A stretch of 64,000 bases of DNA from a bacterium (GTDB lineage Bacteria > Krumholzibacteriota > Krumholzibacteriia > LZORAL124-64-63), in contig JANOEP010000066.1 of NCBI GenBank assembly GCA_031441465.1, positions 32,001-96,000 of the forward strand, in the 5' to 3' direction. Below, in pieces: positions 1 to 64,000 of this stretch. Within the stretch, counting starts at the first letter, position 1. The number at the start of each line of letters is the position of its first letter. Under the pieces are notes generated by a model. The model ran no database searches and had not been told where the DNA came from. It saw only the letters and a program-made list of their open reading frames with translations. Made by a program: the position numbers and the translations under genes.

Positions 1-222
1 GTCGGGGAGACGGTGGACCTTTTCCTCGAGCAGGTGAGCGACCTGCTTTCCCAGGGTCGCCATCTCGAGATCCGGGGCTTCGGCACCTTCAAGGTGAAGG
101 AGCGCAAGGAGCGCATGGCCCGCAACCCCCGGACGGGGGACGCCGTGCCTGTGCCGTCGCGCCGCGTGCCGGTGTTCAAGGTCTCGAAGATGCTCAAGGA
201 CAAGGTGGCCCACCACTCCTGA
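1..222 (+). CDS. HU/IHF family DNA-binding protein (5'-truncated by window edge)
   Basis: Frame open from base 1; [25 protein letters not shown] and [14 protein letters not shown] are typical HU/IHF signatures. Confidence 0.92.
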
Positions 223-317
223 GACCTCGTGCGCCCGATGTGGCAGCCGAATGTTTGATCCGGCCTTCCCGCCCGACGCGGGGAGGCCGGTCGCCTGTCC
301 CGCCCCGGAGGTGCCCC

Positions 318-1352
318 ATGCTGGATCTGCGCAGCGATACCGTGACCCGGCCCGACGCGGGGATGCGCCGCGCGATCGCCGAGGCCGAGGTCGGGGACGA
401 CGTCTTCGGCGACGACCCGACCGTCAACCGCCTGCAGGAGCGCACCGCCGCGCTGCTGGGCAAGGAAGCCGCCATCTTCGTGCCCAGCGGCACCATGGCC
501 AACCAGATCGCGCTGCGCGTCCAGACCCGTCCCGGCGACCAGGTGGTCTGCGAGGCCGACTGCCACATCTACCGCTACGAGCAAGGAGGACCGGCGGCCC
601 TGTCGGGACTGCTGCTGGCCTGCGTGGCCGGCGATCGCGGCGCGCTGCCGTGGTCCGCCATCCTGCCGGTCCTGAATCCCGACGACGATCACGCCGCCCG
701 GCCGGCGCTGATCTGCCTCGAGAACACGCACAACCGGGCCGGCGGGCGCATCCTGCCCCAGGATCAGGTGGTCGAGGTCGGTCACGAGGCGCACGCCCGC
801 GGCCTGCGGCTGCACCTGGACGGAGCCCGGCTGTGGAACGTCCACGCCGCGACGGGAACCGCTCTGGCGGAACTGGCCGCGCCCGCCGACACCGTCAGCG
901 TCTGCTTCTCCAAGGGGCTCGGCGCACCGGTGGGCTCGGTCTTGGCCGGCGGCGCCGCGGTGATCCGCGAGGCCCGGCGCGCCCGCAAGCTCTACGGCGG
1001 CGGCATGCGGCAGGTGGGGATCCTGGCTGCGGCCTGTCTCCACGCCCTGGACCACAACCTGCCCCGACTCGTCCAGGACCACGAACACGCCCGTCTGCTG
1101 GTCGAAGGTCTGGACAACCCGGCCCTCAGGCTCGATCATCCGGTCGAGACGAACATCGTCATCCTGCGGGTCGCCGACGAGCGGCACTTGCTCGAACACC
1201 TGCGCGGGAGCGGCATCCTGGCCGTGCCGTTCGGACCCGGGCGCGTGCGCCTGGTGCCGAACCTCATGATCACCCGCGAAGGAATCCTGGCGGTGCAGGA
1301 CGCGCTGGACGCCTACCGCGCTCCCGCGCCCGCGGGCTCGGACCAGTCTTGA
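318..1352 (+). CDS. ltaE: Low-specificity L-threonine aldolase (PLP)
   Basis: [10 protein letters not shown] start, [54 protein letters not shown] before ATG 318. Confidence 0.9.
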
Positions 1353-1380
1353 GGGGAACCGACTCTTGAGGGGAACCGAC
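1347..1380 (+). repeat. Exact 17-bp tandem duplication TCTTGAGGGGAACCGAC x2
   Basis: Units 1347-1363 and 1364-1380; cover the ltaE stop and the nadE RBS. Confidence 0.95.
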
Positions 1381-2202
1381 ATGGCGGCTGCCTCGAACTG
1401 GGACTGGTTGATCCCCGCGGCGCACGTCGAGCGCGAGACCGTCGCGTTCCTGCGCGCCACCGTCGCGGCCTCCGGCGCGACGGGTGTCGTGATCGGCCTC
1501 TCGGGGGGGATCGATTCGGCCGTGAGCGCCGCGCTGGCGGTGCGGGCCCTGGGTCCCGGGGCCGTGCTCGGGGTCTACCTGCCGTACCGCACCAGCAACC
1601 CGGACTCGTTGACCGACGCGACCGCGGTGGCCGCCGGGCTGGGCATCCGCTCCGAACGGCGCGACATCACCGACCTCGCCGACGCCTACCTGCGCGACGT
1701 TCCACCCGGAGCCGGCCTGCGCCGCGGGAACGTGATGGCGCGCTGCCGTATGATCGTCCTCTACGATCTCTCGGCGCGCGACCGCACCCTGGTGCTCGGC
1801 ACCGGGAACCGCACCGAAACACTGCTGGGCTACGCCACCCTGCACGGGGACGCGGCCTTCGGGCTGAATCCCCTGGGCGATCTCTACAAGGCTGAAGTGC
1901 GCGCGCTGGCGCGCCACCTGGGCCTGCCGGCGCCGGTCATCGAGAAGGCGCCGAGCGCCGATCTGTGGGCCGGCCAGACCGACGAAGACGAACTGGGTTT
2001 CACCTACGAACAGGCCGACCGTCTGCTGCACCACATGGTGGACCAGGGGCTGGACGACGGGCGGCTCGCGGGCCTGGGCTTCGCGCCGGAGCTGGTCGCC
2101 ACGGTCCGCGCCCGTGTCCGCGCGCAGGCCTTCAAGTGGCTGCCGGTGCCGACGGCGGTCTTCGCGGGGCGCCCGCTGCCCGACATCGCGGGCGGCTTCT
2201 GA
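1381..2202 (+). CDS. nadE: NH3-dependent NAD+ synthetase
   Basis: GLSGGIDSAV, GNVMARCRM, GTGNRTE, KAPSADLWAGQTDEDELG motifs. Confidence 0.93.
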   Translation: MAAASNWDWLIPAAHVERETVAFLRATVAASGATGVVIGLSGGIDSAVSAALAVRALGPGAVLGVYLPYRTSNPDSLTDATAVAAGLGIRSERRDITDLADAYLRDVPPGAGLRRGNVMARCRMIVLYDLSARDRTLVLGTGNRTETLLGYATLHGDAAFGLNPLGDLYKAEVRALARHLGLPAPVIEKAPSADLWAGQTDEDELGFTYEQADRLLHHMVDQGLDDGRLAGLGFAPELVATVRARVRAQAFKWLPVPTAVFAGRPLPDIAGGF

Positions 2203-2203
2203 C

Positions 2204-2947
2204 GTGGAAACTCCGGAGCGCCCCGAAACGGTGCCGATCCCGGAACTCGCGGAGCCCGCGGGTTCCTGCCTGTTCGTGGCGACCCCGATCGGCAATCTGG
2301 GCGACGTGACGCTGCGCGCGCTCGGTGCGCTGCGCGACGCCGACCTTGTCTACGCCGAGGACACGCGGCGCACGCGGATCCTGCTGTCGCGTTACGGACT
2401 GCACGCCCGCATGGAACCCTATCACGATCACAACAAGGAGCGGCAGGCGCCGCGCGTGATCGAACGGGTGCGCCGCGGCGAGCGCGTGGTCGTGGTCAGC
2501 GACGCCGGCATGCCCGCGGTGGCCGATCCCGGCTACCTGATCGTCCAGGGTCTGCTCGAGGCCGGGTTGCCCTGGTCGGTGGCGCCCGGTCCGTCGAGCG
2601 TGCTGGCGGCGCTGGTGCTGTCGGGGTTCCCGACCGACCGGTTCCTGTTCACGGGCTACACGCCGCGCAAGCCAGGGAAGCTGCGGACCTACCTGGAGGA
2701 AGCGCTGGCGGAGCGCGGCACGGTGGTCATGCTCGAATCCTGCCACCGCATCCGCAAGACGCTCGCCGCGCTGGTCGAGGTGGCGCCCGACCGCGAGCTG
2801 GCGATCGCCCGCGAGATCACGAAGGTCCACGAGGAAACCCTGCGCGGCACGGCCGCCGAACTGCTGGAAGTCATGGAGGGCCCCCGCTTGAAGGGGGAGC
2901 TGGTGCTGCTGGCCCGCGGCCGGCCCGCCGGCGGAAGAGGAGTTTGA
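2204..2947 (+). CDS. rsmI: 16S rRNA (cytidine1402-2'-O)-methyltransferase
   Basis: VATPIGNLGDVTLRA, AEDTRRT, VSDAGMPAVADPG, REITKVHEE; start approximate (GTG 2204). Confidence 0.92.
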   Translation: METPERPETVPIPELAEPAGSCLFVATPIGNLGDVTLRALGALRDADLVYAEDTRRTRILLSRYGLHARMEPYHDHNKERQAPRVIERVRRGERVVVVSDAGMPAVADPGYLIVQGLLEAGLPWSVAPGPSSVLAALVLSGFPTDRFLFTGYTPRKPGKLRTYLEEALAERGTVVMLESCHRIRKTLAALVEVAPDRELAIAREITKVHEETLRGTAAELLEVMEGPRLKGELVLLARGRPAGGRGV

Positions 2948-2948
2948 G

Positions 2949-3776
2949 ATGGACAGGATCGGACTGAAAGAGGCGGCCCGCGACAAGGTCCGGCCCCTGG
3001 TGCTGGCCCTGGACCGGGCCGGGGTGTCGCCCGACGGGGTGTCGCTCGCCGGGCTGGGGATCAGCGTCTTCGCCGCCTGGATCACGGCCGCCGGGCAGCT
3101 GTTCCTCGGAGCTTTGGTCCTGATCGTGGGTTCGGTGTTCGACATGCTGGACGGCGACCTGGCGCGCCTGCAGGGGCGGGCCAGCCGACGCGGCGCCTTC
3201 CTCGACTCCAACTTCGACCGCCTGTCCGAGGCGGCGGTCTACGCGGGGCTGGCCTGGTTCTACATGGAAGCCCTGTCCTGGCCCGACTCCGGCGCCGTCC
3301 TGCTGGTGATCCTCGCCTTGACCGGTTCGCTGACCACCAGCTACGCGCGCGCCCGCGCCGAAGGCCTCGGCGTCGCCTGCACGGGCGGCTGGCTGCAGCG
3401 CCCCGAGCGCATGGTCCTGCTGATCCTCGGCATGCTCCTCGGCCGGCACGTGCTGAAGCTGGTGCTGGCGCTGCTGGCCGCCGCGACCCTGTTCACCACG
3501 CTGCAGCGGATCGCCACGGTCAGCCGTGATCTGGGCGACGAGCAGCGCGCGGGCCCGCGACGGCCGTCGCGCGAGAACCCGTCCCGATCGGCGCCGATCG
3601 CCGCCGCGTCCGCCGGTCGCGAAGAGACGGCGGCCGTCCGGCCCGACCTCGAGGCAGGGCAGGTGGGCACGGCGCCCCCGCCTGCCGTGTCCGGTCCCGA
3701 TCCGGACGGCGAGGTCCGCCTCGAAGACCCCGACGACGATGACGACCCCTACGCGGACCTGCACCGCCGTGGCTGA
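2949..3776 (+). CDS. CDP-alcohol phosphatidyltransferase with low-complexity acidic C-terminal tail
   Basis: DMLDGDLAR...GAFLDSNFDR signature; SYARARAEGLG. Confidence 0.88.
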   Translation: MDRIGLKEAARDKVRPLVLALDRAGVSPDGVSLAGLGISVFAAWITAAGQLFLGALVLIVGSVFDMLDGDLARLQGRASRRGAFLDSNFDRLSEAAVYAGLAWFYMEALSWPDSGAVLLVILALTGSLTTSYARARAEGLGVACTGGWLQRPERMVLLILGMLLGRHVLKLVLALLAAATLFTTLQRIATVSRDLGDEQRAGPRRPSRENPSRSAPIAAASAGREETAAVRPDLEAGQVGTAPPPAVSGPDPDGEVRLEDPDDDDDPYADLHRRG

Positions 3777-4419
3777 TCCGGCCCGCCGGGGCCTGCTGGT
3801 CACTTTCGAGGGGCCCGAGGGCAGCGGCAAGTCGACGCTCATCCGCAGCCTCGCCGCGCGCCTGGAGGCGCTCGGCGGTCCGGTGGTGATGACGCGCGAA
3901 CCGGGTGGCACGCCCGTCGGCGAACGCATCCGGGCCGTGCTGCTGGACCCGTCGCTGCCGGAGCTGTGCCCCGAGACCGAACTGCTGCTGATGGTGGCCA
4001 GCCGGGCCCAGCTGGTCCGCGAGGTCGTGTCGCCCGCCCTCGCCGCCGGCCGGATCGTGCTCTGCGATCGCTACGCCGACGCGTCGGTCGCCTACCAAGG
4101 CGCCGGCCGGGAACTGGGCCGGACGCGGGTCGACGCCCTGAACGACTTCGCGCTGGCGGGTGCGGCGCCCGACCTGACCCTGCTCTGCCTGCTGCCACCG
4201 GCCGCCGGCCGCCGGCGCCTCGGGGACCGCGATCCCGACCGGCTCGAGCGGGAATCGGGCGCCTTCCACGAGCGGGTTTACGCCGCTTACCTCGCCATGG
4301 CCGCGTCCGGCGACCCCCGTTTCCGCACGCTCGACGCGACCGCCCCGCCCGCCGGCCAGGTCGAGCAGGCCGTCGCCCATCTGCGCAGTCTGGAACACGA
4401 TTTGCTGACGGGGTTATAA
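3769..4419 (+). CDS. tmk: Thymidylate kinase
   Basis: TFEGPEGSGKST P-loop, TREPGGT, LCDRYADASVAYQG; GTG start overlapping upstream gene end. Confidence 0.93.
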   Translation: MADPARRGLLVTFEGPEGSGKSTLIRSLAARLEALGGPVVMTREPGGTPVGERIRAVLLDPSLPELCPETELLLMVASRAQLVREVVSPALAAGRIVLCDRYADASVAYQGAGRELGRTRVDALNDFALAGAAPDLTLLCLLPPAAGRRRLGDRDPDRLERESGAFHERVYAAYLAMAASGDPRFRTLDATAPPAGQVEQAVAHLRSLEHDLLTGL

Positions 4420-4487
4420 TCGCTTATGGATGTGCCCGAAATCCGGGGTGTCCCGTCGCCCGCCACCTGTGAGAAAGCCGGTCGAGC

Positions 4488-6215
4488 ATGATGGCCCTTG
4501 CGCGCAACTTCGCCGCCCTGCGGCGCCCCCTGCTGGTCCTGGTCGCTTTCGTCTCCTTGGCCGCCGTGGCCGCGCCCGTGGCGCCCGCCGCCGCCCAGGA
4601 CTCCACGCGCACCCAGGAGCGCCCCCGCGGCACCGACCGCCAGCGCTACATCGAGGCCCTGCAGACCCTGGGCAACGTCTACGAGCGCGTGTTCTACAAC
4701 TACGTCGACGACGTCGACGCCGACGCGCTGCTCGAAGCCGGCATCAACGGCATGATGGGCTACCTCGACGAGCACTCGCAGTACCTGCCCCCGAAGAACT
4801 ACGAGGATCTCATGATGTCCACCGAGGGGGAGTTCGGCGGGCTGGGCATCACCATCAACATCCGCGACCACTACCCGACCGTCGTCTCGCCGATCGAGGG
4901 CACGCCCGCCTTCCTGATGGGCATCCAGGGCGGCGACCGCATCGTCGAGATCGAGGGCGAGTCCACCTTCGACTTCGACAGCGACGACGCCGTGAAGCTG
5001 CTGCGCGGCGAGCCGGGCACCCAGGTGACCATCACCATCCAGCGCGAGGGCACGGCCGCCCCGTTCCCGCTGACCATCACGCGCGCCGTGATCGTGGTCG
5101 AGAGCGTGCCCTACGCCTTCATGATGGGGGACATCGGCTACATCCGCGTCCAGAGCTTCGCCCGCACCACCGCCGACGAGATCCGCAGCAAGATCACCGA
5201 GCTGCGCAGCCAGGGCGCGCGCGGTCTCGTGCTGGACCTGCGCTGGAACCCGGGCGGCCTGCTGGAGTCCGCCAACGGCGTCAGCGAGCTGTTCCTGGAC
5301 CACAACGAGCTGATCGTCTACACCAAGGGGCGCCTGCGCAACCAGAACCGCAGCTACTACGCCGAGGAGGACCGCCACGCCGCCGCGGGGCTGCCGACGA
5401 TCGTCATGATCAACGGCGCCTCGGCTTCGGCCAGCGAGATCGTGGCCGCCGCGGTGCAGGACCATGACGCCGCGCTGGTCGTCGGCAAGACCAGCTTCGG
5501 CAAGGGTTCGGTCCAGACCGTCTTCCCCCTGAGCGAGGACAGCGCCCTGAAGCTCACCACGGCCAAGTACTACACGCCCAGCGGCCGCTCCATCCACAAG
5601 GACCGCCACGAGGACGACAGCGACCTCGACCTGACGCTGGAGCCCGCCCGCGCCGGCCCGCCCGACGTCGAACTCGACCTGCCGCGCGCCGAGAAGGAGA
5701 AGTTCGCCACCGACAGCGGGCGCGTCGTCTACGGCGGCGGCGGCATCACGCCGGACATCGAGGTCGAGCAGCCCTTCCTGGCCGACTTCGAGGTCGCGCT
5801 GGAGCGCGACGGCGCCCTGTTCAGCTTCGCCACCTGGTGGGCCGCCTACCACGACGTGCCGCGCGACCTGAAGGTCGACGCCCCCATGTTCGCGGCCTTC
5901 AAGGAGCACCTGCGCAAGCGCGAGAAGATCGAGGAGTATCTGGGCGTCTACGACCTGAAGCTCGACGAAGAGCTGCTGGCCGCCAACCGCGCCTACATCG
6001 AGCAGGGGATCCGGCGCGAGCTGATGCGCCACAAGTTCGGCCAGCTGGCCGCCTACCAGGTGGCCATCGAAGACGACATCCAGCTGAAGGAAGTCCTGAA
6101 GCTCTTCGAGCGGGCCCGCAACCTCGACGACCTGCTGCGCATCGCCCGCGAGTGGGAGTCTTCCCAGGTCGCGGAGTCGGGCGAGAAGGACGCCGCCGCC
6201 CCCGTCGTCCGCTGA
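4488..6215 (+). CDS. Carboxyl-terminal processing protease, S41 family (PDZ + catalytic domain)
   Basis: Signal peptide; GEFGGLGI, LDLRWNPGGLL, SASASEIVAAA, TSFGKGSVQ, LTTAKYYTPSGRSI. Confidence 0.92.
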   Translation: MMALARNFAALRRPLLVLVAFVSLAAVAAPVAPAAAQDSTRTQERPRGTDRQRYIEALQTLGNVYERVFYNYVDDVDADALLEAGINGMMGYLDEHSQYLPPKNYEDLMMSTEGEFGGLGITINIRDHYPTVVSPIEGTPAFLMGIQGGDRIVEIEGESTFDFDSDDAVKLLRGEPGTQVTITIQREGTAAPFPLTITRAVIVVESVPYAFMMGDIGYIRVQSFARTTADEIRSKITELRSQGARGLVLDLRWNPGGLLESANGVSELFLDHNELIVYTKGRLRNQNRSYYAEEDRHAAAGLPTIVMINGASASASEIVAAAVQDHDAALVVGKTSFGKGSVQTVFPLSEDSALKLTTAKYYTPSGRSIHKDRHEDDSDLDLTLEPARAGPPDVELDLPRAEKEKFATDSGRVVYGGGGITPDIEVEQPFLADFEVALERDGALFSFATWWAAYHDVPRDLKVDAPMFAAFKEHLRKREKIEEYLGVYDLKLDEELLAANRAYIEQGIRRELMRHKFGQLAAYQVAIEDDIQLKEVLKLFERARNLDDLLRIAREWESSQVAESGEKDAAAPVVR

Positions 6216-6221
6216 CGGGGA

Positions 6222-7421
6222 TCAGATCCGCGCGAACGCCTGCTCGAGGTCCGCGATGATGTCCTCGGGATCCTCGAGCCCCACCGACAGGCGGACCATC
6301 GCCGGGTCGATGCCCACCTTCAGCAGCTCCGCCTCCGAGTAGGTGCTGTGGGTCATCGTGGCGGGATGCTCGATCAGGGTGTCCACGTCCCCGAGGCTCA
6401 CCGCGAGGGTGCACAGCTCCACGCTGTTCATGACCGTGCGGCCGGCGTCGCGGCCGCCCGCGACCAGGAAGCTGACCAGGCCGCCGAAGCCGGACTGCTG
6501 CCGCTTCGCCAGCTCGTGCTGGGGGTGCGAGGGCAGGCCCGGGTAGATCACGCGCGTCACCTTGGGGTGCTTCTCCAGCCACTTCGCCACCGTCATCGCG
6601 TTCTCGCCGTGTTGGCGGACGCGCACGGCGAGGGTCTTCAGGCCGCGGATCAACAGCCAGGCGTTGAACGGGCTGATGCAGCCGCCGATGTCGCGCAGGG
6701 TCTCGAAGCGCGCGCGGGTGATGAACTCGGCCGATCCCACCAGGATGCCGGCGATCGCGTCGCCGTGACCCCCGATGTACTTGGTCGCGCTGTGCAGCAC
6801 GATGTCGGCGCCCATTTCCAGCGGCCGCTGCAGCACCGGGGTGCAGAACGTGTTGTCCACCAGCAGCGGGATGCCGTGCCGGCGGGCGATCGCGACCACC
6901 GCGGGCAGGTCGGTCAGGACCAGGGTGGGGTTGGCGGGCGTCTCGACGTAGATCAGCTTCGTGGCCGGGGTGATCGCACGCTCGTAGTTGGCGGGGTCGG
7001 TGGCGTCGACTTCCGCGACCGTGATGCCGAGGCGAGGCAGCGTGTGGGTGAACAGCTGGTGGGTGCCGCCGTAGAGGGTGTCGCCCGAGACGATGTGGTC
7101 CCCGCTGCCGCACAGGGTCAGCACGGCGGTGGTGCAGGCGGCCATGCCGCTGGCCAGGGCCAGGGCGGCCTCGCCGCCCTCCAGCGCCGCCAGGCGGCAC
7201 TCCAGCGCCTCCTGCGTGGGGTTGCCCAGCCGCGTGTACAGGAAACCGTCGTTTTCCCCGGCGAAGATGGCGGCGCCGTGCTCGGCGCTGTCGAAGGCGA
7301 AGGTCGAGGTCTGGACGATCGGGACCGAGACCGGTCGGGCCGTGCGCCAGCGCCCGTCCGAGACGTGGCCGTGGCCGTGGATGCAGCGCGTCTGGAAGCC
7401 GTAGCTCTTCTTTTCGGACAT
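6222..7421 (-). CDS. Cys/Met metabolism PLP enzyme, methionine gamma-lyase-like
   Basis: YTRLGNPT, ASGMAA, ETPANPT, VDNTF, HSATKYIGGHGD, AVSLGDVDTLIEHPATMTH, RLSVGLED. Confidence 0.88.
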   Translation of the reverse strand: MSEKKSYGFQTRCIHGHGHVSDGRWRTARPVSVPIVQTSTFAFDSAEHGAAIFAGENDGFLYTRLGNPTQEALECRLAALEGGEAALALASGMAACTTAVLTLCGSGDHIVSGDTLYGGTHQLFTHTLPRLGITVAEVDATDPANYERAITPATKLIYVETPANPTLVLTDLPAVVAIARRHGIPLLVDNTFCTPVLQRPLEMGADIVLHSATKYIGGHGDAIAGILVGSAEFITRARFETLRDIGGCISPFNAWLLIRGLKTLAVRVRQHGENAMTVAKWLEKHPKVTRVIYPGLPSHPQHELAKRQQSGFGGLVSFLVAGGRDAGRTVMNSVELCTLAVSLGDVDTLIEHPATMTHSTYSEAELLKVGIDPAMVRLSVGLEDPEDIIADLEQAFARI

Positions 7422-7554
7422 GGTCCCCCCGCCTTCGGGGCGGACGGGTGGGATTGCGCTTGCAATCTCCCGCCGCCCTGGAACAATGGGCCGGCGGCGG
7501 CGTACGATCCCGCCGTCGACGTCGGCAACGTCCCGCAGAATACCAGGATTCAAG

Positions 7555-8520
7555 ATGCAAGCCACCACGATCGCTGTCAAACCCGTCGCTGCGGCCATCG
7601 CCGTGCAGGACTTGACGTTCGCCTACGCGGCGACGCCCGTCCTGCAGGGGGTCAGCTTCAGCCTGGAGAAGCGGGCCGTGGGCCTGCTCGGCCCCAACGG
7701 CTCCGGCAAGACCACGCTGCTGCGGGCCCTGCTCGGCCACCTGCCGCTGAAGCGGGGCGCCGTCTCGGTGATGGGCTGCGACATGGCGCACGACGCCCGC
7801 GGCGCGCGCCGCCGCCTCGGCTGGATGCCTGAGCGCGGCGGCATCCTGCCCGGCATGAGCGGCGTCGCCATGGTGGCGTACCTGGGCGAACTCGGCGGCA
7901 TGCCGCCGACCGACGCCCTGCAGCGCGCCCACGAGGTCCTGAACTACGTCGGTCTCGCCGACGAGCGCTACCGGGAGGCCGACACCTACAGCCAGGGCAT
8001 GCGGCAGCGGTTGAAGCTGGCCCAGGCGTTGGTCCACGACCCCGACTGGCTGCTGCTGGACGAGCCGACCAGCGGCCTGGACCCGCGCGGCCGCGTCAGC
8101 ATGCTCGAACTCATGCGCGACCTGGCCGCGAACAAGGGTTTCGGGATCATCCTCTCGACCCACCTGCTGGCCGACGTGCGCGAGGTCTGCCAGGAGATCC
8201 TGGTTCTGCGCCAGGGCCGGCTGCTGAGCCACGGCCGCGTCGAGGTGGCGCCGCCGGGAGCGACGGCGCAGTTCCTGGTCGAAGGCTTCGGCGACGAACC
8301 CGTCTTCCTCGCTGCGCTGGAGGCCGCCGGGCTCACGGCCACGCGCCGCGAGCGGCTCCTGGAAATCACCGCCCCGGCCGACGCCGGCGCCCGGCTGGTG
8401 CTCGCGGCCGCGTCGGCCAGCGGCTTCGCCCTGCGCCGGCTGCAGCCGCGCCGCGAGACACTCGAGGACCTGTTCTACCAGCTCGTCGACGACGCCGGCG
8501 ACGCGCGCAGCAAGGACTGA
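7555..8520 (+). CDS. ABC transporter ATP-binding protein
   Basis: Walker A GPNGSGKTT, YSQGMRQR, LLLDEPTSGLDP. Confidence 0.9.
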   Translation: MQATTIAVKPVAAAIAVQDLTFAYAATPVLQGVSFSLEKRAVGLLGPNGSGKTTLLRALLGHLPLKRGAVSVMGCDMAHDARGARRRLGWMPERGGILPGMSGVAMVAYLGELGGMPPTDALQRAHEVLNYVGLADERYREADTYSQGMRQRLKLAQALVHDPDWLLLDEPTSGLDPRGRVSMLELMRDLAANKGFGIILSTHLLADVREVCQEILVLRQGRLLSHGRVEVAPPGATAQFLVEGFGDEPVFLAALEAAGLTATRRERLLEITAPADAGARLVLAAASASGFALRRLQPRRETLEDLFYQLVDDAGDARSKD

Positions 8521-8521
8521 C

Positions 8522-9373
8522 ATGCCCGTCTACGAACGCGGATACCGTCACTGGGAGCACAGCGGCCACCGGGCGCGCGCGCCCTGGTGGGCGATCGCCC
8601 GGCGCGGCATCGCCGAGCCGCTGAAGAGCCGCCGCCTGCTGTTCCTGCTGGCGGTCGCCTGGGTGCCGGCCATCGTCAAGGGCGGCATCCTCTACTTCAC
8701 CTTCCAGATGGGAGAGCTGTCGCGCCTGATCGGCGGCAAGTGGACCGACATCGGGCCGCGCGGCTTCCTGACCTACCTGGGGTGGCAGTCGCCGTTCGTG
8801 CTGATCCTGCTGGCGATCGTCGGCTCGGGCCTGATCAGCCGCGACCGCCGCGAGAACGGCCTCGCCCTGTACCTGTCGCGACCGTTGGGCGTGCGCGACT
8901 ACGTCCTGGGCAAGGGCGCGGTGGTCATGTTCTACTACTTCGCCGTGACGCTGCTGCCCGTCTGGGCGCTGTGCCTGTTCGGCTACCTGGTCACCAGCGG
9001 CGCGACCGGGCTGCAGATGCTCCTGCTGATCCCCCTGCAGGCCCTGGCCTATTGCCTCGTGACCGGCGCCGGTTTCACGCTGGTGCTGCTGGCCCTGTCC
9101 TCGGTCGGACAGCGCACGGTCTTCGTCGCCCTGTGGTGGGTGCTGCTGTACGCCGGCACCGACGGTCTCGCCAAGATCATGTCGCTGTTCAGCCCCGCCC
9201 TGGAGATCCTGAACTTCCCCGGCCAGTTCCTGAACGCGGGCATCGTCTTCTTCGGCGGCGAACCGCTCTGCGAAGTGCCGCCGGCGGCGAGCCTGCTGGT
9301 CGTGGTGGCTTACGCGCTCCTGGGCGCCTGGGTGCTGCGGCGCCGGATCAAGCCCGTGGAGGTGGTGGCGTGA
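8522..9373 (+). CDS. ABC-2-type permease
   Basis: Several hydrophobic segments, LYLSRPL motif, lies between two ABC ATPases. Confidence 0.8.
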   Translation: MPVYERGYRHWEHSGHRARAPWWAIARRGIAEPLKSRRLLFLLAVAWVPAIVKGGILYFTFQMGELSRLIGGKWTDIGPRGFLTYLGWQSPFVLILLAIVGSGLISRDRRENGLALYLSRPLGVRDYVLGKGAVVMFYYFAVTLLPVWALCLFGYLVTSGATGLQMLLLIPLQALAYCLVTGAGFTLVLLALSSVGQRTVFVALWWVLLYAGTDGLAKIMSLFSPALEILNFPGQFLNAGIVFFGGEPLCEVPPAASLLVVVAYALLGAWVLRRRIKPVEVVA

Positions 9374-10320
9374 ACGTCGCACCCACGACCGTCGCCCCCG
9401 CCGCCGTCCTGCGGGCGGAGAGGGTCAGCAAGTGGTTCGGCGAGGTCATCGCCGTCAACGACTGCACCCTCGCGCTGGGCCCCGGCGTGACCGGACTGCT
9501 GGGCCTCAACGGCGCCGGCAAGACGACCCTGTTCAAGATGCTGTCGGGCCTGATCACACCCAGCCAGGGCGAGGTGCTGATCCGCGGGCACCGCCTGCGC
9601 CGCGACGTGGGCCTGTTCCGCCACGTGGGCTTCTGCCCGGAGAGCGACGCGCTGTTCGACTGGCTGACCGGGCGCGAGTTCCTGATGCTCATGGTCCGGC
9701 TGATGGGGTACGACGGGACGGAAGTGGCCGCACGCTCCGAGCGCGCCCTGGAACTCGTGCACCTCGGCGACGCCGCCGACCGGCGGATCGGCGCCTACTC
9801 CAAGGGCATGCGCCAGAAGATCAAGATGGCCCAGGCCCTGGCCCACGATCCCGAGATCGTCTTCCTGGACGAGCCGCTCAACGGGATGGACCCCGTGTCG
9901 CGACGGGAAATCGTCGCGCTGGTGCAGCGGCTGGGCGACGAGGGGCGCTGCGTGGTGGTGTCGAGCCACATCCTGCCCGAGATCGAGACCATGACCCGCT
10001 CCATCGTGTTGATCCACCGCGGCAAGCTGATGGCCGAGGGCGACATCACCGAGATCCGCGACGCGATCCACGACCGCCCCACCATCGTGGCGCTCACGTC
10101 GACCGAGCCGCGGCGGCTGGCCTCGTCGCTGGCCGGGCGCGACCTGGTGCGCGGGGTCGAGATCGACGAGTTCGGCCGCGTCGTGGCGCGGACCGACCAT
10201 GCCGTGAACTTCTACCGCGAGCTGCCGGGCTGGCTGCTGGCGGAGTCCCTGCCCGTCGACGAGATCGAAACCCTCGACGACAACCTGCAGGCGGTCTTCG
10301 ACTATCTGGTGGGAGGGTGA
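9370..10320 (+). CDS. ABC transporter ATP-binding protein
   Basis: GLNGAGKTT, YSKGMRQK, FLDEPLNGMDP; GTGA overlap with upstream stop. Confidence 0.9.
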   Translation: MNVAPTTVAPAAVLRAERVSKWFGEVIAVNDCTLALGPGVTGLLGLNGAGKTTLFKMLSGLITPSQGEVLIRGHRLRRDVGLFRHVGFCPESDALFDWLTGREFLMLMVRLMGYDGTEVAARSERALELVHLGDAADRRIGAYSKGMRQKIKMAQALAHDPEIVFLDEPLNGMDPVSRREIVALVQRLGDEGRCVVVSSHILPEIETMTRSIVLIHRGKLMAEGDITEIRDAIHDRPTIVALTSTEPRRLASSLAGRDLVRGVEIDEFGRVVARTDHAVNFYRELPGWLLAESLPVDEIETLDDNLQAVFDYLVGG

Positions 10321-10321
10321 G

Positions 10322-11215
10322 ATGAACGTCACCGCACCGTCCGCCGCCGCGGGCACCGTCGCCGCCGGGAGCGGCCAGGCCGGGAACGTCCAAGCCGGGA
10401 ACGACCGCCCGCTGGGCCTGGCGGTCTCGGCCTTCTGGATCGCCTTCTTCTCCTTCCGCGAGATGGTGCGCCGCCGGCGCATCCTATCGGTGGGGCTGCT
10501 GATGCTGCTGCCGGTCGTGCTGGCGGTGGCCTGGCGGGCCCTGGACCGCGACGGCGTGATCCCGCCGGAGCTGCTGCTGGCCAACCTCAGCGGCATGGTC
10601 TACATCCACTTCATGGTCGCGGTCGTCTCGTTGGCCTTCGGCCTGTCGGCCATCGGCGAGAGCGCCGACGAGGGCACGATCATCTACTACTGGACGCGGC
10701 CCCTGCGCCGCGAGGCCATCTACCTGGGGCGCCTGGTCGCGGCGCAGGCGGTGGCCGGGTTGCTGGTGGCGGGCTCGCTGGTCGCCTCCTTCCTGGTGAT
10801 GACCGTGGGCAACTTCGGGATCATCACCCTGGAATTCCTGAAGCTCTACGTCAGCGCCTGCCTGGTCATCCTCTACGGCGCGATCGTCTACACGGCCATC
10901 TTCGCCGCGATCGGCACCTGGCTGAAGAAACCCATGCTGCCGGCCATCCTGTTCGCGTTCGGCTGGGAATCCATCGGCGGCAACGCGCCGCTGCGACTGC
11001 AGGAACTGACGGTGGTCTTCCACCTGCGCAACCTGCTGCACAACACCGCGGCTTCGACCGGGGACATGCCCAACCTGCTGCAGGAGCTGAAGGTCATGCT
11101 CCTGCACGAGGTGCCGCCGTCCACGGGGCACTCCTTCCTGGTGCTGCTGGCGGTGGCGGTGGTCGCCTTCGCGCTGGGCTGCTGGCTGCTGCGCCGCAAG
11201 GAGATCTTCCGCTGA
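10322..11215 (+). CDS. ABC-2-type permease
   Basis: Multiple TM segments, EGTIIYYWTRPL motif, operon context. Confidence 0.8.
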   Translation: MNVTAPSAAAGTVAAGSGQAGNVQAGNDRPLGLAVSAFWIAFFSFREMVRRRRILSVGLLMLLPVVLAVAWRALDRDGVIPPELLLANLSGMVYIHFMVAVVSLAFGLSAIGESADEGTIIYYWTRPLRREAIYLGRLVAAQAVAGLLVAGSLVASFLVMTVGNFGIITLEFLKLYVSACLVILYGAIVYTAIFAAIGTWLKKPMLPAILFAFGWESIGGNAPLRLQELTVVFHLRNLLHNTAASTGDMPNLLQELKVMLLHEVPPSTGHSFLVLLAVAVVAFALGCWLLRRKEIFR

Positions 11216-11224
11216 GCGGTCCGT

Positions 11225-11253
11225 TTGACAGCGGTCGCGACCGGTGCTAGCGT
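11225..11253 (+). promoter_or_regulatory. Sigma70-type promoter for M16 peptidase operon
   Basis: TTGACA (11225) - 17 nt - TAGCGT with extended TGn. Confidence 0.6.
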
Positions 11254-11380
11254 GCGGGGGGTTTTCCCGCCGAGATCCACCCGAAGCGACAGTGTAGAGG
11301 CCCGGCCCGGCCGGGCGAGTTCGAGGCTGCCCCGACGGCGCGCCAGCGTCCCGCCGCCGGGGTCAACAGTTGGAGGCGTC

Positions 11381-12892
11381 ATGTCCGTGATCCGCAAGAC
11401 TTTGGTCCTCGCCGCCGTCCTGGCCACCGCGCTGGGCGTCGTGGCGGCGTCGGCCGAGGGCTACCAGGACATCCAGGACCAGGTCCAGGAGTTCACCCTG
11501 CCCAACGGCATCCACTTCATCGTGCTCGAGCGGCACGACGTGCCGGTGTTCTCGTTCAACACCTTCGTCAACACCGGCAGCGCCCAGGAGGTCACGGGCA
11601 TCACGGGCATCGCCCACATCCTGGAGCACATGGCGTTCAAGGGGACCGCCGAGATCGGCACCACCGACGCCAAGAAGGAGGCGCTGGCGATGAAGGCCGA
11701 GGACGAGGCCTTCGCCGCGCTGAAGGTCGAACGCCTCAAGGGCGACCACGCCGACCCCGCGAAGCTGGCCGCTCTCGAACAGGCGTTCACCGACGCCAAG
11801 GACGCGGCCCGCGCCTTCGTCGTCAGCAACGAGTTCGGGCAAATCGTCGAGAACAACGGCGGCCGCGGCATGAACGCCGGCACCGGGACCGACGACACGA
11901 ACTACATGTACAGCCTCCCGAGCAACCGGTTGGAGCTGTGGGCCTATCTGGAGGGGACGCGCATGTCGCGGCCCGTGCTGCGCGAGTTCTACACCGAGAA
12001 GGACGGCCCGGTGACCGAGGAGCGCCGCATGCGCACCGAGAACAGCCCGATCGGCATGCTCATTGAGCAGTTCCAGAACCTGGCCTTCATGGCGCACCCG
12101 TACCACCATTCGACCATCGGCTGGATGACGGACCTGAACACGATCACGCGCCAGGACTGCGCCGACTTCTACAAGACCCACTACGTGGGCCGCAACATGA
12201 CCGTGGCCGTCGTCGGCGACATCCGCTTCGACGAGGTCAAGCGCCTGGCGGGCAAGTATTTCGCCGGCGTGTCGGCCGCCGTGCCGCCCGTGATCGAGAC
12301 CTTCGACGCGCCCCAGAAGGGCGAGCGCCGCATGGTGATCGAGGACGAGGCGCAGCCCTTCTACATCTGCGGCTACCACATCGGCAACTGGGCCCACGCC
12401 GACGCCGCCGTCTACGACGCCATCGCGGACATCCTCGGCCAGGGTCGCACCAGCCGCCTCTACGAGCGCCTGGTCAAGCAGGACAAGTCGGCGGTCCAGG
12501 CCTTCAGCTTCGCCGGCTACCCCGGCGACAAGTACCCGACCCTGCTGGCCGTCCTGGGCATGCCAGCCAAGGACGTCGCCGCGGAGCAGATCGAGATCGC
12601 GGTGTTCGAAGAGATCCAGAAGCTCATGGACGAGGGCGTGACGGCCGAGGAACTGGCGGGCGTGAAGCGCCGCGCCCGCGCCAACTTCGTCCGCTCGCTG
12701 GAGGGCAACATGGGCCTGGCCGCCCAGCTGTCCGACTACCAGGGCAAGCAGGGCGACTGGCGCCGGATGTTCACGCAGCTCGAGGCCATCGACGCGGTGA
12801 CCGTCGAGGATGTGCAGCGCGTCGCCCGCGAGATCTTCGTGCCCAACAACCGTACGGTCGCCTTCATCAAGACGGTCGAGGCCGCCAACTGA
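11381..12892 (+). CDS. M16B zinc peptidase, catalytic subunit (exported)
   Basis: Signal peptide; FTLPNG; inverted zinc motif HILEH (GIAHILEHMAFKGT); GGAGG RBS. Confidence 0.9.
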   Translation: MSVIRKTLVLAAVLATALGVVAASAEGYQDIQDQVQEFTLPNGIHFIVLERHDVPVFSFNTFVNTGSAQEVTGITGIAHILEHMAFKGTAEIGTTDAKKEALAMKAEDEAFAALKVERLKGDHADPAKLAALEQAFTDAKDAARAFVVSNEFGQIVENNGGRGMNAGTGTDDTNYMYSLPSNRLELWAYLEGTRMSRPVLREFYTEKDGPVTEERRMRTENSPIGMLIEQFQNLAFMAHPYHHSTIGWMTDLNTITRQDCADFYKTHYVGRNMTVAVVGDIRFDEVKRLAGKYFAGVSAAVPPVIETFDAPQKGERRMVIEDEAQPFYICGYHIGNWAHADAAVYDAIADILGQGRTSRLYERLVKQDKSAVQAFSFAGYPGDKYPTLLAVLGMPAKDVAAEQIEIAVFEEIQKLMDEGVTAEELAGVKRRARANFVRSLEGNMGLAAQLSDYQGKQGDWRRMFTQLEAIDAVTVEDVQRVAREIFVPNNRTVAFIKTVEAAN

Positions 12893-12930
12893 CGCGTATC
12901 CCGCGTCGCGCCGAGGAAAGGAGACAGGTC

Positions 12931-15066
12931 ATGAAGCGAATCATGAAGAAGGCGGCCCCGGTCCTGCTGCTGCTGGCGGCGGCGAGCCTGGCGTCGCCCG
13001 CGCTCGCGGCCCGCAACAAGCCGTGGGAGAAGATCAAGACGCCCTCGCTGGGCGAGATCCGCCTGCCGGATTACCAGCGCGTGCAGCTGGACAACGGCAT
13101 GGTGCTCTACCTGGCCGAGGACCACGAACTGCCGATGATCGAACTGTCGGCGACCATCCGCGCCGGCCAGATCTACGAGCCGGAAGGCAAGACGGGTCTC
13201 GCCGCGCTGACGGGCGAGGTGCTCCGCACCGGCGGCACCGCCAGCTGGTCCGGCGACGAGATCGACGAGAAGATGGAGTCGCTCGGCGCCATGGTCGAGA
13301 CCTACGTCGAGGGCTACACGGCCGGCGCCTACCTGTCGGCCCTCACCGAGGATGCCGACACGGCCCTGGCCATCCTGGCCGAGATCCTGCGCAGCCCCCG
13401 CTTCGCCGAGGACAAGCTCGACCTCTCCAAGACCCAGCACAAGGCCGGCATCGCACGCCGCAACGACGAGCCGATGAGCATCGCGCGCCGCGAGTTCTCC
13501 CGTGTGATCCTCGGACCGGATCACCCGCTGGCCCGCAACGAGGAGTATGACACCCTCGGCGCGATTTCCCGGCAGGATCTGGTCGACTTCCACGCCGACT
13601 GGTTCGGACCCGACCGCACCTACCTGGTCGTGATCGGCGACTTCGACGCCGCCGTGATGACCGGCAAGATCAAGGCCGCCTTCGCCGGTTGGCCGGCCGC
13701 ACGGCGGCCCCTGCCGGCGGATCCCGCGGTGCCGGACCTGCCGCGCACGGTGAACGTCGCGCCCAAGGCCGACCTCACGCAGTCGACGGTGATCCTGGGC
13801 CACAAGGGCATCCGCAACGACGACCCGCACTACGCCGGCATCGAGGTCGCGAACCGCATCCTGGGCGGCGGCTTCGCCTCGCGCCTGTTCAACGAGGTGC
13901 GCAGCGCCCGTGGCCTGGCCTACTCCACCGGCAGCGCCTCGGGCACCGGCTGGCGGCAGCCCGGCGTCTTCGTGGCCTTCGCCGGCACCAAGAGCGAATC
14001 CACCGAGCAGGCCGCGGTCGTGATGATCGAGCAGATCGAGAAGATGACGCGCGAGCCCGTCACCGCCGAAGAGCTGCGCGTCGCGGTCGACGGCATCCTC
14101 AACAGCGACGTGTTCAACTACGACTCCAAGCGCGAGGTCCTGGACCGCATGGTGCTGTTCGAGATGAACGGCTACCCTGCGGATTTCCTGACGCGCTACC
14201 GGGCCGAGGTGCAGGGCATGACCGCCGCGAAGGTGCTGGAGGCCTGCCAGGCGGTCTGGCAGCCCGAGATCCTCTCGGTCCTCGCGGTCGGCAACCCGGC
14301 CGATTTCGACGGCGACCTGAGCCGCTTCGGGGCCGTGAACACGGTCGACATCACGATCCCCGAGCCCAAGCTGTCTTTGGAGATCCCCGCCGCCACGCCG
14401 GAGTCCCTGGCCGCCGGCCAGAAGCTCCTGGACCGCGCCGCGGCGGCCGTCGGCGGCAGGAAGCTGGCCGACATGAAGGGCTTCGCCACCAAGCAGACGC
14501 TCGCGGCCGAGATCCAGGGCATGTCCTTGAACATCACCATGGAGACCACGATCGTGCTGCCGGACCGCCTGAAGCTGATCCAGAAGCTGCCCTTCGGCGA
14601 GTCCACGCAGGTCCTCGACGGCGACAAGGGCTGGGTCCAGAGCCCCATGGGCGTCCAGGACATCGAGGGCCCCGACGCCGCCAAGATGCGCGACCAGATC
14701 AACGGCGACATGTTGATGCTGCTGCGCGACCACGCCGGCCGCACCTGCCAGGCGCTGCCGGCCGAGGAGCTGGACGGCAAGACCTGCGAGCGGGTCTACA
14801 TCACCGACGAGCAGGGCGACTACACGCTGATGTTCCTCGACACCGCGACCGGCCTGCCCGTGATGGAGCAGAGCAAGGGCGAGGCGCCGATGACCGGCGA
14901 GCCGGTCACCCAGAAGGTCAAGTACGATTCGTACAAGGATTTCGGCGGCGTGCAGCGCCCGGCGACGTTCACGATCCTGTTCGACGACGAGGTCTTCGCC
15001 ACGGGGCAGACCACGTCGTTCACGCTGAACCCGACGGTCGCGGCGGGGTTCTTCGCCAAGCCGTAG
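12931..15066 (+). CDS. M16B peptidase partner subunit with extra C-terminal domain
   Basis: Signal peptide; QLDNG; LGGGFASRLFNEVRSARGLAY; lacks HxxEH; long additional C-terminal region. Confidence 0.85.
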   Translation: MKRIMKKAAPVLLLLAAASLASPALAARNKPWEKIKTPSLGEIRLPDYQRVQLDNGMVLYLAEDHELPMIELSATIRAGQIYEPEGKTGLAALTGEVLRTGGTASWSGDEIDEKMESLGAMVETYVEGYTAGAYLSALTEDADTALAILAEILRSPRFAEDKLDLSKTQHKAGIARRNDEPMSIARREFSRVILGPDHPLARNEEYDTLGAISRQDLVDFHADWFGPDRTYLVVIGDFDAAVMTGKIKAAFAGWPAARRPLPADPAVPDLPRTVNVAPKADLTQSTVILGHKGIRNDDPHYAGIEVANRILGGGFASRLFNEVRSARGLAYSTGSASGTGWRQPGVFVAFAGTKSESTEQAAVVMIEQIEKMTREPVTAEELRVAVDGILNSDVFNYDSKREVLDRMVLFEMNGYPADFLTRYRAEVQGMTAAKVLEACQAVWQPEILSVLAVGNPADFDGDLSRFGAVNTVDITIPEPKLSLEIPAATPESLAAGQKLLDRAAAAVGGRKLADMKGFATKQTLAAEIQGMSLNITMETTIVLPDRLKLIQKLPFGESTQVLDGDKGWVQSPMGVQDIEGPDAAKMRDQINGDMLMLLRDHAGRTCQALPAEELDGKTCERVYITDEQGDYTLMFLDTATGLPVMEQSKGEAPMTGEPVTQKVKYDSYKDFGGVQRPATFTILFDDEVFATGQTTSFTLNPTVAAGFFAKP

Positions 15067-15087
15067 GCCAGATCACGGCTGATTCGA

Positions 15088-15125
15088 AGGAGCGGGCGGC
15101 CCATGAGGGCTGCCCGCTCCTGTTT
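15088..15125 (+). terminator. Probable intrinsic terminator
   Basis: AGGAGCGGGCGGCCC-ATGA-GGGCTGCCCGCTCCT hairpin followed by GTTT. Confidence 0.65.
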
Positions 15126-15214
15126 GCGCAGCCGTTGAACTCCGGTCGTATATCTGGTATTCTCGTCCTATGGCTTGCTGATATCGAAGAGTCCTCTGAT
15201 CGAAAAGGTGCTCC

Positions 15215-17443
15215 ATGGGTGTCTACGGGTACCGGCAAGACACGGTCACTACTCTGGGCCTCTCGCGTATTTCGCATCCGTGTCGACATTGTTTCTGGAT
15301 CTCGTTGTTCTGCTGCCTTTTCGCCTCTGGATTTCCTGGTCTGGCAATCGCCCGGTGTGTCGAATATAGCGAGTACCTGCGTTGTGTAGGGTCCGTGGAC
15401 ATGCCGGGCAACTCACTCGGCTTGGCGATCTCGGGTAAATACGCTTATGTCGGGGACGATTCACCTGGTTTTCACGTTGTCGATATCACCGATCCTTTGA
15501 TGCCGGTAATCGTCGGTAGTGTGGATACGCCCTGGACGGTCTATGACGTAGCTGTCTCGGGCAATTATGCATATGTGGTGAGCTACTGGACCGGGATGCA
15601 GGTCATAGATGTATCCGATCCTCGATGCCCTGTGATTGTGAGCAGTCTGGATACGCCAGGGTGTGCTTATGAAATAACCCTGTGTGGAAATCACGCCTTC
15701 ATCGCCGATTCTCAGGCCGACCTGCAAATCGTCGACATCTCGGACCCCCGCTGTCCCAAGATTGTGGGGAGCGTGGAAATGCCAGGGGCGGCCCATGGTG
15801 TGGTTGTTTCGGGTACTTACGCATTCATCGCGAGCGTGTACTACGGCCTGTTGGTCGTTGACATATCGAATCCGCGTAACCCCGTGATCGCGAGTAGCCA
15901 AGACACGCCGTATTATGCGACCAGCATAGCTTTATCGGGTACGATAGCGTATGTAGGTGACGGTGGGAGAAGCCTTCATGTCATTGACGTCGACGATCCT
16001 CTCGACCCTGTCTATATCCGAAGTGTAACAATACCAGGCGCTGCTTATCATATGTGCGTTTCGGGGGCTACCCTGTATATCGCGGACAACCAACACGGAC
16101 TCCTGGCACTTGACATCACAAACCAGCAATCCCCGACACTCATCGGCAAATTGGGCACTCCTAACTGGAGCTGGGGCATAGCTGTGTCCGAGTCCCTCAT
16201 CTACCTCACGGATCATGATGAAGGCCTTCAGGTGATCGAAGCCGGCAACCTCCGGAGTCCGGAGATCGTGGGCTTTGTGGATACAAGTGGATATGCCCTG
16301 GGAGTGACTGTCTCCGGCGACAACGCGTTCGTTGCCGACAGTAACAACCTGCAAGTGGTGGAAGTCACAGATCCCGAGAAACCCCTGCTCATCGGAAGTG
16401 TCGAATTGCCCGAATGGGTGGTTTGCACAGCGATCTCGGGTTCATATGCCTATGCTGTGAGTGAGTCGAAAGGTCTTCATGTCATCGATATCGCAGATCC
16501 AACGCATCCAGAAGCCGTGAATAGCATCGGTGTGCCTGGTGACGTGAGGGGCGTCACTGTGTCTGGTGTCTATGCATATTTATCTGCGGGTCCGGCGGGA
16601 CTGCAGGTGGTCGACATCACAGACCCTGGGTCTCCCTTGATCGCAGGCAGTGTGGACACGCCCAGCTTCGCTCGCAACACTGTGATCGACGGGTCTTTTG
16701 CCTACATAGCTGATTCGTATTCCGGTCTTCAGATTGTCGATATATCGAACCACGATAGCATGGCGGTGGTGGGCAACGTGGACACCCCCGGGGGGGCCTT
16801 GGACGTGTTCGTCTGCGGTAACTATGCCTACGTCGCGGACTGGGTTGCCGGCCTGCAAGTGATCGATGTCTCGGATCCCCGCGCTCCGATTGTCGTAGCA
16901 AACGTCGATACACCTGATTTGGCTTACAGCGTGTCCGTTTCGGGTTCCCACGCCTACATCGCGTCTGATGAAACCGGGTTACAGGTGGTCGATATATCTG
17001 ATCCCATCGCCCCCTATTATGTCGGCAGCGTTGATACACCGGGTCGAACAGAAGCCCTCGATGTCTCGGGCGGATATGTCTACATCGCCGATCGCGAATA
17101 CGGACTCATGATCCTGCCGACTCAATGCGAAACGGCGTCGGGTGTCGATGATTCCGTAACTTTCGATTCGACACGGCACCTGCAGGTCCACCCTAATCCT
17201 GTCTCGCACGAGATGCTCATCCGATTCGGCACCGAAAAGGGTGGCCCGGTCCAGGCTGTCGTCTACGATCTGGCCGGTCGCCGGATCCGCAGACTGTCCG
17301 ACGGCACCTTCGTCGCTGGCGATCACCAGCTGCTATGGAACGGATGCGACGACTTCGGCCGCGAGGTCCCGACAGGCGTCTATCTCGTCCGGGTGACGAC
17401 GGCAACAGGCCGCGACACGGTGCGCTTCGCAGTGATCCGATGA
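15215..17443 (+). CDS. LVIVD-repeat beta-propeller protein with C-terminal FlgD-Ig-like domain
   Basis: 14 repeats of ~42 aa (IVGSVDTPG...SGxYAYVAD..GLQVVDISDP); C-terminal HPNP...VYDLAGRRIRRL...WNGxD...GVYLVRV; start uncertain. Confidence 0.85.
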   Translation: MGVYGYRQDTVTTLGLSRISHPCRHCFWISLFCCLFASGFPGLAIARCVEYSEYLRCVGSVDMPGNSLGLAISGKYAYVGDDSPGFHVVDITDPLMPVIVGSVDTPWTVYDVAVSGNYAYVVSYWTGMQVIDVSDPRCPVIVSSLDTPGCAYEITLCGNHAFIADSQADLQIVDISDPRCPKIVGSVEMPGAAHGVVVSGTYAFIASVYYGLLVVDISNPRNPVIASSQDTPYYATSIALSGTIAYVGDGGRSLHVIDVDDPLDPVYIRSVTIPGAAYHMCVSGATLYIADNQHGLLALDITNQQSPTLIGKLGTPNWSWGIAVSESLIYLTDHDEGLQVIEAGNLRSPEIVGFVDTSGYALGVTVSGDNAFVADSNNLQVVEVTDPEKPLLIGSVELPEWVVCTAISGSYAYAVSESKGLHVIDIADPTHPEAVNSIGVPGDVRGVTVSGVYAYLSAGPAGLQVVDITDPGSPLIAGSVDTPSFARNTVIDGSFAYIADSYSGLQIVDISNHDSMAVVGNVDTPGGALDVFVCGNYAYVADWVAGLQVIDVSDPRAPIVVANVDTPDLAYSVSVSGSHAYIASDETGLQVVDISDPIAPYYVGSVDTPGRTEALDVSGGYVYIADREYGLMILPTQCETASGVDDSVTFDSTRHLQVHPNPVSHEMLIRFGTEKGGPVQAVVYDLAGRRIRRLSDGTFVAGDHQLLWNGCDDFGREVPTGVYLVRVTTATGRDTVRFAVIR

Positions 17444-17709
17444 AGCCGGATCGTCGCGCATCGAATTAGAGGCGGTTCGTGCGGAACTCCGGGGATCGAG
17501 TAGGAGAGGTTGGAAGAAGCCGCGACCATGGTCATCCGGGTTTCCCCAGGTAGCGTGAAGCCTTGCTGTTCCGGATCGTCGCCGTTGGTTGCAGCTTCTT
17601 CGCCTTCAATTATATCAAAATCAACGGTGTAGTTGTAATAATATTTGAATATATGGTGCTATCGTGGAGGCTTGGATCCATAATATTTTATGAAATATAC
17701 AGTTAATGA

Positions 17710-19146
17710 TCAGTCGGGGTCCTGCATGACGCGCGGGGCCTCGGCCAGCCATGGGTGCCGCCGGCGCAGTTCCGCGTCATCCCTCGCTTCTCGCGGCCAC
17801 CAGACGCCGGCGCGCCGGGCGTGCCACAGCAGGGCGGCGCTGTCGGTCAGGATCGGGCCCGGGGGCAGGTCCCGGCAGCGCGCCACGGCCGCCGGCAAGC
17901 CGGGCGCGGCGGCGTTCGCCCGCTCCCGTGCCTGGTCCCATCCCGGCAGGCGCGTCGGGGTCAACGCCAGGGCCGCGGCGCCCGCCGCGACCAGCACGGC
18001 GGCGCGCGCCGACGACCGCGCCGCGAGCCGGATCTCCCGCAGCCGGTCAGCCAGCAGCAGCCAGAGCTCCCAGGCGGCGGCCGGCAGCAGGACGGCGAGG
18101 TGGCGCAGGTCGTGGGAGAAAGGGGCGTAGGCGATCACCAGCAGCGCGAGGGTCCCGGCCAGCAGCGCGGTCGGCCGCTGCGCCCGCCAACCGCTTGGCC
18201 GTCTGACGAACGCCGCGGCGACGCCGGCGGCCAGCATGCCCCAGGGCAGCCAGTTGTCCAGGCGCGCCAGGAAGTAGAGCAGCCCCCGGACGGCCTTGCC
18301 GAACAGCACGTCGGGCCGGCGCAGCAGCGTCGCGCCGAACCACTCCGGCCGTTCCCGGAGATAAGCGGCGTAGCCGGGCAGCTCCGCCGTCCCTTTCAGG
18401 TGCTCGGCGTAGGCCTGCAGCGCGAAGAACGGCTGGCCGGTCACCACGAGGTTGCGGATCCACCACGGCGCCATCAGGAGCGCCCAGACCGCGGCGGTCC
18501 GCAGCAGCGCGCGGCCGCGGCAGCCGGTCAGCAGCAGCCAGAGCCAGGGCAACCAGACGAGGTCGGTCCGCAGCAGCGCGACCGCCGCGGCGAGCAGGCC
18601 GTCGATCGCGGATGACGTGCGCGACGACGCGGCGCCTTCGCGCCTGCGCACCCAGAGCAGCAGCAGCAGCAACGCGACCGGCGTTTCGACCTGGGACCAG
18701 CCAGCGGTCATCGCCAGCAGCGGGCTGAAGAGCAGCGTGGCGCACCAGGGCAGGGCGGCGTCGAGCCTGCCCCGACGATGCATCGCCGCCAGGCCCAGCG
18801 CGACCGTCAGCCCGAGCAGCGCCGCGTGGAGCAGGCGCGTCAGGTCCTCGGCCCGCTGCGGGTCGTCGCCCGACAGCGCGACCGGCAGCGTCAGCAGCAG
18901 GGGGTAGCCGGGTGGGCGGTGGATCAGCGGTTGCGGCGCGCGGTCGGCGAAGGGGAACGACAGCGACAAGGGGTAGACGACGTCGTTCAGGAACCCCTCG
19001 CCGCGCACCAGGTGGCGGGCCGTCGCCAGGTGGGTGTAGAGATCGCTGTCCGGAGGCGAGGGTGTCGCGGGATGCAGCGCGATCCAGGCGACGGTGAAGA
19101 CGACGGCGGCCGCCGCGATCGCCGCCGCGCGGCGGCCACCGGACAC
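17710..19146 (-). CDS. Polytopic membrane protein, GT-C (ArnT/PMT-like) glycosyltransferase candidate
   Basis: N-terminal TM then PDSDLYTHLATARHL, HRPPGYPLLL, many TM helices, PWWIRN. Confidence 0.6.
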   Translation of the reverse strand: MSGGRRAAAIAAAAVVFTVAWIALHPATPSPPDSDLYTHLATARHLVRGEGFLNDVVYPLSLSFPFADRAPQPLIHRPPGYPLLLTLPVALSGDDPQRAEDLTRLLHAALLGLTVALGLAAMHRRGRLDAALPWCATLLFSPLLAMTAGWSQVETPVALLLLLLWVRRREGAASSRTSSAIDGLLAAAVALLRTDLVWLPWLWLLLTGCRGRALLRTAAVWALLMAPWWIRNLVVTGQPFFALQAYAEHLKGTAELPGYAAYLRERPEWFGATLLRRPDVLFGKAVRGLLYFLARLDNWLPWGMLAAGVAAAFVRRPSGWRAQRPTALLAGTLALLVIAYAPFSHDLRHLAVLLPAAAWELWLLLADRLREIRLAARSSARAAVLVAAGAAALALTPTRLPGWDQARERANAAAPGLPAAVARCRDLPPGPILTDSAALLWHARRAGVWWPREARDDAELRRRHPWLAEAPRVMQDPD

Positions 19147-19147
19147 G

Positions 19148-19723
19148 TCAGGCCGTCCCGCGGCTGCCGGGCTTGATCACGGGCTGTCCCTGGCGGCACA
19201 GCGGGCAGTCGTCCGCCGGCCAGGTCACGACGTCCACCTTCAGCAGGGACGCGATCGGCGCCGGCAGCGCCACGTCCGCCGAGGTGCGGTCGACGAGGGC
19301 GGCGGCGCCGGCCACGACGCCGCCCGCGGCGACGACGATGTCCGCGACTTCCTGCGTCGAGGTGCCGCGGGTGATGACGTCCTCGACGATGAGCGCCTTC
19401 TCGCCCTTCTCGAGCGCGAAGTCGCGGCGCAGGCTCATCGCGCCGTCCTTGCGCTCGGTGAAGACGAAGCGGCGTCCCAGGGCGCGGGCGACCTCGTGCC
19501 CCAGCAGGAGCGCGCCGAGGGCGGGCGAGACCACCACGTCGATGCGCTTCGCGTCGCAGCGCGCGGCCAGGCGCCGGCCGAGGTCCAGGGCCAGGTCCGG
19601 GTATTGCAGGACCAGCGCGCACTGGAAGTAGGTGTCGCTGTGGCGGCCGCTGCTCAGCAGGAAGTGGCCCCGCCGCAGCGCGCCCAGCTCCGTCATCAGG
19701 CTCATCAGGTCGGTGTCGTTCAT
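19148..19723 (-). CDS. pyrE: Orotate phosphoribosyltransferase
   Basis: GHFLLSSGRHSDTYFQCA, PRPP motif LIVEDVITRGTS, KPGSR C-terminus. Confidence 0.92.
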   Translation of the reverse strand: MNDTDLMSLMTELGALRRGHFLLSSGRHSDTYFQCALVLQYPDLALDLGRRLAARCDAKRIDVVVSPALGALLLGHEVARALGRRFVFTERKDGAMSLRRDFALEKGEKALIVEDVITRGTSTQEVADIVVAAGGVVAGAAALVDRTSADVALPAPIASLLKVDVVTWPADDCPLCRQGQPVIKPGSRGTA

Positions 19724-20469
19724 CGCCGGCACATCTCCTCGGTGATGGCGTGCAGGGCGGCGCCGGGGTCGGCGGCCCCGGTGACGGGCCGTCCCACGAC
19801 CAGGTAGTCGGCACCGTCGGCGAGAGCGCCGGCGGGCGTGGCGACGCGGCGCTGGTCGTCGGCGTCGCCGCCGGCAGGCCGGACGCCGGGCGTCACGACC
19901 AGGATTTCCGGACCCAGCGCCCGGCGCAGGTCGTGCAGGTCCGGCGGCGCGCAGACGATCCCGTCGCAGCCGGCCGCCCAAGCGAGGCGCGCCAGGCGCA
20001 CGACGCGCTCGGCGGGCGTGCCGCCGCCGGGAGCCGTCTCCTCGAGATCCTCGGCGCCCAGGCTCGTGAGCACGGTGACGGCCAGCAGCGCGGGGCGGCG
20101 GCCGTCGCCGGCGCCAGCGCGCGCGGCTTCGACCGCGGCTTCCAGCATGCGCCGGCCGCCGTCGGCGTGCAGGGTGAGCAGGCTCACGTCCAGCGCGCAG
20201 GCGGCGCGCACCGCGCCGGCGACGGTGTTGGGGATGTCCTTGAGCTTGAGGTCGAGGAACACGTCGCGTCCCGCGGCGCGCAGGTCGGCGACGACGGCCG
20301 GCCCCGCCGCGGTGAACAGTTCCAGGCCGACCTTGACCAGGCGTCCGCGCGGGCCGAGCGCGGCGGCGAGCCGCAGGGCCCCGCCGTGATCGGGGACGTC
20401 CAGCGCGGTGATGACGCGCTCGACGACGGGGGCGTCGCGCAGTGACGCCAGCAGTTGTTCGCGGTTCAT
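19720..20469 (-). CDS. pyrF: Orotidine 5'-phosphate decarboxylase
   Basis: ALDV, VKVGLELF, FLDLKLKDIPNTV, VTVLTS, VTPGVRP, DDQRRVATP, VVGRPVT. Confidence 0.93.
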   Translation of the reverse strand: MNREQLLASLRDAPVVERVITALDVPDHGGALRLAAALGPRGRLVKVGLELFTAAGPAVVADLRAAGRDVFLDLKLKDIPNTVAGAVRAACALDVSLLTLHADGGRRMLEAAVEAARAGAGDGRRPALLAVTVLTSLGAEDLEETAPGGGTPAERVVRLARLAWAAGCDGIVCAPPDLHDLRRALGPEILVVTPGVRPAGGDADDQRRVATPAGALADGADYLVVGRPVTGAADPGAALHAITEEMCRR

Positions 20470-20611
20470 GGTCGGATGTCCTCGGTCGCGGGACGGCGGC
20501 GGGGGGCGATTTGCCTTGCCCGCTCCAGACCGTTAGTCTATACCCTTCTACCAGCCGCCAAGACCGATTGCAACGTGAAAACAGCCCGCCGAAGCGCGGG
20601 GGAGGGCACCC

Positions 20612-21871
20612 GTGCTGGACCGGAAATTCCTGCGCGAGAACAGGGATCGGGTGACCGCCGCCGTCGCCGCGAAGCGCGAGTCGGTGGACGTCGGCGCGTA
20701 CTACGACGCCGACGCGGCGCGCCGGGCCTGCCTGCAGGAGTACGAGGAGCTTCAGGCCGAGGCCAACCGGGCCAACAAGGCCATCGCCGCCGGCCGCAAG
20801 TCGGGCGGCGACACCGGCGCGGACATCGCGCGGATGAAGGAGATCTCCGTCCGCCTCAAGGATCTCAAGCAGGAGGCCGACGCCGCGGAAGCCGCCGTCG
20901 AGGGGCTCTACATGCGGCTGCCCAACCTGCCGCACGCCAGCGTGCGCGTCGGCGGCGAGCAGGACAACACGATCGTGCGCACCTGGGGCGAGGTGCCGGC
21001 GCCCGGCTTCGCCGTCAAGCCCCACTGGGATCTCGGCGCCGAACTCGGCATCCTGGATCTCGAAGCCGCGGCGCGGATGTCCGGATCCGGCTTCACCCTG
21101 CTCACCGGGCAGGGCGCCCGCCTCGAGCGGGCCCTGATCAACTTCATGATCGACGTGCACCTCGAGCAGGGCTACGTCGAGGTCAACGCGCCGTACCTCG
21201 TCAACCGCGACGCGATGACCGGCACCGGGCAGCTGCCCAAGCTCGAAGAGGACATGTACGCCTGCCCGCAGGACGGTCTGTTCCTGATCCCGACGGCCGA
21301 GGTCCCGGTCACCAACATGCACCGCCAGTCGACGCTGGACTGGGAGCGCCTGCCCCTGAAGTACGTGGCCTTCTCGCCCTGCTTCCGACGCGAGGCGGGA
21401 GCGGCCGGCAAGGACACCCGCGGGCTGCTGCGCGTGCACCAGTTCCACAAGGTGGAGATGGTGCAGTTCGTGCGGCCCGGGACCTCCTACGAGGTCCTCG
21501 AATCCCTGACCGACGACGCCGAGGAAATCCTGCGCCGGCTGGGGCTGCCGTACCGCGTCGTGGCGCTGGCCTCGGGCGACCTGAGCTTCGCCGCGGCCAA
21601 GTGCTACGACCTGGAGGCGTGGGCCGCGGGCGTCGGCAAGTGGCTGGAGGTCTCCAGCTGCAGCAACTTCGAGGACTTCCAGGCCCGCCGCGCCGGGATC
21701 CGCGCCAAGGGACCCGACGGCGCCGTCTTCGTCCACACCCTCAACGGCTCCGGCCTCGCCCTGCCCCGCGTGATGGTGGCGATCCTCGAAAACTACCAGA
21801 CGCCCGACGGGCGCGTCCGCGTGCCCGAGGTCCTGCGCCCCTACCTGGGCGGCCTCGAACACCTCGGGTAA
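20612..21871 (+). CDS. serS: Serine--tRNA ligase
   Basis: [67 protein letters not shown]. Confidence 0.96.
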
Positions 21872-21880
21872 GGAGACGGC

Positions 21881-23131
21881 ATGGCCTGGTGGCCCGGGAC
21901 ATTGCGGTTCCTGCGCAGGCGCCGGGTCTTCACCGCCTACGTGCTGGCCGGCAGCCTGGCGATCCTGATGATCGTCGGCTGGGGGGCTTACCGCCTCGCC
22001 GGCCGGGTCGAACAGCAGGCGCAGCTCTCGACCTGGCTGCTGTCGCACTTCGCCAGCGTCCATCTCGGGCAGGGACAGGGGGGCGGGCTGCAGGAGGTCC
22101 TGATCCGCTCGCGCGAGCTGGACGTGCCGTTCATCGTGACCGACAACCAGGGCCGCCCTCTGCTCTGGAACTCGCCGGTCGTGGGCATCCCGATGCCGGA
22201 TTCGCTGGAGACGTTGGCGCGCGTGAACCCGGCCGGCGGCAACGGCGAGGACATCGACCGGATCCTGGCGCTGGTGCGGCAGTACGACGCCCGCAACGAG
22301 CCGTTCGCCATCACGGACCCGCGCAGCGGCCAGCGCGTGCTGACGCTGCACTACGGCGCCTCGGCCCTCGGCCGCCAGATCCGCTGGCTGCCCTACGCCG
22401 AGCTGGCGCTGCTGGCGGTCTTCTTCCTGCTGATCGTCTGGGCCCTGAGCCTGCAGCGCGAGGGTCACGAACAGAAGCTCTTCGCCGGCATGGCCAAGGA
22501 GACGGCCCACCAGCTGGGCACGCCCATCACCTCGATCATGGGTTGGCTGGAGATCCTGCGCGACCGCCGGCCCGACGACATCGTCGAGGAACTCGGCCGC
22601 GACGTGGCCCGCCTGGGCAAGGTGTCCGAGCGCTTCAGCCAGATCGGGTCGCGCCCCCAGCTCGCGGACGCCGATCTCGCGGCGACCGTCGAGACGACCG
22701 TCGCCTACTTCCGGCGCCGGCTGCCCCACCTCGGCGGCCGCGTCGCGATCACGGTCGAGGATCGCCACGTCCGCGGCTGCCGGTTCAACCGGGACCTGCT
22801 GGAGTGGGTGCTCGAGAACCTGATCAAGAACGGCATCGACGCGATGAAGGACGGCGTGGGCGAGATCGTGCTGTCCCTGGACGACGGGCCCGACGGCGCG
22901 GTCCTGCTGCGGGTCCGGGACACCGGCTGCGGCATCGCGCCCCAGCACCGGAACCGCATCTTCGAGGCCGGGTATACGACCAAGAGCCGCGGTTGGGGGA
23001 TGGGGCTGGCCCTGGTCAGGCGCATCGTCGTGCAGTACCACCGCGGGCGCATCCAGATCGAGGAGACGGGCGCGGGGGGGACCACCTTCCTGATCACGCT
23101 GCCGGGAGAGGAGCCGTTTGACGCCGTATAG
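21881..23131 (+). CDS. Membrane sensor histidine kinase
   Basis: Two TM segments; H-box AKETAHQLGTPITS; N-box ENLIKNGIDA; DTGCG; GWGMGLALV. Confidence 0.9.
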   Translation: MAWWPGTLRFLRRRRVFTAYVLAGSLAILMIVGWGAYRLAGRVEQQAQLSTWLLSHFASVHLGQGQGGGLQEVLIRSRELDVPFIVTDNQGRPLLWNSPVVGIPMPDSLETLARVNPAGGNGEDIDRILALVRQYDARNEPFAITDPRSGQRVLTLHYGASALGRQIRWLPYAELALLAVFFLLIVWALSLQREGHEQKLFAGMAKETAHQLGTPITSIMGWLEILRDRRPDDIVEELGRDVARLGKVSERFSQIGSRPQLADADLAATVETTVAYFRRRLPHLGGRVAITVEDRHVRGCRFNRDLLEWVLENLIKNGIDAMKDGVGEIVLSLDDGPDGAVLLRVRDTGCGIAPQHRNRIFEAGYTTKSRGWGMGLALVRRIVVQYHRGRIQIEETGAGGTTFLITLPGEEPFDAV

Positions 23132-24674
23132 GATCCTGTGGGTCGACGACCAGATCGAGGAGCTGCGCTCCCACGTCGTGTACCTGACCGAGAAGGGCTA
23201 CCAGGTGGACGGCGTCAACAACGGGCGCGACGCCGTCGCCATGCTGGCCGGCGCGCGTTACGACGCGGTGCTGCTGGACGAGATGATGCCGGGCATGGGC
23301 GGCCTCGAGACGCTGGTCGAGATCAAGAAGGTGCGCGAGAGCGTGCCGGTGATCATGATCACCAAGAGCGAGGAGGAGGACCTGATGCGGCGCGCCATCG
23401 GCAGCCGCATCGACGACTACCTGGTCAAGCCGGTCTCCCCGCTGCAGATCGTGTCGGCGCTGAAGCGGCTGCTCGAGGGCCGCCGCATCCTGGGCGAGCA
23501 GGTCAACCGCGACTATCTCGCCCACTACGGCACCGTCGGCGGGCGCCTGGCCCGCGCGACCGCGCCGGGCGACTGGGAGTCGCTCTACGCGGACATGGTG
23601 GGCTGGGCGCTGGACCTCTACGCCTACAGCGACCACGGCCTGCTGCAGGTCCACGACGAGCAGCTCGCGGAGTGCAACCGGGCCTTCGCGCGCTTCGTCC
23701 GCGACAACTACGCGCGGTGGGTCGGCGGCGCCGCGGACGCGCCGCTGATGTGCCCCGACCTCTTCCGCACCTGGGTGGCGCCGGAGATCGAGACCGGCCG
23801 CCAGGTGTTCTGGATCGTCATCGACTGCATGCGGCTGGACCAGTGGCGCCACGTCGAGGACCTGCTGGAGCCCTACTACCACCTCGAGCGCCGGCAGTAC
23901 TGGTCGATCCTGCCCTCGGCGACGCCGTTCGCGCGCAACGCCCTGTTCGCCGGGCTCTACCCCCGCGAGATCGCCGCGCGCTACCCGGACTGGTGGCGCG
24001 GGTCGAGCCAGCAGCAGCATTCCAAGAACGCCCACGAGGACGAGCTGCTCGGCGAGCAGCTGCGCCGGCTGGGCTCCGCCGCGGCCAACAGCTACAAGTA
24101 CTACAAGGTGTTCGACGCCCGCGACAGCGACGACCTCCGCAAGCACGTCGGCTCGCTCGACGGCGTGCGCCTGGTGGCCGCCGTCTACAACTTCCTGGAC
24201 ATCATGGCCCACGGCCGGTCCCAGTCCGCGATCCTCAAGGAACTGGCGCCGGACGTGGCGGCCTTCCGTTCGCTGATGCGCAGCTGGTTCGAGCACTCCA
24301 CGCTCTACGAGGTGCTGAAGATGCTGGCGCGCCGCAACGTCACGGTCTTCATCACCACCGACCACGGCTCGACGTGCTGCACGCGGGCCACGACGGTCAA
24401 GGGCAACCGCGACACGAGTTCCAACGTGCGCTACAAGTACGGCGACAACCTCGGCGTGGACGAGAGGGCGGTCTTCCTGATCAAGGACCCGGAGAGCTGC
24501 ATGCTCCCGCGCCAGTCGACCATCGAGAACTACGCGGTCACGACCGAGAACGACTACCTGGTCTACCCCACCAACTTCCACGAGTACGAGCGCCTGTACC
24601 GCGGCAGCTTCCAGCACGGAGGCATCAGCCTCGAGGAGCTGATCATCCCGTTCGCGGTCCTGCGCCCGCGCTAG
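23118..24674 (+). CDS. PorX-like response regulator with PglZ/alkaline-phosphatase-fold output domain
   Basis: ILWVDD, LLDEMMPG, MITKSEEE receiver; IDCMRLDQW, SILPSATPFARNALFAG, ITTDHG, SFQHGGISLEE. Confidence 0.88.
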   Translation: MTPYRILWVDDQIEELRSHVVYLTEKGYQVDGVNNGRDAVAMLAGARYDAVLLDEMMPGMGGLETLVEIKKVRESVPVIMITKSEEEDLMRRAIGSRIDDYLVKPVSPLQIVSALKRLLEGRRILGEQVNRDYLAHYGTVGGRLARATAPGDWESLYADMVGWALDLYAYSDHGLLQVHDEQLAECNRAFARFVRDNYARWVGGAADAPLMCPDLFRTWVAPEIETGRQVFWIVIDCMRLDQWRHVEDLLEPYYHLERRQYWSILPSATPFARNALFAGLYPREIAARYPDWWRGSSQQQHSKNAHEDELLGEQLRRLGSAAANSYKYYKVFDARDSDDLRKHVGSLDGVRLVAAVYNFLDIMAHGRSQSAILKELAPDVAAFRSLMRSWFEHSTLYEVLKMLARRNVTVFITTDHGSTCCTRATTVKGNRDTSSNVRYKYGDNLGVDERAVFLIKDPESCMLPRQSTIENYAVTTENDYLVYPTNFHEYERLYRGSFQHGGISLEELIIPFAVLRPR

Positions 24675-24684
24675 GAGGCACGGC

Positions 24685-25194
24685 ATGGAGCACGTCCTGC
24701 CGGACCCCCGGGGATTCCCGGTCGCGGTGCGGACCGGATCGCCGGCGGCGTCCGACGCGCTGGGCGCACGGGCGGCGGGCCTGCTGCGCGGCGGCGAGAC
24801 GCTGCTGCTCTGGGGCCCGCTCGGCGCCGGCAAGACGACTTTCGCGCAGGGTCTCTGCCGCGGCCTCGGCATCGACGGGGAAGTGACGTCGCCCACCTTC
24901 GCCCTGGCCAACCGGCTCGAGGGCCGCCTCGTCGTCCACCACCTTGACTGTTACCGCCTCGGACCCGGCGACGACCTGCACGACATCGGCCTGGACGCGA
25001 TCCTCGACGAGGTCGAGTCCGGAAGCGCCGTCCTGCTCGCCGAGTGGCCCGACCCGCTGGTGCCCTGGCTCCGCGACCGGATCGAACTGCTGGCGACGCC
25101 GGGCGAAGAGCCGGAGTCGCGCGTCTGGCGGCTGCGCGGCGTGCCGGAATTGCCCGGTCCCTGGGCCGCGTTGGCGACGGGAGGCGACGGCTGA
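24685..25194 (+). CDS. tsaE: tRNA t6A biosynthesis ATPase
   Basis: GPLGAGKTTF, VTSPTF, HLDCYRL, LAEWP. Confidence 0.92.
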   Translation: MEHVLPDPRGFPVAVRTGSPAASDALGARAAGLLRGGETLLLWGPLGAGKTTFAQGLCRGLGIDGEVTSPTFALANRLEGRLVVHHLDCYRLGPGDDLHDIGLDAILDEVESGSAVLLAEWPDPLVPWLRDRIELLATPGEEPESRVWRLRGVPELPGPWAALATGGDG

Positions 25195-25982
25195 TGCTGT
25201 GCCTGGCCCTGGACACCTCGACGCCCTCGGGCCGCTTCGCGCTGGCGGAGCACGGCCGGCTGGTCGGCTACCACCCGCGCAACGTGACCGGGAGCTACGC
25301 CAACGCGCTGCTCGCGGCCATCGACACGTTGTTGGCGGAGTCCGGCCGCGACCGTGCCGAACTTGGTGCTGTGGGGGTGTGCCGCGGGCCCGGCAGCTTC
25401 ACCGGCGTGCGCATCGGCGTGGCGACCGCCAAGGCCCTGGCCTTCGCCCTGCGCCTCCCGCTGTACGCAGTCTCCACGCTGGAGGCGATGGCCGCCGCGA
25501 TGCTGGCCGAGCGGCCGGACCGCGACTGGGCCGTGCCGGCGCTGGACGCGCGCCGCGGCGAGGTGTACGCCGGCGTCTACCGCCGCGACGGCGAGTGGGT
25601 CCGCGCCGCCGCCGAGCCCTGCGCGCTGACGGCCGCCGGCTGGTGGGAGCGGGCGCTGGCGGTCGTGGGCGACCCGGAGGCTCCGGTCTACGCCGGCAGC
25701 GGCACCGCTCCGCTGCTGGGCGAGGGGCCCGGGCTGCGTCCCGAACTCGCGGACCGCGGCGAACCCCGCCTGCGCAGCTGGAGCGCCGCGCACCCGCCCA
25801 CGGCCAAGGCCCTCGCACTGGTCATGGCGTCGCCCTCGCCCCGCCTCGAGACCGTCAACCCGTACACGCTGACCCCGTCGTACCTGCGCGCCTCGGACGC
25901 CGAGCTGCTGCGCGGGCTCGACCTCACGCCCGCGGCGCCGCCGCGCCGGCCGCCAGGCGGCGACGGCGTGCCGCCGTCATGA
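25194..25982 (+). CDS. tsaB: tRNA t6A biosynthesis protein
   Basis: LALDTST, GPGSFTGVRIG, DARRGEVY; ATG overlapping tsaE stop. Confidence 0.92.
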   Translation: MLCLALDTSTPSGRFALAEHGRLVGYHPRNVTGSYANALLAAIDTLLAESGRDRAELGAVGVCRGPGSFTGVRIGVATAKALAFALRLPLYAVSTLEAMAAAMLAERPDRDWAVPALDARRGEVYAGVYRRDGEWVRAAAEPCALTAAGWWERALAVVGDPEAPVYAGSGTAPLLGEGPGLRPELADRGEPRLRSWSAAHPPTAKALALVMASPSPRLETVNPYTLTPSYLRASDAELLRGLDLTPAAPPRRPPGGDGVPPS

Positions 25983-26431
25983 ACGGCGGCGATGAGATCC
26001 TGCTGCGGGAGGGCGTCCCGACCGACCTGCACGCGATCGCGCGGCTGGAGCGCTCCTGCTTCTCCGATCCCTGGCCCCAGGAAGCCCTGCTCTCCGAACT
26101 GCGCGTCGACCGCCTGCGGCGGCCGCTGGTCGCCGAAAACGACGGCACCGTGGTGGGTTTCCTGATGGCCTGGTCGGTCGCCGACGAGCTGCACATCATC
26201 AACCTCGCCGTGGACGAGGCCTGGCGGCGCCGGCACGTCGGCACGCGGCTGCTGGAAGCGGCGATCGAAGCCGGCCGCGGGGAAGGCAGCGTGCTGGCGA
26301 CGCTTGAGGTGCGCGCCGGCAACCTGCCGGCCCGGGCCTTCTACCAGCGGCACGGGTTCCTAGAAATCGGCCTGCGACGGCGCTACTACCAGGACGGCGA
26401 GGACGCCGTGATCATGACGCGCCAGCTGTAG
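25979..26431 (+). CDS. rimI: Ribosomal protein S18 alanine N-acetyltransferase
   Basis: FSDPW, ELHIINLAV, TLEVRAGN, RRRYYQDGEDAVIM. Confidence 0.88.
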   Translation: MNGGDEILLREGVPTDLHAIARLERSCFSDPWPQEALLSELRVDRLRRPLVAENDGTVVGFLMAWSVADELHIINLAVDEAWRRRHVGTRLLEAAIEAGRGEGSVLATLEVRAGNLPARAFYQRHGFLEIGLRRRYYQDGEDAVIMTRQL

Positions 26432-26544
26432 TTGACGCCGTGAGCTGGCTTTACGGCGAGTCGGGTTTTCCGCCTTGTCGCTGCCGGGACGAGACGTTAA
26501 TCTGGACTGCCCGCTGGGGGAATCCGCACACCGAGGAGGCCGCC

Positions 26545-27426
26545 GTGTCTTGGATCGACCAGGCGAAGAAGGGCATCCGGGCCATCACGGCCGAGAAGAA
26601 GGAGATCCCTGACAACCTGTGGAGCAAGTGCCCGGCCTGCGCCGACGTGCTCTACCACCGCGAGCTGGCGCGCAACCTCTGGGTCTGCGGCAACTGCAAC
26701 CACCACCTGCGCCTGACCACCGAACAGTACCGGGACCTGCTCTGCGACCCCGGCACCTGGCAGGAGACCCACACCGGCATCACCTCCAAGGATCCCCTGG
26801 GGTTCAAGGACTCCAAGAGCTACGAGGAGCGGATCAAGGCCACGCTGAAGAAGACGGGCCGCGAGGACGCCATCGTGGTGGGCGGCGCCGAGATCGACGG
26901 TCTGCCGGTCCAACTCGGCATCATGGACTTCGACTTCATGGGCGGCAGCATGGGCTCGGTGGTCGGCGAGAAGATCGCCCGCATGCTCCTGGACGCCCTG
27001 CGCGAGCGGCAGGCCGCGATCATCGTGTCGCGCTCCGGCGGCGCGCGCATGCAGGAATCCCTGCTGTCGTTGATGCAGATGGCCAAGACCAGCGCCGTGC
27101 TCTCCCGCCTGCGCGAGGAGGGCATCCCCTTCATTTCGATCCTGACCAACCCGACCACCGGCGGCGTCACCGCCAGCTACGCCTCGCTCGGGGACGTGAA
27201 CATCGCGGAGCCGAAGGCGCTGATCGGCTTCGCCGGCCCCCGCGTGATCCAGCAGACCATCAACAGCGAGCTGCCCGAAGGCTTCCAGTCGTCCGAGTTC
27301 CTGCTCGAGCACGGCATGATCGACATGATCGTTCCGCGCAAGGAACTCCGGACCCGCCTGGCCGCGATCCTGCACTGGTTCGTCGACGACCGCGACGTCT
27401 CGGTCCCGCGCGCCGGTCTCGGTTGA
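26545..27426 (+). CDS. accD: Acetyl-CoA carboxylase carboxyltransferase beta subunit
   Basis: LWSKCPAC...CGNC zinc finger, FMGGSMGSVVGEKI, SGGARMQE, PTTGGVTAS, FAGPRVI; GAGGAGG RBS. Confidence 0.95.
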   Translation: MSWIDQAKKGIRAITAEKKEIPDNLWSKCPACADVLYHRELARNLWVCGNCNHHLRLTTEQYRDLLCDPGTWQETHTGITSKDPLGFKDSKSYEERIKATLKKTGREDAIVVGGAEIDGLPVQLGIMDFDFMGGSMGSVVGEKIARMLLDALRERQAAIIVSRSGGARMQESLLSLMQMAKTSAVLSRLREEGIPFISILTNPTTGGVTASYASLGDVNIAEPKALIGFAGPRVIQQTINSELPEGFQSSEFLLEHGMIDMIVPRKELRTRLAAILHWFVDDRDVSVPRAGLG

Positions 27427-27430
27427 CGGC

Positions 27431-28846
27431 ATGCCGCTGCGGCCCGACCCGACGCGCGACGGCGCCTCCCATCCAGGCGAACCCGGCATCGGGCCGGACT
27501 TCGCGCCGCCGTTCGCCCCCGACTCCGAGACGACCCGCTGGCTGTTCGACCTGAACCGGCTGGGCATCCGTCCCGGGTTGCGCCGGATCCGCGGCCTGCT
27601 CGACGAGCTCGGCCGCCCCGAGCAGGGCATGATCTCGCTCGTCGTGGCCGGCACCAACGGCAAGGGCAGCACGACGCGCCTGCTCGCGCGCCTGCTGCAG
27701 GAGGCGGGCTACCGCACGGCCTGCTACACCAGCCCCCACCTGCTCACCATGTACGAGCGGCTGGAAATCGACGGCGTGCCCGTCGACCGCGAGTATTTCC
27801 GCAGCCTCATCGAAGGGTTGCGCCCCGCGGTCGAACGCCACGAGGCGAGCTGGTTCGAGACCCTGACGGCCGCCTCGCTGGCCGCGGCGCGCGACCGCGG
27901 CGTGGAGGTCTTCTGCTGCGAGGCGGGCCTCGGCGGGCGGCTCGACGCCAGCAACGCGCTGCCGGCCGCGGCGATCCTGTTGACCGGCGTGTCGCTGGAC
28001 CACCAGGCGATCCTGGGCGAGACGATCGCGGCCATCGCCGCCGAGAAGCTCGGCCTGCTCAAGCCCGGCGTGCCGCTGTTCTGCGCCGTCGCCGACGAAC
28101 TCAAGGCCCAGGCCTTCGCCGCCGCCGTGGCCGCGGGCAGCCCGGCCCACTTCCTGGACGAACTGACGCGCTGCGAGGTCGGCGACGCGGGCTGGGACCT
28201 CACGACGCGGCGCGCCGTGTACCGCGGCCTGCCGTCCTATGCGGCGCCGGCGATGCGGCGCAACGCCGCCCTGGCGCTGCTCGCCCTGGAGGAGCTGGCC
28301 GCCGCCGGCGTGGTGCGCCCGACGCCCGATCCCGTCGGGGCGCTGTCCCGCGCCTTCCTGCCCGGCCGCTTCCAGCGCGTCCTGAGCGGGCCGGACTGGA
28401 TCCTGGACACCGCCCACAACGCCGAGGCGCTCGCCGTGTCGCTCGGGGCCTTCCTCGAGCGTCCCTGCGCGGGACGCCGCCTGGTCCTGTTCAGCGGGAT
28501 GATCGACAAGGACCCCGGCGACGAGACCGGCCGGCTGCTCGCGCGGACGGACCGGATCGTCCTGGCCCCGGTGTCGCTGCCCCGATCCCGGAACCCCGAA
28601 CAGTTGAAATCGTTGATGGACCGGTGGGGCCTCGCTGCGCATCATGGCGCCGTCGTGCTGGACGGCGTGGCGGCGGCGATCGACGACCTGGCGACTGCGG
28701 GGCCCGAAGACGCCGTCCTGGTCTGCGGTTCCTGCTTCCTCGTGGCCGAAGTCCTGCACGAATTGGGATACCGCTCCCTGGACGAGACCCGGTCGCCCCG
28801 CGACGCGGCCGCGGCGCTGGCCGCCCGCACGGAAGGACGCTCATGA
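27431..28846 (+). CDS. folC: Folylpolyglutamate synthase/dihydrofolate synthase
   Basis: VAGTNGKGST, YTSPHL, EAGLGGRLDASN, LDTAHN. Confidence 0.9.
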   Translation: MPLRPDPTRDGASHPGEPGIGPDFAPPFAPDSETTRWLFDLNRLGIRPGLRRIRGLLDELGRPEQGMISLVVAGTNGKGSTTRLLARLLQEAGYRTACYTSPHLLTMYERLEIDGVPVDREYFRSLIEGLRPAVERHEASWFETLTAASLAAARDRGVEVFCCEAGLGGRLDASNALPAAAILLTGVSLDHQAILGETIAAIAAEKLGLLKPGVPLFCAVADELKAQAFAAAVAAGSPAHFLDELTRCEVGDAGWDLTTRRAVYRGLPSYAAPAMRRNAALALLALEELAAAGVVRPTPDPVGALSRAFLPGRFQRVLSGPDWILDTAHNAEALAVSLGAFLERPCAGRRLVLFSGMIDKDPGDETGRLLARTDRIVLAPVSLPRSRNPEQLKSLMDRWGLAAHHGAVVLDGVAAAIDDLATAGPEDAVLVCGSCFLVAEVLHELGYRSLDETRSPRDAAAALAARTEGRS

Positions 28847-29850
28847 ACCGTTCGCTGACCCTCGGCGCCGACGTCGGCGGGACGTACGTCAAGTACGCCC
28901 TGGGCGACGACGACGAACCGGGACGCTGGACGGGCGAGGTGCCCACCGATCCCGCGTCGCCCGCGGTCACGCTCGGGCGGCTCGCCGCGCGGATCACCGA
29001 GCTGCTGCCGCCCGGCGGCCGGGTGGGCGCCGCGGGGCTGGCCTGCGCGGGCATCGTCGACGTGCAGGCCGGCCGACTGGGCCGGGCGCCCAACCTGCCG
29101 GGCTGGGAAGGCGCCGATCTCGCGGGGTTGCTGCGCGCGGCGTTCCCCGGCGCCGCGATCGCGCTGGCCAACGACGTCAACGCCGCGCTGGCCGGCGAAG
29201 CCCGGTTCGGCGCGGGCAGGGACGGCGGGGCGCGGAGCGGCCGCGACTTGATCATGTTCGCCCTGGGCACCGGCGTCGGCGGGGCGGTGATGATCGAGGG
29301 GCGCCTGCTCGTCGGGCACCGCTTCGGCGCCGGCGAGTTCGGCCACATGATCCTCGATCCGACCGGTCCCCTCTGCGGCTGCGGGAACCGGGGTTGCCTC
29401 GAGGCCTATGCCGGCACCCGCGGCCTGCTCGCCGCCGCGCGCCGCCGCACCGCGGCGCCGGACTGCTCGCCGGGACTGCGCGCGCTGGCCGAGGACCGTG
29501 GCGAGGCGTTGACCACGCGCGACCTCGCCGATCTGGCTCCCGACGACTGCGACGCCGCGGCCTTGTTCCGCGAGGCGGGCGAACGCCTCGGCCAGGCCGT
29601 GGGCAACCTGTTGAACGTGCTGGACCCCGACCTGGTGATCATCGGCGGCGGCTTGGCCGCGGCCGGCGAGTTGCTGCTGGGCCCTTGCCGGGAGAAGGCC
29701 GCCGCGGTTGTCCTGTGCGCGGCGGCCCGGACCACCCCGATCGTGCCGGCGGAGCTGGGGTCCGCCGCGGCCGCGCTGGGCGCGGCCCACCTCGCCGCAG
29801 TCAACACGGTCGCCGCCCGCCCCGCCGACCAGGCGCGGGAGACGCCGTGA
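28843..29850 (+). CDS. ROK family sugar kinase (glucokinase-like)
   Basis: GADVGGT, NDVNAA, LGTGVGG, GEFGHM, CGCGNRGCLE. Confidence 0.9.
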   Translation: MNRSLTLGADVGGTYVKYALGDDDEPGRWTGEVPTDPASPAVTLGRLAARITELLPPGGRVGAAGLACAGIVDVQAGRLGRAPNLPGWEGADLAGLLRAAFPGAAIALANDVNAALAGEARFGAGRDGGARSGRDLIMFALGTGVGGAVMIEGRLLVGHRFGAGEFGHMILDPTGPLCGCGNRGCLEAYAGTRGLLAAARRRTAAPDCSPGLRALAEDRGEALTTRDLADLAPDDCDAAALFREAGERLGQAVGNLLNVLDPDLVIIGGGLAAAGELLLGPCREKAAAVVLCAAARTTPIVPAELGSAAAALGAAHLAAVNTVAARPADQARETP

Positions 29851-32800
29851 CCTGCGCGGCGCGGGGGCGATCCCTGATGGCGGCCGCCCTGCTCGTTCTG
29901 ACGGCGGCCGCGGCCACGCTGGCCGAATCGCCGCCGACGGCGGCGACCCGCACCCGCGCCGTGCGTCTGGTCCGCCTGTTCGAGGGCGGGCGGACCGTCA
30001 CGCACCTGACCGGCGACGTGCTGATCGAGCGCGACTCCCTGGCCGTGGCCAGCGACTCGGCCCTCTTCTACGACGAGGAACAACGGTACGACTTCTTCGG
30101 CCGCGTGCGCCTGACGCGCGGCGGCGCGGTGCTGACCTGCGACGAGGCGGCCTACGACGGCGGACTCCGCTCCGCCGACTTCCGGGGCAACGTGCGGCTG
30201 GTCGACGGCGCCGTCACGGCCACCTCGACGCGCGGCGAACTGCGCGACGACGGCGCCCTGCTGCGCCTGATCGGCGACGCCCGGCTGGTCGACCCCGGCT
30301 ATGTCGTCTTCGGCGACACCATCGTGCGCCGCGACGACGGCGGCCGCGGCGAGGCCACCGGCGCGGTGCGGCTCGTCGATCCCGGCAAGCAGAGCCTCGT
30401 GACGGGCGGCCGCGCCGTCTTCGATCGCGCCGACAGCGTGGTCGTGGTCGACCGCGCCCCGCACCTGACCATGCGCGAGCAGGGCGGCGATCCCCTGGAC
30501 GCCGACGCGCGCGTGATGACCTTCCACCGGTCCGAGAACCGGGTCGTGATGGTGGACAGCGTGAAGATCCGGCAGGGACGGACCCGCGCCTACGCCGACA
30601 CGGCGCACGTCCGCGGCCGCGAGCACGTCCTGCTGCGCGGCTCGCCGCGCGTCGAGGACGGCGACGGCAGCACCATGACGGCCGACGGGATCGAGTTCTT
30701 CTACGAGGACGGCGAGCTGGCGCGGGTCCTGCTCACCGGGACCGCGCGCGTGGAAGACAGCCGGCCCGCCGCCCTGGCCGAGCAGTACCGCGGCCTGCCG
30801 GCGCGCAACGAGTTGACCGGCGACGCCATCACCATCCACTTCACGGACGGCGAGCCCCACACCTCGGTCGTCGTCGGCCAGGCGCGCAGCGTCTACGTGC
30901 CGGAGGCGGACCGCGAGGAGATCGCCTGCAACGACGTCGCCGGCGACACCATCCTGATCGCCTTTCGCGACCGCAGGGTGGAGCGGGTCGACGTGCGCGG
31001 CGCCATGAGCGGCCGCTACGCCTTCGTGCGCTTGACCGAACTGGACGACCTGGCCGGCCGGACGGCCGCCGTCCTGGACAGCCTGGCCCCGGGCGGGCTG
31101 GATTCCCTGCTGGCGTCGCTGCCGGACAGCCTGCGCACCGGCGCGACGGCGGATTCGTTGCTCGCCGAAGCCCTCTCGCTGGCCGCCGGCCGGGGCGGGA
31201 TGACCGCGCTCGCGGCCGCGCTCGGCGACAGCACGGGGGGGGCGGCGCTGGTCGCGCGCGCCCTGGCCGCCGCGGCGGCCGACACGCTGGCCGACGGGCG
31301 CCGCGCGCTGGACTTCGCGGCGGCCAGCGAGAAGGTCGAATACACCGGCCGCACGGCCCTCTTCGACCTCGAGCGCAAGCGCATCGCGATCGCCGGTGAC
31401 AGCCGCATGGTCTACGGCTCGATGGACCTGAAGGCGGGCCGCATCCGCCTCGACCTGGCCGACCGCGAACTCTACGCCGCGGAGAACCCGTTGTTGGTCG
31501 ACAGCGGCCAGAAGATGGCCGGCGACGACATGGGCTACGACTTCGAGCACCGCACCGGCGCCGTGCTGTCCGGCGCCACGGCGATGGACGAGTTCTACTA
31601 CGTCGGCGACGAGATCAAGCGCTTCGACGACGGCACGCTCAAGATCCGCTCCGGCCGGATGACCTCCTGCGACCTGGCCGAACCGCACTACCACTTCTGG
31701 GCCGACAAGATGAAGGTCCGCCCCGGCGACAAGGTCGTCGCCAAGCCCATCGTGATGAAGATCGGCCATGTGCCGATCTTCGCGCTGCCCTTCTACTTCA
31801 AGTCGCTCCAGTCCGGCCGCCGCTCGGGGATCCTGTTCCCGAGCTTCAACTTCGGCTGGTCGCAGCGCACCGGACGCTACGTCCGCGACTGGGGCTACTA
31901 CTGGGCGGCGAGCGACTACACCGACCTCACGTTCCGCGGCGACTACAACGAACGCCGCGAGTTCACCTGGCAGCTGAGCAACCGCTACGTGAAGCGGTAC
32001 TCCTTCACGGGCGACGCCAGCTTCTCGCGGCGGTTGAGCCTGGGCGACGAGCCCCGCACCCGCGAGTGGCAGTTCCAGTGGAACCACCGGCAGGACGCGC
32101 TCTTCGACGCCTACCAGTTCCAGACGAGCCTGAACATGTCCAGCCGCACGATCAGCCGCGAGGATCTGCTGAACGACGTGGGCGCCATGGATCAGATCAG
32201 CGGGCAGCAGACCTCCACCGCCCGTGTCAGCCGCAACTGGTCGCTCGTCAGCGCCTCGTTGAACTTCAAGCGCGACGAGTACGTCAACAAGGAGGACGGC
32301 GATCTCGGCACCAACAACCTGGTCGCCTCCCAGGCGTTCCCGAATCTCTCGCTGAACTTCAAGAGCATGTCGCTGCTGCCCCAGTTGCGCCCGGGGCTCC
32401 GGGGCAACTTCCTGGGAGACGTCCTGCGCAGCACGTATTTCCGCAACTCCTGGAGCTTCAACACGCAGACGCGGACCAACGAGACCACGGACAACGCGGT
32501 CCACGCGGCCAGCGGCAGCGCGTCCCTCGACTTCAAGCAGCAGCGGCTGCTCTTCTTCACCGCCAGCACGGGCGTGAGCGCCACGCACCGGTGGAACCGC
32601 GCCACGACCGACGGCACGCTCTACACCCTCGACCCCGTGGACTCGAACTACGTGGCGCGGGAGGTGCGCGAGCGCAGCGAGGAGACCTCGACCAACCTGT
32701 CGATCAACAGCAGCCTGAACACGACCCTCTACGGCGTCGTGCGGCCCAACCTCGGCAGCCTGAGCGCCGTTCGCCACACGCTGCGCCTCGGGATCGGCCA

Positions 32801-33698
32801 CCAGCTCACGCCGGCGATCTCCGGCCGCCAGGGCCGCAGCGAGTCCTTCAGCCTCAGCCTGGGCAACCGCTTCGACGTGAAGCTCCGCGGCGCCGCCGCC
32901 GGCGATTCGATCGCCCCCGACCGCAAGCTCGACGGCGTCCTGGACTGGGGCCTGAGCAGCGGGTACACGCCGGGCGCCGCTCCCGGTCGGCGCTGGGGCG
33001 TCGTCAACAGTTCCCTGACGGTGAAGCCCGGCGAGGCGGCCGCGCTCAAGATCACGGTGAACCAGACCTTCGACCCTGCGGCGCGCCGCGTCACGGGCAC
33101 GCGGTTCTCCTACGGCTTCGGCTTCTCCGGCCGCGTCGATACCGGCGGCCGGGTTTCCGCCATCACCGCCGAGAAGAGCCGGGCGATCGACCGTCTCGGC
33201 GCCGCCGCGGACAGCGCCGTGGTCGAACTAGTCGGCGACGAGGGGGAGCCGGGGGCGGGGGTGCCGGCCGACGAGGGCGACTTCCCCGGATTCGGGCAAC
33301 TCGGCGGCGGGGAGAGGGGCGACGCGGGACGCGACCTGACCGAAGGCGGGCGTTTCCTGCCCTGGCGGGTCAACAGCAGCCTGTCCTACAGCCGCAACCA
33401 CCTGACCGACGACACGACCGCCCGGCTGGGGCTCAGCGCGAACCTGACCGTCACCCGCAACTGGGACCTGGCCTGGCGCGGCACCTACGACTTCGAGGAG
33501 GGCACCCTCACCAGCCAGTCCTGGAACCTGGTCCGCGACCTCCATTGCTGGCAGATGCGCTTCTCCCGCACGGTGAACGCCGTGGACTCCCAGTTCGGCT
33601 TCATCATCTCCCTGAAGGCCATCCCCGACGTCAAGGTGACCCGGGGCAAGTCGGACCTGGTCGGGGGTTACGGCCAGATGACCGGGGGTATCTTCTAA
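29847..33698 (+). CDS. Large LPS-assembly protein: OstA-like repeats fused to LptD-type barrel
   Basis: Signal-like N-terminus; beta-jellyroll-like region; TSCDLAEPHYHF, PIFALPF, RRSGILFP, RDLHCWQMRF; start approximate. Confidence 0.8.
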   Translation: MTCAARGRSLMAAALLVLTAAAATLAESPPTAATRTRAVRLVRLFEGGRTVTHLTGDVLIERDSLAVASDSALFYDEEQRYDFFGRVRLTRGGAVLTCDEAAYDGGLRSADFRGNVRLVDGAVTATSTRGELRDDGALLRLIGDARLVDPGYVVFGDTIVRRDDGGRGEATGAVRLVDPGKQSLVTGGRAVFDRADSVVVVDRAPHLTMREQGGDPLDADARVMTFHRSENRVVMVDSVKIRQGRTRAYADTAHVRGREHVLLRGSPRVEDGDGSTMTADGIEFFYEDGELARVLLTGTARVEDSRPAALAEQYRGLPARNELTGDAITIHFTDGEPHTSVVVGQARSVYVPEADREEIACNDVAGDTILIAFRDRRVERVDVRGAMSGRYAFVRLTELDDLAGRTAAVLDSLAPGGLDSLLASLPDSLRTGATADSLLAEALSLAAGRGGMTALAAALGDSTGGAALVARALAAAAADTLADGRRALDFAAASEKVEYTGRTALFDLERKRIAIAGDSRMVYGSMDLKAGRIRLDLADRELYAAENPLLVDSGQKMAGDDMGYDFEHRTGAVLSGATAMDEFYYVGDEIKRFDDGTLKIRSGRMTSCDLAEPHYHFWADKMKVRPGDKVVAKPIVMKIGHVPIFALPFYFKSLQSGRRSGILFPSFNFGWSQRTGRYVRDWGYYWAASDYTDLTFRGDYNERREFTWQLSNRYVKRYSFTGDASFSRRLSLGDEPRTREWQFQWNHRQDALFDAYQFQTSLNMSSRTISREDLLNDVGAMDQISGQQTSTARVSRNWSLVSASLNFKRDEYVNKEDGDLGTNNLVASQAFPNLSLNFKSMSLLPQLRPGLRGNFLGDVLRSTYFRNSWSFNTQTRTNETTDNAVHAASGSASLDFKQQRLLFFTASTGVSATHRWNRATTDGTLYTLDPVDSNYVAREVRERSEETSTNLSINSSLNTTLYGVVRPNLGSLSAVRHTLRLGIGHQLTPAISGRQGRSESFSLSLGNRFDVKLRGAAAGDSIAPDRKLDGVLDWGLSSGYTPGAAPGRRWGVVNSSLTVKPGEAAALKITVNQTFDPAARRVTGTRFSYGFGFSGRVDTGGRVSAITAEKSRAIDRLGAAADSAVVELVGDEGEPGAGVPADEGDFPGFGQLGGGERGDAGRDLTEGGRFLPWRVNSSLSYSRNHLTDDTTARLGLSANLTVTRNWDLAWRGTYDFEEGTLTSQSWNLVRDLHCWQMRFSRTVNAVDSQFGFIISLKAIPDVKVTRGKSDLVGGYGQMTGGIF

Positions 33699-33773
33699 GT
33701 TGTTCCGTCGCAAGCGTGTGCGATCCTGACCGGAACCGGCGGCGGCGCCCCGGCACGCCACCGGAGCGGGCGC

Positions 33774-33802
33774 TTGCCTGCTCGCGGCGGTCCTGGTATC
33801 AT
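33774..33802 (+). promoter_or_regulatory. Sigma70-type promoter upstream of UshA-like selenoprotein gene
   Basis: TTGCCT (33774) - 17 nt - TATCAT (33797) with extended TGn. Confidence 0.55.
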
Positions 33803-33913
33803 GTTGCAGGAGTGAGGGAACCGGCCGGCCGGCCGGGTGTTCTCCCCGAATTCGGCGGAGCGGCGGCGGCGAGCTGCCGCGGTTTTCTGTACCACGGCAC
33901 GAAACGAGCCGAG

Positions 33914-35269
33914 ATGACCACTAACTCCCGAGCCGACCTGCGCGCCGTGACGACAGCGCTCGTCACCCTGCTGCTGTTGTCGTCCGTGCCCGTCGCGCTG
34001 AGCCAGCAGACGGATCCCAGCTGGCAGCCCGTGAACATCGTCTACCTCGGCGACGTCCACGGGAAATTCGAACCCTGTGGCTGACACGGCAACCCGCGCG
34101 GCGGCGTGGCCCGGCGGGCCACCTTCATCGACGAGACCTGGAACCTGGGCCAGCCCGTGCTGATGCTCGACGCCGGCGACCTGTTCGGCGTGCGTTCCCG
34201 CATGGAGCGCGAGCAGACGCGGTTCCTCTGCGAACTGACCCGGGAGTTCGGTTACGACGCCATCGGGCTGGGCGAGTACGACCTCAACTACGGTCTGGCG
34301 TTCCTGCGCGAGATGATCCAGACCTACGAGCTGCCCTTCACCAGCGCCAACGTCCGCGACGCGGCCGGCGGCAAGCTGATCCTGCCCGAGTACCTGCTGG
34401 TCGAGCGCGGTGGCGCGATGTTCGGCATCTGCTCGGTGATGGACCCCGCGCAATCCATCATGACCATGTCCGCGCAGGAGGAGAGCTTCCTCATCGACGA
34501 CCCGGCGACGGTCCTACGCGACCTGCTGCCGCGGATGCGCGCGGCGGGCGCCAAGACCATCGTCCTGCTGGCGCACCTCGGGGATACGGTGTCGGAGGAA
34601 CTCCTCAAACAGGTCCCCGGCATCGACGTCTGCGTCGTGGGCCACACCCAGCAGCCCTACCGGACCGAGCGCGTCGTGGACCAGACCGCGTTCCTGGCGT
34701 CCTCCTTCGAGGGCCGTTACGTCGGTCGGGCCGAGTGCTTCTTCGGCACTGCCGGCCGGCTCGAGGCCATCGACGTGACGATCGGGGATCTCGGCAAGGA
34801 AGTGGCCGACGACCCGGTGATGGTCGAGCGGGTCGAAGCCGTGAAGCAGAAGCTCGAACTGGCGCGGCTCGCCGCGCGCGGCCCCTACCAGCCCGTCCAG
34901 GGCTCGGCCGACGAGAAGTTCCTGACCGAGCGGGAGTGCCGCAAGTGCCACCAGGCGGTGTGGGAGCAGTTGCGCACCACGCCCCATTCCGCGGCCTTGG
35001 GCACGCTGGCCCGCAAGGGCCAGTCCGACAGCCCCGAGTGCCTGGTCTGCCACACCACCGGCTACGTGCACATCGGCGGCTACGACGACCGGCCGCCCGG
35101 CAACACGCTGGGCAACGTCCAGTGCGAGGCCTGCCACGGCTACGGCACCGAGCACAGCCGCGACGGGAAGTGGGCGGCCCGGGCGCGCAGTTCCTGCGTC
35201 ACCTGTCACGACCAGCAGAACAGCCCGAATTTCGACTATGAAACGTACTGGGCCAAGATCAAGCACTGA
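33914..35269 (+). CDS. Probable selenoprotein: UshA-like (calcineurin-fold) domain with CGU motif fused to tetraheme cytochrome c; in-frame TGA 34082-34084
   Basis: ATG 33914 signal peptide, then LGDVHGKFEPCG-TGA-HGNPRGGVARRA in frame with ORF 34106..35269; DAGD motif; CxxCH x4 (CRKCH, CLVCH, CEACH, CVTCH). Confidence 0.85.
34106..34122 (+). promoter_or_regulatory. Candidate bacterial SECIS hairpin
   Basis: Perfect stem GTGGCCC-GGC-GGGCCAC; loop starts 28 nt after the TGA and begins with G. Confidence 0.65.
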
Positions 35270-36050
35270 CCCGCGGTGCGCCGCGGCGATCGCCGGTGCC
35301 GTCGCCCTGCTGGCGCTCTTCGCGCCGGCCGGGGCGACGGCCCTCGACGTGTTCACGCTATGGCGTCGCGCCGAAGCCCCGCTGTCGCTGGCCGTCGGGG
35401 ACCGGGTCGACTACAACCGCACCACGCTCGAAGCCGGCCGCCGCACGACGGAACTGATCCGCGTCCAGTGCGTGGCGGACGGGCCCGACGGCTGGCTGCT
35501 GGAGATCCTGCCCCTCGAAGCGACGTCGCGCGGACTCGCGCCGCGTCCGGGGGAGGGCCTGCGCCTGGTCCTGTCGCACGACGTCTCCCGCCGCGAGGGT
35601 GATCTCGCCGGGCTCGTGCGGCGCGTCGTGCAGTGGAACGAGGGACGCAGCCGCGCCCTGGACCCGGGGGAGTGGCGTGAGGACCCGCTGACGGCCTCGC
35701 TGCTGGATGTGGATTTTCAGCCCGACGACGTGACGGCGCAGGGAGCGACCACCCGGGTCGTCGGCGGTGTCGACCTGCTCTGCAGCCAGTTCACGCTGGT
35801 GGCCGCCGACACCGCACGAATCACGCTGCCCCGGGGCGAGATGATCCAGATCCATCGGCGGGAGATCAGCGCCGCGGTGCACCCCGGCGTGCCGTTCCTG
35901 GGCCTCGCCTTCGCGGCGGAGCGCTCCGAGACGAGCGCCCAGGTGATCCCGGCCGGCCGGCGCAGTCCGCCGCCGCCGACCCAGAAGGTCGAGACCATGG
36001 AACTCGTCGGCTACGGTCGCGATGCGGCGCCCGTGCTGGCCGGGAGTTGA
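35238..36050 (+). CDS. Hypothetical exported protein
   Basis: Signal-peptide-like hydrophobic stretch; host-like codon usage; no recognised motif; start uncertain. Confidence 0.55.
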   Translation: MKRTGPRSSTDPRCAAAIAGAVALLALFAPAGATALDVFTLWRRAEAPLSLAVGDRVDYNRTTLEAGRRTTELIRVQCVADGPDGWLLEILPLEATSRGLAPRPGEGLRLVLSHDVSRREGDLAGLVRRVVQWNEGRSRALDPGEWREDPLTASLLDVDFQPDDVTAQGATTRVVGGVDLLCSQFTLVAADTARITLPRGEMIQIHRREISAAVHPGVPFLGLAFAAERSETSAQVIPAGRRSPPPPTQKVETMELVGYGRDAAPVLAGS

Positions 36051-36080
36051 ACCGAGCGGTGCGATGTGTTATGATGAATC

Positions 36081-36926
36081 ATGTTGTCGCGTGAACTGAC
36101 CGAACTCCAGGAACAGGCCCGCCTCCACCTGTTGCGGCGCAACGCCCCCTGTCAGGCGCAGGAACTCGCACGCCATCTCTTCGGCCCCGAGCGTCACGAG
36201 ACTCCGGAGGCGGTGCTGGTGGTGCGCAAGCTGCTGGAGAGCCTGCCGGACGTCACGCGCTCTCACGACGGCCGCTGGATCGCCCTGGATGCCCCCTTCC
36301 TCGACGTGCCCCTCGGCGCCGCCCGGCTGGTGGCGGTCGATCTGGAAACGACCGGCAGCCTGATCGGGGTGGACTGCATCATCGAGGTCGGGCTCGCGGT
36401 CTGGGAGTCCGGTCAGGTGGTCCAGCAGTTCAGCAGCCTGGTCCACAACACGCGCCGGGTCTCGCCGCGCATCCGCAAGCTCACGGGCATCGAACCCAAC
36501 CAGCTGCACGAGGCGCCCCCCTTCGAGGAGGTGGCGCCGGTGGTGGCGGATCTGCTGCGCGGCGCCCACGCCTTCGTCGCCCACGACGTCCGCTTCGACC
36601 TGAATTTCCTGCGCTGGGAACTCGAGCGCCTGGGCCACGACCTGCCCGAGATGCCGGGCCTCTGCACGCTGCAGCTCGCGCAGCTGCTGTGGCCCAGCCA
36701 CGACGGCTGGCGCCTGCAGGACCTGGCCGGTTCCTTCTCCGTCACCCATCGTCATCCCCACCGAGCCGGGGAGGACGCCCTGGCGACCGCCGGCGTGCTC
36801 GCGCATGCCGTCGCCGACGCCGCCGCCATCGGTGCGGTCACCCTCGCCGACCTCTTCCGCCTGCCCGCGCTCGTCGCGGTCGACGACGGACGCGACGAGC
36901 TGTTCGCCGCCGACGCCGCCGGCTGA
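36081..36926 (+). CDS. DEDDh 3'-5' exonuclease (DNA Pol III epsilon-like)
   Basis: VDLETTG (ExoI), AHDVRFD (ExoII), HRAGEDA (ExoIII). Confidence 0.85.
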   Translation: MLSRELTELQEQARLHLLRRNAPCQAQELARHLFGPERHETPEAVLVVRKLLESLPDVTRSHDGRWIALDAPFLDVPLGAARLVAVDLETTGSLIGVDCIIEVGLAVWESGQVVQQFSSLVHNTRRVSPRIRKLTGIEPNQLHEAPPFEEVAPVVADLLRGAHAFVAHDVRFDLNFLRWELERLGHDLPEMPGLCTLQLAQLLWPSHDGWRLQDLAGSFSVTHRHPHRAGEDALATAGVLAHAVADAAAIGAVTLADLFRLPALVAVDDGRDELFAADAAG

Positions 36927-36966
36927 ACGGCCGGCCCCCCCGCGGAACTCTTCTCGCCCTCGGTGG

Positions 36967-36995
36967 TTGACGCGGACGCCGCGATGTCATAGGAT
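36967..36995 (+). promoter_or_regulatory. Sigma70-type promoter
   Basis: TTGACG - 17 nt - TAGGAT. Confidence 0.55.
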
Positions 36996-37070
36996 GCCCG
37001 ACGAGTTGCGATGAGACGCTGTGGGCCGGTGGTCTGCAGTCTGCGGATCGCCGGGATCAAGGAGGATACC

Positions 37071-37253
37071 GTGCAGCGACACAGGGAAGAAGCTGGCGTG
37101 CTGGTCCGGGACAAATCATTCGTGAAGTTCGAACGCCTGCTGGCCAAGGCCGAGGCCGAGGGCCGCATCGACGGCGACTACAAGTGCCTGGTGTGCGGCA
37201 TGCGGTATTCCCAGAAGGACGAGGCCGAGATCTGCTGCAAGATCCTTCCGTGA
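37071..37253 (+). CDS. 60-aa small protein with CxxC...CC putative zinc site
   Basis: AAGGAGG RBS before GTG 37071; YKCLVCGMRYSQKDEAEICCK. Confidence 0.7.
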   Translation: MQRHREEAGVLVRDKSFVKFERLLAKAEAEGRIDGDYKCLVCGMRYSQKDEAEICCKILP

Positions 37254-37290
37254 CCTCAGCCTGGCTCCCCGGTCGGGCCGACGGGATCCG

Positions 37291-37824
37291 GTGCGCATCA
37301 TGACCATCCTGCAATACTGTTCCGTCTGCAAGACGGAATACGACATGGCTGTCGTCCCCACCGCCGACGGGGACGACGACGGCGTCGTCTGGCTGCAGTG
37401 CCCGAAATGCAAGGGATTCCTGCCGAAGGTGAGTTCGAGCCTGGCGCTGCGCGGCGGCGGTTCCGCGGCGGCGGCGCCCGCGAGCGCTGAGGGCGCCATC
37501 GACAGTTTCGACGACCACCACGCCGACGACGATCCTGATGACGACCTCGCCGGCGAGTCGCCGCGCGCGGCGTCGGCGCCGGCGGCTGTCGGCGCCCTGA
37601 CCGACGAGGCGGACCCGCTCGCCGACCTGGACCTCGAGACGGCGGTGCCCTACCGCCCGTGGCAGACCTACGCCGAGGGGGATGTGATCCATCACCTGGC
37701 CTGGGACGATTACGGTCTGGTGGTCGGGAAGGAAACGCTGCCGGGCAACCGGCGGGTCGTGATGGTCCGCTTCGCATCGGCCGGCATGGTGCGCTTGATC
37801 GAACAGGACGGCGTGGGGCCGTGA
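37291..37824 (+). CDS. Zinc-ribbon protein with acidic linker and possible Tudor/SH3-like C-terminal domain
   Basis: CSVC...CPKC; Asp-rich linker; YAEGDVIHHLAWDDYGLVV...VRF resembles PcrA/UvrD C-terminal Tudor-like modules. Confidence 0.6.
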   Translation: MRIMTILQYCSVCKTEYDMAVVPTADGDDDGVVWLQCPKCKGFLPKVSSSLALRGGGSAAAAPASAEGAIDSFDDHHADDDPDDDLAGESPRAASAPAAVGALTDEADPLADLDLETAVPYRPWQTYAEGDVIHHLAWDDYGLVVGKETLPGNRRVVMVRFASAGMVRLIEQDGVGP

Positions 37825-38690
37825 GCGGAATGGTCGGGCGCTGCGCGCTGACTGCCGCCTTCTGCTCGCTGCTCGTGTCGGCCGCCGGGGCCGCGGCGCC
37901 CTGGGACGACGACCTGCCCTGGCCCTTCCTCGACGACGGCCGCGCCTTCCGCGTCGCCGCTTCCCGCTTCGACGATCCGGCCTCGGGCTGGAGCCTCGGC
38001 GTGCTGGAGATCGCGACCGTCCTGCGGCGCGACGCCGGCGGCGTCGCCTACCTGCGATGGCCCCACCTGAACTTCGCGAGCGGCGAACAACCGGTCCTGG
38101 TCCGCTGGCCGGACGTCGCCGGCGAGGGCGCGCCCGCGGGTTGGCCGGGGGAGACGCAGGTTTCCGGCTGGGGGCGGCCGGCGGCGGGTTACCTCGGCCG
38201 GACGAAGGCTCCCCTGCTGGGGCCGCTGGCGTGCGGGGCCGAACTCGCCCTGCCCTTCGCCGCCAATTCCCTGTATCCCTTCGCCGCGCGCAGCATCGCG
38301 CTGCGCCTGCAGGCGCGGCGCGCGTGGCGGCTCACCGAGCGGGTCGCTCTGGACGTCGGCGGCGGCCGCACGTGGAACCTGGGTGCGGCGGGTGATGTGC
38401 TCGCTCCGGCCGCGTTCCCCGAGCGGGGCGAGTGGTCGGCGGGGCTCGCCTGGCGGCCGGCGCCCTCGACGGTGGTCGGGCTGACCGCGGTGCGCGGCGG
38501 CGGCGGGCGCGACAGCCGCCGTTGGCGCCTGGCGCTCGAGTTGCCGCTCCATGGTGAAATCCGCCTGCAGGCCGGCTGGACCCGCGAGTTCGCCGGCGCC
38601 TCCGACCGCTTGTACCGCGACGGCTTCTCGCTGGGACTCGCCCTGCCCGCGCTCGCGACTCCCGACGGGAATGTCGACGGGGCGCCTTGA
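37821..38690 (+). CDS. Hypothetical exported protein, possibly beta-rich outer-membrane
   Basis: Signal peptide; alternating-pattern strands; GTGA overlap with upstream stop. Confidence 0.5.
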   Translation: MSGMVGRCALTAAFCSLLVSAAGAAAPWDDDLPWPFLDDGRAFRVAASRFDDPASGWSLGVLEIATVLRRDAGGVAYLRWPHLNFASGEQPVLVRWPDVAGEGAPAGWPGETQVSGWGRPAAGYLGRTKAPLLGPLACGAELALPFAANSLYPFAARSIALRLQARRAWRLTERVALDVGGGRTWNLGAAGDVLAPAAFPERGEWSAGLAWRPAPSTVVGLTAVRGGGGRDSRRWRLALELPLHGEIRLQAGWTREFAGASDRLYRDGFSLGLALPALATPDGNVDGAP

Positions 38691-38715
38691 CAGCCGCGCG
38701 AACTCGCTGTATCAA
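38687..38715 (+). promoter_or_regulatory. Sigma70-type promoter of fur-alr-terB
   Basis: TTGACA (38687) - 17 nt - TATCAA (38710). Confidence 0.65.
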
Positions 38716-38770
38716 ATAGCGTGAACATGGATATCAGAATCACGTTACCCCCAGCGGGAGGTCCGAACAC

Positions 38771-39265
38771 GTGTCGATCCGTAAAGAAGTGGCGCCCGAA
38801 GCGGTCAAAGAGAAGGAACGGGGCTTCCAGAAGTTCATCCAGACGCGCGGGCTGAAGACCACCAAGCAGCGCAACACCATCGTCAGCGTCTTCTTCGGCC
38901 TGAAGGGGCACGTCTCGGTCGAAGAACTGCTGCGCGAGGTCAAGGCCGTCAACCCGCGGATCGGCTACGCGACCGTCTACCGCACCCTGCACCTGCTGGT
39001 CGAGAGCAGGTTGGTGGAGGAGCGCCGGTTCGGCGACGGCCTCGCCCGTTACGAGGGCCACTCGGAGGTCGAGCACCACGACCACATGATCTGCCAGAAC
39101 TGCGGCCTGATCTCCGAGTTCTACAACCCGCAGCTCGAGGCCCTGCAGGAGAAGCTCGCGGCCGAGCACGCGTTCACGATCCATCGCCACCGGCTGGAGC
39201 TTTACGGCACCTGTGCGGACTCCGAGTCCTGCAACAACCGCAAACGCGTCCAGGATGGCAACTAG
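38771..39265 (+). CDS. fur: Fur family transcriptional regulator
   Basis: GLKTTKQR, HVSVEEL, IGYATVYRTL, EHHDHMICQNCG. Confidence 0.88.
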   Translation: MSIRKEVAPEAVKEKERGFQKFIQTRGLKTTKQRNTIVSVFFGLKGHVSVEELLREVKAVNPRIGYATVYRTLHLLVESRLVEERRFGDGLARYEGHSEVEHHDHMICQNCGLISEFYNPQLEALQEKLAAEHAFTIHRHRLELYGTCADSESCNNRKRVQDGN

Positions 39266-39328
39266 CTCCACCGTTCAACCAGGGTGTCCGGCGCGCGACG
39301 CACCACGCCCGAGTCCGGGGATGTCCAG

Positions 39329-40477
39329 ATGGAACCGACGGGCTGGCTCCGCGTCCTGGTCGATCACGCCGCCCTGCGCGACAACGCGCGGCGTTTCCGT
39401 GAACTGATCCCGCCGGCCTGCCGCCTGCTGACGGTCGTGAAGTCCGACGGTTATGGCCACGGGCTGCTGCCGGCGGCCGGCGCGTTCCTGGACGGCGGCG
39501 CCGACCTGCTCGGTGTGCACACGGTCGAGGAGGCCGCGGCCCTGCGCCGCGGCGGCGTCGCGGCGCCGGTGCTGATCCTCGGACCGGTGAACGCGGCAGG
39601 CGCCGCGCTCGCGGCCCGTCTCGGCGTCGAAGCGACCGTGGGTTCGCTGGCGGGCCTCGACGCCGCCCGATCCGCGGCCGATCCCGCGCACCCCCTGCGG
39701 ATCCATCTCAAGGTCGAGACCGGCGTCAACCGCCAGGGCATCGTCGAAGGCGAGTTGGACGCGGCGCTCGCCGTGCTGGACGGCACCCCCGGGTTGGAAC
39801 TCGTCGGCGTCTCCAGCCACTACGCGGACATCGAGGACACCACCGACCATACCTGGGCCCGCGTCCAGACCGCGCGGTACGAAGCATGGTTGGCCCGATT
39901 GGCCGCTCACGGCCGCGGCGAACTGCAGAGGCACATGTCGTGCAGCGCCGCGACGATCCTCTGGCCCCAGGACCGGCGCGACATCGTGCGCGTCGGCATC
40001 GCCGCGTACGGCGTCTGGCCCTCGCGCGAGACGCTGGTCTCGGCCCGCGCCGCCGGCACCTCCGGCCTGGACCTGCGCCCGGCGGCGACCTGGATCTGCG
40101 GCATCGCCCAGGTCCGCGACGTGCCCGCCGGCGAGACCGTGGGCTACGGGCGGACCTGGCGGGCGCCGGTCGCCTCGCGCATCGCCGTGCTGCCGCTGGG
40201 TTACGCGGACGGCTATCCGCGGCGCCTCTCCAACCGGGCCCACGTGCTGGTGCGCGGCCAACGCGCGCCGGTGCGCGGTCGGATCTGCATGAACCTGACC
40301 ATGATCGACGTGACGCACGTCGCGGGCGCGGCGGCGGGGGACGACGCGGTGCTGCTCGGATCCCAGGGCGACGACCGCATCGATGCCGAGCTGTTCGCCG
40401 ATTGGCTCGACACGATTCCCTACGAAGTGCTGACCCTGCCCGGCTCCAGTTGGGAGCGGGTCGTCGGCGGGAGGTGA
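39329..40477 (+). CDS. alr: Alanine racemase
   Basis: VVKSDGYGHG PLP motif, HLKVETGVNRQG, VGYGRTW, LGYADG, GRICMNLTMIDVT, TIPYEVL. Confidence 0.93.
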   Translation: MEPTGWLRVLVDHAALRDNARRFRELIPPACRLLTVVKSDGYGHGLLPAAGAFLDGGADLLGVHTVEEAAALRRGGVAAPVLILGPVNAAGAALAARLGVEATVGSLAGLDAARSAADPAHPLRIHLKVETGVNRQGIVEGELDAALAVLDGTPGLELVGVSSHYADIEDTTDHTWARVQTARYEAWLARLAAHGRGELQRHMSCSAATILWPQDRRDIVRVGIAAYGVWPSRETLVSARAAGTSGLDLRPAATWICGIAQVRDVPAGETVGYGRTWRAPVASRIAVLPLGYADGYPRRLSNRAHVLVRGQRAPVRGRICMNLTMIDVTHVAGAAAGDDAVLLGSQGDDRIDAELFADWLDTIPYEVLTLPGSSWERVVGGR

Positions 40478-40479
40478 CC

Positions 40480-40935
40480 GTGTTCGAGACGTTGCGCAAG
40501 CTGATGACGCAGGACGTGACGGCCGTGGCGGGCGACGCCGCCAACGGCGACCACCGCCGCCGGCTGGCCACCGCCGCGCTGTTGCTGGAAGTCGCCTGGG
40601 CCGACGACACCGCCGACGGCGCCGAGAAGGCCTCGATCGCGGGCATCCTCCGCGACCGGTTCGAACTCGACGCGCAGGAGTCGTCCGCGCTCATGGACGC
40701 CGCCGAGGCGCACCGCCACGACGCGACGGACCTCTACAACACCACGGTCCTGCTGCGCGCCGCCCTGTCGCGCCACGAGCTGCGCGACGTGCTGGAAGTG
40801 CTGTGGCGCGTCGTGTATGCCGACGGCGTGCTCGACGCCCACGAGGACGCCCTGCTGCACCGCATCGCCCGCATGCTCGGCCTCGACCACGCCGAACTCA
40901 TCGCGCTGAAGCTCAAGGTGCGCGACGGCAGTTGA
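40480..40935 (+). CDS. TerB family protein
   Basis: ATAALLLEVAWAD...E; LWRVVYADGVLDAHEDALLHRIARMLG. Confidence 0.8.
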   Translation: MFETLRKLMTQDVTAVAGDAANGDHRRRLATAALLLEVAWADDTADGAEKASIAGILRDRFELDAQESSALMDAAEAHRHDATDLYNTTVLLRAALSRHELRDVLEVLWRVVYADGVLDAHEDALLHRIARMLGLDHAELIALKLKVRDGS

Positions 40936-41301
40936 CGATCCCCTGCGCTTCCTCATGCACCGGACCGAGCGATTCCTGGTATGTGGGAATCGGGCGGTTC
41001 GCTTGTGGGCAGATTCAAAGTTGGAGTTTGGATTTGCCCACAGTGCGCGGCGACCGTGTACGGACGAGCTGCGCTTTCGTTCAGCCGAGGTACCGCGGCG
41101 GACGGCCGATGTACTCCCCGGTACGCAGCCGCGGCGGGACTCCCGGTCGTTCATGGTTGTAATATATTGCTAATTCATCAATTAAGGGCAATCCCCCTTC
41201 CTGGCATCCCCCGTGCAGTCGGAGCCATCCACACGCTAGTCATGTCCCGCCGCCCCTGTGAGCATCCAGGCGGGACCGGGGTCGGAACGAGGGAGGCGAA
41301 C

Positions 41302-42468
41302 ATGAACACCGCGACGCTGAGCCGAAAACTCTTCCTGCTGGGGCTGTTGGCTCTGGCCGGGCTGCTGACGCTGGGGCTGACCGGCTGCGGCGGCGAGCAG
41401 GGCGCGACCGTGCCCGCCGACGCGGCCGTCGTCGACGACGAGGCCATGGACCTGGACCAGGCCTACGGCGGCCTGACCTTCACCGACGAGGCGCCGGCTT
41501 TCGGCGACGAGTACTACGCCGCGGTGTCCCTCGAGGATCAGGCGTCGGCGAGCGACGATCCGCTGCAGTACGACGCCGAGGTCCGGGAACTCGAGGACGC
41601 CGCCCTGCAGCCCGCCGGAACCGGCGCGCCGCCGCCCCCGCGGATCATCGCGCTGCGCCTGACCTGGGGCCGGCTCGACGGCGCTCCCGAGGACATCCGC
41701 GAAGAGTTGCAGGGCCTCGACTGGAGCGGGCGGCTGCACGTGGACCGCGGTCTGGTCGTGGTGCGGCGCGTGATCCTGTTCGAGCGCCCGCGCGACCATC
41801 TCGTGCGGCCCCGCCCCGACCGGCGGACCGTGGCTTGGGTTTCCCACACCGGACCGCATTTCGACGGGCTGATCGTGGAGATCATCGAACCCGCCGCCCC
41901 GGCCGACTCCGCGAACGTCGGGACGGTCCCGCCCAACATGCTGCACCTGGTCACGCCGCAGATCACGTTGGACATCCCGGTGGCGGAACTCGCCGGACTG
42001 GACGCCACCCGACCCGTCGACGCGCTCGGCAACGCCCTGCGCCTGGAGGGCCACCGCGTCACCGACGAGGACCTGTGCCCAAAAGGCTTCCTGGGCGGCG
42101 TCTGGAAGGCCGACCGCGACTCCACGACCGTCGAGGGCGGTGTCTTCAAGGGGCGCTGGGTCGGTCTCTGGGGTCAGTTGCACGGTTTCATGCGCGGCCG
42201 CTACGGCCTCGACAGCAGCGGCGAGCGGGTCTTTTTCGGCAAGTACATCGACCAGCGGGGGCGCTGCCGCGGGATGCTGGCCGGCACCTGGGAGGTCGCG
42301 GACGAGAGCGGTCGCGGGCGGTTCCACGGCGAGTGGCACAACGCGGCCGGAACGATCGAGGGCGTCCTCGGGGGCGATTATGGCCAGGCCGCCGAGCGTC
42401 CGGGTGGCTTCTTCACGGGCCGCTGGACCACCCTCTGCGACCCGGAAACCGTGGAATCCTTGCGATGA
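41302..42468 (+). CDS. Hypothetical lipoprotein
   Basis: GGAGG RBS, lipobox LTG-C; C-terminal repeated G-x-F-x-G-x-W/Y strands. Confidence 0.7.
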   Translation: MNTATLSRKLFLLGLLALAGLLTLGLTGCGGEQGATVPADAAVVDDEAMDLDQAYGGLTFTDEAPAFGDEYYAAVSLEDQASASDDPLQYDAEVRELEDAALQPAGTGAPPPPRIIALRLTWGRLDGAPEDIREELQGLDWSGRLHVDRGLVVVRRVILFERPRDHLVRPRPDRRTVAWVSHTGPHFDGLIVEIIEPAAPADSANVGTVPPNMLHLVTPQITLDIPVAELAGLDATRPVDALGNALRLEGHRVTDEDLCPKGFLGGVWKADRDSTTVEGGVFKGRWVGLWGQLHGFMRGRYGLDSSGERVFFGKYIDQRGRCRGMLAGTWEVADESGRGRFHGEWHNAAGTIEGVLGGDYGQAAERPGGFFTGRWTTLCDPETVESLR

Positions 42469-42501
42469 CAAGCGGTTAGCCCGCGTCTTGTCAAGAAGAC
42501 G

Positions 42502-42532
42502 GCGGCGGTCCCCTGGGGGGCCGCCGCTTTTT
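42502..42532 (+). terminator. Probable intrinsic terminator
   Basis: GCGGCGGTCCC...GGGGCCGCCGC hairpin followed by TTTTT. Confidence 0.7.
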
Positions 42533-42632
42533 ATCAGGTCTTCCTCGTTGTCAGTCATCATGTTCATGAGTTATAATCAAATACCCGCATAAGACTGCCG
42601 AATCTCGTAGGTCCTGAGCTTGAGGAGTCACG

Positions 42633-45600
42633 ATGATGCGCTCTTGGTGCAAGGCTGCCGTCCTGCTGCTGTCACTGCTGGTCCTGGGCTCGGTCGCCGG
42701 CGCGGCGTGGGTTCCGGCGGGCGGCGGTGCCGTCTCGCCGCCGCTGGTCATCGCGACCGGGTCCGGTGACGCGGTCACGCTCCAGATCGAGGTGCCCGGT
42801 TACCATCTCGACGGCGCGCTGGTCGACGGCCGCACCTACGCCAAGCTGGGGCTGCCCGGCGAGGCCTGGCTGATGGAGAAGGGCCTGCCCGAGTTGCCGA
42901 TGATCAGCCGCAGCGTCGCCATCGCCGGCACCGGCGAGCCGTTCCTGCGGGTCGTCGCCAGCGAGTGGACCGAGACCGCCGTCGATCCCGTCCTGCCCTC
43001 CAAGGGGCACCTGACCCGCGACCTCGATCCGGCGGGCATCGCCTTCACCTTCGACGCCCTCTACCGCGACGGTGGGGTCTACCCCCGCGAAGCGGCGAGC
43101 CTCGGCGACCCGTTCATCGTGCGCGACGAGCGCGGCGTCTCCCTGCGCGTGGTGCCCTTCCAGTACGACGCCGGCCGCGGCGTGCTGCGCGTGCTGCGCC
43201 GCATGACGATCGAGGTCCTCACCAAGGGGACCGGCGGCCTGAACGAGCTGCCGAGCGGCGCCACCGCCGCCGTCGACCCCGAGTTCGCCCGCATCTACCG
43301 CGGGATGTTCGCCAACTACGGCGCCGACAAGTACGTCGCCATCGGCACGACCGGCCGGATGCTCGTCGTCACGGCCGACGCCTACCAGGGCGCGCTGGCC
43401 CCGTTCATCGCCTGGAAGCAGCAGAAGGGCATCCCGGTCGAGATGATCACGATGTCCTCGGTGGGCGGGACCGCCACCGGCGTCCAGAGCGCCATCACCA
43501 GCCGCTACGGCTCGGCCGACGGCCTCACCTACGTGGTGCTCGTGGGCGACATCGCCGACGTGCCCACGCGCATCGGCACCTACGAGAGCGCGAAGTCGGA
43601 CCCGACCTACGCCATGGTCGCGGGCTCCGACCGCTACCCCGACCTGTTCGTCTCGCGCATCTCCGCTGCCAACGTCAACGAGGTCCAGCTCCAGGTCGCC
43701 AAGTTCGTACGCTACGAGCGCGATCCCGACACGGGCGCCGCCGCCGAGTGGTACCACAAGGCGACCGGCCTGGCCTCGAACGAGGGCTCGCCGACCGACT
43801 ACGAGCGCTGCAACCTGCTGCGCGCCGACCTGCTCGGCTACACCTTCACCTACGTCGACCAGATCTACCAGCCGACCGGGACCACGGCGATGATCTCGGC
43901 CGCCCTGAACGAGGGCCGCAGCCTGGTCAACTACATCGGCCACGGCAGCGGCACCAGCTGGGGCAACCCGCCGTTCGCCAACAGCAACGTCCTGGCCCTG
44001 ACCAACGGCTGGAAGCAGCCCTGGATCCTGGACGTGAGCTGCTCCAACGGCGACTTCTCCACTTCCGTCTGCTTCGCCGAGGCCTGGCTGCGCGCCGGCT
44101 CGGTCGCCCAGCCCAACGGCGCCGTCGCCACCTACTCGGCCTCGACCCTGGCCTCCTGGGTGCCGCCCTGCGAGATGCAGACCCACGCCGTGGACCTGCT
44201 CGTCGCCGAGCAGGCCAACATCCTGGGCGCCCTGTACTACTACGGCGGCATGAAGGTGCTCGACCTCTATCCCACGGGCGAGGGCCCGAAGCTCATCGAG
44301 CAGTACAACATCTTCGGCGACTGCTCGCTGATGGTGCGCACCGACGCGCCGACGGCGATCGCGCCGACGCACCTGCCCGTCGTCCACCTCGGCACGCCGA
44401 GCTTCCAGGTGAACACCGGCGCTCCGGGCGCCGTGGCCTGCCTCTACCGCGACGGCGTCATCCACGGCACGGCCGTCGCCGACGCGGGCGGCCTGGCGAA
44501 CATCGTGCTGGACGTGCCGGTGACCACCCCCGGCGACATGACCCTCACGGTGACCGGCTACAACCTCACCACCTACCAGGCGACCCTGCTCGCGATCAAC
44601 CCCTCGGTGGTCGTCCTGGATCCCGACACGATCGACGCCAACGTGGCGACGGACGTCACCGTGACGGTGTTCGGTCCCGACGGCACGACGCCGCTGCCCG
44701 GCATCGACGTCCGGGCCGAAGGCCTGGGCTACACCTCGGCCACCGTCGCGACGAATTCGTCGGGCGTGGCCGTGATCGGCGTCACCTACCCGTACGGCCC
44801 CTCGCTGGCCGTCGTCGGGCAGGATCCCGCCGAGACCTACGAGCTGTTCCGCGTGTCCCTGGCGGTCGACGCCCTGGCCCTGACGTCGCCGGACCTGACG
44901 GTGACCACGGACATCGGCATGACCGACCTGTTCCCGCTGAACCTGCCGGGCACCCTGCACGCGACGTCCGGCGAGGCCGGCGCCACGCTGCACGCGGTGC
45001 TGCCGGAAGGCGGCGAGCAGTCGACCGGCGCCTCGAGCCTGACGCTGACCGCGGCCCAGACGGGCGTGGTCACGGGCATCATTGCGCTCAGCGGCTACGA
45101 CCTGTACAGCGAGACGTTCGACGTGATCGAGGCCTACGGCCAGCTGACCGGTCACGTGGACCTGGCCGGCACGCCGGCGGTCGGCGCGGTCGTGCACGGC
45201 CTGGACGACCTCGGCGTCGAAGTGTTCTCGGCGACGACCAACGCGTCGGGCAACTACGACGTGGGTGAGGACGTCCTGGTCGACGACTACACCATCGCGG
45301 TGGACGTCTTCGGCTACCTGCACTTCGAGCAGGCGATGTTCCTGAACTACGGTCCCAACACGTTCGACGTCGCGATGGTCGCGGCCCCGTCGGGCGTGCT
45401 GTCGGGCCTGATCACCGACTCGGCGACGCTCCTGCCCCTGCAGGGGGTCGTGCGCGTGTACCGCAGCGACAACAACCTGCTGTACACCGAGACGACGAGC
45501 GACGCCGCGGGCGCGTTCACGACCGCGGCGCTGCCGTACTTCACGTACACGGTCGCGGTGCGCGCCTCGCACCACGTGCCGGTGAGCGTGGCGGTCGAGA

Positions 45601-47288
45601 TCGACGCGGCGACGGTCGTGAAGGACTTCGCGCTCGAGCCGACCAACGGCGACATCCTGATCGTCGACGACGACGCCGTCGCCCGCTGGGCCCCCGACAA
45701 GTTCGACGAGAAGGGCGAACTGGTCTCCGTCGGCTACGAGATCGGCGAGGAGCGCTCCACCGCCGCGCTGGCGGCGGAGTTGGAGGCGCTCGGCTACGGG
45801 GTGACCGTGCAGGCGGCGGCGGCCACCGTGCCGGCCGACTGGCCGCTCTACGACCTGGTCGTGGCGGCCTGCGGCGCCAACACCAACCCGCTGGGCAGCG
45901 CCGCCCTGCGCAGTGCGCTGATCTCTTACGTGCAGGCCGGCGGCCACCTGCTGCTCGAGGGCGGCGAACTCGTCTATGTGCACAACGCCTCCGGCGCCTT
46001 CGCCTCGACCGTGATGCACACCAACGACTGGAACCACGACACCAGCGGCGCGTTGACCGTCGCCGCGCCCACGCACCACGTGATGTCGGTGCCCAACGTG
46101 ATTTCCGGTCCGATCGCGATCACCTACACCGGGTACGGCGACCAGGACGCCGCGACGCCCCTGGCCGACGCCGTGAAGGTGGGCGCCTGGGCGTCCTACC
46201 CGACCGACGCCGGCGTGATCTGCTACGACCCGAACCCGTCGCCGACGGGTGGCCAGATCGCGTTCTTCACCTTCAAATACGCGGCCCTGAACGCCGCGGG
46301 CCGTGCGCCGCTGCTGGAGAACACCGTGCAGTGGCTGCTGGCGTCGGAGTTCGGCACCGGCAGCGTGAGCGGCCGCGTCGACCTGCAGGGCTCGGCCGAC
46401 GACTCGGGCGTGCTGGTCGAGGGCCTCCCCAGCGGCGGCTCGACGTACACCGACGCGGCGGGCAACTACACCCTGCCGGGCCTGTTCGCGGGCACCACCA
46501 TGATCCGCGCCAGCAAGTTGGCGTGGAGCATCGCCTCGACGTCGGTGACGCTGGCCGAGGGCCAGCAGCTGACGGGCGTGAACCTGACGCTGACGCCGGT
46601 CAGCGAACTCACGCAGTGCCTGCAGCCGGGTCTGTCGATCATCGACTACGGGACCGTGACCAGCCCGATGGCCCTGGCGATGGGAGCGGGCGTGACCGTG
46701 ACCAGCGTCGAGGTGTTCGTGGACATCGTGCACACGTACCAGGGCGACCTGACGGTGGACCTGACGTCGCCGGCGGGCACGACGGTGCGCCTGCACAACC
46801 GCACGGGTAGCGGCACGGACAACATCTACGGATGGTATCCGGACACGCTGACCCCGGCGGGCGACCTGGGCCTGTTCGCGGGCCAGGTTTTGGACGGCAA
46901 CTGGACGCTGACGGTCGCCGATCTGGCCGGCGGCGATGTCGGCACGTTGAGCGAGTGGTGCCTGAAGATCGTGTACGGCGGCGGCTCGACGGGCGCGGGA
47001 GACGCGCCGGCGGTGCTGTCGTTGGCGCAGAACTTCCCGAACCCGTTCAACCCGTCGACGACGATCACGTTCGCGGTGCCGCGCGCGGGCCGGGTGGACC
47101 TGCAGGTCTACGACCTGGCGGGCCGGCAGGTGCGGACGCTGGTCGGCGGCGAGCTGGCGGCCACGACGCACACGGTGGTCTGGGACGGTCGTGACGACAC
47201 GGGCCGCCAAGCGGCTAGCGGCACGTACTACTACCGCCTGCGCAGCGAGGGTCAGGAACTGACCCGCAAGATGACCTTGTTGAAGTAA
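42633..47288 (+). CDS. Gingipain-like C25 cysteine peptidase (propeptide, C25, carboxypeptidase-regulatory-like, P-domain, FlgD-Ig CTD)
   Basis: Signal peptide; GLPELP propeptide; YVVLVGD; NYIGHGSGTSW (His) and DVSCSNG (Cys); HTYQGDL P-domain; LAQNFPNPFNPSTTITF...TRKMTLLK. Confidence 0.88.
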   Translation: MMRSWCKAAVLLLSLLVLGSVAGAAWVPAGGGAVSPPLVIATGSGDAVTLQIEVPGYHLDGALVDGRTYAKLGLPGEAWLMEKGLPELPMISRSVAIAGTGEPFLRVVASEWTETAVDPVLPSKGHLTRDLDPAGIAFTFDALYRDGGVYPREAASLGDPFIVRDERGVSLRVVPFQYDAGRGVLRVLRRMTIEVLTKGTGGLNELPSGATAAVDPEFARIYRGMFANYGADKYVAIGTTGRMLVVTADAYQGALAPFIAWKQQKGIPVEMITMSSVGGTATGVQSAITSRYGSADGLTYVVLVGDIADVPTRIGTYESAKSDPTYAMVAGSDRYPDLFVSRISAANVNEVQLQVAKFVRYERDPDTGAAAEWYHKATGLASNEGSPTDYERCNLLRADLLGYTFTYVDQIYQPTGTTAMISAALNEGRSLVNYIGHGSGTSWGNPPFANSNVLALTNGWKQPWILDVSCSNGDFSTSVCFAEAWLRAGSVAQPNGAVATYSASTLASWVPPCEMQTHAVDLLVAEQANILGALYYYGGMKVLDLYPTGEGPKLIEQYNIFGDCSLMVRTDAPTAIAPTHLPVVHLGTPSFQVNTGAPGAVACLYRDGVIHGTAVADAGGLANIVLDVPVTTPGDMTLTVTGYNLTTYQATLLAINPSVVVLDPDTIDANVATDVTVTVFGPDGTTPLPGIDVRAEGLGYTSATVATNSSGVAVIGVTYPYGPSLAVVGQDPAETYELFRVSLAVDALALTSPDLTVTTDIGMTDLFPLNLPGTLHATSGEAGATLHAVLPEGGEQSTGASSLTLTAAQTGVVTGIIALSGYDLYSETFDVIEAYGQLTGHVDLAGTPAVGAVVHGLDDLGVEVFSATTNASGNYDVGEDVLVDDYTIAVDVFGYLHFEQAMFLNYGPNTFDVAMVAAPSGVLSGLITDSATLLPLQGVVRVYRSDNNLLYTETTSDAAGAFTTAALPYFTYTVAVRASHHVPVSVAVEIDAATVVKDFALEPTNGDILIVDDDAVARWAPDKFDEKGELVSVGYEIGEERSTAALAAELEALGYGVTVQAAAATVPADWPLYDLVVAACGANTNPLGSAALRSALISYVQAGGHLLLEGGELVYVHNASGAFASTVMHTNDWNHDTSGALTVAAPTHHVMSVPNVISGPIAITYTGYGDQDAATPLADAVKVGAWASYPTDAGVICYDPNPSPTGGQIAFFTFKYAALNAAGRAPLLENTVQWLLASEFGTGSVSGRVDLQGSADDSGVLVEGLPSGGSTYTDAAGNYTLPGLFAGTTMIRASKLAWSIASTSVTLAEGQQLTGVNLTLTPVSELTQCLQPGLSIIDYGTVTSPMALAMGAGVTVTSVEVFVDIVHTYQGDLTVDLTSPAGTTVRLHNRTGSGTDNIYGWYPDTLTPAGDLGLFAGQVLDGNWTLTVADLAGGDVGTLSEWCLKIVYGGGSTGAGDAPAVLSLAQNFPNPFNPSTTITFAVPRAGRVDLQVYDLAGRQVRTLVGGELAATTHTVVWDGRDDTGRQAASGTYYYRLRSEGQELTRKMTLLK

Positions 47289-47297
47289 ATCCTGCAG

Positions 47298-47335
47298 GAC
47301 GGAGCGGCGGGCCTTCGGGCCCGCCGTTTCCGTTT
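47298..47335 (+). terminator. Probable intrinsic terminator
   Basis: GCGGCGGGCC-TTCG-GGCCCGCCGT stem with UUCG loop, followed by T-containing tail. Confidence 0.7.
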
Positions 47336-47596
47336 CAGGAAGCCCGGCCATCGGCCTGTCTGCGCGTCTGCCGTTGATGGATCGTCGGGGACATCCCTGA
47401 TATCAGGGATCTACGAGATGATGTATCAAATCACCAAGACCAGGCGCCGACTCGATTCATGCCGTCATGCAGATTTCACACATGTGAACGCCGATCGAAA
47501 AGTGCGGTGGGGGCCGGTCCAATACTGCGGCACCCAGAACCAGTTTCATGGCCAGCCCCCTTCGTTTCCAGGCCGTCCGTCCAGCGGGAGCCGCGG

Positions 47597-48193
47597 CTAT
47601 CCCAGATCCAACTCGATCGGACCCGCATCGATCAGCGGGTGTGCGCTCAGCCGCCGTCGAGCCTCGGCCACGAGGTCGTAGCGGCCCACGACGGTGCCGC
47701 CGCCCTCGATCTCGTACTCGTGGGCGGGCGAGTAGACCTCCACCCCCCTGGCGCGCGGGTCGTGCTTTTCGGCGGCGCGACGGTCCGCGATCTTCAGCCC
47801 GGCCGGCAGCGCCGACAGCAGATCCTGAATCTCGATGCCGTACCGCACGGCGTAGGCTTGGAACCGGTATACGAAGGACGCGCGGCGGATCCGGGTGTCC
47901 GACAGGATCGCAAGACCGGTCTCGGCCGTCATGCGCTTGGCCGCACGCTTCAGCAGCCCGCGCAGCTCGCCGTCGAGGATCACGCGGCAGGCCTGGCGGT
48001 GCGCGCCGACCAGTTCCTTCAGCCGGGAGCCGAGGCCCGGTCCGGCGACGGACGCCTCGTGGGCGAACACCGGTGCGGCGCCGCTGCCGGCGCCGATGGA
48101 GAGCCCGGCGAGGAAGCCGTGGACCAGGTCGTGCGGACCCTCGATGGCTAGTTCGTGAAAGGTCGGCGCGGCGGCAGCCGGCTTTGTGGCCAT
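47597..48193 (-). CDS. Hypothetical protein
   Basis: GGAGGGG RBS right after antiporter stop; host-like codon usage. Confidence 0.65.
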   Translation of the reverse strand: MATKPAAAAPTFHELAIEGPHDLVHGFLAGLSIGAGSGAAPVFAHEASVAGPGLGSRLKELVGAHRQACRVILDGELRGLLKRAAKRMTAETGLAILSDTRIRRASFVYRFQAYAVRYGIEIQDLLSALPAGLKIADRRAAEKHDPRARGVEVYSPAHEYEIEGGGTVVGRYDLVAEARRRLSAHPLIDAGPIELDLG

Positions 48194-48203
48194 GGTTCCC
48201 CTC

Positions 48204-49703
48204 CTAGGTGAAGAAGATGAACGTGATCACCACGAAGGTCGTCACCAGGATCGGCAGCGAGTACTTCAGCATGTAGCCGAAGAAGCTGGGCATCGGGACG
48301 CCGGCCTCCTCGGCGATGGACTTGACCATGAAGTTGGGCGCGTTGCCGATGTAGGTGTTGGCGCCCATGAAGACCGAGCCGGCGGAGATCGCCGTCAGGT
48401 CCCGGATGAAGTCCGGGTTCCGCAGGCTCGCGTCCAGGTAACCCAGCAGGCCGGGCACCGCGCTCTCGGGCATGCCGATGCTGCCCAACGCCGTGTTGAA
48501 GAAGGTCAGGTAGGTGGGCGCGTTGTCCAGGAAGCTGGACAGGACGCCGGTGACCCAGAAGTAGTGCGCGGGCGACTTCACGCAGGCGGCCACGCCGGCC
48601 AGGGCGCCTGCGGACCCGACCTGTAGGATCGCCAGGGCGGGGATGATGGTCATGAAGATCCCGGCGAAGAGGTACGCCACCTCCTGGATCGGGCCCCAGG
48701 AGAACTCGTTCTGCTTGCGGATCGCCTTGGTGGTGAAGCGCAGCGAGAGCGCGCCCATCAGGATCAGGATCGCGTCGCGCAGCCAGTTCTGCAGCTCGAC
48801 CTGCACGTGCCCATAGATGGGGACCGCCGGCAGCTTGAGCGAGCCCGAGAGCAGCACGCCGCCCATGATCCCCAGCAGGCACAGCAGGTTCTGCAGGCCC
48901 TCGATGCGGATGCCCTTGCTCTGGCCGTCGTGCCCGTCCTCGGGCGCCGCGGCGGGTTCCTTGCGGAACCAGTAGGTGTCCAGGGCGAAGAAGATCACCA
49001 GCAGGATCGCCACGGCCGTCAGCGCGTGCGGCAGCAGCGCCTTGGTGACCCAGAAGAACGGCACCCCGTGCAGGAAGCCCAGAAACAGCGGCGGGTCGCC
49101 CAGGGGGGTCAGTGAGCCGCCGATGTTGGCCACCAGGAAGATGAAGAACACCACGGTGTGGACGCGGTAGCGGCGCCAGGCGTTGGCCCGCAGCAGGGGG
49201 CGGATCAGGACCATCGCTGCGCCGGTCGTCCCGATCCACGAGGCCAGCAGCGTGCCGATCAGCAGCAGCAGCGTGTTGACCTTCGGCGAGCCGCGCAGGC
49301 TACCGCCGACGTAGATCCCGCCGGCCACGGTGAACAGGGCCCACAGCAGGATGATGAAGGGGAGGTAGTCGATCACGTAGATGTGGATGATCGACTGCAG
49401 CGCCTCGCCCCGGAAGGCGACCAGGAACGGCACCGCGAACACCAGCGACCAGAAGGCCGCGACCTTGGGGAAGTGGCGGTGCCAGAAGTGGGGCGCCAGC
49501 AGGGGAAAGACCGCGATCGAGAGCAGGATCCCGACGAACGGCAGGACGCTCCACAGGGGTAGTTGCGTGCCCAACGCGGCGGTGTCTGGACCGTGGCCGT
49601 CGAGCGCCGCCGCGATGCCGGGCAGCAGCATCGGGGCGAGGAACGCCGCCAGGACGACGGACGCCGCACGTCGACGGGAATGCAGGGTGCGACCGAAGCA
49701 CAT
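48204..49703 (-). CDS. Putative Na+/H+ antiporter (IT-superfamily membrane transporter)
   Basis: Many TMs; IGTTGAAMVLIRP, NIGGSLTPLGDPPLFLGFL, SSFLDNAPTY, GANTYIGNAPNFMVKSIAE; start approximate. Confidence 0.82.
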   Translation of the reverse strand: MCFGRTLHSRRRAASVVLAAFLAPMLLPGIAAALDGHGPDTAALGTQLPLWSVLPFVGILLSIAVFPLLAPHFWHRHFPKVAAFWSLVFAVPFLVAFRGEALQSIIHIYVIDYLPFIILLWALFTVAGGIYVGGSLRGSPKVNTLLLLIGTLLASWIGTTGAAMVLIRPLLRANAWRRYRVHTVVFFIFLVANIGGSLTPLGDPPLFLGFLHGVPFFWVTKALLPHALTAVAILLVIFFALDTYWFRKEPAAAPEDGHDGQSKGIRIEGLQNLLCLLGIMGGVLLSGSLKLPAVPIYGHVQVELQNWLRDAILILMGALSLRFTTKAIRKQNEFSWGPIQEVAYLFAGIFMTIIPALAILQVGSAGALAGVAACVKSPAHYFWVTGVLSSFLDNAPTYLTFFNTALGSIGMPESAVPGLLGYLDASLRNPDFIRDLTAISAGSVFMGANTYIGNAPNFMVKSIAEEAGVPMPSFFGYMLKYSLPILVTTFVVITFIFFT

Positions 49704-49833
49704 GACTTCTCCCGTTCGAGGGTGAGGGGGAGGCGCGTCTCGACGGACGGTTTCCCCTGCAGGTGTCGGCGGGTGCGACATGGAGACTAGGGAGGCGGCA
49801 GGACGGTGTCAACGCAGGTGGTTGGCAGCACTC

Positions 49834-49852
49834 GCTAATGATAATCATTATT
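49834..49852. promoter_or_regulatory. Fur box
   Basis: GCTAATGATAATCATTATT matches GATAATGATAATCATTATC at 17/19; perfect 7-1-7 core TAATGAT-A-ATCATTA. Confidence 0.8.
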
Positions 49853-49972
49853 CAATTATTCATTATTTACCTTGCCTCTCCGGAATCCCGGTGGCAACAT
49901 TCCGCAGGTTTGAGCCGCCGGACTGAACGGATCCACCGGTCGGCACCATGGTTTTGCCGGAAGGAGACCCCC

Positions 49973-51238
49973 TTGAAGACCTGGAAGTTGACCTCCCTGT
50001 TCGTGATCCTCGCGATGCTCATGAGTGTCGCCGCATATGCCGAATCTTGCACCGAGACTTGCGCCGAGACCTGCACCAGCGACATCAAGGTGACGGGCGA
50101 GTCCCGTTACCGGATCCAGATGGACGGAGCGGACCCCTACTTCTTCGACTTCGACGGGGACACCAACCCCACCTGGTTCAGCCAGCTGCGCACCCGCGTC
50201 GGCGTCAAGGCCATGGTCTCGGACAACATGGGCGTGTTCACCCAGTTCCAGGACAGCCGCTTCATCGGCGCCGTCAACGACTTCGGCATCGATCCCGTCC
50301 TGGAAATGCACCAGGGCTACATGTGGTACAAGCCCTGCGAGAAGAGCTGGCTCAAGATGGGCCGCTTCGAGATGAGCCTGCACAACGAGCGCCTCGTGGG
50401 CACCTCCGACTGGAGCATGTACGGCCAGGCGTTCGACGGCGTGATGATGGGCCGCCAGTTCGGTGAGAACATGAAAGCCACCTTCTGGGGCGTCAAGCTG
50501 TACGAGAGCTTCAACCAGTACACCGTGGTCGACGACACCGACGGCACGGATACCGCCGGCGACGACATGTTCTATGGCATCAACTTCTCGTTCCTGAACA
50601 AGGGCGTGGACGTGTTCGCCATGATGAACAGGTCCTTCGCCAACTTCCCCGGCTACGACGAGAACTACATCACTGTCGGCGCCTACAGCGAGCGGACCTT
50701 CGCCGAGAGCTTCGACTACAACGCCATGGTCGCGATGCAGACCGGCAAGGCCGACTTCGGCGCCACCGAGGTCGACGTCAGCGGCATGCTGCTGAACGCC
50801 GAGGTGGGATACACGATGGCCAACGGGATGCGCCTGGCCGGCCTCGTGGACTACACCACCGGCGACGATCCGACGACCACCGACAAGTGGGAAGGTTTCC
50901 ACAACCTGTTCTACAACTCCCACAAGTTCAACGGCATGATGGACATCGTCAACGCCGGCGACTTGGACGAGGGCCTCATGGACATCGGTCTGAAGCTCCT
51001 CTACCCGGTCAACGACAGCTGGTCGGCCATGGGCGAATTCCACAGCTTCGCGACGGTCGAGGAGTACGCGGCGGACAAGACCGCGCTGGGCTCCGAGATC
51101 GACCTGTCCGGCAAGTACGTCGACGGCGGCTTTGCCTGGCAGACCGGCCTCAGCATGTTCTCGCCCAGCGAGGACCGGGCCGGCCCGAACGCCGACAGCC
51201 AGAACTGGCTCTACACGCAGGCCACGATGAGCTTCTAG
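49973..51238 (+). CDS. Outer-membrane beta-barrel porin, alginate-export (AlgE-like) family candidate
   Basis: AAGGAG RBS + TTG start; signal peptide; QLRTRVG, FTQFQDSR, KMGRFE...ERLVG..DW...AFDG; terminal Phe. Confidence 0.75.
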   Translation: MKTWKLTSLFVILAMLMSVAAYAESCTETCAETCTSDIKVTGESRYRIQMDGADPYFFDFDGDTNPTWFSQLRTRVGVKAMVSDNMGVFTQFQDSRFIGAVNDFGIDPVLEMHQGYMWYKPCEKSWLKMGRFEMSLHNERLVGTSDWSMYGQAFDGVMMGRQFGENMKATFWGVKLYESFNQYTVVDDTDGTDTAGDDMFYGINFSFLNKGVDVFAMMNRSFANFPGYDENYITVGAYSERTFAESFDYNAMVAMQTGKADFGATEVDVSGMLLNAEVGYTMANGMRLAGLVDYTTGDDPTTTDKWEGFHNLFYNSHKFNGMMDIVNAGDLDEGLMDIGLKLLYPVNDSWSAMGEFHSFATVEEYAADKTALGSEIDLSGKYVDGGFAWQTGLSMFSPSEDRAGPNADSQNWLYTQATMSF

Positions 51239-51261
51239 TCCTCTCCCGAGGGCAAGACCAC

Positions 51262-51300
51262 GCGCCCCCGGCGGCACCGGCCGCCGGGGGCGTGTCTTTT
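51262..51300 (+). terminator. Probable intrinsic terminator
   Basis: GCGCCCCCGGCGGC-ACCG-GCCGCCGGGGGCGT followed by GTCTTTT. Confidence 0.7.
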
Positions 51301-51322
51301 CGCGGCAGGGGGCGTGTGGGGA

Positions 51323-51994
51323 TCAGCGCCCGGCGGCGGCGATCAGGTCCCTCAGGAAGGGCGCGGCCCCGTTCATCACCAGCTGCACCGCGATGACGGT
51401 CACCAGCAGGCCCATCAGCTTCTCCACGATGCGCATGCCCGTGGGACCGAGGCGCCGCAGGACGGTGTCGGCGGTCAGCAGGATCACCCCGGTCAGCAGC
51501 AGGATCAGGGCGGCCGCGGCGCTGACGATCAGCGCGCCGGTCATGCCGGGGGTCTCGGCCCGCAGCACCATGACCGTGGTGATCGAGGCCGGGCCGGCGA
51601 TCATCGGGATCGCCAGCGGGGTCACCGAGGGGTCGTGGTCGGCGTTGTCGCTCGGATCGGGCCGCGGGCCGGCGCCGGTGGCCTGGTCCAGGCCGGTGTG
51701 CCAGCGCCGCGGCCGGCTCTGGAGCATGTCCAGTCCGACGCCGAAGAAGATCACGCCGCCGGCGATCCGGAAGGCGTCCACCGTGATCCCGAAGGTGCTC
51801 AGCACGGCGCTGCCGGCAAAAGTGAAAAGCAGCAGGACCAGCAGGGACACCAGCAGGGCCTTGACCAGGATACGCCGCTTACGGCCGCGGGACAGGCCCG
51901 CGGTCTGGCCGCTGAAGAAGGGGATGCAGCCCAGCGGGTCGATGACCGCGAACAGGGACGACAGCGAGAGCAGGGCGAATCCGGTCAGGTCCAT
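51323..51994 (-). CDS. MarC family membrane protein
   Basis: LFAVIDPLG, FRIAGG, TPLAIPMIAGPASI, KLMGLL. Confidence 0.9.
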   Translation of the reverse strand: MDLTGFALLSLSSLFAVIDPLGCIPFFSGQTAGLSRGRKRRILVKALLVSLLVLLLFTFAGSAVLSTFGITVDAFRIAGGVIFFGVGLDMLQSRPRRWHTGLDQATGAGPRPDPSDNADHDPSVTPLAIPMIAGPASITTVMVLRAETPGMTGALIVSAAAALILLLTGVILLTADTVLRRLGPTGMRIVEKLMGLLVTVIAVQLVMNGAAPFLRDLIAAAGR

Positions 51995-52090
51995 GGGGGC
52001 TCCTCAGGAAGGGCGGCAAGGTCGCGGGCGGCAAAGTCGCGGGCGACGGAGGTCGTGTCAAGCGCCTGACAATCCGGTGACAACTATATC

Positions 52091-52145
52091 TTGTCTGGCC
52101 GCGTCGCGCCTTATATCCTCGGTTCTATGATCAACGTTCGTTGAC
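52091..52145 (+). promoter_or_regulatory. Promoter plus palindromic operator upstream of decaheme gene
   Basis: TTGTCT (52091) - 17 nt - TATCCT (52114); ATCAACGTTCGTTGAC at 52130-52145. Confidence 0.6.
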
Positions 52146-52169
52146 TTCATCCTGCGCGGAGGGATCCCC

Positions 52170-53078
52170 ATGATGCGTCTGCTCCTCCTCATCGCCGGAC
52201 TGCTCACCCTGCTCGCCGTCGTCGCGGCCGCAGGCGGCGGTTTCGCCGAGCGCGTGGGCATGCCGACCGGCGCGGCCTACGTCGGTTCCCAGGCCTGCCT
52301 GGACTGCCACGACGACGCCGGCACCTTCTACCAGCACACCCCCCATTCCGTGGACCTGGCCCTGTCTGCGCCCGTCTCCGGCGCCAGCGCCTGCGAGGCC
52401 TGCCACGGGCCGGGCAGTCTCCACGTGGAGGCCGGCGGCGAAGGTCCCATCTTCGGCAAGGCCGTCCTGTCCGCTCTGGACGCCGAGGACCGCGCCGAGA
52501 TGTGCCTGCAGTGCCACCAGGACAAGCGCGCCACCTGGTCGGGTTCGCCGCACGCCGGCAGCCCGACCGACTGCGCCGCGTGCCACACCGACGTGGTCCA
52601 CGGCGGTGGCGAGGCCCTGGCGCCGTCCGCCTTCCGGATCGCCGGCGAGTTCTGCCTGCAGTGCCACGCGGCCCAGGCTGCCGACTTCCGCCTGCCGTTC
52701 CGCCATCGGGTGCTCGAGGGCGAGGTCTCCTGCCAGGACTGCCACGCCGTCCACGGCGCGGCGCCCGCCGCCGACCCCCTGGGCGACCTGAACGCGGCCT
52801 GTCTGAACTGCCACACGGAAATGGCCGGCCCCTTCCTCTTCGAGCACGAGGCCGTGTCGGCCGAGGACTGCACGGCCTGCCATCGGCCACACGGTTCGAT
52901 CAACGACAAGCTGCTGACCCAGGACGGCAATTCGCTCTGCCTGCAGTGCCACTACGAGCCGGGATATCCGACCATCGGCGACGTGGACCACGGCGGTTTC
53001 CTGAGCAGCGAAGCGCGCTGCTACGACTGCCATCACGAGATCCACGGTTCGAACCTGAACTCCACCTTCCTGGACTAG
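52170..53078 (+). CDS. DmsE/MtrA-family periplasmic decaheme cytochrome c
   Basis: Signal peptide; 10 CxxCH; family motifs FRLPFRHRVLEGEVSCQDCH and GPFLFEHEAVSAEDCTACHRPHGS. Confidence 0.9.
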   Translation: MMRLLLLIAGLLTLLAVVAAAGGGFAERVGMPTGAAYVGSQACLDCHDDAGTFYQHTPHSVDLALSAPVSGASACEACHGPGSLHVEAGGEGPIFGKAVLSALDAEDRAEMCLQCHQDKRATWSGSPHAGSPTDCAACHTDVVHGGGEALAPSAFRIAGEFCLQCHAAQAADFRLPFRHRVLEGEVSCQDCHAVHGAAPAADPLGDLNAACLNCHTEMAGPFLFEHEAVSAEDCTACHRPHGSINDKLLTQDGNSLCLQCHYEPGYPTIGDVDHGGFLSSEARCYDCHHEIHGSNLNSTFLD

Positions 53079-53091
53079 AAAGGAGCGCGTG

Positions 53092-54987
53092 ATGAAGAAC
53101 CTGCACTTGTCGATGCTGACCGCCGCCGCCGTGGCGCTCCTGGCCGCCGGTGCCGCCGTCGCGGGCGAACTGCCGGCCCAGGCCGACCGGATCTGGTCGG
53201 TTCCCGGGGATCATGTGGGTCTGTTCAGCCACGCCACGCTGACGCTCGACGCTCTGGACAGTTACGGGTATTCGGCGAAAGCGGCCGAGGACTGGCAGCT
53301 GACCGAAAAGTTCCGTTTCTCGTCGGTCTTCGCCTGGAACCGCAACTGGGACTCCGGCCGATGGCTGACCCTGCGCGGCGCCGGCGAGGATGGCGGCCGT
53401 CCCGGCGGCGCCGGCTCGCTGGGCCTGTGGGGCGGTTCGCCCGGAAAGTTCCGGACCTCGGTGACCTACCGCAGCTTCGACCATTATTACGATGGGACCA
53501 GCGAGATGCGCTCGGCGGTGTTCGCCGCGCCGCCGTCGCCGCCGGCCCTCACGCCCACCCCGGTCATGAATTGGAACCGCTTCGAGGCGGCCAGCTCCCA
53601 CCGCGTCTGGAACGGGTTCGGTCTCGAGGGGGGCGTCGCCTTCACGCGGCGCGACGGGATCAAGGGCAGCCTGCTGCGCAGCGGCGCCGGCAGCGCCGTG
53701 CCCGCCCAGAAGCACTTCGGCACGCTGGACCGGCGCGTCTGGGCCGGCGGCGACTACGCCTACGGCAAGCTGGCCACGGATTGGGAAGTGTCCTACCAGA
53801 AGAGCGAAGGCGACCGCGCGCTCGGCACGCGGCACCTCACCACCGACGACCGCACCCTGTGGAGCGGGCGGGTCGGCGGCGCCCTCGAGGTGTCGCCGGC
53901 GTTGCGCCTGGTGGGCCAGGCGATCGGCAGCTACCTCGAGAGCAACCCGCACGAGACCCAGGGGCTGGCCGACCGCGACATCACCTCCGACGCCGTGTCG
54001 GGCACGGGACGCGTCGGCGCGTTGTGGACGCCGGCCCGCGGCACGCGGCTGGACCTGTCCGCGGCCGTCCGCAACCAGAACGTCGACGGCCAGGTCGGTC
54101 CCGACAACGCCGTCGTCCACGCCGTCGATCGCGACCGCACCAGCCAGGACTACCACGCGGCGTTGTCGACGACCCGGCTGCCCTCGACCCGATTGCAGAT
54201 GAGCTACCGCTACCGCACCAGCGACCTCGAGGAGACGACCGCGCAGGACGGCGTGCCCGGCAGCGGCACCGAGGGCGACCTCCAGTCCACCGACCAGCAG
54301 CGCACGAGCCAGGAGGCCTCGTTGCGCGCGCGCACGCGTCTCGGGCACAACGTGACGCTGAAGGCCAAGGCGCAGTGGCGGCAGGAGGAGATCGATTCGG
54401 CCGATACCTGGGACACCGCCGGCGGCGACGCCTGGTTCTACTGGATGGGCGACCGCAAGCGGGACAAGCTGGTCTGGGAGGTCTGCCTGAACACACGGCC
54501 GGTCCCGGGCGTCAGCCTCGACCTCGGCCACCAGACGATCGCGCAGACCTTCGAGCGCGAAGATATTCCCGGTGTCGAGACCACCTGGGACGCCGTGCGC
54601 GGCTTCGCCGTGGCCACCTGGGCCGTCGCGCCGCGCCTGACGCTGCTGGGATCGTTCTCGATGGGGCAGGAGCAGTACGGGATCGACGGCGCCCCGGCCG
54701 TCGCGTCCGACGTCAGCCCTCTGGTCTACGACGCCACGACCGTGCGCTACGCGCCCGGCGCGGTGCTGGACCTCGGCCGCGGTTGGAGTTGCGAGGGCCA
54801 CTACGAGGCCGTCCGTACCACCGACTCGGTCGAGAACGACCTGGACCGCTGGTCGGCCCGCACCAGCTGGCGCTTCGCGGAGAAGCTGACCATGACCGCG
54901 AGTTACCGTCGCTGCGAGTTCGACGAGAACCGCTGGGACGATTACATCTTCGACCTGTACTCGCTGTCGGTGGGCGGCGTTTTCTAG
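53092..54987 (+). CDS. MtrB/PioB-like outer-membrane beta-barrel porin
   Basis: AAGGAG RBS, signal peptide, amphipathic strands, terminal YSLSVGGVF, directly downstream of decaheme; family inferred from context. Confidence 0.72.
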   Translation: MKNLHLSMLTAAAVALLAAGAAVAGELPAQADRIWSVPGDHVGLFSHATLTLDALDSYGYSAKAAEDWQLTEKFRFSSVFAWNRNWDSGRWLTLRGAGEDGGRPGGAGSLGLWGGSPGKFRTSVTYRSFDHYYDGTSEMRSAVFAAPPSPPALTPTPVMNWNRFEAASSHRVWNGFGLEGGVAFTRRDGIKGSLLRSGAGSAVPAQKHFGTLDRRVWAGGDYAYGKLATDWEVSYQKSEGDRALGTRHLTTDDRTLWSGRVGGALEVSPALRLVGQAIGSYLESNPHETQGLADRDITSDAVSGTGRVGALWTPARGTRLDLSAAVRNQNVDGQVGPDNAVVHAVDRDRTSQDYHAALSTTRLPSTRLQMSYRYRTSDLEETTAQDGVPGSGTEGDLQSTDQQRTSQEASLRARTRLGHNVTLKAKAQWRQEEIDSADTWDTAGGDAWFYWMGDRKRDKLVWEVCLNTRPVPGVSLDLGHQTIAQTFEREDIPGVETTWDAVRGFAVATWAVAPRLTLLGSFSMGQEQYGIDGAPAVASDVSPLVYDATTVRYAPGAVLDLGRGWSCEGHYEAVRTTDSVENDLDRWSARTSWRFAEKLTMTASYRRCEFDENRWDDYIFDLYSLSVGGVF

Positions 54988-55015
54988 ACGCCAACCCTCG
55001 GAGACGGCTGTTCCG

Positions 55016-55047
55016 GGAACCCCGCAAAGGCGGGGTTCCTTTTTTTT
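55016..55047 (+). terminator. Intrinsic terminator
   Basis: GGAACCCCGC-AAAG-GCGGGGTTCC followed by 8 T. Confidence 0.9.
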
Positions 55048-55078
55048 GGCCGCCACCGCGGGGACCCCGCCCGAGCGG

Positions 55079-55094
55079 GTGAACGATCGTTCTC
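55079..55094. promoter_or_regulatory. Palindromic operator copy
   Basis: GTGAACGATCGTTCTC (perfect core GAACGATCGTTC). Confidence 0.55.
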
Positions 55095-55197
55095 GTATCT
55101 GCAAGCTATCGCTAATGTTATAACACCTAGTAAGGACATATGAGTTATCTTATTGCATGGCAATCAGTTTCATGGGTTATTTTCATAACATTCTGGA

Positions 55198-55249
55198 TTG
55201 ACGGGCCGAATTGGATGGGTAGGTTGGAGCAGAGTCAACGTTCGCTCAC
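55198..55249 (+). promoter_or_regulatory. Promoter plus operator upstream of TetR-cytochrome-rhodanese operon
   Basis: TTGACG (55198) - 16 nt - TAGGTT (55220); GTCAACGTTCGCTCAC at 55234-55249. Confidence 0.55.
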
Positions 55250-55267
55250 CTCGTTCGAGGGAACGCC

Positions 55268-55903
55268 ATGGCCTCCGAAACCCGACACGCCAACCGCCGG
55301 GGCGAGATCCTCGACCACGCGTCGCGGCTCTTCTCGGCTCACGGCTACGACGGCACCGCCATCCGGCTGATCGCCCGCGCCAGCGGCGTGACCGAGGCCG
55401 CCATCTACCGTCACTTCGACGGCAAGGCCCAGCTCTACGACGAGGTCATCCGCGCCAAGGCGCGCGAGCACGACATCGCGGGCGACCTCGCGACCAGTCG
55501 GGGCCGCGGCAGCGTCGAGGACGTCCTGCGCGTGGTGGCCAACCACGTCCTGTCCCTGGCGGCGCGCGATCCCGAAATCGTGCGGCTGATGTCCAACAGC
55601 AGCCTCGAGAACGTCCAGGGCCGCGCGACGCTCTTCCGCGAAGTGCGCAGCCCCTACATCGACTTCCTGATCGAGGAGATCTCGCGGCGCATGGCGACGG
55701 GGGAGGTCCGCCGGATCGACCCCGTCATCACCAGCCGTTGCTTCGTGGGCATGGTCATGGACTGTGCCCTCAACGCCGGCATGTGGAGCCGGTTCGCGGG
55801 CACGGAGGTCGACGCGCAGACCGTGGTCTGCAACAACGTGCCGATCTTCGCCCGCGGCCTCACCAACGGCGGCGCCGGGTCGCCGTCCAACGACGGAGAG
55901 TGA
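55268..55903 (+). CDS. TetR/AcrR family regulator
   Basis: RRGEILDHASRLFSAHGYDGTAIRLIARASGVTEAAIYRHFDGK HTH. Confidence 0.92.
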   Translation: MASETRHANRRGEILDHASRLFSAHGYDGTAIRLIARASGVTEAAIYRHFDGKAQLYDEVIRAKAREHDIAGDLATSRGRGSVEDVLRVVANHVLSLAARDPEIVRLMSNSSLENVQGRATLFREVRSPYIDFLIEEISRRMATGEVRRIDPVITSRCFVGMVMDCALNAGMWSRFAGTEVDAQTVVCNNVPIFARGLTNGGAGSPSNDGE

Positions 55904-55905
55904 CC

Positions 55906-57327
55906 ATGCACAAGCACGCAGCGGTCGCGGTCCTCGCGTTCCTGGTCCTCGGCAGCCTGTGGGGGTGCGAGAACGACACCTCCAACGGCACCGGGGATCC
56001 GAACGTCGTGCTGACCGACAAGACCTGCCTCGGCTGCCACAGCAGCCGGGACATGCTCATCGCCAACCTGGGCGAGGAGGCGACATCCAAGGCCGAGCCC
56101 ACCGACAAGGCCGACGGCTGAGGCGGCTCCGTACCCGCGCTGGAGGCGTGGGAAAAGGTCATCATCACCGGCACCAACGGGCAGCGGTTCCTCGACAGCG
56201 TGCACGGTCAGCGCTCCTGCCAGAGCTGCCACGGCGGCCCGGCCGACCGCACCTTCGAGACGATGGCGGAGGCGCACACCGGCATGGTCGCCGATCCCAG
56301 CGCGCACGGCGCCTGCGACGGCTGCCACGCCGAGGAGGCGGCGGCCACCGCGAACAGCCTGCACTCGAACCAGTGGGGCTACATCGCGATCATCGAGCAG
56401 CGCGGGCGCTGCACTTTCGAAGGCTCCGGCTTCGAAACCTACTTCGACCAGAAGTGCGGCAGCTGCCACACGACCTGCGGGCAGTGCCACGTCAGCCGGC
56501 CCAACAGCGTGGGCGGCGGCTTCCCGCTGATCGGCACCTACTACTCGCACCGCTTCCGGGCGTCGCCGGACATGACCGAGCAGTGCACGGCCTGCCACGG
56601 TTCGCGCGTGGGCAACGACTTCCTGGGGCAGAGCGAGGGCAACGTGCCCGACGTCCACCGCCAGCCCTACGGCTGGCAGTGCAAGGACTGCCACACCAAG
56701 GAGGAGATCCACGGCGACGATCAGTACGAGGGCGACCATTACGAGCACCGCTACGAGGTCAAGACGATGCCCCGTTGCGAGGACTGCCACGGCGAAGGCC
56801 AGGACGACGGCTGGGACAACGCCTACCACGCCATGCACGTGGGCAACGACGGCCTGAACCTGCAGTGCCAGGTCTGCCACTCGCAGCCCTACAAGAACTG
56901 CACGAACTGCCACAACCTGCTCACGGGCGGGGACAAGTCGGACAAGTTCGACATCGATCCCAGCCGCCTGCAGCTCAAGATCGGCCGCAACCTGAATCCC
57001 AACCGCGATGAGTACGACTACGTCGTCGTGCGTCACGCGCCGACCGATCCCGGCACCTTCGCCGAGTGGGGCCTGGATCTGCCCGGTTACCTGGACGCGC
57101 CGACCTGGCTCTACGCCTCCCCGCACAACATCGTGCGGCGCACGGCGCAGACGACGGTCGGGGAGGGGCAGACCTGCAGCACGGCCTGCCACGAGTCGCC
57201 CGACGGGCTCGACGGCTTCCTGCTGCGCGAGTCCGACCTGTACGCCGAAGACGGGGTGACCCGCCTGCCCGACTACGAAGCGAACCTGGGCGTGGTGATC
57301 CCGCCGACGTTCCCCGACTCGAAGTGA
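55906..57327 (+). CDS. Probable selenoprotein multiheme c-type cytochrome lipoprotein (10 CxxCH + 1 CxxxCH); in-frame TGA 56119-56121
   Basis: ATG 55906, lipobox LWG-C, CLGCH, then KADG-TGA-GGSVPALEAWEKV in frame with ORF 56200..57327, which lacks its own signal peptide. Confidence 0.82.
56134..56152 (+). promoter_or_regulatory. Candidate bacterial SECIS hairpin
   Basis: CCCGCGC-TGGAG-GCGTGGG (one G-U pair; U-G closure leaves a GGA loop) about 20 nt after the TGA. Confidence 0.55.
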
Positions 57328-57336
57328 CGTGAAAGA

Positions 57337-57364
57337 CCGCCCGGCGGCGTGTGCCGCCGGGCGG
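57337..57364 (+). other. Intercistronic GC-rich hairpin without U-tract
   Basis: CCGCCCGGCGGC-GTGT-GCCGCCGGGCGG, 12-bp perfect stem. Confidence 0.6.
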
Positions 57365-57427
57365 CCGACCCGCGGCGCCCGGCGCCGCCAACCGAGGGGC
57401 CGCGAGGCCCGAACAAGGAGAGACGAC

Positions 57428-59308
57428 ATGATGAAACGCTGGACCCTGATGGCGTTGCTGCTGATCGCCATGGCGGCCATGTGGGGCTGCTCGAGCGACG
57501 ACGATCCCGTGGATCCGCCGGTCACGACCCCGTTCGAGACGATGGCCGCGGCGGTCGAGGCCTACCTCAACGACAACACGGACTGCCCGGGCGTGGTCTC
57601 GGCGCAGGCCCTGCATGACAACCTCGACGACTACACGGTTGTGGACATTCGCTCGGCGGCCGACTACTTGGCCGGCCACATCCCCGGCGCCTACAACTCG
57701 TCGCTCGCCACTATCCTGACGGACGTGGGCACGACGATCCCCACCGACAAGACCATCGTCGTCGCCTGCTACAGCGGCCAGACCGCCGGGCACGCGAAGA
57801 TCGCCCTGGAGCTCTCGGGCGTCGAGGACGTCAAGACCTTGGGCTTCGGCATGGCGTCCTGGAGCAGCACCCTGGCCGGGGTAATGAACACCAACATCGG
57901 CGACAACCTGCTGGCTCCCGAGACGACGAACAACAACGGTGGACTGACCGTGCATGAGTTCCCGACGCTGACCGGCACCAACGCGACGGTCGTCGCCGAG
58001 CGCGTGGCCGCCATGATCGCGGGCGGCTTCAAGTCGATCAACTACTCGGAGATCCGCGACAACCTGGACGACTACTACATTGTGAACTATTTCGGCGAGG
58101 CGGACTACCTCGGCACCGGCACTGCCGGCGTCCCCGGCCACATCCCCGGCGCTTACCAGTTCACGCCCTACGCCAGCCTCGGCCTCGAGCAGATGCTCGA
58201 CAAGCTGCCCAGCGACGGCACCACGATCGTCGTCTACTGCTGGTCCGGCCAGCACAGTAGCCAAGTCACCGCGGCCCTGAACATGTTGGGCTACAACGCC
58301 AAGTCGCTGAAGTTCGGCGCCAACCACCTGTTCCACAGCGCGCTGACGACCAACAACTGGTCCGCGGCCTCGACCCACGACTTCGAACTCGAAGTCGGCG
58401 GCGCGCAGACGCCCGAGTTCGCGGCCATGTACGCGGCCGTCGACGCCTACCTGAACGACAACACCGACAGCCCGGGCGTGATCACCGCCCAGGCGCTCTA
58501 CGACAACTTCGACGACTACACGGTCATCGACATCCGCTCGGCGACCGACTACGCGGCCGGACACATCACGGGTGCCTACAATTCGAGCCTGGCCACGCTG
58601 CTGAACGACCTGGTCGGGACGATCCCCGCCGACAAGCCCTACGTGGTCACCTGCTACACCGGCCAGAGCGCCGGCCACGCCAAGGTCGCGATGGAGCTGA
58701 TGGGCTACGAGGAAGTCAAGTCGCTGAAGTGGGGCATGTGCTCCTGGAACTCGACGCTCGCCGGCCGTTTGAACGACAACGTCGGCGACTACCTGCCCAT
58801 GGCCGAGACGACGAACAACAACGGATCGCTGACCGCCCGCGCCTACCCGACGCTGGCGGACGAGGATCCCGCGACCGTGGTCGAGGACCGCGTCGCCGCC
58901 ATGCTGGCGGCCGGGTTCCAGAGCGTCACCTGGACGGCGCCGACGCCGCCGGATCTGACTCCCTACTTCATCGTGAACTACTTCGGCGTGGCGGACTACG
59001 AGGGCACCGGCACCAACGGCGTTCCCGGCCACATCCCCGGCGCCTTCCAGTTCACGCCCTACACGAGCCTGAAGATCGGCGAGATGCTGCCTTACCTGCC
59101 CAGCGACGGCACGCCCATCCTGGTGTACTGCTGGACCGGTCAGACCAGCAGCCAGGTCGTGGCGGCCCTGAACATGCTGGGCTACAACGCCAAGTCGCTG
59201 AGCTACGGCTCCAACCGGCTGTTCCATACTTCGCTGCTGGCGAACAAGTGGACGGCGGCCGAGACGCACGATTTCCCGCTCTCGACGGCGGTCCCGGCCC
59301 TGTTCTGA
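57428..59308 (+). CDS. Four-domain rhodanese (sulfurtransferase) lipoprotein built from an internal duplication
   Basis: AAGGAG RBS, lipobox MWG-C; GHIPGA/GHITGA x4; active loops CYSGQTA, CWSGQHS, CYTGQSA, CWTGQTS. Confidence 0.88.
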   Translation: MMKRWTLMALLLIAMAAMWGCSSDDDPVDPPVTTPFETMAAAVEAYLNDNTDCPGVVSAQALHDNLDDYTVVDIRSAADYLAGHIPGAYNSSLATILTDVGTTIPTDKTIVVACYSGQTAGHAKIALELSGVEDVKTLGFGMASWSSTLAGVMNTNIGDNLLAPETTNNNGGLTVHEFPTLTGTNATVVAERVAAMIAGGFKSINYSEIRDNLDDYYIVNYFGEADYLGTGTAGVPGHIPGAYQFTPYASLGLEQMLDKLPSDGTTIVVYCWSGQHSSQVTAALNMLGYNAKSLKFGANHLFHSALTTNNWSAASTHDFELEVGGAQTPEFAAMYAAVDAYLNDNTDSPGVITAQALYDNFDDYTVIDIRSATDYAAGHITGAYNSSLATLLNDLVGTIPADKPYVVTCYTGQSAGHAKVAMELMGYEEVKSLKWGMCSWNSTLAGRLNDNVGDYLPMAETTNNNGSLTARAYPTLADEDPATVVEDRVAAMLAAGFQSVTWTAPTPPDLTPYFIVNYFGVADYEGTGTNGVPGHIPGAFQFTPYTSLKIGEMLPYLPSDGTPILVYCWTGQTSSQVVAALNMLGYNAKSLSYGSNRLFHTSLLANKWTAAETHDFPLSTAVPALF

Positions 59309-59330
59309 TCCGACTCGAAATCGGCGGGAA

Positions 59331-59360
59331 GTGGCGGGGGGCCGAGAGGCTCCCCGCTAT
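59331..59360 (+). terminator. Hairpin after rhodanese gene, possible terminator
   Basis: GTGGCGGGGGGCC-GAGA-GGCTCCCCGCTAT with GNRA loop; weak U-tract. Confidence 0.5.
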
Positions 59361-59485
59361 CTGTAAGGACCGTTAACCAGCAGGACCGAGCGGGGCAATC
59401 CCATAGCGGGATTAAAGTTGACAAATTAATATCAATCGTTAACTTTGGGAGGCAGGGGGTCGCTGACCGCATCGGGAGGGTGGCC

Positions 59486-60094
59486 ATGTCCAGAACACGC
59501 AACCTGGAACGACGCGACGAAATCCTCGAGAACGCGTCCAGGCTCTTCGCCCAGCACGGCTTTGAAGGTGCCTCGATCCGCCTCATCGCCCGAGAGTGCG
59601 GGATCACCGAGGCGGCCATCTACCGCTACTTCGAAAGCAAGGAACACCTGTTCGAGTCGGTGGTGCGGGCCAAGGCCCGCGCGCACGACATCGAGGGGTA
59701 CCTCGTCGGGCAGCGCAAGCTCGGCGACGTGCTGCAGGTCCTGACGACGGTGGCCCACCACATCCACCAGCTGTCGCGCGATGATCCGCTGCTGCTGCCG
59801 CTGATGGTGATGAGTTCGCTGGGCACCCACCGCGGCAACGACGTGCTGTTCTGCGAGCTGCGCCTGCCCTACATCCGCTTCCTGGCGCGGGAGCTGGCCG
59901 AGCGGCGGGACGCCGGCGAGGTCAAGAACGTCGACCCCTACATCACGGCGCGCTGCTTCGTGGGGATGATCATGGCCTGCGCGCTGAACGCGGACCAGTG
60001 GCGCGACTTCGAACGTCTGGACCTGTCGGCCGCGACGGTGATCGACAACAACATCCCGATCTACGCCGACGGCCTGCGGGCCGTGCCCGCCTAG
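59486..60094 (+). CDS. TetR/AcrR family regulator, paralog of 55268..55903
   Basis: RRDEILENASRLFAQHGFEGASIRLIARECGITEAAIYRYFESK HTH. Confidence 0.92.
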   Translation: MSRTRNLERRDEILENASRLFAQHGFEGASIRLIARECGITEAAIYRYFESKEHLFESVVRAKARAHDIEGYLVGQRKLGDVLQVLTTVAHHIHQLSRDDPLLLPLMVMSSLGTHRGNDVLFCELRLPYIRFLARELAERRDAGEVKNVDPYITARCFVGMIMACALNADQWRDFERLDLSAATVIDNNIPIYADGLRAVPA

Positions 60095-61035
60095 CGCCGG
60101 CGAGAGCGCAACGCCGTCAGCAGGCTCCCCTTGATTCCCGCCCAGGTCGGGCGCACGGCGTTGCACTCCGCGTAGACGCGGCGCGCCTCGTCGTGGCGGC
60201 CGTCGCGGCCCAGGCCCCAGGCGTATCCCAGCTTCGCTTTCAGGATGATGTCCTCCAGGACCCGCCGCCGCGCGGGATCGGCGACGTACGGCCGCTGGCG
60301 CTCGCGCACCGCGATGACGGCCGGCAGGCGGCGCCAGCCGCGCGCCGTGACGCCGCCGTCGACCTTGCGGTAGGCGTGGCCGACGCGGTCCAGGAAGGCG
60401 AAGACCGCGCCCTCGCGGGCCAGGCGCAGCCAAAGGTCCAGGTCGTCGCCGTTGCGCAGCGTCTCGTCGAAGCCGCCGGCGGCCCGCAGCCGCGGTGCGC
60501 GCGCCACGACGCTCGAGGTGCCGACGAAGTTGGCGCGGATCAGGGCATAGTGCAGGTCGGGCCCCGAGAGCAGACCGACGTCCGGCAGGGGAGCGGGGCG
60601 CAGCAGCCGGCGGAATTCCCGGTACCCGTCCAGGAAGCGTTCCTGCAGGACGGCGCCGTCCGCGTCGATCACCTGGAAGTCGGTGAAGCAGAGGTCGACC
60701 TCGGGGCACGCGGCGAAGACCGCGGCCTGGGCCGCGAGCTTGCCGGGCCGCATGAGGTCATCGGCGTCGAACAGCGAAACCAGCTCGTCGCCGCAGTTCG
60801 CCAGGCCGATATTGCGGGGCCGTGAGGGGCCGCCGCTGTTGTCGATCCGCACCGCGGTCACGCGGTCCGCGCGGGCGGCGAGCACCGCGGCCGTGGCGTC
60901 GGTCGAGCCGTCGTCCACGACCACGACCGTGCGCGGCGGCGGCACTTGCGCGAGCACCGAGTCGAGGGTTGCCGGCAGGGTGGCCGCCGCCTGGTAGGCG
61001 GGCAGCACGACGCTGACGGGCGGCTGGTCGATCAT
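60091..61035 (-). CDS. Glycosyltransferase family 2
   Basis: VSVVLPAYQ, VVDDGSTD, GGPSRPRNIG, FDADD. Confidence 0.9.
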   Translation of the reverse strand: MIDQPPVSVVLPAYQAAATLPATLDSVLAQVPPPRTVVVVDDGSTDATAAVLAARADRVTAVRIDNSGGPSRPRNIGLANCGDELVSLFDADDLMRPGKLAAQAAVFAACPEVDLCFTDFQVIDADGAVLQERFLDGYREFRRLLRPAPLPDVGLLSGPDLHYALIRANFVGTSSVVARAPRLRAAGGFDETLRNGDDLDLWLRLAREGAVFAFLDRVGHAYRKVDGGVTARGWRRLPAVIAVRERQRPYVADPARRRVLEDIILKAKLGYAWGLGRDGRHDEARRVYAECNAVRPTWAGIKGSLLTALRSRRR

Positions 61036-61159
61036 GGGGGCATCTCCTCCGCGGGCACCCTAGCACAGGGGCCGCGACCGGTCAGCAGGCACTTGATCCG
61101 AGCCGCGCGGTCCCCCACAATGGCGGGCGACGACACTGACCCGAACCTCCGGAGCACCG

Positions 61160-62140
61160 ATGGAAGCCCGTGACAAGCTCGACCGCATCGCCGCCGGCTA
61201 CCAGGACGCCTTCATCCTGCTGACCGGCCTGCGCGTCGGCGTCTTCGACGCCCTGGCCGACGGGCCGCGCACCCCGGCGGAACTCGCCGCCCGGCTCGAA
61301 CTCGACACGCGGGCCCTGGACCTCGTGCTCCACGCCCTGGCCGCGGTCGGGATTCTGGTCAAGGAGGGCGATCGCTTCCGGATCGAAGCGGACTGCGCCC
61401 CGCTGCTGGTCGCGGACTCGCCCGCCACCATGGCCAGCATCTACCGCCACCACGACCGCCTGAGCCATCGCTGGATCCGGCTGGAGGAGACGCTGCGCAC
61501 CGGCAAGCCGGTCCCGCGCGACGGCGCCGGCCGCGCGCCGCGCGAGCACCGCGACTACATCTGCGGCATGGAGAACATCTCGCGCGGCAGCAGCCGCGAC
61601 GCGGCCGCCGCCATCGACTTCTCCGCGGCGCGACGCCTGCTGGACGTGGGCGGCGGCCCCGGCACCGCGTCGCTCGTCTTCGCCGCGGCGAATCCCGCCC
61701 TGCGCTGCGTCGTCTTCGACCTGCCCGAGACCACGGCCATCGCGCGCGAGATGATCGCCGCCTCGGGGTTCGCCGACCGCGTCACGGCCGTCGACGGCGA
61801 CTTCCACGCCGACGACTTCGGCGAGGGCTTCGACGTGGTCTACGTTTCGAACATCATCCACATGCTGCCGCCCGAGGCCACGGCGATGATCGCACGCAAG
61901 GCCCGCGCCGCGCTGGTCCCGGGCGGGCGGCTGATGTTCAAGGACTTCTACCTCGACGACACGCGCACCGCGCCGGCCCACGCGGCCCGGTTCGGCGTCA
62001 ACATGCTGGTCGGGACCGAGGGCGGGAAGTCGTACACCCTGACCGAAACGAAGGCCATCATGGCCGAGGCCGGGTTCGGCGCCTTCACGGAAGTGCCGGT
62101 GGGCGGCCGCAGCCTGGTGGTGATCGGAACGCGGCGCTGA
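61160..62140 (+). CDS. SAM-dependent O-methyltransferase (dimerisation + methyltransferase domains)
   Basis: N-terminal wHTH-like region, LLDVGGGPG, VFDLP, GDFH, SNIIH, LVPGGRL. Confidence 0.88.
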   Translation: MEARDKLDRIAAGYQDAFILLTGLRVGVFDALADGPRTPAELAARLELDTRALDLVLHALAAVGILVKEGDRFRIEADCAPLLVADSPATMASIYRHHDRLSHRWIRLEETLRTGKPVPRDGAGRAPREHRDYICGMENISRGSSRDAAAAIDFSAARRLLDVGGGPGTASLVFAAANPALRCVVFDLPETTAIAREMIAASGFADRVTAVDGDFHADDFGEGFDVVYVSNIIHMLPPEATAMIARKARAALVPGGRLMFKDFYLDDTRTAPAHAARFGVNMLVGTEGGKSYTLTETKAIMAEAGFGAFTEVPVGGRSLVVIGTRR

Positions 62141-62200
62141 CCGGCGCGGACGGTGAAAATAAGTGGGCGCGCCTCCGGCCGAAGGTCTATCCTGGTAGCC

Positions 62201-64000
62201 ATGAACGAACCAGCCGACGCGGGCCGCGCCCGCCCCAGCGACAGCCGGTCCAACCGACTCGGCGACGAGGCGTCCGCCTACCTGCGGCAGCACGCCGGCA
62301 ACCCCATCCACTGGCAGCCCTGGGACCGCGACGCCCTGGCGCACGCCCGCGACCGGGATCTGCCGATCTTCCTGTCGATCGGCTACGCGTCCTGCCACTG
62401 GTGCCACGTCATGGCGCACGAGGTCTTCGAGGACGCGGAAGTGGCCGCGCTGCTGAACGAGCGGTTCGTCTGCATCAAGGTCGACCGCGAGGAACGCCCC
62501 GACCTGGACGAGGCCTACATGGCCGCCGTGACGGCGCAGTCCGGTCGCGGCGGCTGGCCGCTGTCGGTGTTCCTGACCTCGGACCTGCAGCCCTTCCACG
62601 GCGCCACCTACGTGCCTCGGGCGCGCTTCCTGGAACTCTGCCACCGGATCGACGAAGCCTACCGCTCGCACCGCGGCGAGCTGCAGATCCAGGCGGGGCA
62701 GCTGGCCGGCGCGATCGCCGCCGTCCCGTTCGACGACGACGGGCCGCCCATCACGACGGACGCGGTGGCGGCCGTGGCGCGGCAGGGCCTCGCCCACCAC
62801 GACCCCGAATGGGGCGGTTTTCTGCAGCACCAGAAGTTCCCCACGCCGTTGCGGTGGCAGTTCCTGCTGCACCACCACCGCCGCACCGGCGACCCGCTGG
62901 CCGCCACGGCGCTGCGACGCACGCTGGAGGCGATGGCCACGGGTGGGATCCGCGACCACCTGGGCGGCGGTTTCCACCGCTACACGGTCGAGGAGACCTG
63001 GCTGGTGCCCCACTTCGAGATCATGCTCTACGACAACGCCCAGCTCGCGAGTCTCTACCTGGAGGCGGGCGCCGCCCTGGGTCAGCCGTGGTACCTCGGG
63101 GTGGCCCGCGACGTCCTGGATTTCCTGCTGGGCGAGATGCGCGATGGCGAGGGCGGCTTCTGCGCCAGCTTTGACGCCGACAGCGGCGGGCAGGAGGGCA
63201 GCTACTACGTCTGGACCCCGCAGGAGATCCTCGCGGCCGCGGGCGCGCGCGACGGGCCGCTGCTGGCGACCCTGCTCGGGGTGGCGCCCGGAGGCAACTT
63301 CGAGGGCCGCAGCATCCTGACGCGGCGCGTGGACGCGCCCCACGCGGCCATGCGGCACGGCCGCGAGCCGGCCGAGGCGGCGGCCTTGTTCGACCGTTTG
63401 CGCCCTCGACTGCGCGAGATCCGCGCAGCACGCACCGCACCGGCGCGGGACCGCAAGATCGTGACCGCCTGGAACGGCCTGGCGTTGTCGGCGCTGGCGC
63501 GGGCCTCCGCACAACTCGACGAGCCCGCCTACGGCCTGGCCGCCCGGCAAATCGCCGAACACCTCTGGTCGGCGCATCGCGACGCCCGTGGGCGCCTCGT
63601 GCGTGCGGTGACCGACGGCCGGCCCGCGGGCGAGGGCGTGCTCGACGACTACGCCTGCTTCGCCGAGGGCCTGCTGGACCTTTACCAGGCGACCGGCGAC
63701 GCCGAACAGCTGCGGCGCGCCCACGAGTTGCTGGACACCGCCGTGACGCTCTTCGCCGACGACGAACTGGGGTTCGCCCTGACGGCCCGCGACGTCGACC
63801 TGCCTCTGGGCCGGCGCGCCGATTTCTTCGACAGCGTCGAGCCCTCGGGCGCGGCCTCCCTGCTGCACGGCCTCTGGCGCGCGGCGCTGCTGGCGGGCGA
63901 CCAGGCGGGGCAAGCGCGCGTGGTCGACCACCTGCGCCGCCGCGGCGCGCTGCTGGAACGCGCCGGTCTGGAGATGGCCTGGTGGGCCGACGCGGCGCTG
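62201..64000 (+). CDS. YyaL/DUF255 thioredoxin-domain protein (3'-truncated by window edge)
   Basis: NRLGDEASAYLRQHAGNPIHWQPW, FLSIGYASCHWCHVMAHEVFED, KVDREERPD, GGWPLSVFLT, PHFEIMLYDNAQL; absent from ORF track because it runs off the end. Confidence 0.9.
   Translation, partial: MNEPADAGRARPSDSRSNRLGDEASAYLRQHAGNPIHWQPWDRDALAHARDRDLPIFLSIGYASCHWCHVMAHEVFEDAEVAALLNERFVCIKVDREERPDLDEAYMAAVTAQSGRGGWPLSVFLTSDLQPFHGATYVPRARFLELCHRIDEAYRSHRGELQIQAGQLAGAIAAVPFDDDGPPITTDAVAAVARQGLAHHDPEWGGFLQHQKFPTPLRWQFLLHHHRRTGDPLAATALRRTLEAMATGGIRDHLGGGFHRYTVEETWLVPHFEIMLYDNAQLASLYLEAGAALGQPWYLGVARDVLDFLLGEMRDGEGGFCASFDADSGGQEGSYYVWTPQEILAAAGARDGPLLATLLGVAPGGNFEGRSILTRRVDAPHAAMRHGREPAEAAALFDRLRPRLREIRAARTAPARDRKIVTAWNGLALSALARASAQLDEPAYGLAARQIAEHLWSAHRDARGRLVRAVTDGRPAGEGVLDDYACFAEGLLDLYQATGDAEQLRRAHELLDTAVTLFADDELGFALTARDVDLPLGRRADFFDSVEPSGAASLLHGLWRAALLAGDQAGQARVVDHLRRRGALLERAGLEMAWWADAAL

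Follow-up and report, generated by a model that had tools for sequence, protein, structure and literature searches.

The described systems closest to the locus reported here are the electron conduits of Shewanella and the ext cluster of Geobacter. The DmsEFAB conduit feeds an extracellular terminal reductase and not a metal-reducing cytochrome, and conduits of the MtrAB type also operate oxidatively in other bacteria (MtoAB, PioAB). In Geobacter sulfurreducens, MccSep has been characterized as a polysulfide reductase combining selenocysteine (Sec) and haem and carrying a mobile D-G-U-P loop, and S0 respiration of this organism requires MccSep (available portions of PMC13510729). Additionally, a Sec form of the TIGR04315 family is listed in a 2026 selenoproteome review (available portions of PMC13188914).

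Here, a cluster of six genes (A to F) was analysed within a window of 64 kb, i.e. the whole stretch of DNA under study. According to the open reading frames of the window, all six genes are co-oriented on the + strand, and each member named in the initial annotation was present: a decahaem cytochrome of the DmsE/MtrA family, a barrel, a TetR regulator, a lipoprotein whose frame contains a TGA, a rhodanese lipoprotein of four domains and a TetR paralogue. The genome is that of a diderm bacterium with LptD encoded in the window, and a candidate NapC/NirT-type quinol dehydrogenase is encoded elsewhere in the genome. The cluster is best read as a regulated respiratory module organized in two transcription units, with the following features:

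52091..52118, +, promoter-like hexamers TTGTCT-N16-TATATC before A (by eye)
52131..52144, +, operator-like palindrome TCAACGTTCGTTGA, lying 25 nt ahead of A's ATG (exact motif match)
52170..53078, +, A, decahaem cytochrome (DmsE/MtrA family) of the periplasm, 302 aa with signal peptide and 10 CXXCH (TIGR03508)
53089..54987, +, B, MtrB-like 26-strand outer-membrane beta-barrel, 632 aa (AlphaFold model, Foldseek)
55015..55040, +, intrinsic terminator after B, 11-bp stem, 8 GC pairs, T7 tail (terminator scan)
55198..55225, +, putative promoter-like hexamers TTGACG-N16-TAGGTT before C (by eye)
55235..55248, +, operator-like site TCAACGTTCGCTCA, lying 20 nt ahead of C's ATG (exact motif match)
55268..55903, +, C, TetR-family regulator, 211 aa, conserved Cys158 and Cys166 (TetR_N, PF00440, 8.7e-17)
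55906..57327, +, D, lipoprotein cytochrome, 473 aa, 11 haem motifs, Sec72 (sequence and family alignment)
56119..56121, +, in-frame TGA read as selenocysteine, motif KADG-U-GGSVPALEAWEKV (conservation in homologues)
56134..56152, +, SECIS-like hairpin, 7-bp stem of 56134-56140 with 56146-56152, loop UGGAG, 12 nt after the UGA (covariation)
57428..59308, +, E, lipoprotein with four rhodanese domains, 626 aa, N-terminus C-SSDDDP (Pfam Rhodanese)
59432..59443, +, variant operator-like site TCAATCGTTAAC, preceded by a TTGACA box and lying upstream of F (conserved in L018-L021)
59480..60094, +, F, TetR paralogue, 204 aa, 53% identical to C, same Cys pair (TetR match)

The assignment of A and B to the MtrAB/DmsEF type, as initially annotated, was supported by a family model, a structure model and a structural match. 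A reached 206.4 bits against TIGR03508 (DmsE family; cut-off 192.2), 204.7 bits against the GSU2203 family, which is below the cut-off of 325, and 6.9e-26 against Paired_CXXCH_1. The AlphaFold model of B comprised 26 strands with a pLDDT of 82.4, and its best Foldseek match was MtrB (6r2q_B; E 5.1e-18, TM 0.62), followed by TonB-dependent transporters (about 1e-10, TM 0.43). On the level of sequence this link is weak, B scoring 17.7 bits against Pfam MtrB_PioB (PF11854; cut-off 23) and 3 of 20 B homologues matching this model at E<=0.01. The strong terminator behind B parts A-B from C-D-E, a point absent from the initial annotation.

The in-frame TGA of D was compared over a sample of 80 related loci from many phyla. 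If it were a true stop, the gene would encode a 71-aa monohaem lipoprotein followed by a separate cytochrome, or be a pseudogene; gene callers split D in this manner, most database homologues begin right after the TGA, and the hairpin behind it was not significant by single-sequence folding alone (z -0.55). However, a TGA occupies the same aligned position (G-U-GG) in 76 loci plus the window, and residues on both sides of it (G-U-GG..LE.WEKV) are conserved in homologues down to 40% identity. Without read-through, a haem-rich ORF of 375 aa lacking a signal peptide would remain, and in this window that ORF has no start codon before 56200. The hairpin was found to covary: 86.9% of cells were paired versus 22-52% in slid controls, pair 20-30 was CG in 29 and AU in 26 sequences, and the covariation score was reached by none of 500 shuffles. 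In distant clades the SECIS-like stem is shifted. Moreover, the genome encodes complete Sec machinery, with scores for selB (359 bits), selA (437), selD (343) and tRNA-Sec (67.8; anticodon tca) that all exceed the curated cut-offs. Due to the conserved position, the covarying hairpin and the Sec machinery, the TGA almost certainly specifies selenocysteine, as far as sequence comparison can tell, and a true stop is scarcely credible; the first interpretation of this codon as Sec thus held. No Cys was found at the Sec position in any of the 80 loci, the four non-Sec forms having W, Q, R or G. Such non-Cys replacements are unusual for a catalytic Sec, and the residue could be dispensable in some lineages.

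The lipobox of D reads LWGC, and its haem motifs comprise ten CXXCH and one CX3CH. Across the family, the 11 haem motifs are accompanied by no more than 10 invariant His outside the motifs, and, the lipobox Cys aside, Sec72 alone is an invariant thiol-like residue. Residues 97-473 of the structure model aligned with octahaem tetrathionate reductase (1sp3_A) over 277 residues (VIA-align Z 8.8, rmsd 4.5, 18% identity), the second-best match having a Z of 3.3. Foldseek likewise ranked 1sp3 first with an E of only 0.26, a middling fold match, and model residues 58-71, which adjoin Sec72, were of low confidence (pLDDT below 50). Because of the likeness to 1sp3, the ratio of haems to His and the invariant Sec72, the best reading of the modelled D is that of a lipoprotein enzyme rather than a plain electron wire.

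Three family assignments of D were considered and rejected. D was not taken as a surface decahaem cytochrome of the MtrC/OmcA family, since no NCBIfam model matched it (TIGR03507 likewise gave none for the D of the window) and the MtrC/MtrF domain PF22113 scored 23.6 bits, below the cut-off of 30. It was not taken as ExtKL/MccSep, since none of 45 D-family members matched NF040886 at E<=0.01 and D carries 11 haem motifs, Sec72 and no conserved free Cys beyond the lipobox Cys. Finally, membership in TIGR04315 was dismissed, since none of the same 45 members matched this model at E<=0.01 and the haem motifs number 11 instead of eight. A comparison of D with PDB sequences gave no match at E<=1.

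E carries the lipobox MWGC and four stretches matching Rhodanese (PF00581; 1e-48), whose catalytic cysteines C114, C271, C409 and C568 show no variation among 27 homologues. Within the protein a two-domain unit is duplicated, the halves being 66% identical, and the rhodanese partners in distant phyla have two domains. The mature N-termini of E and its homologues read C-S(S)DDD(D). In Bacteroides fragilis, SDDDD is an export signal of surface lipoproteins (available portions of PMC5080379). Since the N-terminus fits this signal, a rule tested only in Bacteroidota, and since the genome is diderm, E may be located on the cell surface.

Within the sample, D and E occurred together in 73 of the 80 loci, with E directly 3' of D in 70, and in one locus (L092) a single reading frame fuses two rhodanese domains to the cytochrome. 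Among the loci that could be judged, the rhodanese was missing from 2 of 74 with Sec (L070, L079) and from 2 of 3 without (L052, L064); in L079, the genes behind D encode a TAT-signal 4Fe-4S protein and a membrane protein of the cytochrome b561 type. A TetR gene joins D-E in 43/80 loci and the MtrAB-like pair A-B in 28/80, the latter only in the window's own clade, while the full order A-B-C-D-E was found in 27 of the 61 loci with at least 4.5 kb of upstream sequence. A separate copy of the second TetR gene, F, was confined to the closest relatives of the window (L018-L021). The remaining 52/80 loci have D-E with no MtrAB-like genes nearby, among them MAGs labelled Dehalococcoidia, and as this applies to most phyla, the link to the conduit is a local addition. 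D-E is the ancient conserved core and A-B is clade-specific, and the six-gene module initially proposed stands only in part: cytochrome and rhodanese co-occur across phyla and were fused once, but the cluster of six is not conserved as a whole. No description of the D-E cytochrome-rhodanese family was found in the literature or among curated models.

These distributions also bear on the possibility that the conduit resembles MtrCAB and serves insoluble metals or electrodes, in which case D would replace MtrC, and Sec and rhodanese would be accessory. The MtrAB type of A-B, the weak PF22113 match of the multihaem lipoprotein D, and locus L052, in which A-B are kept, D is Sec-less and the rhodanese is absent, are consistent with such a function. 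However, D-E occur mostly without A-B, the rhodanese pairing and the conserved Sec play no part in metal reduction, and the fold of D is nearest to a catalytic octahaem enzyme, MtrC being absent from its structural matches with Z of at least 2, an absence that carries little weight by itself. A role in metal or electrode reduction is hence quite unlikely, and the reading of D as an enzyme is retained.

Regarding regulation, the cysteines of C are kept in 47 (C158) and 48 (C166) of 51 homologues. Over the 64 kb window, TCAACGTTCGYTSA was matched exactly at two sites only, 52131-52144 and 55235-55248, and when up to 2 mismatches were allowed, 3 matches were counted versus a mean of 1.08 in the chance control. 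Related palindromes (GTnAACGTTyrnTnAC) occur upstream of A homologues in relatives, C homologues likewise have a conserved palindrome upstream, and behind TTGACA-type boxes the palindrome is conserved also in loci without A-B; this conservation is stronger support for an operator than the chance control. The palindrome is therefore predicted to be a TetR operator, and the shared operator-like motif described earlier was recovered exactly at A and C and in relatives. The promoter-like hexamers before A are proposed tentatively because a consensus promoter scan ahead of A gave no site at its threshold; a similar box, ATCTTG/TTGAC, is conserved in relatives, as are TTGACA-type boxes upstream of C homologues. 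Metatranscriptome contigs of relatives from two libraries cover parts of the cluster, bridging D-E (56538-57997) and C-D (55359-56127), and provide weak evidence of expression, DNA carry-over in the libraries being possible.

The module probably serves cell-surface respiration of compounds of sulfur or selenium, and its more specific interpretation, in which the conduit supplies a Sec-dependent enzyme that reduces sulfane sulfur or selenium, is given about an even chance of being correct. In the mechanism that we infer, A would thread B, so that electrons cross the outer membrane from the periplasm and are passed on to D. The latter would consist of a multihaem core resembling octahaem tetrathionate reductase and an N-terminal arm, which has one extra haem and holds the selenocysteine in a glycine-rich loop (G-U-GG). 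The four rhodanese domains of E, presumed active, would take up sulfane sulfur (polysulfide, S0, thiosulfate) or selenium and present the chalcogen to D as persulfide or perselenide. The Sec72 selenolate could then attack the bound chalcogen, and electrons of the haem chain would cleave the Se-S or Se-Se bond with release of sulfide or selenide. The TetR proteins are expected to bind the palindromes behind the two promoters and to be released once their two conserved cysteines are modified by a signal from sulfur or selenium.

The same components could instead serve selenium and not sulfur, namely surface respiration or detoxification of selenite or tellurite with the rhodanese as selenium carrier. 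The NCBIfam label for the Geobacter ext genes is 'selenite/tellurite reduction operon', and selenite and tellurite are reduced less well when ExtI is lost (PMC5877670). Selenite is also reduced by MccSep, which however prefers polysulfide about sevenfold (available portions of PMC13510729), and rhodaneses are able to carry selenium (reference cited in the accessible part of PMC5877670). As selenium oxyanions are scarce relative to sulfur in the habitats of related MAGs, and the sequence holds nothing that separates S from Se, a module dedicated to selenium is regarded as unlikely.

If the module ran in the oxidising direction, extracellular reduced sulfur (thiosulfate, sulfide, S0 or metal sulfides) would be oxidised by D and E, with electrons delivered inward via A-B. 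Homologues such as MtoAB and PioAB are generally known to take up electrons, and two haem-copper oxidases are encoded in the genome. The mechanism of MccSep has been likened by its authors to the reverse of thiosulfate oxidation by TsdA/SoxAX (available portions of PMC13510729), and an exported rhodanese of Acidithiobacillus is induced on metal sulfides (cited in the accessible part of PMC6148476). On the other hand, no Sox or Dsr genes were found in the cluster or its conserved neighbours, and the sole Sec-haem enzyme studied runs reductively (available portions of PMC13510729). An oxidising function is accordingly considered rather improbable, and a reductase remains the preferred reading.

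In comparison with known systems, the window resembles the cluster of MccSep (ExtKL, GSU2937-2936), ExtH and ExtI of G. sulfurreducens in uniting a Sec multihaem cytochrome, a rhodanese-family lipoprotein and a barrel (available portions of PMC13510729, PMC5877670 and PMC6148476). In both cytochromes Sec is placed in a D/E-G-U loop, and the proposed reduction of S-S bonds by Sec and haem would follow the same logic (available portions of PMC13510729). TetR regulators are found nearby also in some ext clusters of Desulfuromonadales (PMC6148476). However, D has no sequence relation to MccSep. The earlier picture of ExtKL as a 'multiheme' cytochrome has to be corrected, ExtKL having five haems, not many, compared with 11 in D (available portions of PMC5877670 and PMC13510729). 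Sec is residue 72 in the N-terminal arm of D and residue 325 in MccSep's Ig-like domain at the C-terminus; moreover, D is without a conserved haem-ligating free Cys and is a lipoprotein, whereas MccSep is a soluble periplasmic tetramer (available portions of PMC13510729). The barrel of the window is MtrB-like with a decahaem partner, in contrast to the porin-like ExtI. Judged by barrel structure and by gene sizes in the neighbourhood clustering, an extHIJKL-type cluster was rejected, the barrel being MtrB-like and the clustering containing no conserved gene of ExtJ size. Of the initial view of a module analogous to, but built unlike, extHIJKL, the different build is supported, with an MtrB-like barrel and a cytochrome unrelated to ExtKL/MccSep.

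As in MtrCAB/DmsEFAB of Shewanella (6r2q), a DmsE/MtrA decahaem cytochrome adjoins a 26-strand MtrB-type barrel, and the gene for a lipoprotein redox partner lies close by. In contrast to these conduits, the partner D is neither MtrC/OmcA nor a molybdoenzyme, its gene belongs to a transcription unit of its own beyond a terminator, and a rhodanese and TetR control are added. With octahaem tetrathionate reductase (OTR) of Shewanella oneidensis (1sp3; TIGR04315), the best structural match for residues 97-473, D would share the theme of a catalytic multihaem enzyme acting on sulfur compounds; unlike OTR, it has 11 haems instead of 8, an N-terminal arm with haem and Sec, and a lipid anchor.

The six co-oriented genes that the initial annotation had placed at 52091-60094 were confirmed by gene calls in the window, the source genome of which (3.49 Mb) is 96.8% complete. 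The genes, here termed A to F, and the elements associated with them are as follows.

Features of the gene row, all on the + strand
52131-52144, +, operator-like site TCAACGTTCGTTGA, 25 nt before the start of A
52170-53078, +, A, decahaem cytochrome of 302 aa, matching the curated DmsE family (TIGR03508, 206.4 bits, cut-off 192.2)
53089-54987, +, B, MtrB-like barrel (PF11854, 17.7 bits, cut-off 23; barrel in the structure model)
55015-55040, +, strong terminator, dividing A-B from C-D-E
55235-55248, +, operator-like site TCAACGTTCGCTCA, 20 nt before the start of C
55268-55903, +, C, TetR regulator, 53% identical to F
55906-57327, +, D, selenocysteine (Sec) cytochrome with lipobox, TGA at 56119-56121, ten CXXCH motifs and one CX3CH motif
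57428-59308, +, E, lipoprotein with four rhodanese domains
59432-59443, +, shorter variant operator-like site TCAATCGTTAAC, upstream of F
59480-60094, +, F, TetR paralogue, 53% identical to C, with its own promoter-like box in front

As read from the DNA, the row is organized in two units, A-B and C-D-E, split by the terminator, with F behind its own promoter-like box. A promoter consensus scan returned no site within the cluster, and the promoters given here were read by eye. Parts of each of the six genes are represented in metatranscriptome contigs that come from two libraries and are 85-99% alike to the window, one contig spanning the D-E junction and another C-D; as DNA carry-over is possible, they constitute weak evidence for expression of the cluster.

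The interpretation of D depends on its in-frame TGA, which had been proposed to encode Sec and is now backed by a conserved codon, a covarying hairpin and the Sec machinery of the genome. Relatives of D occur in no fewer than 553 species-level genomes; the comparison used the best 80 loci. The TGA lies at the same aligned position in 76 of these 80 loci, within the motif G(D/E)G-U-GG.VP.LE.WEKV (KADG-U-GGSVPALEAWEK in the window), and is preceded by a lipoprotein signal and one CXXCH. Its conservation reaches down to about 40% identity, and the TGA-bearing metagenome-assembled genomes (MAGs) are labelled Krumholzibacteriota, Latescibacterota, Eisenbacteria, Phycisphaerae, KSB1, Calditrichia, Ignavibacteria and Dehalococcoidia. 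The four remaining loci (L052, L045, L064 and L075) carry Q, W, R or G at this position, and Cys occurs there in none of the 80. With 77 sequences aligned without gaps, a stem of 7 bp begins 12 nt past the UGA and has 86.9% of cells paired, versus 22-52% in slid controls; one of its pairs is C-G in 29 sequences and A-U in 26, and the covariation score was matched by none of 500 shuffles. Folded alone, the hairpin of the window was not significant. A second register (columns 15-20 with 24-29) was rejected, as it suits distant clades only and is 49.5% paired overall. The genome carries selB, tRNA-Sec (anticodon tca), selA and a Sec-type selD, and since TGA also terminates C and D, the codon is not reassigned genome-wide. 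Short of protein chemistry, Sec72 of D can thus be regarded as settled. The selD match, located outside the window at G000:C25:35277-36200 (G000 being the window's own genome), itself contains one in-frame TGA, so that the selenophosphate synthetase is probably a selenoprotein as well.

The D family is without a curated model that names it, and gene callers cut D in two. No NCBIfam model was matched above noise by D and 45 family members, and TIGR04315, the tetrathionate reductase family, was matched by none of them; the MtrC model was not matched by the window's D. Homology to ExtKL (MccSep) of Geobacter sulfurreducens was rejected, because NF040886 was not matched by D or the 45 members and no PDB sequence match was obtained at E<=1. 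Matches of the family to ExtM, ExtN and ExtO were judged trivial (20-25 bits versus cut-offs of 200-800), covering about 50 residues for ExtM and about 150 for ExtN and ExtO, all in haem-motif stretches. In the model of D (pLDDT 82.1, residues 58-71 disordered), VIA-align placed residues 97-473 on the octahaem tetrathionate reductase (OTR) of Shewanella oneidensis (1sp3) with Z 8.8 and rmsd 4.5 over 277 residues, the next match having Z 3.3; Foldseek also ranked 1sp3 first, but only at E 0.26. Invariant in the family are 11 haem motifs and, outside them, 10 histidines, and Sec72 is its sole invariant thiol-like residue apart from the lipobox Cys; from this count, one haem may be catalytic. The literature found consisted only of papers on ExtKL/MccSep and general selenoproteome papers; the MccSep homologue lists (data S1 and S2) could in principle hold relatives of D, although the text gives five haem motifs for every homologue in them.

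Co-occurrence in other genomes, which the initial annotation had made a condition, is broad for D with its rhodanese and narrower for the other genes of the row. A rhodanese gene lies directly 3′ of D in 70 of the 80 loci and anywhere in the locus in 73. Of the seven loci lacking it, three end no more than 125 nt past D, and four (L052, L064, L070 and L079) have room for it; two of these four, L052 and L064, are non-Sec forms, linking loss of Sec with loss of the rhodanese. In L052, the Q form, A-B is kept while both TetR and rhodanese are missing. A TetR gene is found upstream of D in 43 of 80 loci, and A, B and C together in 28 of 80, or in 27 of the 61 with at least 4.5 kb upstream; in five further loci B and C are visible up to the contig edge. 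Among the 80 loci, F is a separate gene in L018-L021 only. Neighbourhood clustering revealed no gene conserved with D-E beyond TetR, decahaem and barrel. Of the 208 genomes of the window's phylum, 70 have a D homologue at E<=1e-30, as do 46 of the 125 high-quality ones and 6 of 6 in the genus. At L092:8912-11209, the 11-haem cytochrome is fused to a lipoprotein signal and two rhodanese domains in a single frame of 766 aa with one TGA; such a fusion may explain the JGI name 'thiosulfate/3-mercaptopyruvate sulfurtransferase' on many cytochromes of the family. In L079, from a Dehalococcoidia-labelled MAG (11208-12805), the genes behind D encode a TAT-signal 4Fe-4S protein and a membrane protein of the cytochrome b561 type, an arrangement that looks like a different electron-input module; in L070, D is followed by a pyridine-nucleotide disulfide oxidoreductase. 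Just 5′ of the cluster (48204-51994), the window encodes a CitMHS_2 transporter, an alginate-export-family barrel and a MarC protein, some or all of which also adjoin it in L017-L021, L024, L031, L039 and L063.

The weak PF11854 match of B to MtrB, shared at E<=0.01 by 3 of 20 homologues, was complemented by its AlphaFold model (pLDDT 82.4), a 26-strand barrel. Its best Foldseek match by far is to the Mtr complex protein MtrB (6r2q_B, E 5.1e-18, TM 0.62), followed by TonB-dependent transporters (about 1e-10, TM 0.43); a sequence profile of B had no match in the PDB. Distant phyla have a rhodanese partner of about 340 aa, a lipoprotein with two domains; in the window's clade the partner has four domains and about 620 aa, and there all four catalytic Cys are invariant. 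The halves of E are 66% identical in protein and 78-79% in DNA (57500-59305); as the four-domain form is common to the whole clade, either an old duplication or ongoing homogenisation of the halves is implied. The N-terminus of E, C-SSDDDP (C-SDDDD in relatives), matches SDDDD, the surface-export signal of Bacteroides fragilis lipoproteins (PMC5080379), and E may be surface-exposed. LptD and a gingipain-like protease encoded in the window indicate a diderm cell of the FCB kind. The latter, a C25 peptidase of 1551 aa with a P-domain and a C-terminal FlgD_ig-like domain (42633-47285), fits a type IX secretion cargo. A further multihaem cytochrome gene, matching Cytochrome_C554 and an MtrC/MtrF domain, is located at 34106-35266.

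The shared operator-like motif noted earlier was recovered as near-start sites at A and C, and it is conserved in relatives as a 16-bp palindrome of the type GTAAACGTTCGCTTAC, directly behind TTGACA-type boxes. There it precedes C if C has its own promoter and A if A-B-C-D-E form one unit, and it is present also in loci without A-B. Both TetRs, C and F, keep the helix segment R-C-F-V-G-M-x-M-x-C-A, with Cys158 retained in 47 and Cys166 in 48 of 51 sequences. This pair could act as a thiol-based sensor.

The best available interpretation is the initial one, a surface Sec-cytochrome fed by an MtrAB conduit and reducing sulfur or selenium species from the rhodanese, for which we infer location, substrate and direction. 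A more specific reading is put forward tentatively and, taken as a whole, is rather doubtful: D would represent a widespread new class of molybdenum-free chalcogen reductase, in which Sec on a flexible N-terminal arm would act at, or ligate, the one haem of the OTR-like core without a conserved His partner, and a dedicated rhodanese would deliver the substrate. In the window's lineage, D would have moved to the cell surface and been wired to the MtrAB conduit, so that solid S0 or Se0 could be respired without uptake, and TetR would detect polysulfide via its conserved cysteine pair.

MAG surveys commonly count MtrAB-type conduits as genes for iron reduction or iron oxidation (e.g. PMC9769843). 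Should the module act on sulfur or selenium, these iron assignments would have to be reviewed in FCB-group phyla. The module would then also offer a testable route for extracellular sulfur reduction, along with a TetR-type candidate for a sulfur sensor whose operator is defined. How bacteria respire S0 without using a molybdenum polysulfide reductase only began to be understood in 2026, with MccSep of Geobacter. MccSep is a tetramer of periplasmic pentahaem subunits in which U325 lies next to a His/Cys haem, on a D-G-U-P loop that is mobile; it reduces polysulfide, and selenite less well, and is required for S0 respiration (PMC13510729). Its cluster also encodes ExtH, a rhodanese lipoprotein, and ExtI, which is porin-like (PMC5877670, PMC6148476). 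The window adds a second Sec multihaem protein, unrelated to MccSep and paired with a rhodanese of its own, which at least 553 species-level genomes encode. The module follows the same logic with other parts, as D, unlike MccSep, is a lipoprotein and OTR-like in its model, and the conduit, unlike that of the Ext cluster, is of the MtrAB type, which bears out the initial description of the system as analogous but differently built.
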